Position numbers and translations under genes: made by a program. This document shows positions 1 through 48,012 of a DNA stretch of 48,012 bases, piece after piece (position 1 is the stretch's first letter; each line of letters opens with the position of its first letter). The DNA lies in the NCBI GenBank assembly GCA_050741875.1, contig JBOIGA010000002.1, positions 1 through 48,012 on the forward strand, in the 5' to 3' direction. This DNA is from Burkholderiales bacterium (GTDB lineage Bacteria > Pseudomonadota > Gammaproteobacteria > Burkholderiales > JBOIGA01). The notes under the pieces are model-generated. The model searched no databases, was not told where the DNA came from, and saw only the letters and a program-made list of their open reading frames with translations.

Positions 1-645
1 TGCGGGTACTCTTGCCATCGGGATGCTCCTCTCCGGTTGATCGATTCGAACGCTGCCAAACGTTCAAACCGAAGGATGCATCCCATCTCAAATTTCCAGC
101 AAGTCTAAGACATCACCCCCAAAAAATGGACTTCGAGGAAACCCTTCCAGTGCATCTCCCGCTTTTTCCCACGAGCGACGGAGACGATGAAACCTTAAGC
201 GATCGCCAGACGCTCTTTGCCGAATACGTGGATATGGCGAAGCTTCTACCGAAAGAAGACTAGCGTTTGGTTTTTCGTCGGTCCCGTCGTTCGGATCCGG
301 TGGCGCCGAGAGACTTGTGACGGTGAACCCCTAGAACATCGTCACCAAAATAGCCCGCCCTGAATCCTCGCGCGAAATCATTGCTTGCCCAGAGCAGTGT
401 TTTTGAAACCGGGATCCTCTGATTCCGAAAGAATTTTCCTTCGAGGAACCCCGGGATGTAGGTGAGGCTGGACGATTTCTGCTCCAGCGGTAATTGCGTT
501 CGATGCTTCATTGCCTGTTCTCTTGCGAATCACCGTGCAAATTGCGGGCCATAGTTGGGGGGATGAAGAACGAAAACTTTCTCGGGTTGCCTTACTTCTT
601 ACTGGAGAATTTTTGCTTTTCTCATCAGTAAGAAGGAGAGACACC

Positions 646-921
646 ATGAAGAAACAACGCAAAGTCGTGAGTGGTACGAACTATCAGACTGCTGGTCAGC
701 CGTACGAATCCGTGCCGAAGAAAAAGGGCGCGATTCTTACCGACGTTAAAGCAACCGATCACGAACACGATCGCGCTACGACCGAGGTCGCGCCATCACG
801 TCGCGATCAAGCCGACCCCGCAAGACGCAAATTGCGCCCGATGTGGGTGGTCATTCCGCTTGTTGTCATAGCGGTCTTGATGGCGGTGATTTGGGGCGGA
901 GCGTACCTAATCGGAAACTAG
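646..921 (+). CDS. small tail-anchored membrane protein, hypothetical (91 aa)
   Basis: ATG at 646 lies 5 nt after the SD AGAAGGAGAG. C-terminal hydrophobic helix WVVIPLVVIAVLMAVIWGGAYLI. No family recognised. Confidence 0.5.
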   Translation: MKKQRKVVSGTNYQTAGQPYESVPKKKGAILTDVKATDHEHDRATTEVAPSRRDQADPARRKLRPMWVVIPLVVIAVLMAVIWGGAYLIGN

Positions 922-1164
922 GCTTGCCAAGTCGAATCGCCGCCGCGATCCATCCCCAGAACGCAAGCGGCGCCGGCGGAGATAACCAGAAGCGGCGCGA
1001 GAAAAATGCCCGACGCCGGAACGAACGACGAGATCAGACGCCATGTAACTCGACAGATATTTTTTCGTGCAAGCGTCGGCTGACGCGAGACCGAATGCGC
1101 AGAGCGGCGTGATGGAAACAATGCATCGGTCGGCCGATGTCAGCATCGGCTTCATTTCAGTCTC

Positions 1165-1292
1165 AGGACTAAGGACTAAGGACTAAGAAAGAACAGAGGG
1201 GTGAATTTGCTTGTCTTATCTCATTCCTCAGTCCAGGGACCTCAGTCCTTTTGGTTTTTTTAACTCAGTCCTCAGCCCTAAAACCTCAGTCC
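1165..1292. repeat. 7-nt-period inverted arrays: (AGGACTA)x3 ... CCTCAGTCC, CTCAGTCC, ACTCAGTCCTCAGCCC, CCTCAGTCC, with internal T-run
   Basis: Read directly. Immediately 3' of the EF-hand gene stop at 1294..1296. TTTTGGTTTTTTTT follows the second right-arm unit. Confidence 0.9.
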
Positions 1293-1293
1293 T

Positions 1294-1815
1294 TTACTCA
1301 AATTTACGAAACGGCGGCGGCGAAGGTGCTGCACGCCCGGCCGCGCCCGGGCTTACGAGCGCACCACTCCATTCTTTCTGCGACAATCTGCCATCACCAT
1401 CGACGTCGAGACGGGTGAAAGTCTGATTATCGAGCAGAAGAGCTTCGCCGCGAGTGACAAAGCCGTCGGCATTCAAGTCCATGGACCGCCATTCGTCCCT
1501 GCCTGCCCGGTTGAAGCCTTGTTTGTTCGCCATCGAGGACACCGCGTCCCACTCTTTGCGTGAGATCTCTCCATCTGCGTTCAAATCCGCGTATGTCCAA
1601 GACCCCGGATCCATCGTCCGAGCTTCACGTTTGGTAACGAATCCGTTCTTGTTGACGTCTAGACGCTGCCACTCCCGTTCGCTGAAATAGGACGCTGCTG
1701 GCACAGGCGCCACTCCGCCGTCTTTCGAATACTCGGGAACAATCAAGTCGCCGCCGAAGGCCGGACTCCAACTCGCAACGAAGAGGGTCGCGGCGAAAAT
1801 TCGCGCAAGCTTCAT
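1294..1815 (-). CDS. secreted multi-EF-hand calcium-binding protein
   Basis: Signal peptide MKLARIFAATLFVASWSPAFG. Four canonical 12-residue EF loops (DVNKNGFVTKRE, DLNADGEISRKE, DLNADGFVTRGE, DVDGDGRLSQKE). SD AAAGGAGG upstream. Confidence 0.85.
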   Translation of the reverse strand: MKLARIFAATLFVASWSPAFGGDLIVPEYSKDGGVAPVPAASYFSEREWQRLDVNKNGFVTKREARTMDPGSWTYADLNADGEISRKEWDAVSSMANKQGFNRAGRDEWRSMDLNADGFVTRGEALLLDNQTFTRLDVDGDGRLSQKEWSGALVSPGAAGRAAPSPPPFRKFE

Positions 1816-1882
1816 CTTTTCCTCCTTTGCAATTGGCTGGCGCCAGAGTTACCGGTAGCGCCAACCATTTTCCACAGCCCTG

Positions 1883-2251
1883 CTATTTACCGGGACGCCC
1901 AGCGGCCCCGTGATAAGCGTTCCATTCTGTTTGCGAAATACGACCATCGGCATCGGCATCGAGTTTGGTCCAATCTATGGGCTTGCCATCTTTCGACTTG
2001 TAACCCATGGCCTGCTCCTTAGTCATGTAACCGCCCCGGGCATTTTCGGTCCAGAATGCTCCCGCGTTGGCGTCACCCGCGCTGCTACCCGCGGGCTGAC
2101 CTCTTTGCGGAGTGGGTGAATCGGTTGTCGCTTTGTCGCCGGTCGCCGCCGGTTTGGCCGCGCTCTCGTCATCGCTACTAAACGGGTTCGACTCACAGCT
2201 TGCCAAAGCGAAGATGGAAGTCAGAGTCAATGCAAGTGCTATTTTCTTCAT
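1883..2251 (-). CDS. lipoprotein with a single C-terminal EF-hand (paralogue of 3048..3461)
   Basis: Internal ATG at 2251 follows SD AGGAG. Lipobox LASC. Loop DADADGRISQTE. Shares the module AGAFWTENARGG.MTKEQAMGYKS.DGKP.D..KLDAD.DG..SQ.EW..YH. Confidence 0.8.
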   Translation of the reverse strand: MKKIALALTLTSIFALASCESNPFSSDDESAAKPAATGDKATTDSPTPQRGQPAGSSAGDANAGAFWTENARGGYMTKEQAMGYKSKDGKPIDWTKLDADADGRISQTEWNAYHGAAGRPGK

Positions 2252-2358
2252 GAAAGTCTCCTGTTCATCGTGCCATCGTCTTTTGTTGCGGTTGGACCCA
2301 GGAACACTTTTCTCGATTGCTGCCGCGTCCGCCGCTTGCCACACATGTCGCGTCTTAC

Positions 2359-2979
2359 TTACCGACTGATTCGCCCGGGTGCTTCCGGGAAGCCCGGCCG
2401 CCCACCGGCGCCGAAATCACGGCTCCCCGGTATCGAGCCAGGCGAGTGATAGGTACTCCACTCGGATTGTGAAACACGCCCGTCGAGATCGGTGTCGAGC
2501 CGGTTCCAATCCACTGCATTGCGATTCGTTCCTCTGAATCCGAGCGCCTGCTCGCGCGTGAGGAATCCTTCTCTGGAATTTTGCATCCAGAAGTCGCTCG
2601 CGAGTGGATCCAGCTGAGAAGGTGGGATTGCCGTGCCCGCCGGAGGCACCGCGTTCGGCGAACCGATTTGTCCTGCGGGGGGAACGGCTCCCGGAGTTCC
2701 AACGCCGCCCGGAACTTGCGTACCGCGCTGACCGGTAGCGCCTTCGACCTCGGATCTTCCGGTCGCGCCGATGCCTTCGACTCCGCCACCGATGGCGCCT
2801 TCCCCGGTCGTGCCCACACCCGCGCCACCTCCTACTCCGCCGGCACCTGTTCTAGTACCGCTCGCACCTGTTCCCGCGCTTCCCGCGCCAGCGCCTCCTG
2901 TTCCACCGCCGCCACCGGCGATCACAGTCGAAGCGGCGAAAGCAAACAGAACCGCCATCGCCGTTTGTTTCATTTTCAT
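2359..2979 (-). CDS. secreted Gly-rich protein with a C-terminal EF-hand module
   Basis: Signal peptide, about 90 aa of G/A/T low complexity, then FWMQNSREGFLTREQALGF...LDTDLDGRVSQSEWSTYH. SD GAGGAG upstream. Confidence 0.75.
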   Translation of the reverse strand: MKMKQTAMAVLFAFAASTVIAGGGGGTGGAGAGSAGTGASGTRTGAGGVGGGAGVGTTGEGAIGGGVEGIGATGRSEVEGATGQRGTQVPGGVGTPGAVPPAGQIGSPNAVPPAGTAIPPSQLDPLASDFWMQNSREGFLTREQALGFRGTNRNAVDWNRLDTDLDGRVSQSEWSTYHSPGSIPGSRDFGAGGRPGFPEAPGRISR

Positions 2980-3047
2980 GATGTTCTCCTCATTGAAGCG
3001 GGGAGCCTCGCCGACTGGCGCGATTTGCGCCAGCCGTTTTGAAATGC

Positions 3048-3461
3048 TTACTTGGTTGAGGGTTTGGGTTCAGGCGCCGCCGTTGGTCCAGCCGCACCGG
3101 CTTCTTCCGGACCACCTTCTTTTTGCGCGAAGGCAGCGTGGTAGTTGGTCCATTCTGATTGCGAAACCTTACCATCGCCATCGGCATCGAGTTTCTTGAA
3201 GTCAACAGGCTTGCCGTCGGCGCTCTTGTACCCCATCGCCTGCTCTTTGGTCATGTGTCCGCCGCGCGCATTCTCGGTCCAGAACGCACCCGCGTTGCTG
3301 TCACCCGCGCTGCTGCCCGAGGGTTGTCCTTGTTGCGGAGTCGGGCTGCTGGTGGTGGCTTTATCGCCGGTCGCGCTGGGTTGCACTTTTTTTGCATCGT
3401 CTCCTGCGAAAGCCAAAGTCGTACCCAATGCCAACGCGATTGCTGCTGCGATTTTTTTCAT
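3048..3461 (-). CDS. secreted single-EF-hand protein (paralogue of 1883..2251)
   Basis: Signal peptide MKKIAAAIALALGTTLAFA. Loop DADGDGKVSQSE. SD AAAGGAG upstream. Confidence 0.8.
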   Translation of the reverse strand: MKKIAAAIALALGTTLAFAGDDAKKVQPSATGDKATTSSPTPQQGQPSGSSAGDSNAGAFWTENARGGHMTKEQAMGYKSADGKPVDFKKLDADGDGKVSQSEWTNYHAAFAQKEGGPEEAGAAGPTAAPEPKPSTK

Positions 3462-3671
3462 CTCTACACTCCTTTGATATTTTTGCTGGCAAAAGCGCCA
3501 GTTGACTTGTAAGGGAGCAATCGCCGTGCCACGGTGAATTTTTCCTAGAGGATCAATCTCCCTCTGAGCGCGCGCGGTGGATTCCTGTTGGGGCTTCCCA
3601 ACAGTAAAACTTACAAAGGGGATAAGCCAAAACTACTTTGGGATTTCTCTTGTCGCCCTCTGGCGACAGTC

Positions 3672-4589
3672 TCACTTGAGGGGGAATTTGAAACAGACGC
3701 GGTGGTTTGAATCCGCGTAGAAATCGCCGCCGTGGTCGCGCGTAATCACAGCCGCGACTTCGAGGTCAATCTCATGATCGAGCACGGAACTGGAAGGAGG
3801 CGTTTCCCCGCCGCTTACCGTAATCCGCGCCCAGCGCTCCTCGGTCGTGAGCTTGGCTTCGATTTCCGCGCCCTCCTCGGAAGTTTCCAGCGCGTTCAAG
3901 AGCACCGTCGCAAGCGCGTGTTCGATGTCCTTGCGGCGCCCGTTGATCATCACGCCTTCGGCGGCGTTGACTTTGATATGGACCTCGCGCACCGCCGCTT
4001 CGATTCGCATGTTCGCGCAGACTTGCTGGATCAGTGCGCGCAATTCGAATTCGCTCGTCTCGGCTACTGGACGTAAATCGGCAAGCGTTGCTTCGATCGC
4101 GGAATTGAACCTCGTTATGTCTTTGCCGATCGCTTCGAGATATTGTTGCGCTCGCGTCTCCTGGGCCAAGAATCTGCGCAGGACGTCGAGGGTCAGCGTG
4201 ATCGAATGCATCGGGCCTTTCAAGCCGTGCAGAAGAGTTCCCGACATGCGCTCTTTCGCGCGCATCAGCGACGCGGCTTTCATGCATTTTCTCAGTGTAG
4301 AGAGTGCGGCGACATCGTGCGCGACAATCACCCAATCGCCCGCCCCCGGCGCGATCTGCAGATGTACGCCGCGCGCATCGAGCTTGATCGTGCGTTCTTG
4401 GGGTGCACCGCTGGCGAGCGCGGCGTCAAGCTCGTGTTGCGATGTGGCAAGGATCGAATGGAGCTCGGCCTGGTTGCGCGAATCAAAAAGCTCGAGCGCG
4501 GCGGCATTGGCAAAGACGACGCGCTTCTCTGCATCGAGAACGATAACGCCGGTCTTGATCCAGGGAGTCGCGAGGGGGTCTGCTCTCAA
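3672..4589 (-). CDS. PAS-containing histidine-kinase-like protein with degenerate ATP-binding boxes
   Basis: PAS-like VIVLDAEKRVVFANAAALELF. H-box-like LLHGLKGPMHSI. N-box-like LLNALE. G1/G2 boxes not recognisable. Proposed TTG start at 4589 overlaps the upstream TGA (TTGA). The ORF is open up to 4802, so the start is uncertain. Confidence 0.65.
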   Translation of the reverse strand: MRADPLATPWIKTGVIVLDAEKRVVFANAAALELFDSRNQAELHSILATSQHELDAALASGAPQERTIKLDARGVHLQIAPGAGDWVIVAHDVAALSTLRKCMKAASLMRAKERMSGTLLHGLKGPMHSITLTLDVLRRFLAQETRAQQYLEAIGKDITRFNSAIEATLADLRPVAETSEFELRALIQQVCANMRIEAAVREVHIKVNAAEGVMINGRRKDIEHALATVLLNALETSEEGAEIEAKLTTEERWARITVSGGETPPSSSVLDHEIDLEVAAVITRDHGGDFYADSNHRVCFKFPLK

Positions 4590-7500
4590 GTTGGCAGCGC
4601 CGCGAAGAGTTGTTCGAGCGCTTCCGCGCCGATCGGTTTGCACAGGTGGCGATCGAAACCGGCGTCGAGCGCGTGTTTTTTGTTGTGCTCGCCGCCATAA
4701 CCGGTGACGGCGACGAGATACGCCATTCGCGTCTCCAAGCTTTCCCGCATCGCTTTCGCGACCGAGAAACCGGAAAGCTCTCCAGGAAGCCCGAGATCGC
4801 AAAGAACCACGTCGGGTTTGAAGTCGCGCGCCAGCGCAAGCCCTTGCGCGCCGTCATAAGCGACGCGGCCCTCGTGGCCGAGAAGCTCGAGCAACACTTC
4901 CAGAGTATCAGCGGCGTCGCGGTTGTCCTCGATGACGAGCACTTGCAGACGGCGCCTGGCCGCGGCGGAGTCCGATCGCGGCGCGGGTTCGACGCGCTCA
5001 TGGATAAGCGGCAGGCGCACAGTGAACTGCGCACCGTGGCCGAGTCCCTCGCTTGCGGCGGAAACGCTGCCATCGTGCAGCTCGATGATGCCTTTGACAA
5101 CCGCGAGGCCGAGGCCCAAACCGCCGCGGCTCCTAACCAAACTGCGGTCGGCCTGCGAAAAAGCCTTGAACAGATTTTTCAGAACATGCGGCTCGATCCC
5201 GACGCCGTTGTCGGCGACGCTCAAGACCGCCTCGCCGTTCTCTTCGCGCAGAGAGACGCTGATCGTCCCGCCGGGGTCGGTGAAGGAGACGGCGTTGCGC
5301 AAAAGGTTGATAAGCGCCTGCGAAATGCGCACCGGATCACCGCTGATCCAGACTGGGCTCGCCGGCGCGCTCAAGTTCAGTTGCAGTGACTTGGCGTTGA
5401 ATGAATCCTGGTAGTCCTCAACCGTATCGCGCACCACCTGCGCAAGATCGGTGTCGTCGCGATCGATCGGGATCTTGCCTTGCGAAATCCGCGACACGTC
5501 GAGAAGGTCGTCAATCAACTTACCCATGTGCCGCACCTGCCGCACCATCGTTTCGCGCGTTCTTTGCACCTGCTCACGCGAGAAATCCGAGCGCTGCAAA
5601 ATGTCGAGGCAGTTGCGGATGGGCGCCAGCGGATTGCGCAGCTCGTGGCCGAGGATCGCGAGAAAGTCGTCCTTGCGCTTGATTTCGTCCTGCAATGCAC
5701 TCTCGGCTTGCGCGCGCACGGCGATTTCCTGCTGCGCCGCCGAGTACAGCCGCGCGTTTTCCATGACCAGCGCGCAACGGCGCGCCAGCTCCTCGAGCAT
5801 CGGCAAGTCGGCTTGGGAGAAATGGTAATGCGATTCGCCCGAGACCAGCGTCATGATCGCGAGCGTCTTGCCGCGCAAAGTAAGCGGAACCATGATCGCC
5901 GAGCGGATATAGAGCCGCCGCAGCATGTCGAGATGGTCGTCATTTTCCGCCGCGAGCTTGAGCAGGTCTTCGCCGACGTTCTCATAGATGATTGGGCATC
6001 CCGTGCGTGCGACCAGCGGTACGCCCACCGGCGAATCGGGTTTGAGCGGATGCTTGTTTCGCATCTCACGGATGAGTTGGTTCTTCTCGGGATGCCAGTG
6101 TAAAGAGGCAATAAGGTCGAGCGTGCCGTCATCTCTGAGGGCGTCGACCACGCACCAGTCGGCAATCGACGGAACGATAAGATGAGTGACTTTGCTTAAC
6201 GCCTGCTCATAGTCGAGCGATCCCGACAAAAGCGAATTCGCCTCGGCAAGAAATTCGGTAACGCGCTCCGCGCGATGCCGCTCGGAAACGTCCTGCACGA
6301 TGGCGACGAGGCCTTGCACTTCCCCTTGTGGATCGCGGTGCGGAACATAAGTCGTCTGCACATAGCGGCCATGGTCGGGATAGGGCACAAAATCCTCGAA
6401 CGTGACTTCGTTCCCGGCAAGCGCCGATTCAAGTCTCGGCGCGAGTTTGCCGTAAGCCTCCTCGCCGATGACGTCACGCACACGTCTCCCGGAGATTTCG
6501 TCTACGCCAAACCACAGGTGACAAGTATGGTTGCTGAAACGATAGCAGTGGTCGCGCCCAACGTAAGCGATCAGCATGGGCGCATGGTCGGTGACAACGC
6601 GAAGCAAGAGCTCGCGCTCTTCGCGAATCCTCCGCGAGCGCAGGCGTTCCATCTCGGCGCCAGCGCGCCCGACAAAGATCTCGAGAATCTCCTCGGTTCG
6701 CCGGTTTGGCTTGAGCGGCTCATCGTGAATGATTGCCAGAAGACCGATGGCGTCTCCGTTGGCCGCGTGCAAAGGCTTGCCGACGTAGCTTTCCACCTCA
6801 AGGCGTTCGAGCAGCGGCTGATTGGGAAAATGCTTGCGCACCCCTTCGGCGTAGAAGCATAAATCCTTTTCGAGCGCTTCCTCGCACGGAAGTCCTTCGA
6901 GAGCGTATTCGAAATTTGCCGCGGGCTTTCCGCGATCGCAGACCGCCAGCGTCGCGACGATTCCGGGTGAGTGCGGCTTCAATTCGCCGACGATGACATA
7001 ACGGGCGTCGAAAACCCTGGCAATGGCCTGAGCAAGGCTCTCGAAAAACTGCGCGCCGGTCGCTTTGGCGGCCTCGATCAAAAGATCGCGCGCTTCCTCC
7101 TCGATATGCCTCTCGGTCACATCGCGCGATACGGCCAACAGCGATTCCGGTTTGCCGGCCGCATCGAGAATGGGCGTGACAGTGTTGTCCCACCATTTGG
7201 GCGTGCCGGTTACTGTCGGACAAAATCCCGTAAAGCTTCCTGCCTCGCCCGAGCGCGCCGCGGTGATTGCGGCTTTCGCCAGTTCGCGCCATTCGCTCCA
7301 AAGCTCGGCCCAAGGCGCGTTGACGAAAGGGCTAAGATCACAGATGTTGAGCGCTTTCTGCCCGGGAGCGCTCATGCTCAAAAGCCTGCCCTCGAGATCG
7401 AGCAATTTGATGCAATCGGAAGACGACTCGATCATTCGGCGGGCGAGCTCTTCGCCTCGACGCGCGGCCTGGTCCGCGCGCTTACCCGCCGTCAGCTCAA

Positions 7501-7876
7501 GCGTCACCGCGATCGCGTATTGCGGAGCGCCAGCAGAGGTGCGAATCAGGGACACGTTGTTTCTCACCCAAACGATCTCGCCATCGGGTCTCAGATAGCG
7601 TTTCTCAATGACGAAGTTTTCTCCCGTGGAGATCATGCGCTGAAAAAGCTCGATGCTGCCGGGCAGATCGTCGGGATAGGTGATGTCCTGCATGCGCAAA
7701 GCAAGCAGTTCTTCTTGCGAGCGCCCGACGATTTGACAGAAGCAGGGATTGACGAGCACGAAACGGCCGGAGAGATCGGTTTCGGCGATTCCTGCGCTGG
7801 TCTGATTGAAAATCGCGGCAAAGCGCGCGTCAGAGTCGTAAGCCGGAAGCAGTTTTCGCAGGGATTCGAGGGCCAT
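4586..7876 (-). CDS. hybrid sensor histidine kinase (PAS-PAS-GAF-PAS-GAF-HisKA-HATPase-REC)
   Basis: H box FLAILGHELRNPLAPI. HATPase boxes LLRNAVSF, DNGVGI, GGLGLGLAVVKG. C-terminal receiver VLVIEDN...DVVLCDLGLPG...CKP. Confidence 0.9.
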   Translation of the reverse strand: MALESLRKLLPAYDSDARFAAIFNQTSAGIAETDLSGRFVLVNPCFCQIVGRSQEELLALRMQDITYPDDLPGSIELFQRMISTGENFVIEKRYLRPDGEIVWVRNNVSLIRTSAGAPQYAIAVTLELTAGKRADQAARRGEELARRMIESSSDCIKLLDLEGRLLSMSAPGQKALNICDLSPFVNAPWAELWSEWRELAKAAITAARSGEAGSFTGFCPTVTGTPKWWDNTVTPILDAAGKPESLLAVSRDVTERHIEEEARDLLIEAAKATGAQFFESLAQAIARVFDARYVIVGELKPHSPGIVATLAVCDRGKPAANFEYALEGLPCEEALEKDLCFYAEGVRKHFPNQPLLERLEVESYVGKPLHAANGDAIGLLAIIHDEPLKPNRRTEEILEIFVGRAGAEMERLRSRRIREERELLLRVVTDHAPMLIAYVGRDHCYRFSNHTCHLWFGVDEISGRRVRDVIGEEAYGKLAPRLESALAGNEVTFEDFVPYPDHGRYVQTTYVPHRDPQGEVQGLVAIVQDVSERHRAERVTEFLAEANSLLSGSLDYEQALSKVTHLIVPSIADWCVVDALRDDGTLDLIASLHWHPEKNQLIREMRNKHPLKPDSPVGVPLVARTGCPIIYENVGEDLLKLAAENDDHLDMLRRLYIRSAIMVPLTLRGKTLAIMTLVSGESHYHFSQADLPMLEELARRCALVMENARLYSAAQQEIAVRAQAESALQDEIKRKDDFLAILGHELRNPLAPIRNCLDILQRSDFSREQVQRTRETMVRQVRHMGKLIDDLLDVSRISQGKIPIDRDDTDLAQVVRDTVEDYQDSFNAKSLQLNLSAPASPVWISGDPVRISQALINLLRNAVSFTDPGGTISVSLREENGEAVLSVADNGVGIEPHVLKNLFKAFSQADRSLVRSRGGLGLGLAVVKGIIELHDGSVSAASEGLGHGAQFTVRLPLIHERVEPAPRSDSAAARRRLQVLVIEDNRDAADTLEVLLELLGHEGRVAYDGAQGLALARDFKPDVVLCDLGLPGELSGFSVAKAMRESLETRMAYLVAVTGYGGEHNKKHALDAGFDRHLCKPIGAEALEQLFAALPT

Positions 7877-7886
7877 TTATCAAAAA

Positions 7887-7993
7887 AGGACTGAGCTTAG
7901 GGAAGGACTAAGGACTGAGGACTAAGGACTTAGTAAAAAGCAGAAGGCGAATCGGGTTTTTTCACTCAGTCCTCAGTCCTAGGCCCTCAGTCC
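7887..7993. repeat. 7-nt-period inverted arrays of the same GGACTRA family: AGGACTG..AGGACTA AGGACTG AGGACTA AGGACTT / CACTCAGTCCTCAGTCCTAGGCCCTCAGTCC
   Basis: Read directly. On the minus strand the hairpin ends in TTTTTTG, 10 nt before the hybrid kinase ATG (7876). Confidence 0.9.
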
Positions 7994-8119
7994 TTTTTAG
8001 CATTCTAACTCAACAGAAAAATCGAACATTCGTCCACTCCACGATCGCGTCCGGCGTCAGGTACGCGGAAAAAATCATCGCAAGGAGCGCGACGAGGACA
8101 AGCACGACGAAAGTTGGTT

Positions 8120-9325
8120 TCACGCGGGGAGCGCTCTCGCAAGCGGCCGCTCGTCAATCGGCCAGTTGAGAATCGCGGCAACGCCCGACAATACGATCGC
8201 GATTATCCAGACCGACTGATACGAGTCCGTGACATCAAACAACAAACCGCCGACCCAGGCGCCGAAAAAAGCGCCGGCTTGGTGAAACAAAAAGACGATT
8301 CCAAAAAGCATCGACAGGAATTTCACCCCAAAGACTTGTGCGACGATTCCGCTCGTCAACGGCACGGTTCCAAGCCAGAGCAATCCCATCACTGCGGCGA
8401 AAAAGTAAACCGAGGCTTCGCTCGCCGGCAAAGCCACGAAAGCCGCAATGGCAAAGCCTCTCAGCAAGTATAGACCCGAGAGCAATGTTTTCTTGCTTGC
8501 GCGGCCGCCCAGATATCCGCACGCCAACGTGCCGAAAATATTGAACAACCCGATCAATGCGAGCGCGGTCGCGCCAACGTGCGCCGGCATCGCGAGATCG
8601 GCGAGATACGCGGGAAGGTGGGTCGCGATGAAAACGATTTGAAAGCCGCAGACGAAAAAGCCGAATGAAAGCAGCCAGAATCCCGTGTGCGCTCTCGCTT
8701 CGGCGAGCGCCTGGCGGGGGGATTGGGTGCTCGCGTGTCGGGGGTTCCCGGCAAGCGCGCGCCCCAGAGGCGCTATCAATCCGGCGAGCGCGGCGAGAAT
8801 GAGGATGGACAAGAACCACCCCGTTGCCGAAATCGAAAACTGGATAGCGGGCAACATGGCGAACTGTCCGAATGAACCCGCCGCGCTGGCCAGCCCCAAC
8901 GCGAAGCTTCGATTCTCGGCGGGGACGTTTCTTGCGATTACGCCATAGACGACTGAGAACCCGGTTCCGGATAAGCCGATGCCGATCAGCAGTCCGGCGG
9001 AAAGCGAAAGCGCCATGCCGCTTTGCGACAATCCCATCAAGACCAGGCCGGCGAGATAACTGAGCGAACCAACGGCAATCACTCGTCCGCCGCCGTGACG
9101 GTCGGCGATCATTCCGGCGAAAGGCTGGAAAATTCCCCAGACGAGGTTTTGCAACGCTATCGCGAAAGCGAAAACTTCGCGCCCCCAGTTCAAGTCCGCG
9201 CTCATTGGCTGCAGGAAAAGCCCGAAGCTGTGGCGGATCCCCAGGCTCAACGTGAGAATGAGGCCGCCACACAGGACGATCGTTCGGAGGTTCGGCACGC
9301 AGTCAGGACGGGGGACTAAACTCAA
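8120..9325 (-). CDS. MFS transporter
   Basis: About 12 hydrophobic helices. MFS motif A-like GMIADRHGGGRV. Start uncertain (TTG at 9325 or GTG at 9298). Confidence 0.85.
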   Translation of the reverse strand: MSLVPRPDCVPNLRTIVLCGGLILTLSLGIRHSFGLFLQPMSADLNWGREVFAFAIALQNLVWGIFQPFAGMIADRHGGGRVIAVGSLSYLAGLVLMGLSQSGMALSLSAGLLIGIGLSGTGFSVVYGVIARNVPAENRSFALGLASAAGSFGQFAMLPAIQFSISATGWFLSILILAALAGLIAPLGRALAGNPRHASTQSPRQALAEARAHTGFWLLSFGFFVCGFQIVFIATHLPAYLADLAMPAHVGATALALIGLFNIFGTLACGYLGGRASKKTLLSGLYLLRGFAIAAFVALPASEASVYFFAAVMGLLWLGTVPLTSGIVAQVFGVKFLSMLFGIVFLFHQAGAFFGAWVGGLLFDVTDSYQSVWIIAIVLSGVAAILNWPIDERPLARALPA

Positions 9326-9345
9326 ACAAACTCGGTCCTGAGTCT

Positions 9346-9753
9346 CTATTCAATGGCCGGAAAATCGTGCGCGTACTTCAGAATCCATTCGCGCGCCGCT
9401 TCTTCTCCGCTCAGCTGCCGGCCTTCGCTTTCGCGGACCTCCTTGCGGTAGAGTTCGATGTGGCAAAGCTGCTCGACCATGCGCGTGAGAAAAAGATCGG
9501 ACTCGTCGAGAAACTGGATTCCGACGTCGTAATCGCCGTTGCGCTTTTTGCACCAGACGACTTTGCCCGTCGTTGCGAACGAGGGCGTGATCGTCGGCAC
9601 ACGTATTTGCACGACGGTGTCTTGCTCGAGAAACTCGTGCGATTCGCACGCGAGCCCGCCGAAACTGACGTTGCTCAAGCGTTCTCCGATCTCATGATCG
9701 TTGCGGGCGATTTCGATAGGGATGTCGGAAGGGTGTCTTAAGAAGGCGCGCAC
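9346..9753 (-). CDS. PilZ-domain protein (putative c-di-GMP receptor)
   Basis: RxxxR (RAFLR) near the N-terminus and the (D/N)xSxxG motif (NVSFGG). GTG start. Confidence 0.75.
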   Translation of the reverse strand: MRAFLRHPSDIPIEIARNDHEIGERLSNVSFGGLACESHEFLEQDTVVQIRVPTITPSFATTGKVVWCKKRNGDYDVGIQFLDESDLFLTRMVEQLCHIELYRKEVRESEGRQLSGEEAAREWILKYAHDFPAIE

Positions 9754-9756
9754 GAT

Positions 9757-9827
9757 GTGAACGGTGATCAGTGAACAGTTAACGGCTGCTCCATGTTCCT
9801 GTTCTGATGACCGTGCTCACTGTTGAC
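9757..9827. repeat. 7-nt-period inverted arrays GTGAACG GTGATCA GTGAACA GTTAACG / CCTGTTCTGATGACCGTGCTCACTGTTGAC
   Basis: Fills the 75-nt spacer between the hydrolase stop (9829) and the PilZ GTG (9753). Confidence 0.85.
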
Positions 9828-9828
9828 T

Positions 9829-10725
9829 TTAATCCAGCAAGAAATTTCTGACCGCCGCAATCTGATCGTCGGCCATGAGCATCGGCGCGTGGCCGACTCC
9901 CAAGAACTCGACGAGTTTAGCTTTCGGGCCGCGCGAGGTCATTTCGCGCGCGGTCTCGGCGAGAAGCAGGTCGGATTCCGCCCCGCGCATCACGAGTGTC
10001 GGGCAACTCACCTTGTCGTAGACGTTCCACAAAGCGATGTCGGTGAAAATTCCCTGGCGAAAGGGCGCGCCTATGGCGGGATCGTAAACGAATCCCCACG
10101 TTCCGTCGCGGTGTTGTTTGGCGCTGTGCAGCGCGAGGTGATTCCACTGCGGATCGGTCAACGGCCCAAAAGACGCTGAGTATTTTCGCATGGCGTCTTC
10201 GAGTTCCTTAAGCGAGGCGAAGCGCGGATCGCGTCCGACGTACTGTCCGATCCGGCGCAGCGAAGCGGCGGGAATAAGCGGCCCCACGTCGTTCAACACC
10301 AGCCGCCGAATAGGGCTTCCGGGCTGTGCCGCGAGCATCATGCCGATCAGGCCGCCCATCGAAGTCCCCACCCAGTCTATGACGGCTTTTGGCTTCTTGC
10401 GAAATAATCGTGCGATCCATCTTTTGAGCGTCGCTTTCACGCCGGTCACGCGGGCGATAAACGTTGTCATATCGGCGATGTAAAGCGGATAGCCGTAGTC
10501 TTCTGGCGAGCGCAGCCAGTCGCTCTTGCCTCTTCCGGCAACGTCGGGGCAGACAACACGGCACTCACGCGCGAGAACTTGGGCGAGGAAATCGAAGTCT
10601 CTCGCATTTCGGGTTAAACCGTGGACGCAGATGACGACGTGCGGATTATCGTGATCTCCCCAGTCGTAGTAGTTGAGTCTGTGAAAACCGTGCGGGCCGA
10701 GACACAAAATGTTTTCGGTTTTCAT
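9829..10725 (-). CDS. alpha/beta-fold hydrolase
   Basis: HG oxyanion motif (VICVHGL). Nucleophile elbow GTSMGG. C-terminal GHAP histidine region. Confidence 0.85.
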   Translation of the reverse strand: MKTENILCLGPHGFHRLNYYDWGDHDNPHVVICVHGLTRNARDFDFLAQVLARECRVVCPDVAGRGKSDWLRSPEDYGYPLYIADMTTFIARVTGVKATLKRWIARLFRKKPKAVIDWVGTSMGGLIGMMLAAQPGSPIRRLVLNDVGPLIPAASLRRIGQYVGRDPRFASLKELEDAMRKYSASFGPLTDPQWNHLALHSAKQHRDGTWGFVYDPAIGAPFRQGIFTDIALWNVYDKVSCPTLVMRGAESDLLLAETAREMTSRGPKAKLVEFLGVGHAPMLMADDQIAAVRNFLLD

Positions 10726-10743
10726 TTTGTGGATCGGCTCAGG

Positions 10744-10792
10744 TTTCAGCGGAGGCTAACCTGCGCATGCAGGTTAGGCCGGAGCCAAAACC
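10744..10792. repeat. 49-bp direct repeat, copy 1 (contains a 9-bp stem / 4-nt loop hairpin CTAACCTGC-GCAT-GCAGGTTAG)
   Basis: Identical to 10848..10896. Confidence 0.95.
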
Positions 10793-10847
10793 TAAACCCA
10801 GGCAAAGGATCGTCTCCTTTTTCATTCGCCGGCGACCGGCCGCACGC

Positions 10848-10896
10848 TTTCAGCGGAGGCTAACCTGCGCATGCAGGTTAGGCCGGAGCCAAAACC
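10848..10896. repeat. 49-bp direct repeat, copy 2
   Basis: Perfect copy of TTTCAGCGGAGGCTAACCTGCGCATGCAGGTTAGGCCGGAGCCAAAACC, 104 bp downstream of copy 1. Confidence 0.95.
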
Positions 10897-10991
10897 GCCA
10901 GGTTCGAGACAGAGAATGTTTTCCGAGTGCAAATTTTTGTTTTTTTGAGCGAAGAGCGGCGGATTTTACAGGAAAGTTTTGTGGGAAAGAT

Positions 10992-11020
10992 TTGTCTCTG
11001 GAACGAATGAGGACTAAAAT
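10992..11020 (+). promoter_or_regulatory. sigma70-like promoter of the suf operon (TTGTCT-N17-TAAAAT)
   Basis: -35 TTGTCT at 10992..10997, 17-nt spacer, -10 TAAAAT at 11015..11020, 43 nt upstream of the Rrf2 ATG. Confidence 0.5.
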
Positions 11021-11025
11021 AGTCC
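11011..11025. promoter_or_regulatory. IscR/Rrf2-type operator palindrome GGACTAAAATAGTCC
   Basis: Perfect 6-3-6 palindrome overlapping the -10. Its core GACTAAAATAGTC fits my recollection of the E. coli IscR type-1 core GACTRwwwYAGTC. Confidence 0.6.
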
Positions 11026-11031
11026 CATATT

Positions 11032-11063
11032 GAAAGGAGAACGGCGAGAAAGGAGAACGGCGA
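11032..11063 (+). repeat. perfect 16-bp x2 tandem duplication GAAAGGAGAACGGCGA covering the SD of the Rrf2 gene
   Basis: Copies at 11032..11047 and 11048..11063. The last base is the A of the ATG. Confidence 0.95.
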
Positions 11064-11509
11064 TGATGCGCATGAGCAAGCTGGCGGATTACAGCACGGT
11101 AGTGATGACGTATATGGCGCGTGATCCCGCGGCCTTGCATAGCGCACACGAAGTTTCGCAGAGAGTGAGAGTGGCGCTGCCGACGGTGAGCAAGATTTTC
11201 AAGATCCTGGCGAAAGAAGGGCTCGTGGTTTCGACTCGTGGCGTCAAAGGTGGTTATCTGTTGGCCAGAGCGCCGGAAAAAATCTCGATCGCCGAAATCA
11301 TTGACGCCGTGGAAGGTCGGATCTCGCTCACCGAATGCAGCCATCACGCGGGCTTGTGTGTGCAGGAAGCGCATTGCTCGGTGCGGGGTAACTGGCAACG
11401 AATCAACGCCGCGGTGCGCCGGGCTCTGGAGGGCGTCAGCCTCGCTGACATGTCCAGGCCAATAATGCGCAAAGTCGATGTCGCAGGCTTGAAGCGCGCG
11501 GCGGCTTAA
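11063..11509 (+). CDS. Rrf2-family Fe-S-sensing transcriptional regulator (IscR-like)
   Basis: N-terminal w[21 protein letters not shown]. Cys triad C-x6-C-x5-C ([14 protein letters not shown]). ATG at 11063 follows SD AAAGGAG. Confidence 0.85.
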
Positions 11510-11528
11510 GAAACTCAAGGGATTTGAC

Positions 11529-12963
<1,435 letters not shown>

Positions 12964-12965
<2 letters not shown>

Positions 12966-13012
12966 TTGAAGGATGAGGGATGAGGGATGAAAGATGAAGG
13001 ATGAAAAGAAAA
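12964..13012 (+). repeat. one-armed 7-nt-period array (GATTGAA GGATGAG GGATGAG GGATGAA AGATGAA GGATGAA) in the sufB-sufC spacer
   Basis: Read directly. ATGA recurs every 7 nt. Confidence 0.9.
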
Positions 13013-13014
13013 GC

Positions 13015-13767
13015 ATGCTGAGTATTAAAAATTTGCAAGTCGCTGTGGACGGCAAAGAGATCCTGCGCGGGATCGACTTGCGGGTGAACGCGGGCGAAGT
13101 GCACGCAATCATGGGTCCGAACGGATCGGGAAAAAGTACGCTCGCGCAGGTTTTGGCCGGGCGCGAAAGCTACGAAGTGACCGGCGGGAGCGTGACTTAT
13201 CAGGGGAATGATCTCCTCGCGCTTTCGCCCGAAGAGCGCGCGCACGACGGGGTTTTTCTCGCCTTCCAGTATCCGGTCGAAATCCCGGGAGTCTCCAATA
13301 TCTATCTTATGAAAGCCGCGCTCAACGCCAAGCGCAAGCACATGAATCTGCCCGAGCTCGACGCGATGGAGTTTTTGGCGCTCATCAAAGACAAGATGAA
13401 GCTCATGAATATGGGCGAGGAGTTGCTCTACCGCGCGGTGAACGAAGGTTTTTCGGGCGGCGAGAAGAAACGCAACGAGATTCTGCAAATGGCCGTGCTC
13501 GAACCCACGCTGGCGATCCTCGACGAAACCGATTCGGGCCTCGACATCGATGCCCTCAAGATCGTCGCGGACGGAGTCAATTCGTTGCGCGCCAAAGACC
13601 GGGCAATCGTCCTCGTCACGCATTATCAGCGGTTGCTGCACTACATCGTTCCCGATTTTGTGCACGTGCTTTCGGAAGGGCGGATCGCCAAATCGGGCGG
13701 CGCCGATCTCGCGCTTAAGCTCGAGGAAAAAGGTTACGGCTGGATCGAACAAGGAGCCCGCGCGTGA
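13015..13767 (+). CDS. sufC: Fe-S cluster assembly ATPase SufC
   Basis: Walker A GPNGSGKST. ABC signature FSGGEKKR. The N-terminus MLSIKNLQV matches the usual SufC start. An in-frame ATG at 12994 is an alternative. Confidence 0.93.
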   Translation: MLSIKNLQVAVDGKEILRGIDLRVNAGEVHAIMGPNGSGKSTLAQVLAGRESYEVTGGSVTYQGNDLLALSPEERAHDGVFLAFQYPVEIPGVSNIYLMKAALNAKRKHMNLPELDAMEFLALIKDKMKLMNMGEELLYRAVNEGFSGGEKKRNEILQMAVLEPTLAILDETDSGLDIDALKIVADGVNSLRAKDRAIVLVTHYQRLLHYIVPDFVHVLSEGRIAKSGGADLALKLEEKGYGWIEQGARA

Positions 13768-15035
13768 GCGAGCTTGCGACGCTTCCACCAAGCTCCTTGT
13801 CGTGGCTGCGGCGCGCACGCGAACGTGCCCGCGATAAGTTTGCGCGCCTCGGGTTTCCCACGACTCGCGACGAAGAGTGGAAGTACACCAATGTCGCGGC
13901 GCTCGCGAAACGCTCTTTCCCTCTCGCCCGAAGCTTGGAGAGCGCAATCGCGAGAGAACAGGTCCGGGCGTTGAGCTGCAGTGAGCTTCCCTGCCATCTC
14001 ATGGTTTTCGTCAATGGAAACTACGTCGCGGAGTTGTCGAATGCGCTCCCGGCTGAAGCGAAGTCTTTGGCGCAGGCATTGAAAGATGCACCCGAGACGG
14101 TCAAACCTTTTTTCGATGCCCAAACAGAAACCGCTTTCGACGCGCTCAATCTCGCTTTCGCGAGCGATGGCGCGGTTCTGCGTCTCCGCAAGGGCGTACA
14201 GGTCGAGCGGCCGATTTATCTCCTGTTTCTTTCGACCGACGAGGATCACGCGATTCATTCGCGCAATTTTATTGTCGCTGAAGAAGGCGCGCAGGCGACA
14301 GTGGTCGAACATCATTGCGGGCTGAACGGCGCCGCTTACTTCACCAACTCGGTAACGCGGATCGCGGTCGGGAAGAACGCGACGCTCAAACATTACAAGC
14401 TGCAGCAGGAAGGAATGAACGCTTTCCATATCGCGAGAATTGATTGCCGGCAGGAGCAGGGGAGCCGCTTCGACTCGCATTCCCTCGCTCTGGGAGCGAA
14501 GCTTTCGCGCAGCGAAATTCGCACTACCTTCGCGGGTGAGCATGGAGAAACCGCTTTCAACGGCTTGTATGTCGCCGGCGGCGACCAGCATATCGACCAT
14601 CAGACGCTCATCGACCATGCCGAGCCGGAGTGCGTGAGTCGGGAATTCTATCGCGGCGTGTTGAACGATTCGGCGCGGGCGGTGTTCAACGGTAAAGTGA
14701 TTGTGCGCGAAGGTGCGCAGAAAAGCGACGCGTCGCAGTCGAATCACAATCTTTTGCTGTCAAGGGAAGCCGAAGTGGACACGCGTCCCCAGCTCGAAAT
14801 CTATGCCGACGACGTCAAGTGCGCGCACGGGGCGACAGTCGGACAGTTGGATGCGGACATGATTTTTTACCTACGCTCGCGCGGCGTGCGCGAAGAGCTG
14901 GCGAAAGCGATACTCACTTACGCGTTCGCCCACGACATCCTCGGCCGTATCGAGCTTGAGCCGCTCAAACGCAAAGTCGCCGACGCCCTGATCGCGCGGT
15001 TGCCCGAGAGCGAACGCATCAAGGAATTCGTATGA
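13764..15035 (+). CDS. sufD: Fe-S cluster assembly protein SufD
   Basis: GTGA overlap with sufC. SD AAGGAG. C-terminal SufB/D beta-helix region ([22 protein letters not shown]). Confidence 0.9.
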
Positions 15036-16297
15036 GCGCTGAAATCAAGCCGATCATTGATTCGCGGAAGTGGGGCTCGACCGCAGTCGAGCACTGGCGC
15101 GCGGATTTCCCCGTGCTAGCCTCCAGGGTGCACGGCAAGCCGCTCGTTTACCTCGACAATGGCGCCACCACGCAAAAACCGCAGGCGGTGATAGACACCG
15201 TGACTGAATATTACCGGCATTACAACTCGAACATTCACCGCGGCGTGCATGCGCTGTCGCAGCGGGCCACCGAAGCCTACGAGAACGCGCGCGAGAAGGT
15301 GCGCGCGTTTCTGAACGCCGCGAATACCCGAGAGATCATTTTCGTGCGTGGCACGACCGAAGGCATTAACCTAGTCGCGCAGGCTTTTGGCCGGCCGCGG
15401 TTGAGTGCGGGAGACGAAATCCTGATCACTGCGATGGAGCACCATTCGAACATCGTTCCCTGGCAGCTTTTGTGTGAGCAGACCGGGGCAACGCTCAAAG
15501 TCGCTCCGATCAACGATTCCGGAGAGCTAATCCTTGACGAGTTCGAACGATTGCTGTCCGAGCGAACAAGGCTGGTCGCGCTGGTGCATGTGTCGAACGC
15601 GCTGGGCACAATCAATCCAGTGCGCAAGATGATCGCGGCGGCGCACGCGCGCGGAGTTCCAGTGCTGCTCGACGGCGCGCAGGCTGTCGCGCATCTCAAG
15701 GTTGACGTGCGCGAGCTCGACTGCGACTTCTACGCGTTCTCGGGCCACAAGGTGTTCGCGCCGACGGGAATCGGCGTGCTCTACGGAAAAGCGGATCTGC
15801 TGGAGCGGATGCCGCCCTGGCAGGGCGGCGGCGACATGATTTTGAGAGTGTCGTTCGCCAAGACCACTTACAACGCGCTGCCGTACAAGTTTGAAGCGGG
15901 GACACCCAACATTGCCGGCGCCATTGCGCTTGGCGCGGCTGTTGATTATATCGCGCGCACCGGCATCGAAGACATCGCGACGCACGAACACGACCTGCTT
16001 GTTTACGCGACGAACAGACTCGCGGAAATCCCCGGTTTGCGCATCATTGGCACCGCGAAGGACAAAGGCGCGATCCTGTCGTTCGTCATGGACGGCGCAC
16101 ATCCGCATGATATCGGTACGATCCTCGATCACGAAGGGATCGCGATCCGCGCTGGGCACCACTGCGCCATGCCGGTGATGGAAAGATTCGGCGTTCCGGC
16201 GACCGCGCGCGCGTCTTTCGCTCTCTACAACACCCGCGGCGAAGTGGATTCGCTCGTCGCAGGATTGCATCAGGTGCAAAAGCTTTTGGGCGTATGA
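15032..16297 (+). CDS. sufS: cysteine desulfurase SufS (class II)
   Basis: PLP-lysine region [16 protein letters not shown]. Catalytic Cys loop [13 protein letters not shown] overlap with sufD. Confidence 0.95.
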
Positions 16298-16737
16298 GCG
16301 ATCTGCGCGATCTATACCAGGAAGTCGTCTTCGACCACTACAAGAAGCCGCGCAACTTCGGTTGTCTTTCGAACGCCAATCGCAAGGCCGAGGGCGACAA
16401 TCCTTTGTGCGGGGACCGGATTACCGTGTACCTCCATATCGAGGACGGACTCGTCGCCGATGTGAGTTTTGAGGGTTCGGGTTGCGCGATCTCGACGGCT
16501 TCGGCTTCGCTCATGACCGAGGCGCTCAAGGGCAGAAGCGAAAGCGACGCGGCAAAACTCATCGAAAGTTTTCATGCGTCGCTCACCACTCCGGAAAAAG
16601 AGCGTGCGCAACTAGGCAAGCTCGAAGTTCTTCAAGGAGTGCGCGAATTTCCCGTCCGGGTAAAGTGCGCGACTCTCGCATGGCACACGGCGAACTCGGC
16701 TTTGAAAAATATCAAAGAGAAGGTGACGACAGAATGA
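16294..16737 (+). CDS. sufU: SufU / NifU-like sulfur-transfer protein
   Basis: Motifs [19 protein letters not shown] and [12 protein letters not shown] overlap with sufS. Confidence 0.85.
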
Positions 16738-17102
16738 GCGTTGAATGGAAAAACGTTTCGGACAATGAGGAGGGAAAGGAAGACGTGAAGGTCCCTCTTG
16801 AGCAGTTGCGGGAAAATATCATCCGCGCGCTGTCCACGATTTACGATCCCGAAATCCCGGTCAACATCTACGATCTCGGGTTGATTTACGATCTCGACGT
16901 GGACGCGCAAGGCAAAGTTGATGTGCGGATGACTCTGACCGCGCCGGGTTGTCCGGTCGCGCAAACTTTTCCGGGAACGGTTGAGCAGCAGCTCTACTCG
17001 GTTCCGGGCGTGACTGAGGCCAGGGTGGAATTGGTTTGGGACCCGCCATGGGACCGCGAGCGAATGAGCGAAGCGGCGAAGCTCGAGCTTGGAATGCTCT
17101 GA
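16734..17102 (+). CDS. sufT: DUF59 / SufT-type Fe-S assembly protein
   Basis: IYDPEIPVNIYDLGLIY...MTLTAPGCP is a typical DUF59 core. ATGA overlap with sufU. Confidence 0.85.
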   Translation: MSVEWKNVSDNEEGKEDVKVPLEQLRENIIRALSTIYDPEIPVNIYDLGLIYDLDVDAQGKVDVRMTLTAPGCPVAQTFPGTVEQQLYSVPGVTEARVELVWDPPWDRERMSEAAKLELGML

Positions 17103-17151
17103 CAAAAAGCGTGAGGGGTGAGGCCTGTCCTGAGCGAAGTCGAACGAAGCG

Positions 17152-17466
17152 ATGAGTGAGTGGTTGAACGTGGCAAAAGCCGACGACATCGAGCCCGGAA
17201 AGTGGCTAACGGCTGAAATCGGCAACACTTTCGTCGCCGTGTTCAATCTGAACGGCGAATACTTCGCGATCGAGGACGTCTGTACTCATGACGGCGGCGA
17301 TCTGGCTTCGGGCTGGCTCGAAGGAGAAGAAATCGTTTGTCCTCGCCACGGCGCGCGTTTTTGTGTGAAGACCGGCGAAGTGCGTTCTCCCCCGGCCTAC
17401 GAAGATGTGCAGGTGTTTCCGGTGAGAGTCGAGGACGGAACGGTTCAGGTTAAACGTGAAAAGTGA
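17152..17466 (+). CDS. Rieske [2Fe-2S] ferredoxin-like protein
   Basis: Rieske ligands CTHDGG ... CPRHGARF. Confidence 0.85.
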   Translation: MSEWLNVAKADDIEPGKWLTAEIGNTFVAVFNLNGEYFAIEDVCTHDGGDLASGWLEGEEIVCPRHGARFCVKTGEVRSPPAYEDVQVFPVRVEDGTVQVKREK

Positions 17467-17885
17467 AACGCGAAAATCTATCGCTGCCGGCCGCGTGTAG
17501 AGCTGAGATCGAAGCGTGGGCGAGCAAAGGCTACCCCAACGAGACCTGCGGGCTTTTGATCGGCGAAAGAAACGGCAGTGCGATCGAAGTGAAAGAGGTT
17601 GTCGCTGCGCGCAATCTCAACGGCGAGCGTGCAGCGGACCGCTTCGAGCTCGATCCCAAGGATTTTCTCGCGGCCGACGAGAAAGCGAGGCGCGACGGTC
17701 TCGAACTCGTCGGCTGCTGGCATTCGCATCCCGATCATCCGGCCCGTCCGAGTCCAACCGACCGCGAATTCGCCTGGCCGGGATGGTCATACATCATCGC
17801 TTCGGTCGGCCGCGATGGCGTGGCTGAACTGCGCTCGTTCTATTTCGACGCCGACCAGTTTTCGGAACAATTGATCGAACCATGA
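17463..17885 (+). CDS. mec: JAMM/MPN+ metalloprotease (Mec-like)
   Basis: ETCG glutamate motif and the JAMM motif HSHPDHPARPSPTD. GTGA overlap with the Rieske gene. Confidence 0.85.
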   Translation: MKRENLSLPAACRAEIEAWASKGYPNETCGLLIGERNGSAIEVKEVVAARNLNGERAADRFELDPKDFLAADEKARRDGLELVGCWHSHPDHPARPSPTDREFAWPGWSYIIASVGRDGVAELRSFYFDADQFSEQLIEP

Positions 17886-19321
17886 GTGATATCACGATTC
17901 GCATTCCCATGCCGCTGCGCTCGTATACGAACGGGGCTGACGAAGTCCGACTATCCGCGGCGACCGTCGGTGAAGCTTTGCATGCGCTCGCCGAAAAACA
18001 CGACGGCATCGCCGCGCGCGTACTCTCGTCCGACGGCGAGCTGCGGCAGTTCGTCAACGTTTTCGTCTCCGGCGACAACGTGCGGACGCTGCAAGGCATG
18101 GCCACCCCAGTCAAGGATGGCGATGTCATCGCCATCATTCCCGCCGTGGCGGGAGGTAAAGCCAAAGACGAACGGCTTGCCGAGTTAAAAAAATCCATCC
18201 CCGAGACGGAACCAGCGCAAGCGGCGAAGCTGCAAGCCAAAGGCGCGGTGCTCGTTGACGTGCGGGAAAGCGATGAGATCGCGCAAGGCAGTCCAGCGGG
18301 AGCGCTGCGTATCTCGCGCGGCTATCTCGAGCTCAGGATCGAGGACGCTGTGCCGGATCTCGATCGGCAATTGCTCGTGATGTGCGGCGGCGGAACGCGC
18401 TCGCTTTTCGCCGCCGAAGATCTGCGGCGGCTCGGCTATCGCAACGTCGCTTCGGTCTCCGGAGGATTCTCGCGCTGGAAAAATCAAGGGCTGCCGATTG
18501 AGCTCCCGCAACGCCTCGATGCGAATTCACGCGAGCGCTATTCAAGACATCTGCTCATGCCCGAAGTCGGCGAAGCCGGACAGCTCAAGCTCCTGCAATC
18601 GCGGGTTCTGCTGATCGGCGCAGGGGGCCTGGGTTCTCCCGCTGCTGTCTATCTCGCAGCGGCCGGAGTGGGAACGCTCGGACTCGTGGATCACGACGTG
18701 GTCGATCGGAGCAATCTGCAGCGCCAGATTCTGCACACCGATTCCCGCGTCGGAATGTCCAAAGTCGCTTCGGCGAAGCAGACCTTGGAAGCGTTGAATC
18801 CGGCGGTCAAAATCGTTTGCCACGAGACGCATCTCGACTCCTCCCACGTCGAAAAAATTTTTGCCGGCTACGATCTCGTGGTCGACGGCTCGGACAATTT
18901 TCCGACGCGCTATCTCGTCAACGACGCGTGCGTGAAGCTCAGGATTCCCAACGTTCACGGCGCCGTCTACCGCTTCGAAGGCCAGGTCTCGGTGTTTTGG
19001 CCGGCGTACGAAAAGCGCCGCGGACCATGCTACCGCTGCCTCTATCCCGAGCCGCCGCCGGCCGAGCTCGCGCCGAGCTGCGCTGAAGCGGGCGTCCTGG
19101 GAGTGCTTCCGGGAGTCATCGGTCTGTTGCAGGCGGTGGAGGCGATCAAGCTCATACTTGAAATCGGCGATCCGCTCGTCGGACGTCTGCTTTACTACGA
19201 CGCGCTCGCGGCGCGCTTCGATGAGCTCAAGCTCGAACCGAATCGCGACTGCCGGTATTGCGCGGAAGGAAGGGAGTTCCCCGGCTACATCGACTACGAA
19301 CGCTTTTGCGCGGCGGCCTGA
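17882..19321 (+). CDS. triple fusion: CysO/MoaD-like beta-grasp sulfur carrier (ends ..IIPAVAGG at residue 92), rhodanese, and ThiF/MoeB-type E1 adenylyltransferase
   Basis: N-terminus resembles CysO and ends in an internal AVAGG. Rhodanese loop CGGGTRS. E1 P-loop LLIGAGGLGSP. Two CxxC pairs (CYRC, CRYC). ATGA overlap with the JAMM gene. Confidence 0.85.
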   Translation: MSDITIRIPMPLRSYTNGADEVRLSAATVGEALHALAEKHDGIAARVLSSDGELRQFVNVFVSGDNVRTLQGMATPVKDGDVIAIIPAVAGGKAKDERLAELKKSIPETEPAQAAKLQAKGAVLVDVRESDEIAQGSPAGALRISRGYLELRIEDAVPDLDRQLLVMCGGGTRSLFAAEDLRRLGYRNVASVSGGFSRWKNQGLPIELPQRLDANSRERYSRHLLMPEVGEAGQLKLLQSRVLLIGAGGLGSPAAVYLAAAGVGTLGLVDHDVVDRSNLQRQILHTDSRVGMSKVASAKQTLEALNPAVKIVCHETHLDSSHVEKIFAGYDLVVDGSDNFPTRYLVNDACVKLRIPNVHGAVYRFEGQVSVFWPAYEKRRGPCYRCLYPEPPPAELAPSCAEAGVLGVLPGVIGLLQAVEAIKLILEIGDPLVGRLLYYDALAARFDELKLEPNRDCRYCAEGREFPGYIDYERFCAAA

Positions 19322-20268
19322 TGAAAGCGGAGACCTTCAATCTGAAGCACGGCTTGCTCGCGGCGATCGGCAACACTCCGCTCGTCGAAATAAAGCTCGC
19401 GGCAAAGAACGGCGTGCGCCTTTTCGCCAAGCTCGAGTCGGTGAATCCGGGCGGTTCGATCAAGGACCGCGCGGTCAAGCGAATGGTCACGAATGCGATT
19501 GCCGCGGGACGATTCGAAGGCGGCAGGAGGCTGCTCGATTCATCTTCGGGTAACGCCGGCATTTCATACGCGGCGCTCGGCGCCGCGCTCGGTGTTCCGG
19601 TGACGATCGTCGTTCCCGGCAACGCGAGCCGGGAGAGGCTCGAGCGCATCCGTTCGCACGGCGCTGAACTGATCATGACCGATCCGATCGAGGGATACGA
19701 TTTCGCTCTTCGCAGAGCGAAGCAGCTCGCACAAGAACGTCCCGAACTTTATTGGCATTGCGATCAATATGCGAACGAAGACAATGTTCGCGCGCATTAT
19801 GAGGAAACCGCGGGAGAGATTCTGGCGCAGGTCGCCGAAGCCGCTGGCGCCGCTCCCGACTGTTTCATCGCCGGAGTCGGCACCGGTGGAACGATCACCG
19901 GAGTGGGTCGGCGCTTGCGAGAAGCGAATCCGCAAGTTCACATTGCCGCGGTCATTCCCGAAACTTTTCCCGGAATCGAAGGTTTGAAGCCGCTCGGACA
20001 TCCGGGGGACATTGTCCCTGAGATTCTGGATGAGGCGCTGATCGACGAGCGTATTCCCGTGACGCTCGATCAAGCCTTGCAAGTATGCCGTGAGCTGACG
20101 AAGGAAGGCTTGTTCGTCGGCCCATCATCGGGAGCTTTCGTCTACGGGGCGATGAAAGTTGGCGCCGCCGACAAAAGACCGAGAACGCTTGTCACCGTGC
20201 TGTCGGACACGGGCGAACGTTACGTCTCGACCGGAATGTGGGGTCCAAAATCCGGGAATCGGCCATAG
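19321..20268 (+). CDS. cysM: PLP-dependent cysteine synthase, CysM/CysK family (CysO-dependent type by context)
   Basis: NPGGSIKDR PLP lysine and SSGNAG loop. TGATG junction with the E1 fusion. Confidence 0.85.
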   Translation: MKAETFNLKHGLLAAIGNTPLVEIKLAAKNGVRLFAKLESVNPGGSIKDRAVKRMVTNAIAAGRFEGGRRLLDSSSGNAGISYAALGAALGVPVTIVVPGNASRERLERIRSHGAELIMTDPIEGYDFALRRAKQLAQERPELYWHCDQYANEDNVRAHYEETAGEILAQVAEAAGAAPDCFIAGVGTGGTITGVGRRLREANPQVHIAAVIPETFPGIEGLKPLGHPGDIVPEILDEALIDERIPVTLDQALQVCRELTKEGLFVGPSSGAFVYGAMKVGAADKRPRTLVTVLSDTGERYVSTGMWGPKSGNRP

Positions 20269-20311
20269 GGGATCGGGAATCGGAAAGCCGAAACGAAAAC
20301 TCTCCGATCCC
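20253..20311. repeat. 7-nt-period array (CGGGAAT CGGCCAT AGGGGAT CGGGAAT CGGAAAG CCGAAAC) with inverted partner CCGATCCC
   Basis: The array spans the cysM TAG (20266..20268). 8-bp stem GGGATCGG/CCGATCCC. Sits between convergent genes. Confidence 0.8.
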
Positions 20312-20341
20312 GCTTACTTTCGACTATCGATACCCACGTTG

Positions 20342-20731
20342 CTAGCTCTTGTCGCGACCCGATGCCGGCTTGTAGGTCTGACTGCGCTCTTGTTCCCCGC
20401 CCTTACCTTTCTGCTGCTGACGTTGCTGTCCAGGCTTGTATTGCTGCGAAGACTGCTTTTTCTGGGATAGTTCGCCGCTTTCGTCCTGCGCTTCCTGGCC
20501 GAAGGTTTGACGCGGTTTTCCCGTTTGGGCGAAACCCTGCTGCGATCCCGGGCGCGACTGGCCGCTTTGCTGCTGCATCGGTTCGAGAGGATCTTGCTCG
20601 CTGCCTTGCACCGATTCTTGTGATCCTTTGCGGGCCTTCTTCTGTCCGCCTGGCTGCTCCATTGCTTCGAGCGGGTCCTGCTCATCTTCCTGATTCTGAT
20701 TCTGTTGTTTCTGACCGCGACGCTTTTCCAT
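20342..20731 (-). CDS. Q/E/K-rich intrinsically disordered hydrophilin-like protein
   Basis: SD AAAGGAG 6 nt before the ATG at 20731. Internal repeat EQDPLEAMEQ / EQDPLEPMQQ. No hydrophobic core. The reading frame among overlapping low-complexity ORFs was chosen from the SD. Confidence 0.55.
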   Translation of the reverse strand: MEKRRGQKQQNQNQEDEQDPLEAMEQPGGQKKARKGSQESVQGSEQDPLEPMQQQSGQSRPGSQQGFAQTGKPRQTFGQEAQDESGELSQKKQSSQQYKPGQQRQQQKGKGGEQERSQTYKPASGRDKS

Positions 20732-20764
20732 TTTCATCTCCTTTGTGTTGGAGAAAAAACTGGC

Positions 20765-20779
20765 GCAACAGATATGCCA
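20765..20779 (-). promoter_or_regulatory. sigma54-type -24/-12 element TGGCAT-N5-TTGC
   Basis: Minus strand reads cTGGCATatctgTTGCg with exact consensus spacing, 34 nt upstream of the hydrophilin ATG. Confidence 0.45.
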
Positions 20780-20865
20780 GCGCCGATGAAGTCGCTGTTA
20801 AGAAAAAGTTTGTGCGGGGTCGCGGAGAAATTTCGCGGGCTTGTCGCGGCCCGCGTTTGTAAGTC

Positions 20866-21459
20866 TTACAACTTTTTAGTCGAGGACTTCATCAGCGAGT
20901 CGGCGTGGGGCGGGGAAAATCCCAGGAATCCGCGCCGGCGTTCGATCAATTCCAGCACCGAGAAAGCTTCGCCATTCACCTCTTCGGCGACAGTGAAAAT
21001 TTGGCGCAGCAGATCGTTTGGCCTGCCGACGACTTCCCCGGCAAACGCGATGCCTCGTGTTTTTAGCATGGTCACCGAATGCTCGATGTCGGCGACTCTC
21101 ACGGCGATGTGATGCAAGGTCTCATCACCGAATTTTCTAACCCAGCCGGGAATAATGCTCGTTGCGCCACGCGAATCGGGGTAAGCCTGGTCAATGAAAA
21201 AAGCCGGGTAACCGGGCTTGCGATAAATCTTGGCGAACCAATCGCCGTAGCGCAAGGTTTCGCCCTCGACATAGCCGAGTGTGACGAACTCATCGGCGCG
21301 GCGATCGACGTCGAGAGTGCGGATCGTGAGATGATCCACGACCGGAATAAAACCGACGCCGGCTTCATCGAGTGCCGCGGCGAGGAACCGCGCCGCGCCG
21401 TTGCGCGCGACATAGTCGTCGACAAGTTCAGCGATGCGAATATCAAGTTCTCTGCTCAT
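20866..21459 (-). CDS. VOC-fold metalloenzyme (glyoxalase/dioxygenase superfamily; possibly DUF1338-like)
   Basis: VDHLTIRT and LHHIAVRVADIE metal-ligand-like motifs. 4-nt overlap with the upstream ALDH gene. Confidence 0.6.
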   Translation of the reverse strand: MSRELDIRIAELVDDYVARNGAARFLAAALDEAGVGFIPVVDHLTIRTLDVDRRADEFVTLGYVEGETLRYGDWFAKIYRKPGYPAFFIDQAYPDSRGATSIIPGWVRKFGDETLHHIAVRVADIEHSVTMLKTRGIAFAGEVVGRPNDLLRQIFTVAEEVNGEAFSVLELIERRRGFLGFSPPHADSLMKSSTKKL

Positions 21460-22964
21460 CCGAATCTAATTCCTTGCGCAAGAGGAAGCTCGTCGCCCCA
21501 GTTGATCGTGTTGGTCTGCCGCCGCATGTACGCTTTCCACGAGTCCGATCCGGCTTCGCGTCCGCCTCCGGTTTCTTTTTCGCCCCCGAAAGCGCCGCCA
21601 ATCTCAGCGCCAGACGTTCCGATGTTGACGTTGGCGATGCCGCAGTCGCTCCCGACCGCGGACAAAAAACGCTCGGCGTTTTTCAGGCTGTTGGTGAACA
21701 GAGCCGAGGCGAGCCCCTGCGGAACGTCGTTGTTGATCGCGATCGCTTCCGCGATTGTTTGGTATGAAATCAGATACAAAATCGGCGCGAAAGTCTCACG
21801 CCGCACGATGTCCCAATCGCTGCTGGCGCGCACTAAAGTCGGCTCGACAAAAAACCCGCGCCGATCCAGCGCTTTCCCGCCATGGATGATTTCTCCTCCT
21901 CGGGCGCGGACATCGGCGATGGTCTCAAGAAAGCGCTCGACCGCGGCGCCATCGATCAGCGGCCCCATGACGGTCTCGAGATCCAGCGGGTTGCCAATTT
22001 TCACCTGTTTGTACGCGCGCACGAGTCTTTCCGTCAGCTCGGCAAAGCGATCCTCGCGCAGGATCAAACGGCGAGTCGTCGTGCACCGCTGTCCGGCCGT
22101 TCCCGCGGCGCCGAACACGATCGCGCGTGTCGCGAGTTCGAGGTCGGCGGTTTCATCGACGATGATCGCATTGTTTCCCGAGCACTCGAGTAAAAATCGC
22201 TTCATGCGCTGAGCGCACAGCGCAGCGACTTTTTTTCCGACCGCGCTCGAACCGGTGAAGGAAACAAGCGCGATTCGGTCGTCGCCGACCAATGTTTCCG
22301 CGAGTTGATCCGAATCGGTGATGACGAGCGAGAAAACGGCGGGAGCGCCGCAGTCTCGCATCGCCTGATTGGCGAGATGCTGAACGGCAACGGCGCAAAG
22401 CGGAGTTTTCGGCGAAGGTTTCCAGACGATGACATTGCCGCAGACCGCGGCGATGAAAGCGTTCCATGCCCACACGGCGACGGGAAAATTAAAAGCGGTA
22501 ATGACGCCGACGACCCCGAGCGGATGCCATTGCTCGTACATCCGGTGCATTGGCCGCTCGGAGTGCATGGTCAACCCATACAACATCCGCGACTGACCGA
22601 CGGCAAAGTCGGCGATGTCGATCATTTCCTGGACTTCGCCCAGTCCCTCTTGTTTGATTTTTCCGGTTTCGATCGAGACCAGCGTTCCGAGCGAATCTTT
22701 ATTTTCGCGCAGGAGTTCGGCGAAGCGCCGAACGAGTTCGCCGCGTCTCGGCGCCGGGACGAGCCGCCATTCGGCGAAAGCCTTGCGCGAGTTCTCCAGG
22801 ACTTGTTCCAAATCCCGCGCCGAAGCTTTTCCGGTCGCGGCGATCGTTTCTTCGGTAGCGGGATCGATCGACTCGAGATCGCCTCGGCCGGCTAGCCAGC
22901 TTCCGGCGTAAGCGGCCGGATTGCGCCGCTCAAGGTGAAGCCTGGCGAAAGGTTCTTTAGGCAT
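21456..22964 (-). CDS. aldehyde dehydrogenase, ALDH7 (aminoadipate-semialdehyde / P6C dehydrogenase)-like
   Basis: GEVQEMIDIADFAVGQSR and the catalytic GTAGQRCTT are ALDH7-typical. Also LECSGNN. Confidence 0.85.
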   Translation of the reverse strand: MPKEPFARLHLERRNPAAYAGSWLAGRGDLESIDPATEETIAATGKASARDLEQVLENSRKAFAEWRLVPAPRRGELVRRFAELLRENKDSLGTLVSIETGKIKQEGLGEVQEMIDIADFAVGQSRMLYGLTMHSERPMHRMYEQWHPLGVVGVITAFNFPVAVWAWNAFIAAVCGNVIVWKPSPKTPLCAVAVQHLANQAMRDCGAPAVFSLVITDSDQLAETLVGDDRIALVSFTGSSAVGKKVAALCAQRMKRFLLECSGNNAIIVDETADLELATRAIVFGAAGTAGQRCTTTRRLILREDRFAELTERLVRAYKQVKIGNPLDLETVMGPLIDGAAVERFLETIADVRARGGEIIHGGKALDRRGFFVEPTLVRASSDWDIVRRETFAPILYLISYQTIAEAIAINNDVPQGLASALFTNSLKNAERFLSAVGSDCGIANVNIGTSGAEIGGAFGGEKETGGGREAGSDSWKAYMRRQTNTINWGDELPLAQGIRFG

Positions 22965-23000
22965 TCCCGTTGCTGAGCGAAAACTTCGCCGGCCGGATGC

Positions 23001-25127
23001 TCACGCCGCGCGATGCTGCTTCGGATTGAGTTCGCGAAGAGCGGCTCTAATCTCGGTCACCGCCCAGTCAATTTCAGCACGGCTGATGACGAGTGGGGGA
23101 GCGAAGCGAACGACGCCGTGCGTGTCTTTGGTGAGAATTCCGCGCGCTGCAAGCGCTTCGGCAAAAGCTCGGCTTTGAATGCGAGCGGGATCGAGCTCGA
23201 TGCCGATAAAGAGTCCTTTGCCGCGAACGTCTCGAATAGCCGGACTTTCGATTCTCTTGAGCTTGCTTAAGAAAACCTCTCCGAGTTCGCGCGAGCGCTC
23301 GATGAGGTTCTCCTCGACGAGAACGTTCAACGCTTCGAGGCCGACCGCGCATGCGAGCGGGTTGCCGCCAAACGTGCTGCCATGGTCACCCGGATTGAAA
23401 ACAGCCATCACTTCCGACTTGGCGAGAAAAGCGGAGGCAGGAAGCAATCCGCCGCCGAGAGCTTTTCCGAGAATGAGGCCATCGGGAGTGACCTTGTCGT
23501 GTTGGTGCGCGAGCAGCTTTCCCGTGCGCCCGAGTCCGGTCTGTACTTCGTCGCACATTAGAAGTACGCGATGCTTGCGGCAGATTTCTGCGCAAGCCGT
23601 GAGATATCCAGGTGATGGAACGATGATTCCGCCTTCGCCTTGAATCGGTTCGACGAGGAAAGCCGCGGTGTTTTCGTTGATCGCCGCTTCGAGCGCCGCA
23701 ACGTCATTGAAAGGAATGGACGATATGCCGGGAAGGAAAGGGCCGAAGCCGCGCCGGTATTGCGGCTCGGACGAAAACGAGATGATACCCAAGGTTCGGC
23801 CGTGGAAATTGCCGCGGCAGGCGATGATTTCGGCGCGCTCCGGCTTGACGCCCTTGACTTCGTAGGCCCATTTGCGCGCGGCTTTGAGCGCGGTCTCGAC
23901 GGCTTCGGCGCCGGTGTTCATCGGCAGCATCTTGTCCTGGCCGGTGAGCGTGCACAGGCGTTCGGCAAAGAGTCCGAGCCGGTCGGAAAAAAACGCGCGA
24001 GAGGTCAAAGCCAGCGTGTTCGCCTGTTCGGTCAAAGCATTGACGAGGCGAGGGTGAGCGTGACCGAAAGTTGTCGCCGAATAAGCGCCGAGCATGTCCA
24101 GATAGCGATTTCCCGACTCGTCCCACAGATGCACCCCCTTGCCTTTGACGAGGACCACCGGCAGCGGTGCGTAGTTGTTGGCGCAATAGCGCTCTTCTTT
24201 CTTGACGCTCGCGCCCGGCGGCGCAAGCAGCGCGGCGATGAGGTTCTCGGCCAGGCGAGCGGTCGCGTTATCGCTGTCGAGGACCGGATTGTATTCGGCG
24301 ATTTCGAGCGCGATGAGTTTGCGATGGCGATTGGCGAGGCGAAAAGCGTCGATAAGCTCGGCACGAGTCAATCCGCCCTCGACAGGAACGGCGGTTCCAG
24401 GCGCCTCAGTCGGATCAAGCGCGTCCAAATCGAGCGAGACGCCGAAGCCGGCCGTTCCCTGGCTGACGATTTCGATTGCCTCGCCGAAAATATCCGTCAA
24501 GCCGCGGGCGCGAACTTCCGGCATGCCGTAAACCCGGACACCGAGCTCCCCGAGCAGTTCGGCTTCCTTCTCCTCGAAGCTGCGAACGCCGATGAGAACG
24601 ACGCGATCGGGCCGAAACACGGGAGAGATTTCACGTACGTTCGCAAGCCGCGAGTCGCCTCGCCCAAGCAAGTGAGCGAGCGGCATTCCGTGCAACGCGC
24701 TGCTTTCGCTCGTTTCGGGCGTGTGCGCGTCCATGTGGGCATCGATCCAGATCAAGCCGATCGGCGCACCCACAGCGGAACGCACTCCGCTCCAGGTTCC
24801 GATCGCGCAACTGTGATCGCCGCCGAGCACCAGAGGAAAGTCTCTGCGCGCGATCGTTTCGGAAACTTCGTGTGCGAGCCGCTTGGAAAATTCGATCACG
24901 GAACCGAGCTGAGTCGTTTGTCCGCGTACCCGCCGGCAGCGGACGATCTTGCCCCAGCGCGCCTCGATTCCTTTGGTTTGCAAGCGCTGTGCAATGCCGA
25001 AACGTTTCAAGTGCTCGGGTCCGGCAGCGCAGCGTGCATCGCGCGCGCCAACTCCGCATCCTGCGCCGATGAGTTTGATCAACTTCGTTCCCCCGTCTCC
25101 AAGCCGAAAGTCTGGAGCATTTTCCAT
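23001..25127 (-). CDS. fusion of arginase (RocF-like, N-terminal ~300 aa) and ornithine aminotransferase (RocD-like, C-terminal ~400 aa)
   Basis: Arginase motifs GGDHS, IDAHMDAHT and SLDLDALDP. The OAT part is collinear with RocD (NTGAEAVETALKAARKWAY, EPIQGEGG, CDEVQTGLGRTGK, STFGGNPLACAV). Confidence 0.9.
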   Translation of the reverse strand: MENAPDFRLGDGGTKLIKLIGAGCGVGARDARCAAGPEHLKRFGIAQRLQTKGIEARWGKIVRCRRVRGQTTQLGSVIEFSKRLAHEVSETIARRDFPLVLGGDHSCAIGTWSGVRSAVGAPIGLIWIDAHMDAHTPETSESSALHGMPLAHLLGRGDSRLANVREISPVFRPDRVVLIGVRSFEEKEAELLGELGVRVYGMPEVRARGLTDIFGEAIEIVSQGTAGFGVSLDLDALDPTEAPGTAVPVEGGLTRAELIDAFRLANRHRKLIALEIAEYNPVLDSDNATARLAENLIAALLAPPGASVKKEERYCANNYAPLPVVLVKGKGVHLWDESGNRYLDMLGAYSATTFGHAHPRLVNALTEQANTLALTSRAFFSDRLGLFAERLCTLTGQDKMLPMNTGAEAVETALKAARKWAYEVKGVKPERAEIIACRGNFHGRTLGIISFSSEPQYRRGFGPFLPGISSIPFNDVAALEAAINENTAAFLVEPIQGEGGIIVPSPGYLTACAEICRKHRVLLMCDEVQTGLGRTGKLLAHQHDKVTPDGLILGKALGGGLLPASAFLAKSEVMAVFNPGDHGSTFGGNPLACAVGLEALNVLVEENLIERSRELGEVFLSKLKRIESPAIRDVRGKGLFIGIELDPARIQSRAFAEALAARGILTKDTHGVVRFAPPLVISRAEIDWAVTEIRAALRELNPKQHRAA

Positions 25128-25218
25128 ACCATTAGACCGCGCGAAGCGTGGACTCGTTCGAGCCCTTTTAGAGCCGCCAAATTTCGGGTTTTAGTGACGA
25201 AGGGCGACAGCGCGAAAG

Positions 25219-25818
25219 TCAGCCGAAGAGTGGGCGAAGCACGAGGTGCGTCGGAAGGTAGACGAGGACGGGAACCGCGATCATGAGCGCACCGAGGTAA
25301 GCGAGCGGCGGCAGCCGTGTCTGCGGCTCAGATCCAAGACCGCGCACCCAGTTCACATTTTCTCCCTTGGGATCGGCGAGCCAGTAAGTGAGAGGAAAAA
25401 CAATCCACGCAAGAAGGGTGGCGGCGATCAGAGCGTCGTCGTCATACCCGAGCTTCGCGACCATCCATACCAGAAGAACCGGAAGAAAAACATGAAACAG
25501 CGAAAGCGCGCGAAGATGGCGCGGCTTGCTCGGGTCGAACATGTAATCGGCGAGGCCGCCGATTCGCCTGCCGCTAATGAGCCGCCCGAAAAATCCCACA
25601 TTCCAAAACACTTCCGGAAGCAGCACCGCGAGCGTCATCGTGCTCGCCACCACGCTGCTCTCGAACCACAGCGCGGGCACGGTGGCGAGCAAGGCGATGT
25701 CGGAAAACCAGAGAAAGTTGCTGGGCGGGTATTTAAAAGCGTAGACGGCGACGATCACCACCGCAACGACGGTGTAAGAGAGTTTGATCCAAAGTGGAAT
25801 CATGTTCGCTCTTCGCAA
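25219..25818 (-). CDS. polytopic membrane protein, unknown family
   Basis: Five to six hydrophobic helices. Alternative start at 25803 (MIPLW). Confidence 0.65.
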   Translation of the reverse strand: MRRANMIPLWIKLSYTVVAVVIVAVYAFKYPPSNFLWFSDIALLATVPALWFESSVVASTMTLAVLLPEVFWNVGFFGRLISGRRIGGLADYMFDPSKPRHLRALSLFHVFLPVLLVWMVAKLGYDDDALIAATLLAWIVFPLTYWLADPKGENVNWVRGLGSEPQTRLPPLAYLGALMIAVPVLVYLPTHLVLRPLFG

Positions 25819-25850
25819 GCCGCCACTTTTGCGAGCCCTAACTTTTGATA

Positions 25851-25916
25851 AGTCGCTAGTGGCTAGTCGCTAGTCTCGAGTAAAAATACTAGCGACTCAA
25901 AGTCCTAGCGACTAAC
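25851..25916. repeat. 7-nt-period array (AGTCGCT AGTGGCT AGTCGCT AGTCTCG) with inverted TAGCGACT x2
   Basis: Hairpin arms flank the loop TAAAAATAC. The right arm encodes the last codons and the TAG of the malQ::treY gene. Confidence 0.9.
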
Positions 25917-28900
25917 TGCGAACATCTTGACTAACAGTGTCACCGGAAAATCAGTGAGCACTCGATCCAGCTGCAGGCGCTCGCCGTTGCATTCCAATCT
26001 GGCTTTGGTCAGAAGGTTTAGATAAGCTCCGCGAGGACAATGAATAACGGTGTCGCCCCACGCGTTTTCGTCTGCGAGTTGCGAGAAGAATCTCGCCGCG
26101 ACGACGATCAGGCTCGCCTCCTCCTGGCGCCGGGCGAAAGCGATGACGTTTCCCGCGCGCGGGCCTTCGGCCGCCAGCGGTACATAGTCCCCATGTTTAA
26201 AAAGCTCGGGATTTTGCTGGCGAAAATTGAGCACGCGTGAAACGAGGTAAAGTTTGGCGCGGCCGTCGGCCAGGTTGGCGAGCAAGTCTTTGAGTCTCTC
26301 CGCGAGTTGTTCGGGCCCAAGCGATTCAAACGATTCAAGCTCGCCAAGCATTGCCTCTCGCTTCGAGTAATCCACCGGCCTGCGATTGTCGGGATCGACC
26401 AGGCTGAAATCCCAGATTTCGTTTCCCTGATAGACATCGGGCACTCCCGGCGAACTCAGCTTGAGCAAGGTTTGCGACAGGCTGTTCAGCATCCCGAGCG
26501 CCGCCACGCGTTTTTGAAACGGCAGGAAATCAGCGACAAAGTTGTTCGAAGCGATGACTTCGCGACTGAATTGCACGAGCGCTTTTTCGTAGTCGGCATC
26601 GGGATTGGTCCACGAAGTCGCAAGCTTCGCTTCTTTCGCCGCCTTGAGCATGTAATTCTCGATGCGCGTGGAGAAATCGGGTCCGGGCTCGCCCAGAGGC
26701 CAGCAACCGAGCAGGGTTTGATACAGCAGATATTCGTCGTTGACCGAGGGCGCGCGTTCGCGCCCGCTTCCGGTTTTTTTGGCGCGATTGATTTTCGCCC
26801 AGCGCTTGATGTGTTCTTTCCACTCTGCGGCAAGCTCGGAAATCACATTGATCCGCGCGCGCGCATCCTCCGAACGCTTGTTGTCATGCGTGGAAGTCGC
26901 GAGCATCGCGTGTGGAAAGCGCTTGGCGCGTTCGAGGTTCTCGTTGTGGAATGCGGCGACCGAAACAAAAAAGCGTCGCGGATCGCCGCCGACATCGTTC
27001 AAGGAGGCGAGACGAAAATCGCGGTAAAGCGCGGTGTCTTCAAGGCCTTTCGCCATCACTGGCGAAGTGACCTGTGGAAATTTCATGGCGAAACGCACGA
27101 TGGCTTCGCGGTGCTGATCGGATTTATCGGCGATTCCATCCAGGAGCAGCACATCGCGGATGAAGTCGTAAGCGCTCAAGTCGCCGCTGAGTGCTTTCTT
27201 CTTCGCGCACCCGATCGCCCAGGCGATGTGGCGGCGATCGGATTCGGAGATGTCGCCCTCGCGCACGTACGTTCGATACACCGGGAAGCAGGCGATGACT
27301 TCGGTCAACGCGTCGCGAAGCTGGTTGAGAGTGAAATCGCGAGTGTGCCGATCGAGCTCGGCAATCCGATCGAGCGCATACGCGAGCACGTTGACTTCGG
27401 AAGCGAGCGCAGCTTTGACAATCAGCTTCTTGCATTCGTACAGCAAATCGTCGAAATTGCGCTTCTCGCCGATGAACGCGTGGTAGAAGCGTGTAAGCAG
27501 TGGCTCGGCTTCGGGCCGGACGAAAAGGCCGTTCACGAGATTGGCGAAGTCGTATCCCGTCGTTCCGTGCGTGAGCCAGCCTTCGGGAAGGCGCTCGTGC
27601 GTCGCCAGAATCTTCTCCACGCAAAGATAGGTTCCGGGGGAGTCGGATCGCTTAGCGATTTCGCTTTGTAGTTTGGCGTAGTAGGTCGCAGGGTCGTACA
27701 AGCCATCGGGATGATCGATTCGCAACCCGGCGATTTTGCCCTGGGCGACGAGATCGAGTACGAAACCGTGGGTCGCGTTGAACACTTCCGGAAGCTCCAT
27801 TCGCAGCGCGGCGAGATCGTTGATATCGAAAAAGCGGCGATAGTTGATCTCGTCGCGGGCAACACGCCAGTCGGCGAGCCGGTACGCTTGCGCTTCCAGA
27901 AGTTCGTGCAGCAACTCGAAGGAGTCGGGATAGCCGGGAACGCCGTTGTATTGGAGGACTGTCTCCTCGATCACGCGCAAAACTTCAGGCGCCTCCCGGC
28001 ATAGGCGCGCCAGGCGTTGCTTGTGCAGTTCCTTGTCGCGATCGCGTTCGGCGATTTTTTCGGGAAGGATTTCACGGCGCGCGGGCAGATGCTCGAACGC
28101 GGTGATGAGACTTTGCAGGCGCAGCGCGGTATCGCTGGTCTTGCCGGCGCGCGCCTCGAGTCTTGGCAGACGATGGGAGAGCAGCTTCGCGTACTGCCGA
28201 GGGCCGATGGGAAGGCGATGCTCATAATAAAAAACGCTGAACGATCCTAAGATGCGATCGAAGGCAAGTCTGAGCTCGCCTTGCTCAAGCACCGCGCCAT
28301 AGCGATCGCCGAGAACGGGAAGCAGCACCTTGCCGCGCAGGTCTTCTTTGAGCGGCTCCCAGTCGATGTCGAAGAAATTCGCGTACACCGATGATTGCCC
28401 GTTCTCGAGGACGTCGAGCCACCATGCGTTATCCGCGCCCATCACGCCCATATGGTTGGGAACGAGATCGAGGATGTGTCCCATACCGTGCTTCTCGAGC
28501 GCGGCGACGAAATCTTCGAAAGCGTCCATTCCGCCGATTTCAGGATTGAGCGATGAATGGTCGATGATGTCGTAGCCATGCGTGCTTCCCGGCCGCGCCT
28601 TGAGATAGGGTGAGGCGTAACAATGGCTGATTCCGAGCCGGGCGAGATAAGGGACAAGCTTGGCCGCATCGTTGAAAGTGAAATCGCGATTGAGTTGCAG
28701 CCGGTAGGTCGCGTTTGGAATCTCGACCTCGTCCAGGCGAATTTCGCGCTCGGTGCGCGCCGCTGCTGCGCTGGGTGAGCCGCGCTCTTCGCGCAGCGCT
28801 GTTACGATTTCGCGAAACCCCCGTTCCTCAGTAAGACGTTCGAGATTGAGCGGCAGCTTCTTGCGCCAGTTCGGTTGCTGCCCGACCGTTCCAGGCATGT

Positions 28901-30899
28901 TGACCTGCTCGGCTGTGCCCATCACGTCTTCCAACTGGACCATCATCACTTTCGCCGGCGTGCGAGCGAGAAAGCGATGGCACGCATTCGACAGCGCGGC
29001 GGTCATCGCCGGAACCGAGGCGGGATCAATGCTTGCGGCTTCTGGCAACAGCCCTTCACGTTCGAGCGCGAGGAGCAGGCGGGCCCGTTCCTGTGAGCGG
29101 ACAAGGATTGCCTGCTCGCGCAAGGCATCCGAAGGAAAAAGATTGAGCTCGTTGCGAATGGCCAGATCGCGCCCTTCCCAGTAACCCGCGAGTGTGGGCA
29201 GATCATGTGTGGAAATTGTGCACAGCGCCTGTGCCGGATACTGGTCTGGAGATTTGAATTCGTCGTTGTCGTTTTTCTCAAAATACAACAAACGGTACGA
29301 CAAGAGCCCGGCGCCATGGAGGCCGGCGCGCACTTCGTCTGGCACCGTGCCCAGATCCTCGCCGATGACCAGACAACGATTGCGTTGCGACTCCAGCGCG
29401 AGAATTCCCAAAAGGTCTTCGAAAAGGTAGTGGACATAAGCGCCTTCTTTGGCGCTTGCGTTCGGTGGCACCCAGTACAAACGCATGAGGCCCATGACGT
29501 GATCGATCCGCAGCGCTCCGGCGTGACGCATTGTGCTTCGCAAGACAGCTATCCACGGCGCGTACGCTGCTTCGCGTAATGCACGCGGATTGAAAGGCGG
29601 CAGACCCCAATCCTGTCCCCGCGGATTCCACTCATCGGGAGGTGCGCCGACTCGCGCACTCAATGCATATACGTTTTGATTCGCCCACGTTCCCGCGCCC
29701 GCGGCATCAACCGAGATCGGCAGGTCGAGATAGAGCCCCACGCCCATGCGCAGCGCGAGGCAGCGTTTGCCAACTTCATCAAGCTGTCTGTCCGCGCACC
29801 ACTGCAGGTACTGGTAGAACTCGACTCGATCGCGATTGCGCGCGCGAAACTCGACGACCGCGCTCGATTCCGGGTCGCGATATTCTTCCGGCCACTTCGG
29901 CCAGCCCCATAAAGCCGGATCGGCGCCGTGAAAGTGTTCCTGGAGAGCGGTGAAAAGCGCATGGGTGTAAAGCGTGCGCCCGCCCGCCGCCTGGTACGCG
30001 CGAAACGCGCGCGCCTGAGCGCTCGCCGAGGTGAGATGCTTCTCGCGGAAATGGCGCCACAGGATCTCGAGCGCTTCGAATTTCGCCGCGGCGACGGCTT
30101 CATAGTCGACGAGATCGGAGCCGCGCAGTTTTGCAAGCCGCATCAGAAACTGCGGATGGCGAACAAATGCGCGAGCGACCTCACAGTCCTGCGCGGCGAT
30201 GATGGCGTCGACGTCGAGATAGAGAAAGTTCAGGAAAGAGCGGTTCGACGGGCTGTACGGACTGGCGTGTCTGGGATCGTGTGGAAAAAGCGCGCACAGC
30301 GGATTGACCCCAACGACACCCGCGCCTTCGCGCGCGAAAATCTCCACGGCATTTTTCAGATCGGTGAAATCGCCGATCCCCCAATTGCGTTCCGAGCGCA
30401 CCGCATACAACTGCAGCGCGGGCCCCCACACGCGCGCCGCCAATGCAGGTGGCCAATAGCATTTGGCAGGAACGACGATGAGCGGCATGCGCGCGGGTTC
30501 GTCGTCGCGGCTCAGCTCGAAAGTGTGATAGCCGATCGCAAGCGGCGGCGCGAGATCGAAGATCGCCCGTCCTTGCGCATCCCGGCTGAGCTCGGACGGA
30601 ATGAAGCTGCCGGAGTGTTGAGCACCGTTCTCCTCGATGATTCGCCAGCGCCAGGCCGTGTCGAAGTCAACCGGGGCGATGGGGATTTTCGCCGCGCCGT
30701 CCTCCTCACGCGCGATAAGCACGGGTGGCAGGACTCGCGAAGACTCGTCTTTCGGGACTGCGCCGAAAGCATCGATGAGCGCGCGCAGCGTCGCCGCGGA
30801 CGTGTGGTGCTCGTTACCCCAGATGTCGTGATAGCTCGCGGCGATTCCGAGCTTGTGGCCGAGCTCAGCGAGCCGGTCGAGCGCGTCGCCCGCGTTCAT
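25905..30899 (-). CDS. fusion of 4-alpha-glucanotransferase (MalQ, GH77) and malto-oligosyltrehalose synthase (TreY, GH13)
   Basis: The N-terminal half carries GH77 motifs ([17 protein letters not shown]). The C-terminal half begins [11 protein letters not shown], then [35 protein letters not shown]. Confidence 0.9.
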
Positions 30900-32740
30900 T
30901 CCTCAATCAGAAACGCGACGCTCCATGGGGGAAGCGCCTTTTTGATTGCATGAGTCGCGAAAAGAATTCTTCCGTTCAAGGCAATGTCGGTTCTTATGGC
31001 TTCGCCGCTCAGATTGGCAAGTAGCGTGACGCATGACCCATCGTTCATTTTCCACTGCACTTTTAACCCCCGTTCGGAAAGTTTTTGGTAGCTCGCCTGC
31101 GGCGCTTCCCGGTTGCCCAATTTCTGATCTCTGATCGCTGTTTTCAAGCGCGGAACGATTTCGGCGTGGCGAACTTTGAGCAATTCGCGAAAGAAGGCGA
31201 CGTGCTCGTCGTGCGGAGGTTTTTCAATCTGAGACCAATCGAGCACAGCGCTCTGAAAAGCCGGCGGCGCATTGGGGTCGGGAATGAGCAGTTTCATTTT
31301 CGGATCGCGAAACGCGGGGAAGCGCTCGAATTCACGCCGCCTTCCTTCAGTCACGAGGCCGGCGAGCGGAGGGCCGAAGTCGCAAAAGAATGGAAAAGGC
31401 TGCGCCGCGGCGAATTCCTGTCCCATGAAAATGAGCGGAATCGCGGGAGAAAGCAAGAGTATCGCGGTCGCCGCGCGCAGCGCGTCGCGATCGGCGACAT
31501 GGTTCAAACGATGCCCGAAAGCGTTGTTGCCGACCTGATCGTGATTCTGCAGAAAATTGACAAACGCCGTTGGCGGAAGATCCGCGCTTCGCTCGCCGCG
31601 AGCTTTTCCATGGCGGTGTTGGGATGTTTCGCCCTGATACGAAAAACCTTCGCTCAAAGCACGCCCGAGGTGGACGATCGGTTCTTCCGAGTAATCGCGG
31701 TAATACCCTTCCCGTTCATCGGTCAAAAGAACATGGAGCGCGTGGTGCGCGTCGTCGTTCCATTGCGCGGTATACCAGCGCGGGCGCCCTTGGCCATCGT
31801 GCTCCAGGAAACGCGCGATGTTGTTGTCGTTTTCCAGGATCAGATGAATTTCGCGAGTCTTGCCCGGACCGCCGCGCACCGCTTCGGCGAGCTCGCACAA
31901 AATGCTGATATCCGATTCATCGTCGCGGATCGCATGGACGGCATCGAGGCGCAAACCATCCAGCCGGAATTCCTCGAGCCAGTACAGCGCGTTGTGAATG
32001 TAAAAATCGCGCACCGGGCGCGAGCCTGCTTGATCGAAGTTGATCGCCGCGCCCCAAGGCGTGTCGTAATGCTTGGTGAAAAACTGCGGCGCGTAGACGT
32101 GCAGATAGTTGCCTTCGGGACCGAAGTGATTGTAGACGACGTCGAGCAGCACCATGATGCCGCGCTCGTGCGCGGCTTCGATGAAGCGTTTGAAATCGTC
32201 GGGTGTTCCGTACGCCGAATCGGGAGCAAACAACAGCACGCCGTCATAACCCCAGTTCTTGCGTCCGGGAAAATCGGCGACCGGCATGACTTCGAGCGCG
32301 GTCACGCCCAGATGGCAGAGGTAGTCGAGCCGTTCGATCGCGGAACGGAAAGTGCCTCCCGGCGTAAACGTTCCGATGTGCAACTCGTAGACGACCGCTT
32401 CGTGCCAGGGTCTACCGCGCCAGTCGCCGTCCTTCCATTCGTATGCGAGCGGATCAACGACAATCGAGGGACCGGTCACATCGCGCAAGTTGAAACGCGA
32501 AGCCGGATCGGGAACGAGAACTTCGCCATCAATGCGATAGCGATAGCCGCTTCCCGCCGATGCATTTTCCGTTATCAGAGAATGCCAACCTTCGTCGCCC
32601 TTCGGTAAGGGCAGAAGTATTTCCTCGGCTTTAGCATCGAGACACAGCTCGACTGACTTCGCGTTCGGCGCCCACAGGTTGAAGCGGACTCCGTTCTCCA
32701 CGATCTCCGCCCCGAAAGGCATTGAATGCCTAACTCTCAT
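30896..32740 (-). CDS. treZ: malto-oligosyltrehalose trehalohydrolase TreZ
   Basis: GH13 regions [26 protein letters not shown] and ILENDNN. Alternative start at 32722 (MPFGAEI). ATGA overlap with the downstream gene. Confidence 0.9.
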
Positions 32741-34922
32741 CGCGAGCGAGTCGTGGGTTCGCCTGAGTCAGCAGCGCGAGCGAGCGGCCTTGCAGCGGAT
32801 ATGTTTGCTTTGCGTTGAAAAAGTCTCCGCGTTTCAATCCGCCTTCAACGACGGTGTCGAGCACCATTTGCCAAGGCGCTTCCGAGCCCAAATTCGGAAT
32901 CTCGAATTTGATCTCCTCGTGATACGCGTTGATGAGCAGCAGAAAATGATCGTCCAATTCGAGACTGCCCTTGCCGTCGTATTCGTTTTCCATATTGCCC
33001 GATAAGAAAAGGCCGAGGCAGCGCGCGAACGACGTGTTCCAGTCCTCCGCCGTCATTTCGCGCCCATGCGGATGCAGCCAGACGATCCCCGTTACTTTCG
33101 AAGACGGAAGGTGAAGTCCCTCGACTTTCGAAGACGGAAGGTGAAGTCCCTCGAAAAAATGCCGGCGGCGAAAAACGACGTGATTTTTGCGGATGCGTCC
33201 CAGGCGCTGAAGGTAAGCGAGCAGTTGTTCGTCGGCGTCGTCTAGTTTCCAGTCGAGCCAGGAAATTTCGCTGTCCTGGCAATAGGCGTTGTTGTTGCCG
33301 CCTTGAGTCCTGCCCATTTCGTCCCCCAAAAGCAGCATAGGCACTCCTTGCGAGAGCATGAGCGTCGCCAAAAAGTTCCGCTTCTGCTGGCCGCGAAGGT
33401 CCTTGATGTCGGCGCGATCGGTCTCGCCCTCGACTCCGCAGTTCCAGCTTCGGTTGTGCGATTCGCCGTCGCGGTTGTCTTCGTGATTGGCCTCGTTGTG
33501 CTTGTGGTTGTAGGAGACGAGATCGTGCAAGGTGAAGCCGTCGTGCGCGGTGATGAAATTGATGCTCGCGTAAGGCCTTCTCCCGCTCGTTTCGTAGAGA
33601 TCGCTCGAACCGGTCAGGCGGTACGCCATCGCGCCGATCAATCCGTCGTCGCCTTTCCAATAGCTGCGCACATCGTCGCGATACATGCCGTTCCACTCGG
33701 CCCAGCCGACGGGAAAATTGCCGACCTGATATCCGCCTTCGCCGAGATCCCACGGCTCGGCGATGAGTTTCACCTGCGAAATGACCGGGTCCTGGTGAAT
33801 GATGTCGAAAAAAGCGCCGAGCTTGTCCACCTCGTGCAATTCGCGCGCTAATGTGGAAGCGAGATCGAAGCGGAATCCGTCGACGTGCATTTCGGTGACC
33901 CAGTAGCGCAGCGAATCCATGATGATCTGTAGCACACGCGGATGCGTCATATTGAGCGTGTTGCCGGTGCCGGTATAGTCCCGGTAATAGCGAAAGCCGT
34001 CGCCTTCGAGGCGATAGTAGGCGACGTTGTCTATGCCGCGAAAACACAAGGTCGGCCCGAGATGATTGCCCTCGGCGGTGTGGTTGTAGACGACGTCGAG
34101 GATGACCTCGAGTCCGTGCGAGTGCAGCGTTTTGACCATCGCCTTGAACTCGTTCACAGGGTCTTCGAAAGCGTAGCGCGAATCGGGGGAGAAGAATCCG
34201 ATCGAGTTGTAGCCCCAATAGTTGCGCAGCTGTTTCTCGATGAGTCTTCTGTCGTCAACGAAAGCGTGCACGGGCATAAGCTCGATCGTCGTCACGCCGA
34301 GCTTCTTGAAATGCTCGATGACGGGCGCGCACGCGAGCGCTTCGTAAGTCCCGCGCAGGTGCGGCGGAACGTCGGGATGATTGTGGGTGAATCCTTTGAT
34401 GTGTGTTTCGTAAATCACCGTCTCCGACCGCGGCACTTTCGGGGGTTTGTCCTCGGCCCACGAAAACGCCGGCTCAATTACCATGCACTTCGGCATACCG
34501 GGCGCCGAATCGCGGCGATCGAAAGACAGATCCGCGCGCTCGGAGCCGATGCGATAACCATATTGCGCGTCGCTCCAGCGCAATGTGCCGGCAATGTGTT
34601 TGGCGTAAGGGTCGAAGAGCAGTTTATTGGCGTTGAAGCGATGGCCGTTTTTTGGGTCGTAAGGTCCGTGGACCCGATAGCCGTAGAGCTGGCCGGGGCG
34701 CACTTCGGGGAGATAGCAATGCCAGACCCGGTGCGTCCGCTCTTTCAGTTTGACGCGCTGCACCTCGCGTTTGCCCCGAGTCTTTCCGCGGGAATCGAAA
34801 AGACACAGCTCGACTTTTTCGGCGTGCTCGGAAAAAAGCGCGAAGTTGACCCCCTCACCATCCCATGTCGCGCCGAGCGGGTAAGGCTGTCCCGTCCATA
34901 CTGCCAATCGGTGATTGTTCAT
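32730..34922 (-). CDS. glgX: glycogen debranching enzyme GlgX/TreX
   Basis: YWGYNSIGFFSP, VILDVVYNHT, VDGFRFDLAS, LIAEPWD, FITAHDGFTL. Confidence 0.92.
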   Translation of the reverse strand: MNNHRLAVWTGQPYPLGATWDGEGVNFALFSEHAEKVELCLFDSRGKTRGKREVQRVKLKERTHRVWHCYLPEVRPGQLYGYRVHGPYDPKNGHRFNANKLLFDPYAKHIAGTLRWSDAQYGYRIGSERADLSFDRRDSAPGMPKCMVIEPAFSWAEDKPPKVPRSETVIYETHIKGFTHNHPDVPPHLRGTYEALACAPVIEHFKKLGVTTIELMPVHAFVDDRRLIEKQLRNYWGYNSIGFFSPDSRYAFEDPVNEFKAMVKTLHSHGLEVILDVVYNHTAEGNHLGPTLCFRGIDNVAYYRLEGDGFRYYRDYTGTGNTLNMTHPRVLQIIMDSLRYWVTEMHVDGFRFDLASTLARELHEVDKLGAFFDIIHQDPVISQVKLIAEPWDLGEGGYQVGNFPVGWAEWNGMYRDDVRSYWKGDDGLIGAMAYRLTGSSDLYETSGRRPYASINFITAHDGFTLHDLVSYNHKHNEANHEDNRDGESHNRSWNCGVEGETDRADIKDLRGQQKRNFLATLMLSQGVPMLLLGDEMGRTQGGNNNAYCQDSEISWLDWKLDDADEQLLAYLQRLGRIRKNHVVFRRRHFFEGLHLPSSKVEGLHLPSSKVTGIVWLHPHGREMTAEDWNTSFARCLGLFLSGNMENEYDGKGSLELDDHFLLLINAYHEEIKFEIPNLGSEAPWQMVLDTVVEGGLKRGDFFNAKQTYPLQGRSLALLTQANPRLARDES
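33094..33153. repeat. perfect 30-bp x2 in-frame tandem duplication inside glgX (EGLHLPSSKV x2)
   Basis: ACTTTCGAAGACGGAAGGTGAAGTCCCTCG occurs at 33094..33123 and again at 33124..33153. Confidence 0.97.
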
Positions 34923-35196
34923 TCAGGAATTATTGTTCTGCTGTCGTCCTGTCGTCAGATGATAACAAATTATCTTTGTTCCCTCGCTTAACCCGAAGAT
35001 CCTTGCCAGGCAGTGACCGTTGATGGTCTCGCTGGTCGCCGGTCTTCCAGGAATTATTGGCAATCTGGAAAAACTTACACGGCCCATGTAAGCGTTACGT
35101 CTGCAGAAACATCGCCGCTTTGCCGCGAAACGTTCAGCTAAGCAAGCTGACTCGTGTTCGTCAGGCCTTATCCGGCAAAGAAATTTGCCGATCGAA

Positions 35197-35212
35197 AGGC
35201 ACGACTATTGCT
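35197..35212 (+). promoter_or_regulatory. sigma54-type -24/-12 element AGGCAC-N5-TTGCT
   Basis: The GG and GC dinucleotides have exact consensus spacing, 55 nt upstream of the DUF2383 ATG. Confidence 0.45.
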
Positions 35213-35225
35213 CCGCGCGAATTGC

Positions 35226-35250
35226 GCTGAACGCGATAGGCGCGTTCAGC
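35226..35250 (+). promoter_or_regulatory. 10-bp perfect stem-loop (GCTGAACGCG-ATAGG-CGCGTTCAGC) in the predicted 5' leader
   Basis: Read directly. Ends 5 nt before the SD CAGGAG. Confidence 0.6.
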
Positions 35251-35266
35251 CTTACAGGAGAAGCCA

Positions 35267-35716
35267 ATGGATAACGACAATGTAATCTCTACACTCAACG
35301 ACCTCATCCAAACTTCCAGGGACGGCGAGGAGGGATTCAAGCAATGCGCGGAGAACGCTTCCGATCCGCAGTTGAAAAGCGTTTTCAGCGAGTGCGCGCA
35401 AAGTTGCGCCGAGGGGGCGCGCGAACTCCAAAGTGAAGTACGGCGCCTGGGCGGTAACCCCGAAACGGGAGGAAGCGTGGGCGGCGCGATGCATCGCGGC
35501 TGGGTTGATGTCAAAGGCGCGGTCACCGGCAAGGACGACGAAGCAATTTTGAACGAAACCGAGCGCGGGGAGGATGCCGCGGTCGAGTCGTATCGCAACG
35601 CTCTCAACTCGGATCTGCCGGACGAGGTTCGAACGATGGTCGAACGTCAGTTCGAAGGCGTTCAGCAAAACCACGACATGATTCGCGAACTTCGCGATCA
35701 ATACGCCAGCCGCTGA
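35267..35716 (+). CDS. PA2169/DUF2383-family four-helix-bundle (ferritin-like) protein
   Basis: Family-typical LNDLI....DG..GF..CAE......LK..F........A.EL and ERGED.A...Y..AL. Confidence 0.8.
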   Translation: MDNDNVISTLNDLIQTSRDGEEGFKQCAENASDPQLKSVFSECAQSCAEGARELQSEVRRLGGNPETGGSVGGAMHRGWVDVKGAVTGKDDEAILNETERGEDAAVESYRNALNSDLPDEVRTMVERQFEGVQQNHDMIRELRDQYASR

Positions 35717-36007
35717 GCCTTACTCTCGTTTGGCGGCCGGCGCTGCGGCGATTGACTATCGCCGGTAGCGCCAAAGGAGGTACTTGCCCGTTTCCGAATG
35801 CGGGCTGTGGGCCTGCTTCGATTCGGGCGAGACTCCTGGCGCAAGAAAATCGTCAGCACGGCCATCGAAAAGATCGCCAGAAAGTTGCTTGCTCGCGTGC
35901 AGCCAAAAGTCAGTGATTGTCCTACGGCAAATTCGGTCGTTCTCTGATAGAAAAGGTCTCCGAACAAAGGCATCCTCCGATAGGCATCAGCGTAAGAAGA
36001 GGCGATC

Positions 36008-36529
36008 ATGAACGTCGAAACGTTGAGCGTATTGCTGTTCGCGGGCGGCCTCATTTGCGGCGCCGCGGTCGCGGCCGAGAAGGACGCCGAATCGGCGCAG
36101 ACGGTTGGCAAACAAGGCTGGATCAAACAAGCCGCGCAAGGCGGGCTTGCCGAAGTCGAGATGGGAAAACTCGCGGCGCAAAAAGCGCGGAACCCCGAAG
36201 TCAAGAAGTATGGGCAACGCATGGTTGAAGACCACGGCAAGGTCAACGACCAGCTCATGAGAATCGCGGCAGAGAAAGGCGTGACGCCGCCCTCGCAACC
36301 CGCGCCCAAACAGATGGCGAAGAAAAAAGAACTGATGGCGGCATCCGAAGCGGAGTTCGACAAGAAATACATGCAAGCGCAGGTGCGGGACCATCAGGAG
36401 ATGATTGCCTTGTTTGAGCAAGGCGCGAAGAGCAAGGACCGCAAGCTTCAGGAATTCGCCAAAAAGACGCTACCCAACTTGAAGGAGCACTTGCAGATGG
36501 CGCGGAACATCCAGAGCAAGATCAAATAA
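36008..36529 (+). CDS. secreted DUF4142-domain protein
   Basis: Signal peptide. Motifs FIKQAAQGGLAEVEMGKLA, MVEDHGKVNDQL, QVRDHQEMIALFE. Confidence 0.8.
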   Translation: MNVETLSVLLFAGGLICGAAVAAEKDAESAQTVGKQGWIKQAAQGGLAEVEMGKLAAQKARNPEVKKYGQRMVEDHGKVNDQLMRIAAEKGVTPPSQPAPKQMAKKKELMAASEAEFDKKYMQAQVRDHQEMIALFEQGAKSKDRKLQEFAKKTLPNLKEHLQMARNIQSKIK

Positions 36530-36597
36530 CGATGTATTTCTATCAACAAAACGGCTGCGCCGGGCACTGCGCACCCGCAAATCCACGAGGAGCAAAA

Positions 36598-37050
36598 ATG
36601 GCCACGGTAGAACAATCCGTTGACGTCGCTTGTCCGGTGCGTACGGTTTACAACCAGTGGACGCAGTTCGAGGAATTTCCCCGCTTCATGGAAGGCGTTC
36701 GTGAGGTCACTCAACTCGACGAGACCCATCTTCGCTGGCGCGCGCAAGTCGGCGGCAAGGAAGAAACCTGGACCGCCGAGATAGACGAACAGATCCCGGA
36801 CAAGCGCATCGCGTGGCACAGCACGTCTGGCGCGAAGAACGCCGGGGTGGTTACCTTTCACCGTGTCGCGGACGACAGGACTCGCGTGATGGCGCAGTTC
36901 GATTACGAGCCGCAAGGAACGGTGGAAAAAGCCGGCAGCGCGGTCGGCCTCGACTCAGCGAGAGTCAAAGGCGACCTGCGGCGCTTCAAGGAATTCATCG
37001 AACAGCGCGCCAGTGAAACCGGGGCGTGGCGGGGGGAAGTAAAGGATTGA
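36598..37050 (+). CDS. SRPBCC (cyclase/dehydrase-like) family protein
   Basis: VYNQWTQFEEFPRFMEGV...W.A is typical of the family. SD GAGGAG before the ATG at 36598. Confidence 0.8.
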   Translation: MATVEQSVDVACPVRTVYNQWTQFEEFPRFMEGVREVTQLDETHLRWRAQVGGKEETWTAEIDEQIPDKRIAWHSTSGAKNAGVVTFHRVADDRTRVMAQFDYEPQGTVEKAGSAVGLDSARVKGDLRRFKEFIEQRASETGAWRGEVKD

Positions 37051-37116
37051 GGATTCGGGATCAAGGATTCAGTCAAACCGCTCGACTAAGCGTCCTGATT
37101 CCCGAATCCAGCTTTT
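37043..37116 (+). terminator. 7-nt-period array hairpin (AGGATTG AGGATTC GGGATCA AGGATTC / TCCTGATTCCCGAATCC) followed by a T-run
   Basis: The array starts on the last codons and TGA of the SRPBCC gene. About 16 bp can pair, with two bulges. AGCTTTT follows. Confidence 0.7.
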
Positions 37117-37201
37117 AAGAGGGTCGCGGCCTCGACTACGAAGGTAATAATAAGGAGCGCCGCGGCTCATTTTTTTGTAGCACCTTCACTGGAGAACAAC
37201 A

Positions 37202-37792
37202 ATGAACGAGCAGACCAAAGAGCTTCTGTACCAGATGCTGGAAACCGAAATGGGCGGGGTGCAGGTCTACACCAAAGCGTTGCCCTGCGCTGTCAACGAT
37301 GAATTGAAAGAAGAGTGGGAAAAATATCTCGACCAGACCAACCATCATGTCGAAGTCATGCGCAACTTCTTTGAGCAGTTGGGCCTCGATCCCGAAGCGC
37401 AGACTCCCGGGCGGGAAGTTGTCCACCATGTTGGCGAGTCGCTAGTGCGGGCGATGGATATGGCGCTGCAAGCCGGGAAACCGGAAGCGGCTGAGCTTGT
37501 CGCCTGTGAGTGCGTGGTCTTCGCGGAAACCAAGGACCATCAAAATTGGGAGCTCCTTTCCAAGTGCGCCGAGAAAGCGAAAGCCAAAGAAAAACAGGTG
37601 TTGAAAGCGGCCGTTGAAGAAGTCGAAGATGAGGAAGATGAGCACATCTACCATAGCAAGGGATGGTGCCGCGAGCTTTGGATTCAATCGCTGGGAATGC
37701 CGGCCGTGCTGCCCCCTCCCGAAGAAGAAAAGGACGTGAAGACCGAGATCGGCGCGGCGCGCGCAAAGCAAGCGCGCAAAGACATGCTCTGA
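37202..37792 (+). CDS. hypothetical helical, ferritin-like-looking acidic protein
   Basis: SD GGAGAAC. Long helical, E/K-rich sequence with paired E..H motifs. The family assignment is tentative. Confidence 0.6.
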   Translation: MNEQTKELLYQMLETEMGGVQVYTKALPCAVNDELKEEWEKYLDQTNHHVEVMRNFFEQLGLDPEAQTPGREVVHHVGESLVRAMDMALQAGKPEAAELVACECVVFAETKDHQNWELLSKCAEKAKAKEKQVLKAAVEEVEDEEDEHIYHSKGWCRELWIQSLGMPAVLPPPEEEKDVKTEIGAARAKQARKDML

Positions 37793-37834
37793 TCTCGCGC
37801 TGCACAGGGTTCAGTTTACGCGGGTGACGGAAAA

Positions 37835-37860
37835 GCGGACGGCGAACGCTCGCCGTCCGC
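37835..37860 (+). terminator. 11-bp perfect stem-loop GCGGACGGCGA-ACGC-TCGCCGTCCGC
   Basis: Lies 43 nt after the stop at 37792. No T-run follows. Confidence 0.5.
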
Positions 37861-37891
37861 GGCGGTCTGCAGCGGCGGATCAAAGCAACGC

Positions 37892-38728
37892 ATGGGCCAG
37901 AATCAAGCCAAAACCGGGACGCGCAGAGGTTCCGATACGGCACTGCTACTTATCGATTTCATCAATGATCTCGAATTCCCCGGCGGCGACAAACTTCTTC
38001 CGCATGCGCTGGACGCCGCGAAACACACGGCGGCGCTGAAAAAGCGCGCGAGGCACGCAGGCATACATGCGATTTATGCGAACGACAATTTTGGTCAGTG
38101 GCGTTCGGATCTCAAGCAAGTCGTGGCTTACTGTTCGCGTGACAACGTGCGTGGCAAGGTTATGGTCAGAGCGGTCAAGCCGGGACGGGAGGGCTTCTTC
38201 GTTCTGAAACCGAAGAATTCGTGTTTTTTCCGTACTCCGCTGCAAGTACTCCTCGATCAACTGGGTGTGAAGAAGCTAGTCCTTACCGGTTTGACGGCCG
38301 ACATATGTGTGCTGTTTACCGCCAACGACGCGTACCTGCACGACTACGAATTGTTCGTGCCTGCGGATTGTGTGGCCTCCATGGAGCAAACCGACAACGC
38401 CGGGCGACGTCCTGCTGTCGAGAACACGAAAGGTCTTACGCTCCGCTTCATCGTAGAAAACGGCTTTATCGCGGACAAGAATGATCCACACCCGCTGGCG
38501 CCAAGCGATGATCCAATGCTTACGCTCGTTACGTGTTATCCCTTCGATGCGCTGACGCCCGGCGGTCCGCTTCGGTACATTGTGACCGCGGTCCCGGACG
38601 CCAGGGATCGCGTCACCGGCGCTAGTTACGACAAGAAGCTCGGTCCCAATTTGCGTTTGCCGCGCGGGACGATGGTGATACCGCTGTCGGTAACGGACCA
38701 GCGTTTGCTGTCGGCATCGCGGTCGTAG
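37892..38728 (+). CDS. chimeric ORF: isochorismatase-family hydrolase (~170 aa) joined to the C-terminal third of a sortase (LTLVTCYPFD...GGPLRYIV)
   Basis: The N-terminal part has LLLIDFIND, the LTGLTADICV catalytic Cys region and FVPADCV. From about residue 172 the sequence matches a sortase C-terminus with the TLxTC motif and downstream Arg but no upstream His region. The tail overlaps glgC antisense by 103 nt. Confidence 0.6.
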   Translation: MGQNQAKTGTRRGSDTALLLIDFINDLEFPGGDKLLPHALDAAKHTAALKKRARHAGIHAIYANDNFGQWRSDLKQVVAYCSRDNVRGKVMVRAVKPGREGFFVLKPKNSCFFRTPLQVLLDQLGVKKLVLTGLTADICVLFTANDAYLHDYELFVPADCVASMEQTDNAGRRPAVENTKGLTLRFIVENGFIADKNDPHPLAPSDDPMLTLVTCYPFDALTPGGPLRYIVTAVPDARDRVTGASYDKKLGPNLRLPRGTMVIPLSVTDQRLLSASRS

Positions 38729-39855
38729 CCGATTTGCGTCATGCCGGGAATGACATTGTAGCGGTCCACGATGACGCGTTTTAGCCTGCACCCTCCCTGG
38801 ATATGCACATAATCCATGATGATGCAGTTGTCGAGCTCGACGTCGCCTTCCAACATGACCTCGCGCCGCAGGATCGAGTCGCGGATACATGCGCCGTTGA
38901 TGATGCTGCCGCCGGCAATGATGCTGTTGCTGACTTCGCCCGAGATGATTTTCGCAACCGGACCCTGATAGTTGGAGGAGAAAATCGGCCAGCGCGGATT
39001 GAAGATGTTGAAGCGTGGCGTCAAGCCGATGACGTCCTGGTGCGCATCGAAGTACGCGTCTATCGTTCCCACATCGCGCCAGTATGCGTGCTCCTCGAAG
39101 GGCTTGACTCCCGGAATCTGGTTGCGCGCGAAATCGTAGGCGAATACCCGGTGCGTTCTCAGCATACGCGGCAGCACATGACGGCCGAAATCGTCCTCCC
39201 GATTGTCGTGCGCGGCGTTCAAAGTGTCGGACAACACATCGGCGTCGAAGAGGTAGTTCCCCATCGAGGCGTAGCTGCGGGAAGCGTCGCCGGGCATCGC
39301 CGGAGGATTCTTCGGTTTTTCCATAAACTCGCGCACGCGTCCGTCTTCATCGGGGGCGATGACTCCGAAAGCGCTGGCTTGATGAATGGGCACGGGAAGC
39401 GCGGCGATGGTCACCTCGGCATCTCGCTCGATGTGAAAATCCACCATCTGACGCACGTCCATGCGATATAAGTGGTCGGCGCCGAAAACGCAGACGAGAT
39501 CGGGCGCGTGCTGCTGGATCAGACCTAGATTTTGGTAGACCGCGTCGGCGGTGCCCTGAAACCAGTCCTGCGACTCGCGCATCTGCGGCGGAACAATGGT
39601 GACGAATTGCTCGGAAATGATCGGGCTCAAGACCCACGCCTTGCGCACATGCTCGATCAGGGACTGCGACTTGTATTGCACCAGCAAATAGATCGAATGG
39701 ATTCCCGAATTGATGAGGTTGGACAGGACAAAATCAATGATGCGGTAGCGCGCGCCGAAAGGAACCGATGGTTTCGAGCGCTCGGCGGTGAGCGGGTGCA
39801 GCCTGGAGCCTTCGCCGCCCGCCATCACGAAGGCAAGGACACTGGTTTTTTTCAT
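38626..39855 (-). CDS. glgC: glucose-1-phosphate adenylyltransferase GlgC
   Basis: VLAFVMAGGEGSRLHPLT and KPSVPFGARYRIIDF. Start chosen at MKKTSVLA. The ORF is open up to a GTG at 39897. Confidence 0.9.
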   Translation of the reverse strand: MKKTSVLAFVMAGGEGSRLHPLTAERSKPSVPFGARYRIIDFVLSNLINSGIHSIYLLVQYKSQSLIEHVRKAWVLSPIISEQFVTIVPPQMRESQDWFQGTADAVYQNLGLIQQHAPDLVCVFGADHLYRMDVRQMVDFHIERDAEVTIAALPVPIHQASAFGVIAPDEDGRVREFMEKPKNPPAMPGDASRSYASMGNYLFDADVLSDTLNAAHDNREDDFGRHVLPRMLRTHRVFAYDFARNQIPGVKPFEEHAYWRDVGTIDAYFDAHQDVIGLTPRFNIFNPRWPIFSSNYQGPVAKIISGEVSNSIIAGGSIINGACIRDSILRREVMLEGDVELDNCIIMDYVHIQGGCRLKRVIVDRYNVIPGMTQIGYDRDADSKRWSVTDSGITIVPRGKRKLGPSFLS

Positions 39856-39972
39856 GGTTGTCGATTTATGACTGAAGAACGGGCGCTGAATTCCCACAAA
39901 TGAAGGATTTAGGATTCAGAGAGCCTTCGCTTGAGTACAGCTCTAAACCGTATAAGCTCTCGGCAAACAGCA

Positions 39973-40456
39973 ATGACAATCGCGGTCGGAACCGCGTCTT
40001 GGACCGATAAGACGCTCCTCGCCTCGGGATGGTATCCGCGCGATCTCAAACGCGCGGAAGACAGGCTCAAACACTATGCCGCGCGATTTCCGCTGGTCGA
40101 AGTAGACAGCACGTATTACGCATTGCCGACTCCGGTTCATCGACGACGACGTGCACGAGACCGTGATTGCGCAGGGGATTTCATTCAGCATTCCCGCGAT
40201 CTGGGAAGCGACTTCATCCAAGCTCGCGATGCTGAGATTGCATGGCCGCAACGCGCAAACGTGGCAGGCAAAAAATCTGGCTTCCGCCGCCGAGCGTTTC
40301 AACTACCTTTATTCGGATGAAGAGCTGGCGGCGCTTGCCCCGCTTGTGAAAGCGCTTGAAGAAAAAGCGCACAGGGTCCACGTCCTTTTCAACAACTGCT
40401 ACGCCGACAAGGGAGTGCGCAATGCCGCGACGTTTCGCGCAATGCTTCGGGCGTAG
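39973..40456 (+). pseudogene. DUF72 (YecE/UPF0759) pseudogene with a large internal deletion and a frameshift
   Basis: The N-terminal 54 aa (IAVGTASWTDK...VEVDSTYYALPTP) are in one frame. The C-terminal ~100 aa (LAMLRLHGRN...YLYSDEEL...VHVLFNNCYADKGVRNA) are in another. The junction is near 40135, and about 100 central residues of the family are missing. Confidence 0.7.
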
Positions 40457-40778
40457 GACTTTCACGCCACGGCTTTTTCCACCGATGCGAGCAGCGTGCG
40501 CAGTTCGCGAAATGCTTCAGTCGTAGGATTGCGCCGCGACCCTTTCCACCGATTCAAGTAGTGTGCGAAGGGCATTGAGATCGGCGGCTGGACGAGGTGA
40601 TTGTCGCACCCCGCTTCTTGCGAACGCCGCCGATCTCTCTCGTTGCTCCGCGCTGCAAGGCTTCGAATATCGGCTGCGATTCGTGCGCGTGATCGGGCGG
40701 TTTCAACAGCGAAACATTGCGGCAATAGCGCGCCTTTTAGCGCATTGACCGTAGTAACAAAATGTTTAAGCTCACGTC

Positions 40779-41060
40779 GTGATCAAATCTTTCCGCTGCA
40801 AAGAGACGGAGAAAATTTACAAACGTCAATTCAGCAAGAGATTTCCTCGCGAAATTCAACAGCGAGCGTTTCAGAAATTGAACGCCCTCGACGCTGCCGA
40901 GCAAGTTCAGGACTTGCGGCTTCCGCCGTCCAATCGTCTTGAAGCATTGAAAGCGGATCGGAAAGGGCAGTGGAGCATCCGCATTAACGACCAGTGCGGG
41001 TTTGCTTTGATTGGCGCGAAGGCAATTGCGGAGCAGGTGGAGATCGTTGACTACCATTGA
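40779..41060 (+). CDS. higB: HigB-type (RelE/ParE superfamily) toxin, probably inactivated by a compensated double frameshift
   Basis: Starts MIKSF (GTG) and ends VEIVDYH. Residues 73-83 are out of frame relative to the family-conserved WRVCFDWREGN, which is encoded in the +2 frame. Confidence 0.7.
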   Translation: MIKSFRCKETEKIYKRQFSKRFPREIQQRAFQKLNALDAAEQVQDLRLPPSNRLEALKADRKGQWSIRINDQCGFALIGAKAIAEQVEIVDYH

Positions 41061-41070
41061 AGGGAAAGAT

Positions 41071-41367
41071 ATGGCTAAACGCTCGATTTCGCCGGTGCAC
41101 CCCGGTGTGTATTTGAAAGAGATGCTGGACGAGTTGCATGTATCGCAATACCGCCTCGCCCAGGAATTGAGTGTGCCGGCGATGCGGGTCAATCATGTTG
41201 TGCACGGGAAGCGGCCGGTAACCGCGGAGCTTGCCATGCGCCTTGGCCGCTATTTCGGGCAGAGTCCGCGCTACTGGTTGAATTTGCAAACCAGGTATGA
41301 CATGGACAAGGCAGAGGACGAGTTGGCCGAGAAGGTATCGCGCGAAGTACGCCGCATGATCGCTTGA
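41071..41367 (+). CDS. higA: HigA-type XRE-HTH antitoxin
   Basis: PVHPGVYLKEMLDEL..SQYRLAQELSVPAMRVNHVVHGKRPVTAELAMRLGRYFG.SPRYWLNLQ is typical HigA. Confidence 0.85.
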   Translation: MAKRSISPVHPGVYLKEMLDELHVSQYRLAQELSVPAMRVNHVVHGKRPVTAELAMRLGRYFGQSPRYWLNLQTRYDMDKAEDELAEKVSREVRRMIA

Positions 41368-41634
41368 GGGTCTAGTTACCATCTCAGTGGTGCGAGTCTG
41401 GTAGACAGTTGGTTGGAAATTTGGTCCGCGAATGTAAGTTTTACATCGTCGGCTGACACGCTGTGAGAAGCTTCAGGCGCGGACGGCCCTACAGTCTCTT
41501 CGGTCGTCTGTCACCGGTCCTCAGTCATCTCTGTACTGGTTTCAGACGCAGCGTCGAAGGCAAGCCTTAGGCCGTCTGCTTTCTGTCATCCGTCCTCGGC
41601 CCTCTGAAGCCATGCTGCGCCGGGTGCTGCGCCA

Positions 41635-41650
41635 TGGCACAGCGCTTGCT
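41635..41650 (+). promoter_or_regulatory. sigma54 -24/-12 promoter, consensus-perfect TGGCAC-N5-TTGCT
   Basis: Read directly as TGGCACagcgcTTGCT, 49 nt upstream of the hemerythrin ATG. Confidence 0.55.
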
Positions 41651-41698
41651 CGCGCTCGCTTTTGGCAACTACCAAGGAAACAAACCGCATCGAAGAGC

Positions 41699-42220
41699 AT
41701 GGACGCGACCGCGCTGCTGATGGCGGACCACAAGAAAGTTGAAAAGCTGTTCAAGGATTTCGAGAAGCTGGAAGACGCCGAAGAAAAACGCGCGCTCGTC
41801 GAAAAGTGCTGTACGTCACTCAAGATTCACACCCAGATCGAGGAAGAGATCTTCTATCCAGCCGCGCGTGGGGCCTTGAAAGAAGCCGATCTCTTGAACG
41901 AAGCTGAAGTTGAGCATGCGACGGCGAAGGATCTCATCGAGCAACTCGCGAGCTATGACGGCGAAGACGAAAAGGATGACGCCAAGTTCACCGTGCTCGC
42001 CGAATACATCCGGCACCACGTCAAGGAAGAGCAGAACGAGATGTTTCCCAAGCTGAAGAAATCCAAGGGGCTCGACTTGCAGGAGATTGGCGAGCAGCTT
42101 AAGCAGCGCAAGGAAGAGCTAATGAGTGAAATGGGAGTGGACCCAATGGAAGTGGAGGAAGAATCGCCGCGCAAGAGGGCTTCCACTCAGGCGCCGAGGA
42201 TGGCGGCGAAACGGCGGTAG
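41699..42220 (+). CDS. hemerythrin-domain protein
   Basis: LLMADHKKVEKLF, H..IEEE.FYPA and EH...K.L. typical His/Glu ligand spacing. Also HHVKEEQNEMFP. Confidence 0.8.
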   Translation: MDATALLMADHKKVEKLFKDFEKLEDAEEKRALVEKCCTSLKIHTQIEEEIFYPAARGALKEADLLNEAEVEHATAKDLIEQLASYDGEDEKDDAKFTVLAEYIRHHVKEEQNEMFPKLKKSKGLDLQEIGEQLKQRKEELMSEMGVDPMEVEEESPRKRASTQAPRMAAKRR

Positions 42221-42226
42221 CGCATA

Positions 42227-42253
42227 AGGCTCTCCGCGCGCGGCGGAGAGCCT
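42227..42253 (+). terminator. 11-bp stem-loop AGGCTCTCCGC-GCGCG-GCGGAGAGCCT
   Basis: Lies 7 nt after the hemerythrin stop. No T-run follows. Confidence 0.45.
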
Positions 42254-42311
42254 CGCAAGAAAGCTCTCAGCATCTCCGCTATAAATCCGCCGCTCGTGGA
42301 GCAAATGACTG

Positions 42312-42344
42312 GGGACACCGTGGAACCGTTTTCCACGGTGTCCC
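42312..42344. terminator. 14-bp perfect stem-loop GGGACACCGTGGAA-CCGTT-TTCCACGGTGTCCC between convergent genes
   Basis: Read directly. Lies 19 nt after the stop of the GH94 gene on the minus strand. Confidence 0.6.
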
Positions 42345-42362
42345 GTTGGATCGTGAATCCCG

Positions 42363-45300
42363 CTATTTCACGGCCGGGACTCGATTCACAGCAGCTGCGA
42401 AGGTCCCATGCTCTGCTGTAAAACGACTCATTTGCACCAGCACCACGTGGCGCCGGCGGTCATTGATTAAATCGATGCTCGTGCCGGACACCGGCTTGCC
42501 GTCGATCCGTATCGCTTCGACTCCACGACAGATTCCTTGCGGATTCTCGACCACGAGATCGTAATCGGTGTCGCGATAGCGAAAGCGAAGGCTAAACCCG
42601 GTCCACGCCGATGAAATGACTGGATCGAGTGAAAGCTTTTCGCCTCGCAACTTGAAGCCGAGAATTTCTTCGAGCCATATCCGATACATCCAGCCTGCCG
42701 AGCCGGTATACCAGGTCCAACCGCCCCTGCCGGTTTGACCGGCCAGCGCATAAACGTCCGCGGCAACGACATAGGGCTCGACCTGGTAGCGCGCGACATC
42801 GTCGGGCGTGCGCGCGTGTTCGACCGGATTCATCATGCGCATGAGCGCGGTCGCTTTATCGCCTTCGCCGCATCGGGCGAAGGCCATCGGCAGCCATAGC
42901 GAGCCGTGCGTATACTGCCCGCCGTTTTCCCGCACGCCGGGCGGATAGCCTTTGATGTAACCGGGGTCGAGCGGTGAGGCGTCGAACGGCGGAGTGAACA
43001 GCAGGACCAACCCTTCTGCCGCGCGCACCAGATGCTGCTCGGCAGCGTTGAGCGCGAGCGCGGTTCGTTCCGCGTCGGCCGTTCCGGAAATCGCCGCCCA
43101 CGATTGCGCGAGAGAGTCGATTTTTGCTTCTGCGCTTTGCGCCGAGCCAAGCGGCGTGCCGTCGTCGAAGAATGCGCGCACATACCAGCCGCCGTCCCAT
43201 GCATGTTGCTCGACCGCGCGTGTCATACGCGCCGCGCGTGCGCGCGCCTCGTTCGCTTCGCGCGCTTCTTCGATTCCGTTGCGCAAGCTTAAAAGATCAG
43301 CCCAATCGTGCAACACGTGGATCACGAACCATGCGAGCCAGACGCTCTCTCCCTTCCCGTCCGCGCCGACGCGGTTCATGCCGTCGTTCCAATCACCGCT
43401 GCCGATCAATGGCAAGCCATGCGCGCCTTCGGTCACACCGCGGACGATCGCGCGGCGGCAATGTTCGAGAAGTGGCGCCGCCTCGGCCGATTGCGAAGGC
43501 GCGAAATATTTGTCGTGGTCGCCGGGTTCGAGCTCTGCGCCTTCCAGAAACGGTACGATCTCATCAAGCACGCCGGCGTCGCCGGTGACGCGAAGGTACT
43601 GCGCGGTCGCGTAAGGTAGCCACAGAAGATCATCGGAAATGCGCGTGCGTACACCCGCCCCGCTATCGGAATGCCACCAGTGCTGCACGTCGCCCTCGCG
43701 AAATTGGCGCGCTGCGGCGCGCAGGATTTGCGCGCGAGCGATTTGCGGCGCGGAATAGAGGAGGGCCAGCCCATCCTGCAGCTGATCGCGAAACCCGTAC
43801 GCGCCGCTCGATTGATAAAACCCCGAGCGCCCCCAGATGCGGCAACTCAGATCCTGATAGAGCAGCCAGCGATTCAACAATAAGTTGACTGCGAGATCGG
43901 GGGTGTTGATCTCGATCACGCCGAGCGCCCGGTCCCACCATGCGCGCGTTTCACTTAACGCGTGCTCCACCGCGGACACATCGCGGTAACGCTTGATAAG
44001 TTCGCGCGCCGCGCCCGCGTTCTCGGTTTGGCCGAGCAGAAAGACGATTTCTGTCTCCTGACCGGGGTCGAGCTCGACCTCGACTTGCAGCGCAGCGCAC
44101 GGATCGAGCGCGGCGCCGGAGCGGCGTGAGAGCTTGCTGCGCTTGAGCGCCGCCGGCCGCGCAAGCGAGCCGTTGCGGCCGAGAAACTCGGTGCGGTCAC
44201 CGGTAAAAGAGTTCGCCGCCGGGGCCGAAGCGGCAAATGCCACGTGCGGTGCAAAATCCGGGTGGTAGCTGTTGCGCGCGAACAGCGCCTGCGATTCGGC
44301 ATCCCAGTTGGTGATGATGTGCTGCTGCGTTTCTTCGCGATGCCCGCCGAGCACCCATTCGCAATAGGCGGTCACGGAGAGACGTCGCGCGCGCGAGGAC
44401 GCATTGCGCAAGCGCAGTTTCTGGATCCTGACCGCCGCGCCGCCGGCGTCATCGAGCGGGACAAAGCACAGAAGCTCCTGTTCGATCGCGTGGCTGTTGT
44501 GTTCAAAGACGGTGTATCCCTGGCCGTGACGCGCGCGATACGCGTCGAGCTCGCGGATCGGCGACGCCGTCGGAGTCCAGTACACACCGATGTCCTCATC
44601 GCGAATGTAGATCGCGTCCCCGGCGGGATCTCTGACCGCGTCGTTCGACCAGGGCGTCAAGCGGTTGCTCTGGCTGTTGCCGCACCACGCGAAACCGCTT
44701 CCCGATTCGCTGACAAGCGCGCCAAAGTTGGGGTTCGCCATGACATTGACCCACGGCGCCGGCGTGCGCGTGTCGGGGCCGAGGTAGATTACATATTCGT
44801 GCCCATCGTGCGTGAATCCGCCGAGACCGTTGAAGTACGGCAATTCCATGTAGGGAAGCGGCGCCGATGGCTCTTCCATGACGTGCTCGTTGACCAATAG
44901 AGAAGGCGGCAAGTCCGTCGCCAACGCCGGCAGTGCGAGCTGCTTGCGCAAGCTTCCTCTGGCCGCGACCAGCACCACTCGGGCGCTCGCCAGCAGTAAG
45001 TTGAAATCGCGTTCCGGGACCTTTGCCGCGGGCAGCAGAATCACGCCACCTTGTTCCTTTGCGTCAGGCGCATGCGCCTCGACGAGGCGGCGCAGTTGCT
45101 CGTGCAGCGGTTGTTCATAGCTCGCGGACTCTTCGTTCAAAATGACAAGATCGAATCTCAGCCCGCGCAGCTTGAGATAGTTGTGCGCGGCGAGTGTTTG
45201 ACTGACGAGCTCGATATCCCCCGCGTCGCCGATGGTCAGCGCGAGGATAGGCAGATCCCCGGAGATGCCGTATTCCCAAAGCCCCGATTGACCGAGGACG

Positions 45301-48012
45301 TTGCGCCGCAGACGCTCGGGCGGCGGCCGCAAACGCGCGTGCGGATACAACAAATACCCGGCGAGCTCTTCGAACGAGCGGCTGTCGTCGCGGTGGAGGC
45401 GCAAGCGCCGCATTTCCAGTTGAGTATGCGTCCACGCCATTTCGAATGCCCGGTCAGTGGCGCGCGTGTCGGAATACTTTTGCGCGACCGCAAGCGCGCC
45501 CGCACGCGATTCGGCCGCCGCGGTAACAAACGAAATTCGCGCGCGTTCGCCGCCCTTGAGCCGCACGACGCTGCGCAAACTGAAGATCGGGTCGAGCGTA
45601 GCGCCGGCTGTATCAGTCAATTTCTTGTTGAGCGCCAAGGGACGCTCAAGCGGGCGTCCGCGGCCGATGAAAGCCGCGCGCGCGGTTTCATATTGCCCAC
45701 CGCCAACGGGCGTTACCGCGTGAACCGCCCATATGCCGGCATCATTGGGAGCGCCGGCGCGCCGCCGGGCTAAGAGCACTCCAGGCAGCGCCTCGGTCTC
45801 GATGAAAAGATTGCTGAAAGCCGGGTGCGTGCGATCGGAAGCGTGCGCGGCCAGCACGATTTCCGCGTAGCTCGTGACTTCGATCGTGCGATCGCGCGAG
45901 CCGTGGTTGATCAAAGTCACACGGCGGATTTCAGCGTTATCCTCGGGCGAGACGACGATTTCGGTTAGCGTGCCGAATTCGCGGTCGCGCCGCATGAACG
46001 CGGCCTTGTCCTCGGTGAATTTCACTTCATAAGCGGCGGCGGTCGAGCGCATCGGCTGACGCGTTGCTGACCAGGCGTGTCCGCTCTTCGTGTCCTTGAA
46101 GTAGATAAAACTGCCCCAGCAATCCCGCGTCGAATCGGCGCGCCAGCGCGTGATGTCGATATCGCGCAAGCGGCTGTAGCCGCCGCCGGAATCGGTCACC
46201 ATTACCGAATAAGCGCCGTTCGACAGCAGATGCACTTTGGGAGAAGAAATGCCCTGAGTCTCCGTGCGGTCCGATGCGCGCCTGGCTGCGATCGGCGCAA
46301 GCCGCGGTAGCGGCGCTTCTCGTACATAGTTCTGAGCGACCGCCGGCCCGGCAGGGATGCGCTCGAACAATAGAGGTTCGGCAGCACGCACTCGCGGGTC
46401 GGCGTGGAAACGTGCGGGCATGACCTCATCGTGCAGCGCATTGTCGATCGCGGTAAGGATCATCCCTTGGTGGTGCGCCATATACGCGTACACTGGCACG
46501 CCGCGTTCGCCGCCCGGCTCGTGCTGGCGCGAATAATCGATCGCTTCGAAAAACCCGTAATCACCGACGAGCCCTCGCGGCGTGAACTCGGCGAGACGCC
46601 GCAGGTTGTCGATTGCGGCGGCGGGCGCGACTCGCAATGCGAGCACGGTTGAATACGGACTCACGACCAGGTCATCTTCGAGTCCGCGCTTCAACCCGAG
46701 ACCGGGGACGCCGAACGCTCGGTACTGGTAGATTTTGTGCGCATCGAGGGCGCTGAACGCCGCCTCGGAAATTCCCCACGGAATGCCGCGCTGCGCGCCG
46801 TATTCGATTTGACCCGCGACCGCCGTCCGGCACGCCTGATCGAGCAGCGAATGATTGAAGCTGCGAGTCAACAGCAGCGGCATCAGGTATTCGAACATCG
46901 TGCCGCTCCAGGATAAAAGCGCGCGCCGTCCATAAGCTGTGCCATGCGGACGCCCGAGCGCCCACCAATGCTCGACCGGCACGTCGTCTTGCGCGATCGC
47001 GACAAAACTGCCGAGTCGCGCTTCGCTCGCGAGCAGATCGTAGTGCGACGTATCGAGCCTGCGCTCGCTCACGTTGTAGCCGATCGCGAACAATTTGCGC
47101 TCTTGCCGATACAGGAAACGCAGATTCATGGCATTCGCCAGCGCTTCCATTTGCGCGATGAGCTCATCGGCGATCGCGACTTGCTCGAGCGCGGCGCGTT
47201 GCGCATTGGAGATTGCCTCGGCGAGCTTATCGAGCCAGTCGCGCGCACTGTCCCGCGCGTTGAGCTCGCTCTTGCGGGCGTGCAAAGCCAGCAATTGGCT
47301 GACGCCGGGAATGTCCGCGGCGGCGAGCATGCGCAGCGACGGGTGCGAGGCAAGCGCGTGCCGCCGCCATTCGTGCGCGCGCTCGCCGAGCAAAAGCAGA
47401 CCTTCCTGCGGCAAATCCGAAAGAACTTTCACCCATTGCAGGTAGGCTTCGATGGCCGCGTTCCAGGCGCGCGCCTGACGCGCGACCTGACTGCTCCAGT
47501 AGGAGGCGGGCCGAAGATGCGCGAGCCGTTCCGCAGGACCGGCGGCGAGAACGACGCGCCGCACGATTTCATCGAGCGGCTGCTGCGGATCATCAACGAG
47601 GGCGGTCAGCGCGTTGAGCTGCGCCTCAGTCTCCGGGTCTGCTTCCGCAGCTTCGTTCGCCAACGCCAGAACATCGGCGAGACCCGCGAGCGCCGAAGGG
47701 CCGATGACCGCGCGGTTCAGAAATTCAAGATACGCCTGTTCCGCGGTCCATAGAGCCGCGATCAGATTGCCGCTGTCGACCAGCGACACATAGCGCGGGT
47801 GCAACGGTTCCAGGGTCGCGGTGTTGTACCAGTTCAGCAAGTGGCCTTCGAAGCGTTCGAGCTTGAACAAGGTTTGCAACGTTGCGCGATTGCGCGCGAT
47901 CGCGTCATCGGTCGTGATGTACCCGAAGTCGCGCGCGGCGACAGTCGCCAGCACGCCGAAGCCGATATTGGTGGGGGACGTGCGTTGCGCGACTTCCGCG
48001 CGCATGAACTCC
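42363..48012 (-). CDS. giant GH94-type (cellobiose/chitobiose-phosphorylase-like) protein resembling cyclic beta-1,2-glucan synthase; 5' end outside the window
   Basis: 1880 aa of continuous ORF. GH94-typical catalytic region (RFLYRQER..., GDWNDGMNRVG, GGWTWYTGSAGWMY). The ORF reaches the window edge. Confidence 0.85.
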   Translation of the reverse strand, partial: EFMRAEVAQRTSPTNIGFGVLATVAARDFGYITTDDAIARNRATLQTLFKLERFEGHLLNWYNTATLEPLHPRYVSLVDSGNLIAALWTAEQAYLEFLNRAVIGPSALAGLADVLALANEAAEADPETEAQLNALTALVDDPQQPLDEIVRRVVLAAGPAERLAHLRPASYWSSQVARQARAWNAAIEAYLQWVKVLSDLPQEGLLLLGERAHEWRRHALASHPSLRMLAAADIPGVSQLLALHARKSELNARDSARDWLDKLAEAISNAQRAALEQVAIADELIAQMEALANAMNLRFLYRQERKLFAIGYNVSERRLDTSHYDLLASEARLGSFVAIAQDDVPVEHWWALGRPHGTAYGRRALLSWSGTMFEYLMPLLLTRSFNHSLLDQACRTAVAGQIEYGAQRGIPWGISEAAFSALDAHKIYQYRAFGVPGLGLKRGLEDDLVVSPYSTVLALRVAPAAAIDNLRRLAEFTPRGLVGDYGFFEAIDYSRQHEPGGERGVPVYAYMAHHQGMILTAIDNALHDEVMPARFHADPRVRAAEPLLFERIPAGPAVAQNYVREAPLPRLAPIAARRASDRTETQGISSPKVHLLSNGAYSVMVTDSGGGYSRLRDIDITRWRADSTRDCWGSFIYFKDTKSGHAWSATRQPMRSTAAAYEVKFTEDKAAFMRRDREFGTLTEIVVSPEDNAEIRRVTLINHGSRDRTIEVTSYAEIVLAAHASDRTHPAFSNLFIETEALPGVLLARRRAGAPNDAGIWAVHAVTPVGGGQYETARAAFIGRGRPLERPLALNKKLTDTAGATLDPIFSLRSVVRLKGGERARISFVTAAAESRAGALAVAQKYSDTRATDRAFEMAWTHTQLEMRRLRLHRDDSRSFEELAGYLLYPHARLRPPPERLRRNVLGQSGLWEYGISGDLPILALTIGDAGDIELVSQTLAAHNYLKLRGLRFDLVILNEESASYEQPLHEQLRRLVEAHAPDAKEQGGVILLPAAKVPERDFNLLLASARVVLVAARGSLRKQLALPALATDLPPSLLVNEHVMEEPSAPLPYMELPYFNGLGGFTHDGHEYVIYLGPDTRTPAPWVNVMANPNFGALVSESGSGFAWCGNSQSNRLTPWSNDAVRDPAGDAIYIRDEDIGVYWTPTASPIRELDAYRARHGQGYTVFEHNSHAIEQELLCFVPLDDAGGAAVRIQKLRLRNASSRARRLSVTAYCEWVLGGHREETQQHIITNWDAESQALFARNSYHPDFAPHVAFAASAPAANSFTGDRTEFLGRNGSLARPAALKRSKLSRRSGAALDPCAALQVEVELDPGQETEIVFLLGQTENAGAARELIKRYRDVSAVEHALSETRAWWDRALGVIEINTPDLAVNLLLNRWLLYQDLSCRIWGRSGFYQSSGAYGFRDQLQDGLALLYSAPQIARAQILRAAARQFREGDVQHWWHSDSGAGVRTRISDDLLWLPYATAQYLRVTGDAGVLDEIVPFLEGAELEPGDHDKYFAPSQSAEAAPLLEHCRRAIVRGVTEGAHGLPLIGSGDWNDGMNRVGADGKGESVWLAWFVIHVLHDWADLLSLRNGIEEAREANEARARAARMTRAVEQHAWDGGWYVRAFFDDGTPLGSAQSAEAKIDSLAQSWAAISGTADAERTALALNAAEQHLVRAAEGLVLLFTPPFDASPLDPGYIKGYPPGVRENGGQYTHGSLWLPMAFARCGEGDKATALMRMMNPVEHARTPDDVARYQVEPYVVAADVYALAGQTGRGGWTWYTGSAGWMYRIWLEEILGFKLRGEKLSLDPVISSAWTGFSLRFRYRDTDYDLVVENPQGICRGVEAIRIDGKPVSGTSIDLINDRRRHVVLVQMSRFTAEHGTFAAAVNRVPAVK

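What the first reader, a model, noticed from the sequence alone, without database searches (positions are those of the whole stretch)
1165..1292. Window-wide class of intergenic heptanucleotide-period arrays forming hairpins, usually anchored on a stop codon, each locus with its own heptamer
At least seven clear intergenic spacers share one architecture but differ in sequence. A tandem array of 3-6 units with a strict 7-nt period is followed by a 10-40 nt spacer and then an inverted array of the complementary heptamer.

Clear loci:
- 1165-1292: AGGACTA
- 7887-7993: AGGACTR
- 9757-9827: GTGAACR
- 12964-13012: GGATGAR
- 20253-20311: CGGGAAT
- 25851-25916: AGTCGCT
- 37043-37116: AGGATTS

Weaker loci: 9305-9345, 17111-17152, 39886-39919, 41492-41604.

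The arrays begin on or within a few nt of the upstream stop codon. In F, G and H the stop is part of the array. Because both arms share the same period, the stem can pair in several registers.

In the arrays at 1165, 7887, 12964 and 25851 the unit carries TAA, TGA or TAG. Since 7 mod 3 = 1, three consecutive units place stops in all three frames within about 20 nt. The 9757 array also carries stop triplets, but its other two frames only terminate 50-60 nt downstream. The arrays at 20253 and 37043 do not do this, so a stop-trap role is at best partial.

Conserved architecture with locus-specific sequence argues against a classical REP/MITE copy family. It fits better with a structure-selected or slippage-generated terminator class. 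I do not recognise this as a described element type.
Basis: partly seen in the sequence, partly recalled or inferred. Interest (0 to 1): 0.75.

Follow-up and report, generated by a model that had tools for sequence, protein, structure and literature searches.

The report
Heptamer-repeat hairpins between bacterial genes
The 7-base tandem repeats sitting just behind genes, often with an inverted copy that makes a hairpin, are real and non-random. They belong to an already described but still unexplained class of bacterial heptanucleotide repeats, not to a new kind of element.

Summary
Period 7 is the only repeat period in this window that forms arrays of 3 or more copies above shuffle expectation, and 8 of 10 arrays lie in the 12% of the window that is intergenic. 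Five loci (1160-1293, 7882-7998, 9757-9827, 25851-25915, 37043-37109) fold into hairpins more stable than shuffles.

Several details fail:
- 12967-13005 has no inverted arm. In relatives it stays next to the sufC start, not the sufB stop.
- 20252-20312 is only a weak hairpin here.
- Three of the four "weaker loci" are not significant.
- "Each locus its own heptamer" is overstated. Loci A, B and G and the two units at 39904 fit RGGANTN, and locus E uses GGGAATC.

Relatives with 73-80% DNA identity keep the same unit at the same spacer for three loci, with whole-unit copy-number differences, and lack a fourth. This is microsatellite-like, vertically inherited evolution.

The class is known: heptanucleotide long SSRs (Mrazek 2007), cyanobacterial STRR, and Xanthomonas GGGAATC arrays, which also occur as convergent inverted pairs close behind ORFs. 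Their function is unresolved in the literature. A terminator role is plausible for three loci only and remains untested.

The parts
1165..1187 (.). Locus A, arm 1: (AGGACTA)x3.3 on the + strand. It is the 3' arm of the hairpin in minus-strand RNA.
   Evidence: TRF 100% match; coordinates.
1226..1293 (.). Locus A, complementary units (CCTCAGTCC, CCTCAGTCCT, ACTCAGTCCTCAGCCCTAAAACCTCAGTCCT). Read on the minus strand they are AGGACTG units that start 0 nt after the TAA of gene 1294-1815(-). A T4GGT7 run lies at 1250-1261.
   Evidence: Minus-strand fold -52.5 kcal/mol, z -4.2; plus strand z -0.9. The G-U versus A-C difference between the strands explains the asymmetry.
7882..7998 (.). Locus B: A6 + AGGACTGAGC, (AGGACTR)x4, a 29-nt loop, CACTCAGTCCTCAGTCCTAGGCCCTCAGTCC, then T5. 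It lies between the MFS gene stop (8120) and the histidine-kinase start (7876), both on the minus strand.
   Evidence: I3, I5, I18. z -5.6 (+) and -8.4 (-).
9303..9341 (-). Plain hairpin TCAGGAC...GTCCTGA in and around the PilZ-MFS spacer. It has a single AGGAC-type unit per arm and is not an array.
   Evidence: z -2.2 on + only. In relative L364 the spacer holds an unrelated GC hairpin.
9757..9827 (.). Locus C: GTGAACG GTGATCA GTGAACA GTTAACG plus the complementary arm. It fills the 75-nt spacer between the hydrolase stop (9829) and the PilZ start (9753), both on the minus strand.
   Evidence: TRF; z -2.1/-2.6. Absent from the orthologous 37-nt spacer of L364.
12967..13005 (+). Locus D: (RGGATGA)x5.6 with no inverted arm, in the sufB-sufC spacer. 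It ends 9 nt before the real sufC start (ATG 13015, MLSIKNLQV).
   Evidence: Relatives L364, L365, L366 and L368 keep the array with 2-4 units. In L366 about 170 nt are inserted between the sufB stop and the array, and the array stays at the sufC start.
20252..20312 (.). Locus E: GGGAATC/GGGGATC units that overlap the last codons and the TAG (20266-20268) of the PALP (CysK-like) gene, plus the 8-nt complement CCGATCCC. It lies between convergent genes.
   Evidence: z -0.7/-1.1. In L364 the same locus has 6 units, two complementary units and z -4.7/-3.3. The reading frame and the stop position differ between the two.
25851..25915 (.). Locus F: AGTCGCT AGTGGCT AGTCGCT AGTC, a 12-nt loop, then ACTAGCGACTCAAAGTCCTAGCGACTAA. 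The TAG of the MalQ-amylase gene (25905-25907, minus strand) lies inside the arm.
   Evidence: z -6.6/-5.4. P(MFE) 0.60.
37043..37109 (+). Locus G: AGGATTG AGGATTC GGGATCA AGGATTC, a loop, then GCGTCCTGATTCCCGAATCC, followed by AGCTTTT. The TGA of gene 36532-37050 lies at the junction of units 1 and 2.
   Evidence: z -2.9/-3.7. The 5' array is conserved in L370-L372 with one unit fewer and a decayed 3' arm (z +0.4). It is absent in L373/L374.
37154..37176 (+). Conventional intrinsic-terminator-like hairpin GGAGCGCCGCGGCTC + T7, downstream of locus G. It is not part of the class and is listed because it bears on the class's function.
   Evidence: A homologous GC hairpin + T6 is present in L373/L374, which lack the array.
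39904..39917 (+). Two units, AGGATTT AGGATTC, in the 33-nt divergent spacer GlgC/DUF72. This is a remnant or a seed.
   Evidence: no significant fold.
41500..41604 (-). Decayed AGGAC-type units (read on the minus strand) upstream of the hemerythrin gene, with no inverted partner.
   Evidence: TRF period 14, 1.9 copies; z -1.1 on the minus strand (-2.0 on the plus strand), with no array-to-array stem.

Best explanation
These are heptanucleotide simple-sequence repeats of the long-SSR / STRR kind. They arise and change length by slipped-strand mispairing in steps of one 7-nt unit, in the weakly constrained untranslated DNA directly behind genes. Where the seed was already a stem-loop, both arms expanded. 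The spacer then encodes a long hairpin whose 5' arm is purine-rich (RGGANTN-like in this lineage) and whose 3' arm is pyrimidine-rich on either strand.

Transcribed with the upstream gene, these hairpins most likely act as 3'-UTR or intercistronic stem-loops. They could be terminators where a U-run follows (A, B, G). Elsewhere they could be barriers to 3' exonucleases or processing sites, as REP elements are in E. coli operons. The unpaired array D is instead part of the sufC translation-initiation region.

Shown:
- the arrays exist, are non-random and are intergenic;
- they form hairpins;
- they abut stop codons;
- they are inherited at orthologous spacers and differ between relatives by whole units;
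- they are gained and lost.

Inferred:
- slippage as the generating process;
- that the arrays are transcribed;
- any effect on termination, mRNA stability or translation.

Not explained: why the step is 7 nt.
For: - Period 7 is the only period with arrays of 3 or more copies above shuffles.
- 8 of 10 arrays are intergenic.
- 7 of 22 spacers that contain a gene 3' end carry a clear array, against 0 of 3 divergent spacers.
- Hairpin z-scores run from -2 to -8.
- D, E and G are conserved at the same spacers, with the same unit and whole-unit differences, in relatives with 73-80% DNA identity. C is absent there, and L370/L371 carry three new arrays where this window has overlapping genes.
- In E both arms are longer in L364 and both shorter here.
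- In about 340 intergenic arrays from other genomes, 21% lie within 5 nt of a gene 3' end against 5% within 5 nt of a gene start.
- Array hairpins from other genomes lie in 14 convergent, 24 co-directional and 5 divergent spacers.
- Array-rich loci show period 7 far above all others (371 arrays, against 39, 32 and 27 for periods 6, 8 and 9).
- The literature describes the same picture for Xanthomonas, and most of those repeats are transcribed (PMC4692102).
Against: - A U-run follows only 3 of 6 hairpins here and 6 of 65 elsewhere.
- G has its own conventional terminator 45 nt downstream.
- In L370 the 5' array of G persists while the hairpin is lost (z +0.4). L370's triple array and locus D do not fold. 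The direct array, not the hairpin, may therefore be the conserved part.
- The sense strand does not fold significantly better than the antisense strand (15 vs 9, p = 0.27), so selection at the RNA level is not demonstrated.
- There are no transcript data.
- Slippage does not by itself explain the fixed 5'-purine polarity, the preference for CTGA/TGAA/CAGG inside units, or the number 7.
Confidence: 0.5

Rival explanations
1. The arrays are a pure mutational by-product. A lineage-specific replication or repair property makes 7-nt slippage frequent. Arrays accumulate wherever selection is weakest, which is behind stop codons, and pre-existing terminator stems seed complementary arrays in both arms. 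The arrays themselves do nothing.
For: - The distribution is sporadic and lineage-specific. Array density falls off in relatives: L364 has 2 arrays and L369 none over the region where this window has 4-5. Only a few of 80 betaproteobacterial loci show true arrays, for example Thiohalocapsa L358.
- Units are very diverse in other genomes, with 133 locus-distinct units.
- Hairpins wax and wane between relatives.
- There is no RNA-strand asymmetry.
- Mrazek's polymerase-slippage proposal is cited in PMC4679880 and PMC4692102.
Against: - The same unit is kept at D, E and G across a divergence at which neutral spacers should be unalignable.
- The 5'-purine / 3'-pyrimidine polarity is strict.
- Arrays are enriched exactly at stop codons, not spread through 3' spacers.
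- Unit composition is non-random.
Confidence: 0.3
2. The arrays are binding platforms for a single-strand nucleic-acid-binding protein with a 7-nt footprint, for example a cold-shock-domain protein (one monomer per heptamer), S1, or another RNA-binding protein. Binding would melt or lock the hairpin and so regulate read-through, mRNA decay or translation of the next gene.
For: - The strict 7-nt period is independent of sequence.
- The direct array is more conserved than the hairpin.
- Array D sits on a start region and its last unit plus the A-rich tract are conserved in four relatives.
- CspB binding one protein per heptamer, and the proposal that such proteins bind TAACTGA repeats, are in PMC4679880.
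- A Nostoc preprint reports expression effects of heptamer repeats and postulates a binding partner.
Against: - No binding protein is known.
- The units are too diverse for a sequence-specific binder.
- Nothing in this window links a csp-like gene to the arrays.
- The idea is entirely inferential.
Confidence: 0.1
3. At least the AGGACTR loci (A, B) are copies of a small dispersed or mobile element (MITE/REP-like) that also spreads between phyla.
For: - A and B share more than the unit: a T-run/[AC]ACTCAG junction, the same interrupted third unit (CTA...), four units, and 71% identity over the alignment.
- AGGACTG hairpins with the same TTTTCACTCAG junction and A-run/T-run flanks occur in Acidobacteria, Chloroflexi and other phyla.
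Against: - Much of the identity follows from sharing a repeated unit.
- The loops are unrelated, and no terminal inverted repeats or target-site duplications are seen.
- C, D, E and F use unrelated units.
- D, E and G are vertically inherited.
- Interrupted penultimate units are common in such arrays generally.
Confidence: 0.08
4. Stop trap: units are selected to carry TGA/TAA/TAG so that three units put a stop in every frame behind the gene.
For: - A, B, C, D and F carry stop triplets throughout their units, G only in its first unit.
- At E and G the ORF end has shifted between relatives and terminates on a stop supplied by the array.
- TGA is enriched in units from other genomes (36 vs 21 expected).
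Against: - There is no sense-strand bias for stop triplets in non-AGGACTR arrays next to stops (15 vs 13 of 28, expected 12.8).
- TAG is depleted and TAA is not enriched.
- GGGAATC and AGGATTC units lack stops.
- Any period that is not a multiple of 3 would serve, so 7 is not explained.
Confidence: 0.05
5. The arrays form G-quadruplexes, as proposed for the Xanthomonas and Nostoc G-rich heptamers.
For: Locus E uses the Xanthomonas unit GGGAATC/GGGGATC (PMC4692102).
Against: AGGACTR, AGGATTS, GGATGAR, GTGAACR and AGTCGCT have no GGG tracts. Even E has only three GGG runs in this window.
Confidence: 0.03

Closest known systems
Xanthomonas GGGAATC / (GGGANTN)n heptameric SSRs (Rehm et al. 2015, PMC4692102)
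   Same: - Arrays of 7-nt units, mostly about 4 units long.
- About 90% are intergenic.
- There are 70-75 pairs per genome in convergent inverted orientation that can form stem-loops.
- They lie on average 28 nt from the upstream ORF against 160 nt from the next one.
- They are under-represented between divergent genes.
- In related species they sit between the same genes, with length and sequence variation.
- Locus E uses exactly GGGAATC, and A, B and G fit RGGANTN.
   Different: - Several unrelated units coexist here (GTGAACR, AGTCGCT, GGATGAR).
- Most units have A rather than G at position 1 and cannot form G4.
- The host is an uncultured Burkholderiales-like MAG.
Heptanucleotide long simple sequence repeats (Mrazek, Guo & Shah 2007, as summarised in PMC4679880 and PMC4692102)
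   Same: - Tandem 7-nt units, longer than chance.
- The most abundant long-SSR class in many genomes.
- Sporadic phylogenetic distribution.
- Non-multiples of 3 are excluded from coding DNA.
- Slippage is the proposed origin.
   Different: As summarised in the two papers I could read, that work is a genome-wide census. It does not describe stop-codon anchoring, the fixed polarity of inverted pairs, or orthologous conservation.
Cyanobacterial STRR heptamers (Mazel et al. 1990; my own knowledge, cited in PMC4692102) and TAACTGA repeats of Beggiatoaceae, Cyanobacteria and Bacteroidetes (MacGregor 2015, PMC4679880)
   Same: - Intergenic tandem heptamers, 2-6 copies, with several unit families per genome.
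- The same unit occurs in distant phyla.
- TAACTGA arrays sit a few nt upstream of start codons, as locus D does.
- The shared CTGA core is enriched in my wider sample.
   Different: - The units differ.
- TAACTGA arrays are almost all direct repeats (one inverted case), whereas most loci here are inverted pairs behind stop codons.
REP/BIME elements and Rho-independent terminators
   Same: Intergenic or intercistronic stem-loops at gene 3' ends. B has an A-run / stem / T-run layout like a bidirectional terminator.
   Different: - There is no single conserved palindrome consensus.
- The stems are made of tandem 7-mers.
- The loops are 12-100 nt.
- A U-run is usually absent.
- No RAYT link was tested.

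Membership tests
Heptanucleotide long SSR (LSSR) | Head-to-tail copies of a 7-nt unit, in longer runs than chance gives in that sequence | tested here: met
   TRF 3.3-5.6 copies; 5 arrays against 0.37 in shuffles.
Heptanucleotide long SSR (LSSR) | Bias to non-coding DNA for units that are not multiples of 3 | tested here: met
   8 of 10 arrays lie in the 12% of the window that is intergenic.
Heptanucleotide long SSR (LSSR) | Copy number changes in whole units between related genomes | tested here: met
   D has 5.6 units here against 4.6, about 4 and about 3.5 in relatives. E has 4-5 against 6. G has 4 against 3. No difference was seen between near-identical assemblies apart from a 1-nt indel.
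Xanthomonas-type GGGANTN arrays | Unit consensus GGGANTN (positions 1-4 and 6 conserved) | tested here: inconclusive
   E matches exactly. A, B, G and the 39904 units match RGGANTN with A at position 1. C, D and F do not match.
Xanthomonas-type GGGANTN arrays | Frequent convergent inverted pairs close behind the upstream ORF | tested here: met
   A, B, C, E, F and G are inverted pairs with a purine-rich 5' arm. Five abut or contain a stop codon.
Xanthomonas-type GGGANTN arrays | G-quadruplex potential (4 or more GGG tracts) | tested here: not met
   No locus in the window has four GGG tracts.
Rho-independent terminator | GC-rich stem, short loop, and a U-run directly after the 3' arm | tested here: inconclusive
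   T-runs follow A, B and G but not C, E or F. Loops are 12-100 nt. The consensus scan finds no excess over shuffles and picks up only a sub-hairpin of A. Only 6 of 65 hairpins have a T4 run in other genomes.
Rho-independent terminator | Transcript 3' ends map to the U-run | not testable with these tools
   No RNA data are available.
REP/BIME or MITE dispersed repeat | Many copies of one conserved sequence, including loop and flanks; TIR/TSD for MITEs | tested here: not met
   The units differ between loci. A and B are 71% identical but their loops are unrelated. D, E and G are orthologous in relatives.
REP/BIME or MITE dispersed repeat | Associated RAYT or transposase in the genome | not tested
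   Only 48 kb of the genome was available. Not every ORF was scanned (20 went through Pfam); among those and the genes called on L081 none is a transposase.
Cyanobacterial STRR | Units CCCCAGT / TTGGTCA / CAACAGT in a cyanobacterial genome | tested here: not met
   The units differ, although C's arm contains ACTGTTG, the complement of CAACAGT. The host is Burkholderiales-like.
Known RNA families (Rfam) | Match at gathering score | tested here: not met
   0 matches in the window.

The most novel reading that the evidence does not exclude
Heptad-periodic hairpins with a fixed purine-5'/pyrimidine-3' polarity are a functional element class shared across phyla. The AGGACTG type recurs with the same junctions in Acidobacteria, Chloroflexi, Cyanobacteria, Bacteroidota and this Burkholderiales-like MAG. 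On this reading the class is generated or read by a dedicated factor with a 7-nt step or footprint, for example a cold-shock-domain-type single-strand binder or a specialised polymerase or repair activity. That factor would set mRNA 3'-end fate or the coupling between adjacent cistrons.
Probability: 0.12. Interest if true: 0.7.

Novelty: new member of a known kind. Interest (0 to 1): 0.35.

Why it matters
Intergenic heptamer repeats have been noted since 1990, and since 2007 as the commonest long SSR class in many bacteria. Neither the reason for the number 7 nor any function is established.

This window adds a clean case outside cyanobacteria and Xanthomonas, with:
- several unit families side by side;
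- a fixed arm polarity;
- stop codons embedded in arrays;
- orthologous loci in relatives that show unit-wise gain and loss, and shifting ORF ends.

If the hairpins control termination or mRNA stability, gene 3' ends in such genomes would be tunable by slippage. Practically, the arrays may also break short-read assemblies, because several relatives' contigs end within a few hundred nt behind them.

Tried and rejected
- Rfam at gathering threshold gave no match, and no tRNA or tmRNA was found.
- Three genome-contig scans, with SufB, the MFS transporter and MalQ-amylase, found no close relative (best 84%, 62% and 56% identity). Relatives came instead from the protein search plus contig look-ups.
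- One look-up returned no DNA because the JGI file was too large.
- The consensus terminator scan equals its shuffles and is blind to long loops.
- Stop-trap: the sense versus antisense test was negative for non-AGGACTR units.
- RNA-level selection via G-U strand asymmetry was not significant.
- Multi-register pairing: the ensembles are dominated by one register.
- U-run after the 3' arm is rare in the wider sample.
- A common RGGANTN consensus for all heptamer arrays holds within this lineage but is only weakly enriched elsewhere (10 vs 4.9 of 133).
- A literature search for tandem AGGACTG strings found nothing relevant.
- G-quadruplex was rejected on sequence.
- CRISPR, iterons and a telomere-like origin were considered and dropped: the arrays are short, the units vary, and there are no associated genes.
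Full report
**What is in the sequence**

Tandem Repeats Finder lists period-7 arrays of 3.3 to 5.6 copies at 1165, 1264, 7903, 7965, 9757, 12967 and 25851. Apart from a 4.1-copy period-9 array inside a gene at 43233, every other row is a 2- to 2.8-copy repeat.

A lag-match scan of my own gives 5 strict period-7 arrays against 0.37 in dinucleotide shuffles. No other period from 7 to 15 stands out. With a relaxed threshold, 8 of 10 arrays fall in the 12% of the window that lies outside long ORFs. That is about 167 per Mb, against 5.8 per Mb in 1.5 Mb of control loci fetched for an unrelated reason, mostly Pseudomonas. The double unit RGGANTNRGGANT occurs 8 times against 0.09 expected.

The arrays are not assembly artefacts. 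Two other assemblies of the same organism carry them unchanged except for a 1-nt deletion at 7910. These are NCBI GCA_975254255.1 and a Logan assembly of SRR27067746.

**Hairpins**

I folded each locus on both strands against 100 dinucleotide shuffles.

| Locus | Coordinates | z, + strand | z, - strand |
|---|---|---|---|
| A | 1155-1300 | -0.9 | -4.2 |
| B | 7877-8005 | -5.6 | -8.4 |
| C | 9750-9832 | -2.1 | -2.6 |
| F | 25845-25915 | -6.6 | -5.4 |
| G | 37040-37125 | -2.9 | -3.7 |
| E | 20245-20320 | -0.7 | -1.1 |

- In A, AGGACUG pairs with UAGUCCU through G-U on the minus strand, whereas the plus strand has A-C mismatches. That explains the asymmetry.
- E is only a single 8-bp stem.
- D (12960-13000) does not fold at all and has no inverted arm.
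- Of the four "weaker loci", 9303-9341 is an ordinary hairpin (z -2.2) with one AGGAC-like unit per arm. 17111, 39886 and 41492 are two-unit or decayed remnants without a significant fold.
- Partition-function folding shows one dominant register at every locus. The idea that the stems slide between registers is possible on paper but not predicted to happen.

**Gene context**

I combined Pfam scans, the genes called on the sister contig and codon-position GC.

- A starts 0 nt after the TAA of the EF-hand gene 1294-1815(-) and lies between convergent genes.
- B lies between the MFS stop (8120) and the histidine-kinase start (7876). It is 126 nt from the stop and 7 nt from the start.
- C fills the 75-nt spacer between the hydrolase stop and the PilZ start.
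- E contains the TAG of the CysK-like gene and lies between convergent genes.
- F contains the TAG of the 1664-aa MalQ-amylase gene.
- G contains the TGA of gene 36532-37050.
- Altogether 7 of 22 spacers that hold a gene 3' end carry a clear array. None of the 3 divergent spacers does. One of those has two AGGATT units.
- Other 3' spacers carry ordinary GC-rich hairpins, for example 37835-37860 and 42311-42344.

**Units**

A and B use AGGACTR, G and 39904 use AGGATTS, and E uses GGGAATC/GGGGATC. All of these fit RGGANTN, which is the Xanthomonas consensus GGGANTN with a purine at position 1. D is RGGATGA. Only C (GTGAACR) and F (AGTCGCT) are unrelated.

**Relatives**

The organism is an uncultured bacterium whose SufB is 85-87% identical to betaproteobacterial (Burkholderiales) proteins. 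Five metagenomic proteins are 91-93% identical.

- **L364.** This contig carries a SufB 92% identical and is syntenic with window 8119-22693 at 73-80% DNA identity.
- **Locus D.** L364, L365, L366 and L368 all carry the GGATGAR array in front of sufC, with 2 to 4 units instead of 5.6. In L366 about 170 nt have been inserted between the sufB stop and the array, and the array stays with the sufC start. The last unit plus the A-rich tract (GAAGGATGAARAGAAA...ATG) is conserved in all four. The true sufC start is ATG 13015 (MLSIKNLQV, as in other SufC proteins). So D belongs to the start region of sufC, not to the stop of sufB.
- **Locus E.** L364 has six GGGRATM units and two complementary units, and a strong hairpin (z -4.7/-3.3). 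The CysK-like ORF ends in a different frame, on a different TAG of the array.
- **Locus C.** It is absent. The orthologous spacer is 37 nt of unrelated sequence.
- **Locus G.** Three contigs whose protein is 84% identical keep (T)AGGATTC AGGATCA AGGATTC, one unit fewer, with the stop now at the first TAG. Their 3' arm is decayed and there is no significant hairpin (z +0.4). Two contigs at 76% have no array but keep the conventional GC hairpin plus T-run, which this window also has at 37154-37176.
- **A new site.** L370/L371 show three different arrays in a row (GGAATAG, ACCCGAT, TCATCCT) in a 125-nt spacer where the window has overlapping genes.

The loci are therefore inherited vertically, keep their unit, change by whole units, and are gained and lost. 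The direct array outlives the hairpin.

**The wider picture**

About 4 would be expected by chance (my calculation). The hits come from Acidobacteriota, Chloroflexota, Cyanobacteriota, Bacteroidota, Gemmatimonadota and several proteobacterial classes, often as inverted pairs. Many share the window's layout, down to the TTTTCACTCAG junction and the A-run/T-run flanks.

- **Periods.** In those loci TRF finds 371 period-7 arrays of 3 or more copies, against 39, 32 and 27 for periods 6, 8 and 9. There are 149 different canonical units.
- **Unit diversity.** Arrays more than 300 nt from any AGGACTR array are highly diverse. RGGANTN occurs in only 10 of 133, against 4.9 expected.
- **Unit composition.** Units do show an excess of CTGA, TGAA and CAGG (z 6-7.5). 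TAG is depleted.
- **Polarity.** In inverted pairs the 5' arm is the purine-rich, TGA-bearing one: TGA in 32 of 57 5' arms against 8 of 65 3' arms. Most of these pairs are AGGACTG-type.
- **Position.** 21% of intergenic arrays lie within 5 nt of a gene 3' end, against 5% within 5 nt of a gene start. Hairpins lie in 14 convergent, 24 co-directional and 5 divergent spacers.
- **Independent sample.** Among 80 unrelated sufB loci, several carry short-period arrays directly after the sufB stop (period 7 in L071, L059 and L037; 8, 11 and about 15 in others). Two of them, L059 and L024, have inverted partners.
- **Distribution.** Among 80 mostly betaproteobacterial MalQ loci, only a few genomes show true arrays, for example Thiohalocapsa L358. 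The trait is sporadic.

**Tests of function**

- **Terminator.** T-runs follow A, B and G only. In the wider sample 6 of 65 3' arms are followed by T4. G has a separate conventional terminator. The consensus terminator scan is uninformative.
- **Stop trap.** For arrays abutting stops and unlike AGGACTR, stop triplets occur in 15 of 28 sense units and 13 of 28 antisense units, against 12.8 expected. E and G show anecdotally that a shifted ORF end lands on a stop provided by the array. This reads as a consequence, not a selected role.
- **RNA-level selection.** The sense strand folds better in 15 of 24 co-directional cases (p = 0.27). This is not demonstrated.
- **G-quadruplex.** It is excluded by sequence for all loci but E.

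**Comparison with what is known**

- Mrazek and colleagues (2007) found heptanucleotide repeats to be the most abundant long SSR class in most genomes rich in 5-11-nt repeats. They proposed polymerase slippage with a 7-nt contact. I take this from the summaries in PMC4679880 and PMC4692102.
- Rehm et al. describe about 185 GGGAATC/(GGGANTN)n arrays per Xanthomonas genome. Most have four units and about 90% are intergenic. There are 70-75 convergent inverted pairs able to form stem-loops. Arrays lie on average 28 nt from the upstream ORF. [quoted passage not shown] No function was found.
- MacGregor describes TAACTGA arrays directly upstream of start codons in Beggiatoaceae, cyanobacteria and Bacteroidetes. 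She suggests S1, Csp or CsrA-type binders.
- I found no paper with tandem AGGACTG.

The window therefore holds a new member of a known kind. There are Xanthomonas-type convergent pairs behind ORFs (A, B, C, E, F, G) and one start-proximal direct array of the Beggiatoa/Nostoc type (D).

**Verdict**

The reading as a slippage-shaped, non-MITE class is supported. The terminator role is plausible for three loci and untested. The claim of an undescribed element type is not correct.

My best explanation (confidence 0.5) is that these are 7-nt slippage repeats seeded in 3' spacers and stem-loops, giving 3'-UTR or intercistronic hairpins with REP-like or terminator-like effects, with D acting in sufC translation initiation. 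The main rival (0.3) is that they are functionless by-products of a lineage-specific slippage bias.

The unexplained points could hide a real mechanism. They are the step of exactly 7, the fixed arm polarity, the CTGA-type unit bias, and the recurrence of AGGACTG hairpins across phyla. They justify moderate interest.

Noticed in passing
window 10745-10795 and 10849-10899 (palindromes at 10756-10777 and 10860-10881): A roughly 50-nt sequence is duplicated 104 nt apart in the divergent spacer between the hydrolase gene and the Rrf2/suf operon. Each copy holds the perfect 22-nt palindrome CTAACCTGCGCATGCAGGTTAG. The relative L364 has only a 103-nt spacer without it. It may be a regulator-binding site or a small inserted element.
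   Followed up: partly
window 11011-11025: The hairpin GGACTAAAATAGTCC upstream of the Rrf2 gene is conserved exactly in relative L364. It is likely the operator of the Rrf2/IscR-type repressor of the suf operon.
   Followed up: partly
window 11032-11063: A perfect tandem duplication of GAAAGGAGAACGGCGA ends 2 nt before the Rrf2 start codon, which doubles the Shine-Dalgarno-like GGAG.
   Followed up: no
window 1816-1882, 2980-3047, 3462-3671, 20686-20865, 35717-36007: Short palindromes built on CTGGCGC...GCGCCAG recur in spacers next to small hypothetical genes. This is a second, unrelated family of intergenic hairpins or a shared operator. The spacing does not fit a sigma-54 promoter.
   Followed up: no
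window 33094-33154: A perfect 30-nt tandem duplication (10 codons) lies inside the 730-aa glycosidase-like gene 32730-34922(-).
   Followed up: no
window 1-1290: The first 1.3 kb has lower GC (54%) and only short ORFs without Pfam matches. It is possibly a non-coding or degraded region next to locus A.
   Followed up: no
L370, L371, L372, L373, L374 (ends of contigs): All five relatives' contigs that carry the gene orthologous to 36532-37050 end 79-700 nt behind it. Two of them (L373, L374) lack the array, so whether the arrays break short-read assemblies is unclear.
   Followed up: no
L210 5300-5500 (Anaerolineaceae MAG): Nested arrays: AGGACTG arms enclose further heptamer arrays (GGCGATA x5 and CCTCCCT x7) and a GC hairpin, all within one 200-nt spacer.
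   Followed up: no
L024 from 4434 onwards (Syntrophobacteraceae), L027 from 4431 onwards (Verrucomicrobiales): The sufB-sufC spacers of unrelated phyla carry tandem arrays of period 8 (with an inverted array) and period 11 directly after the sufB stop. Stop-proximal short-period arrays are therefore not strictly limited to period 7.
   Followed up: partly
window 8120-9325 and 25905-30899: The MFS transporter is about 60% identical to Pseudomonas proteins. The 1664-aa MalQ-amylase fusion has no relative above 56% identity in the species-representative genomes. The lineage is poorly represented in reference collections.
   Followed up: partly
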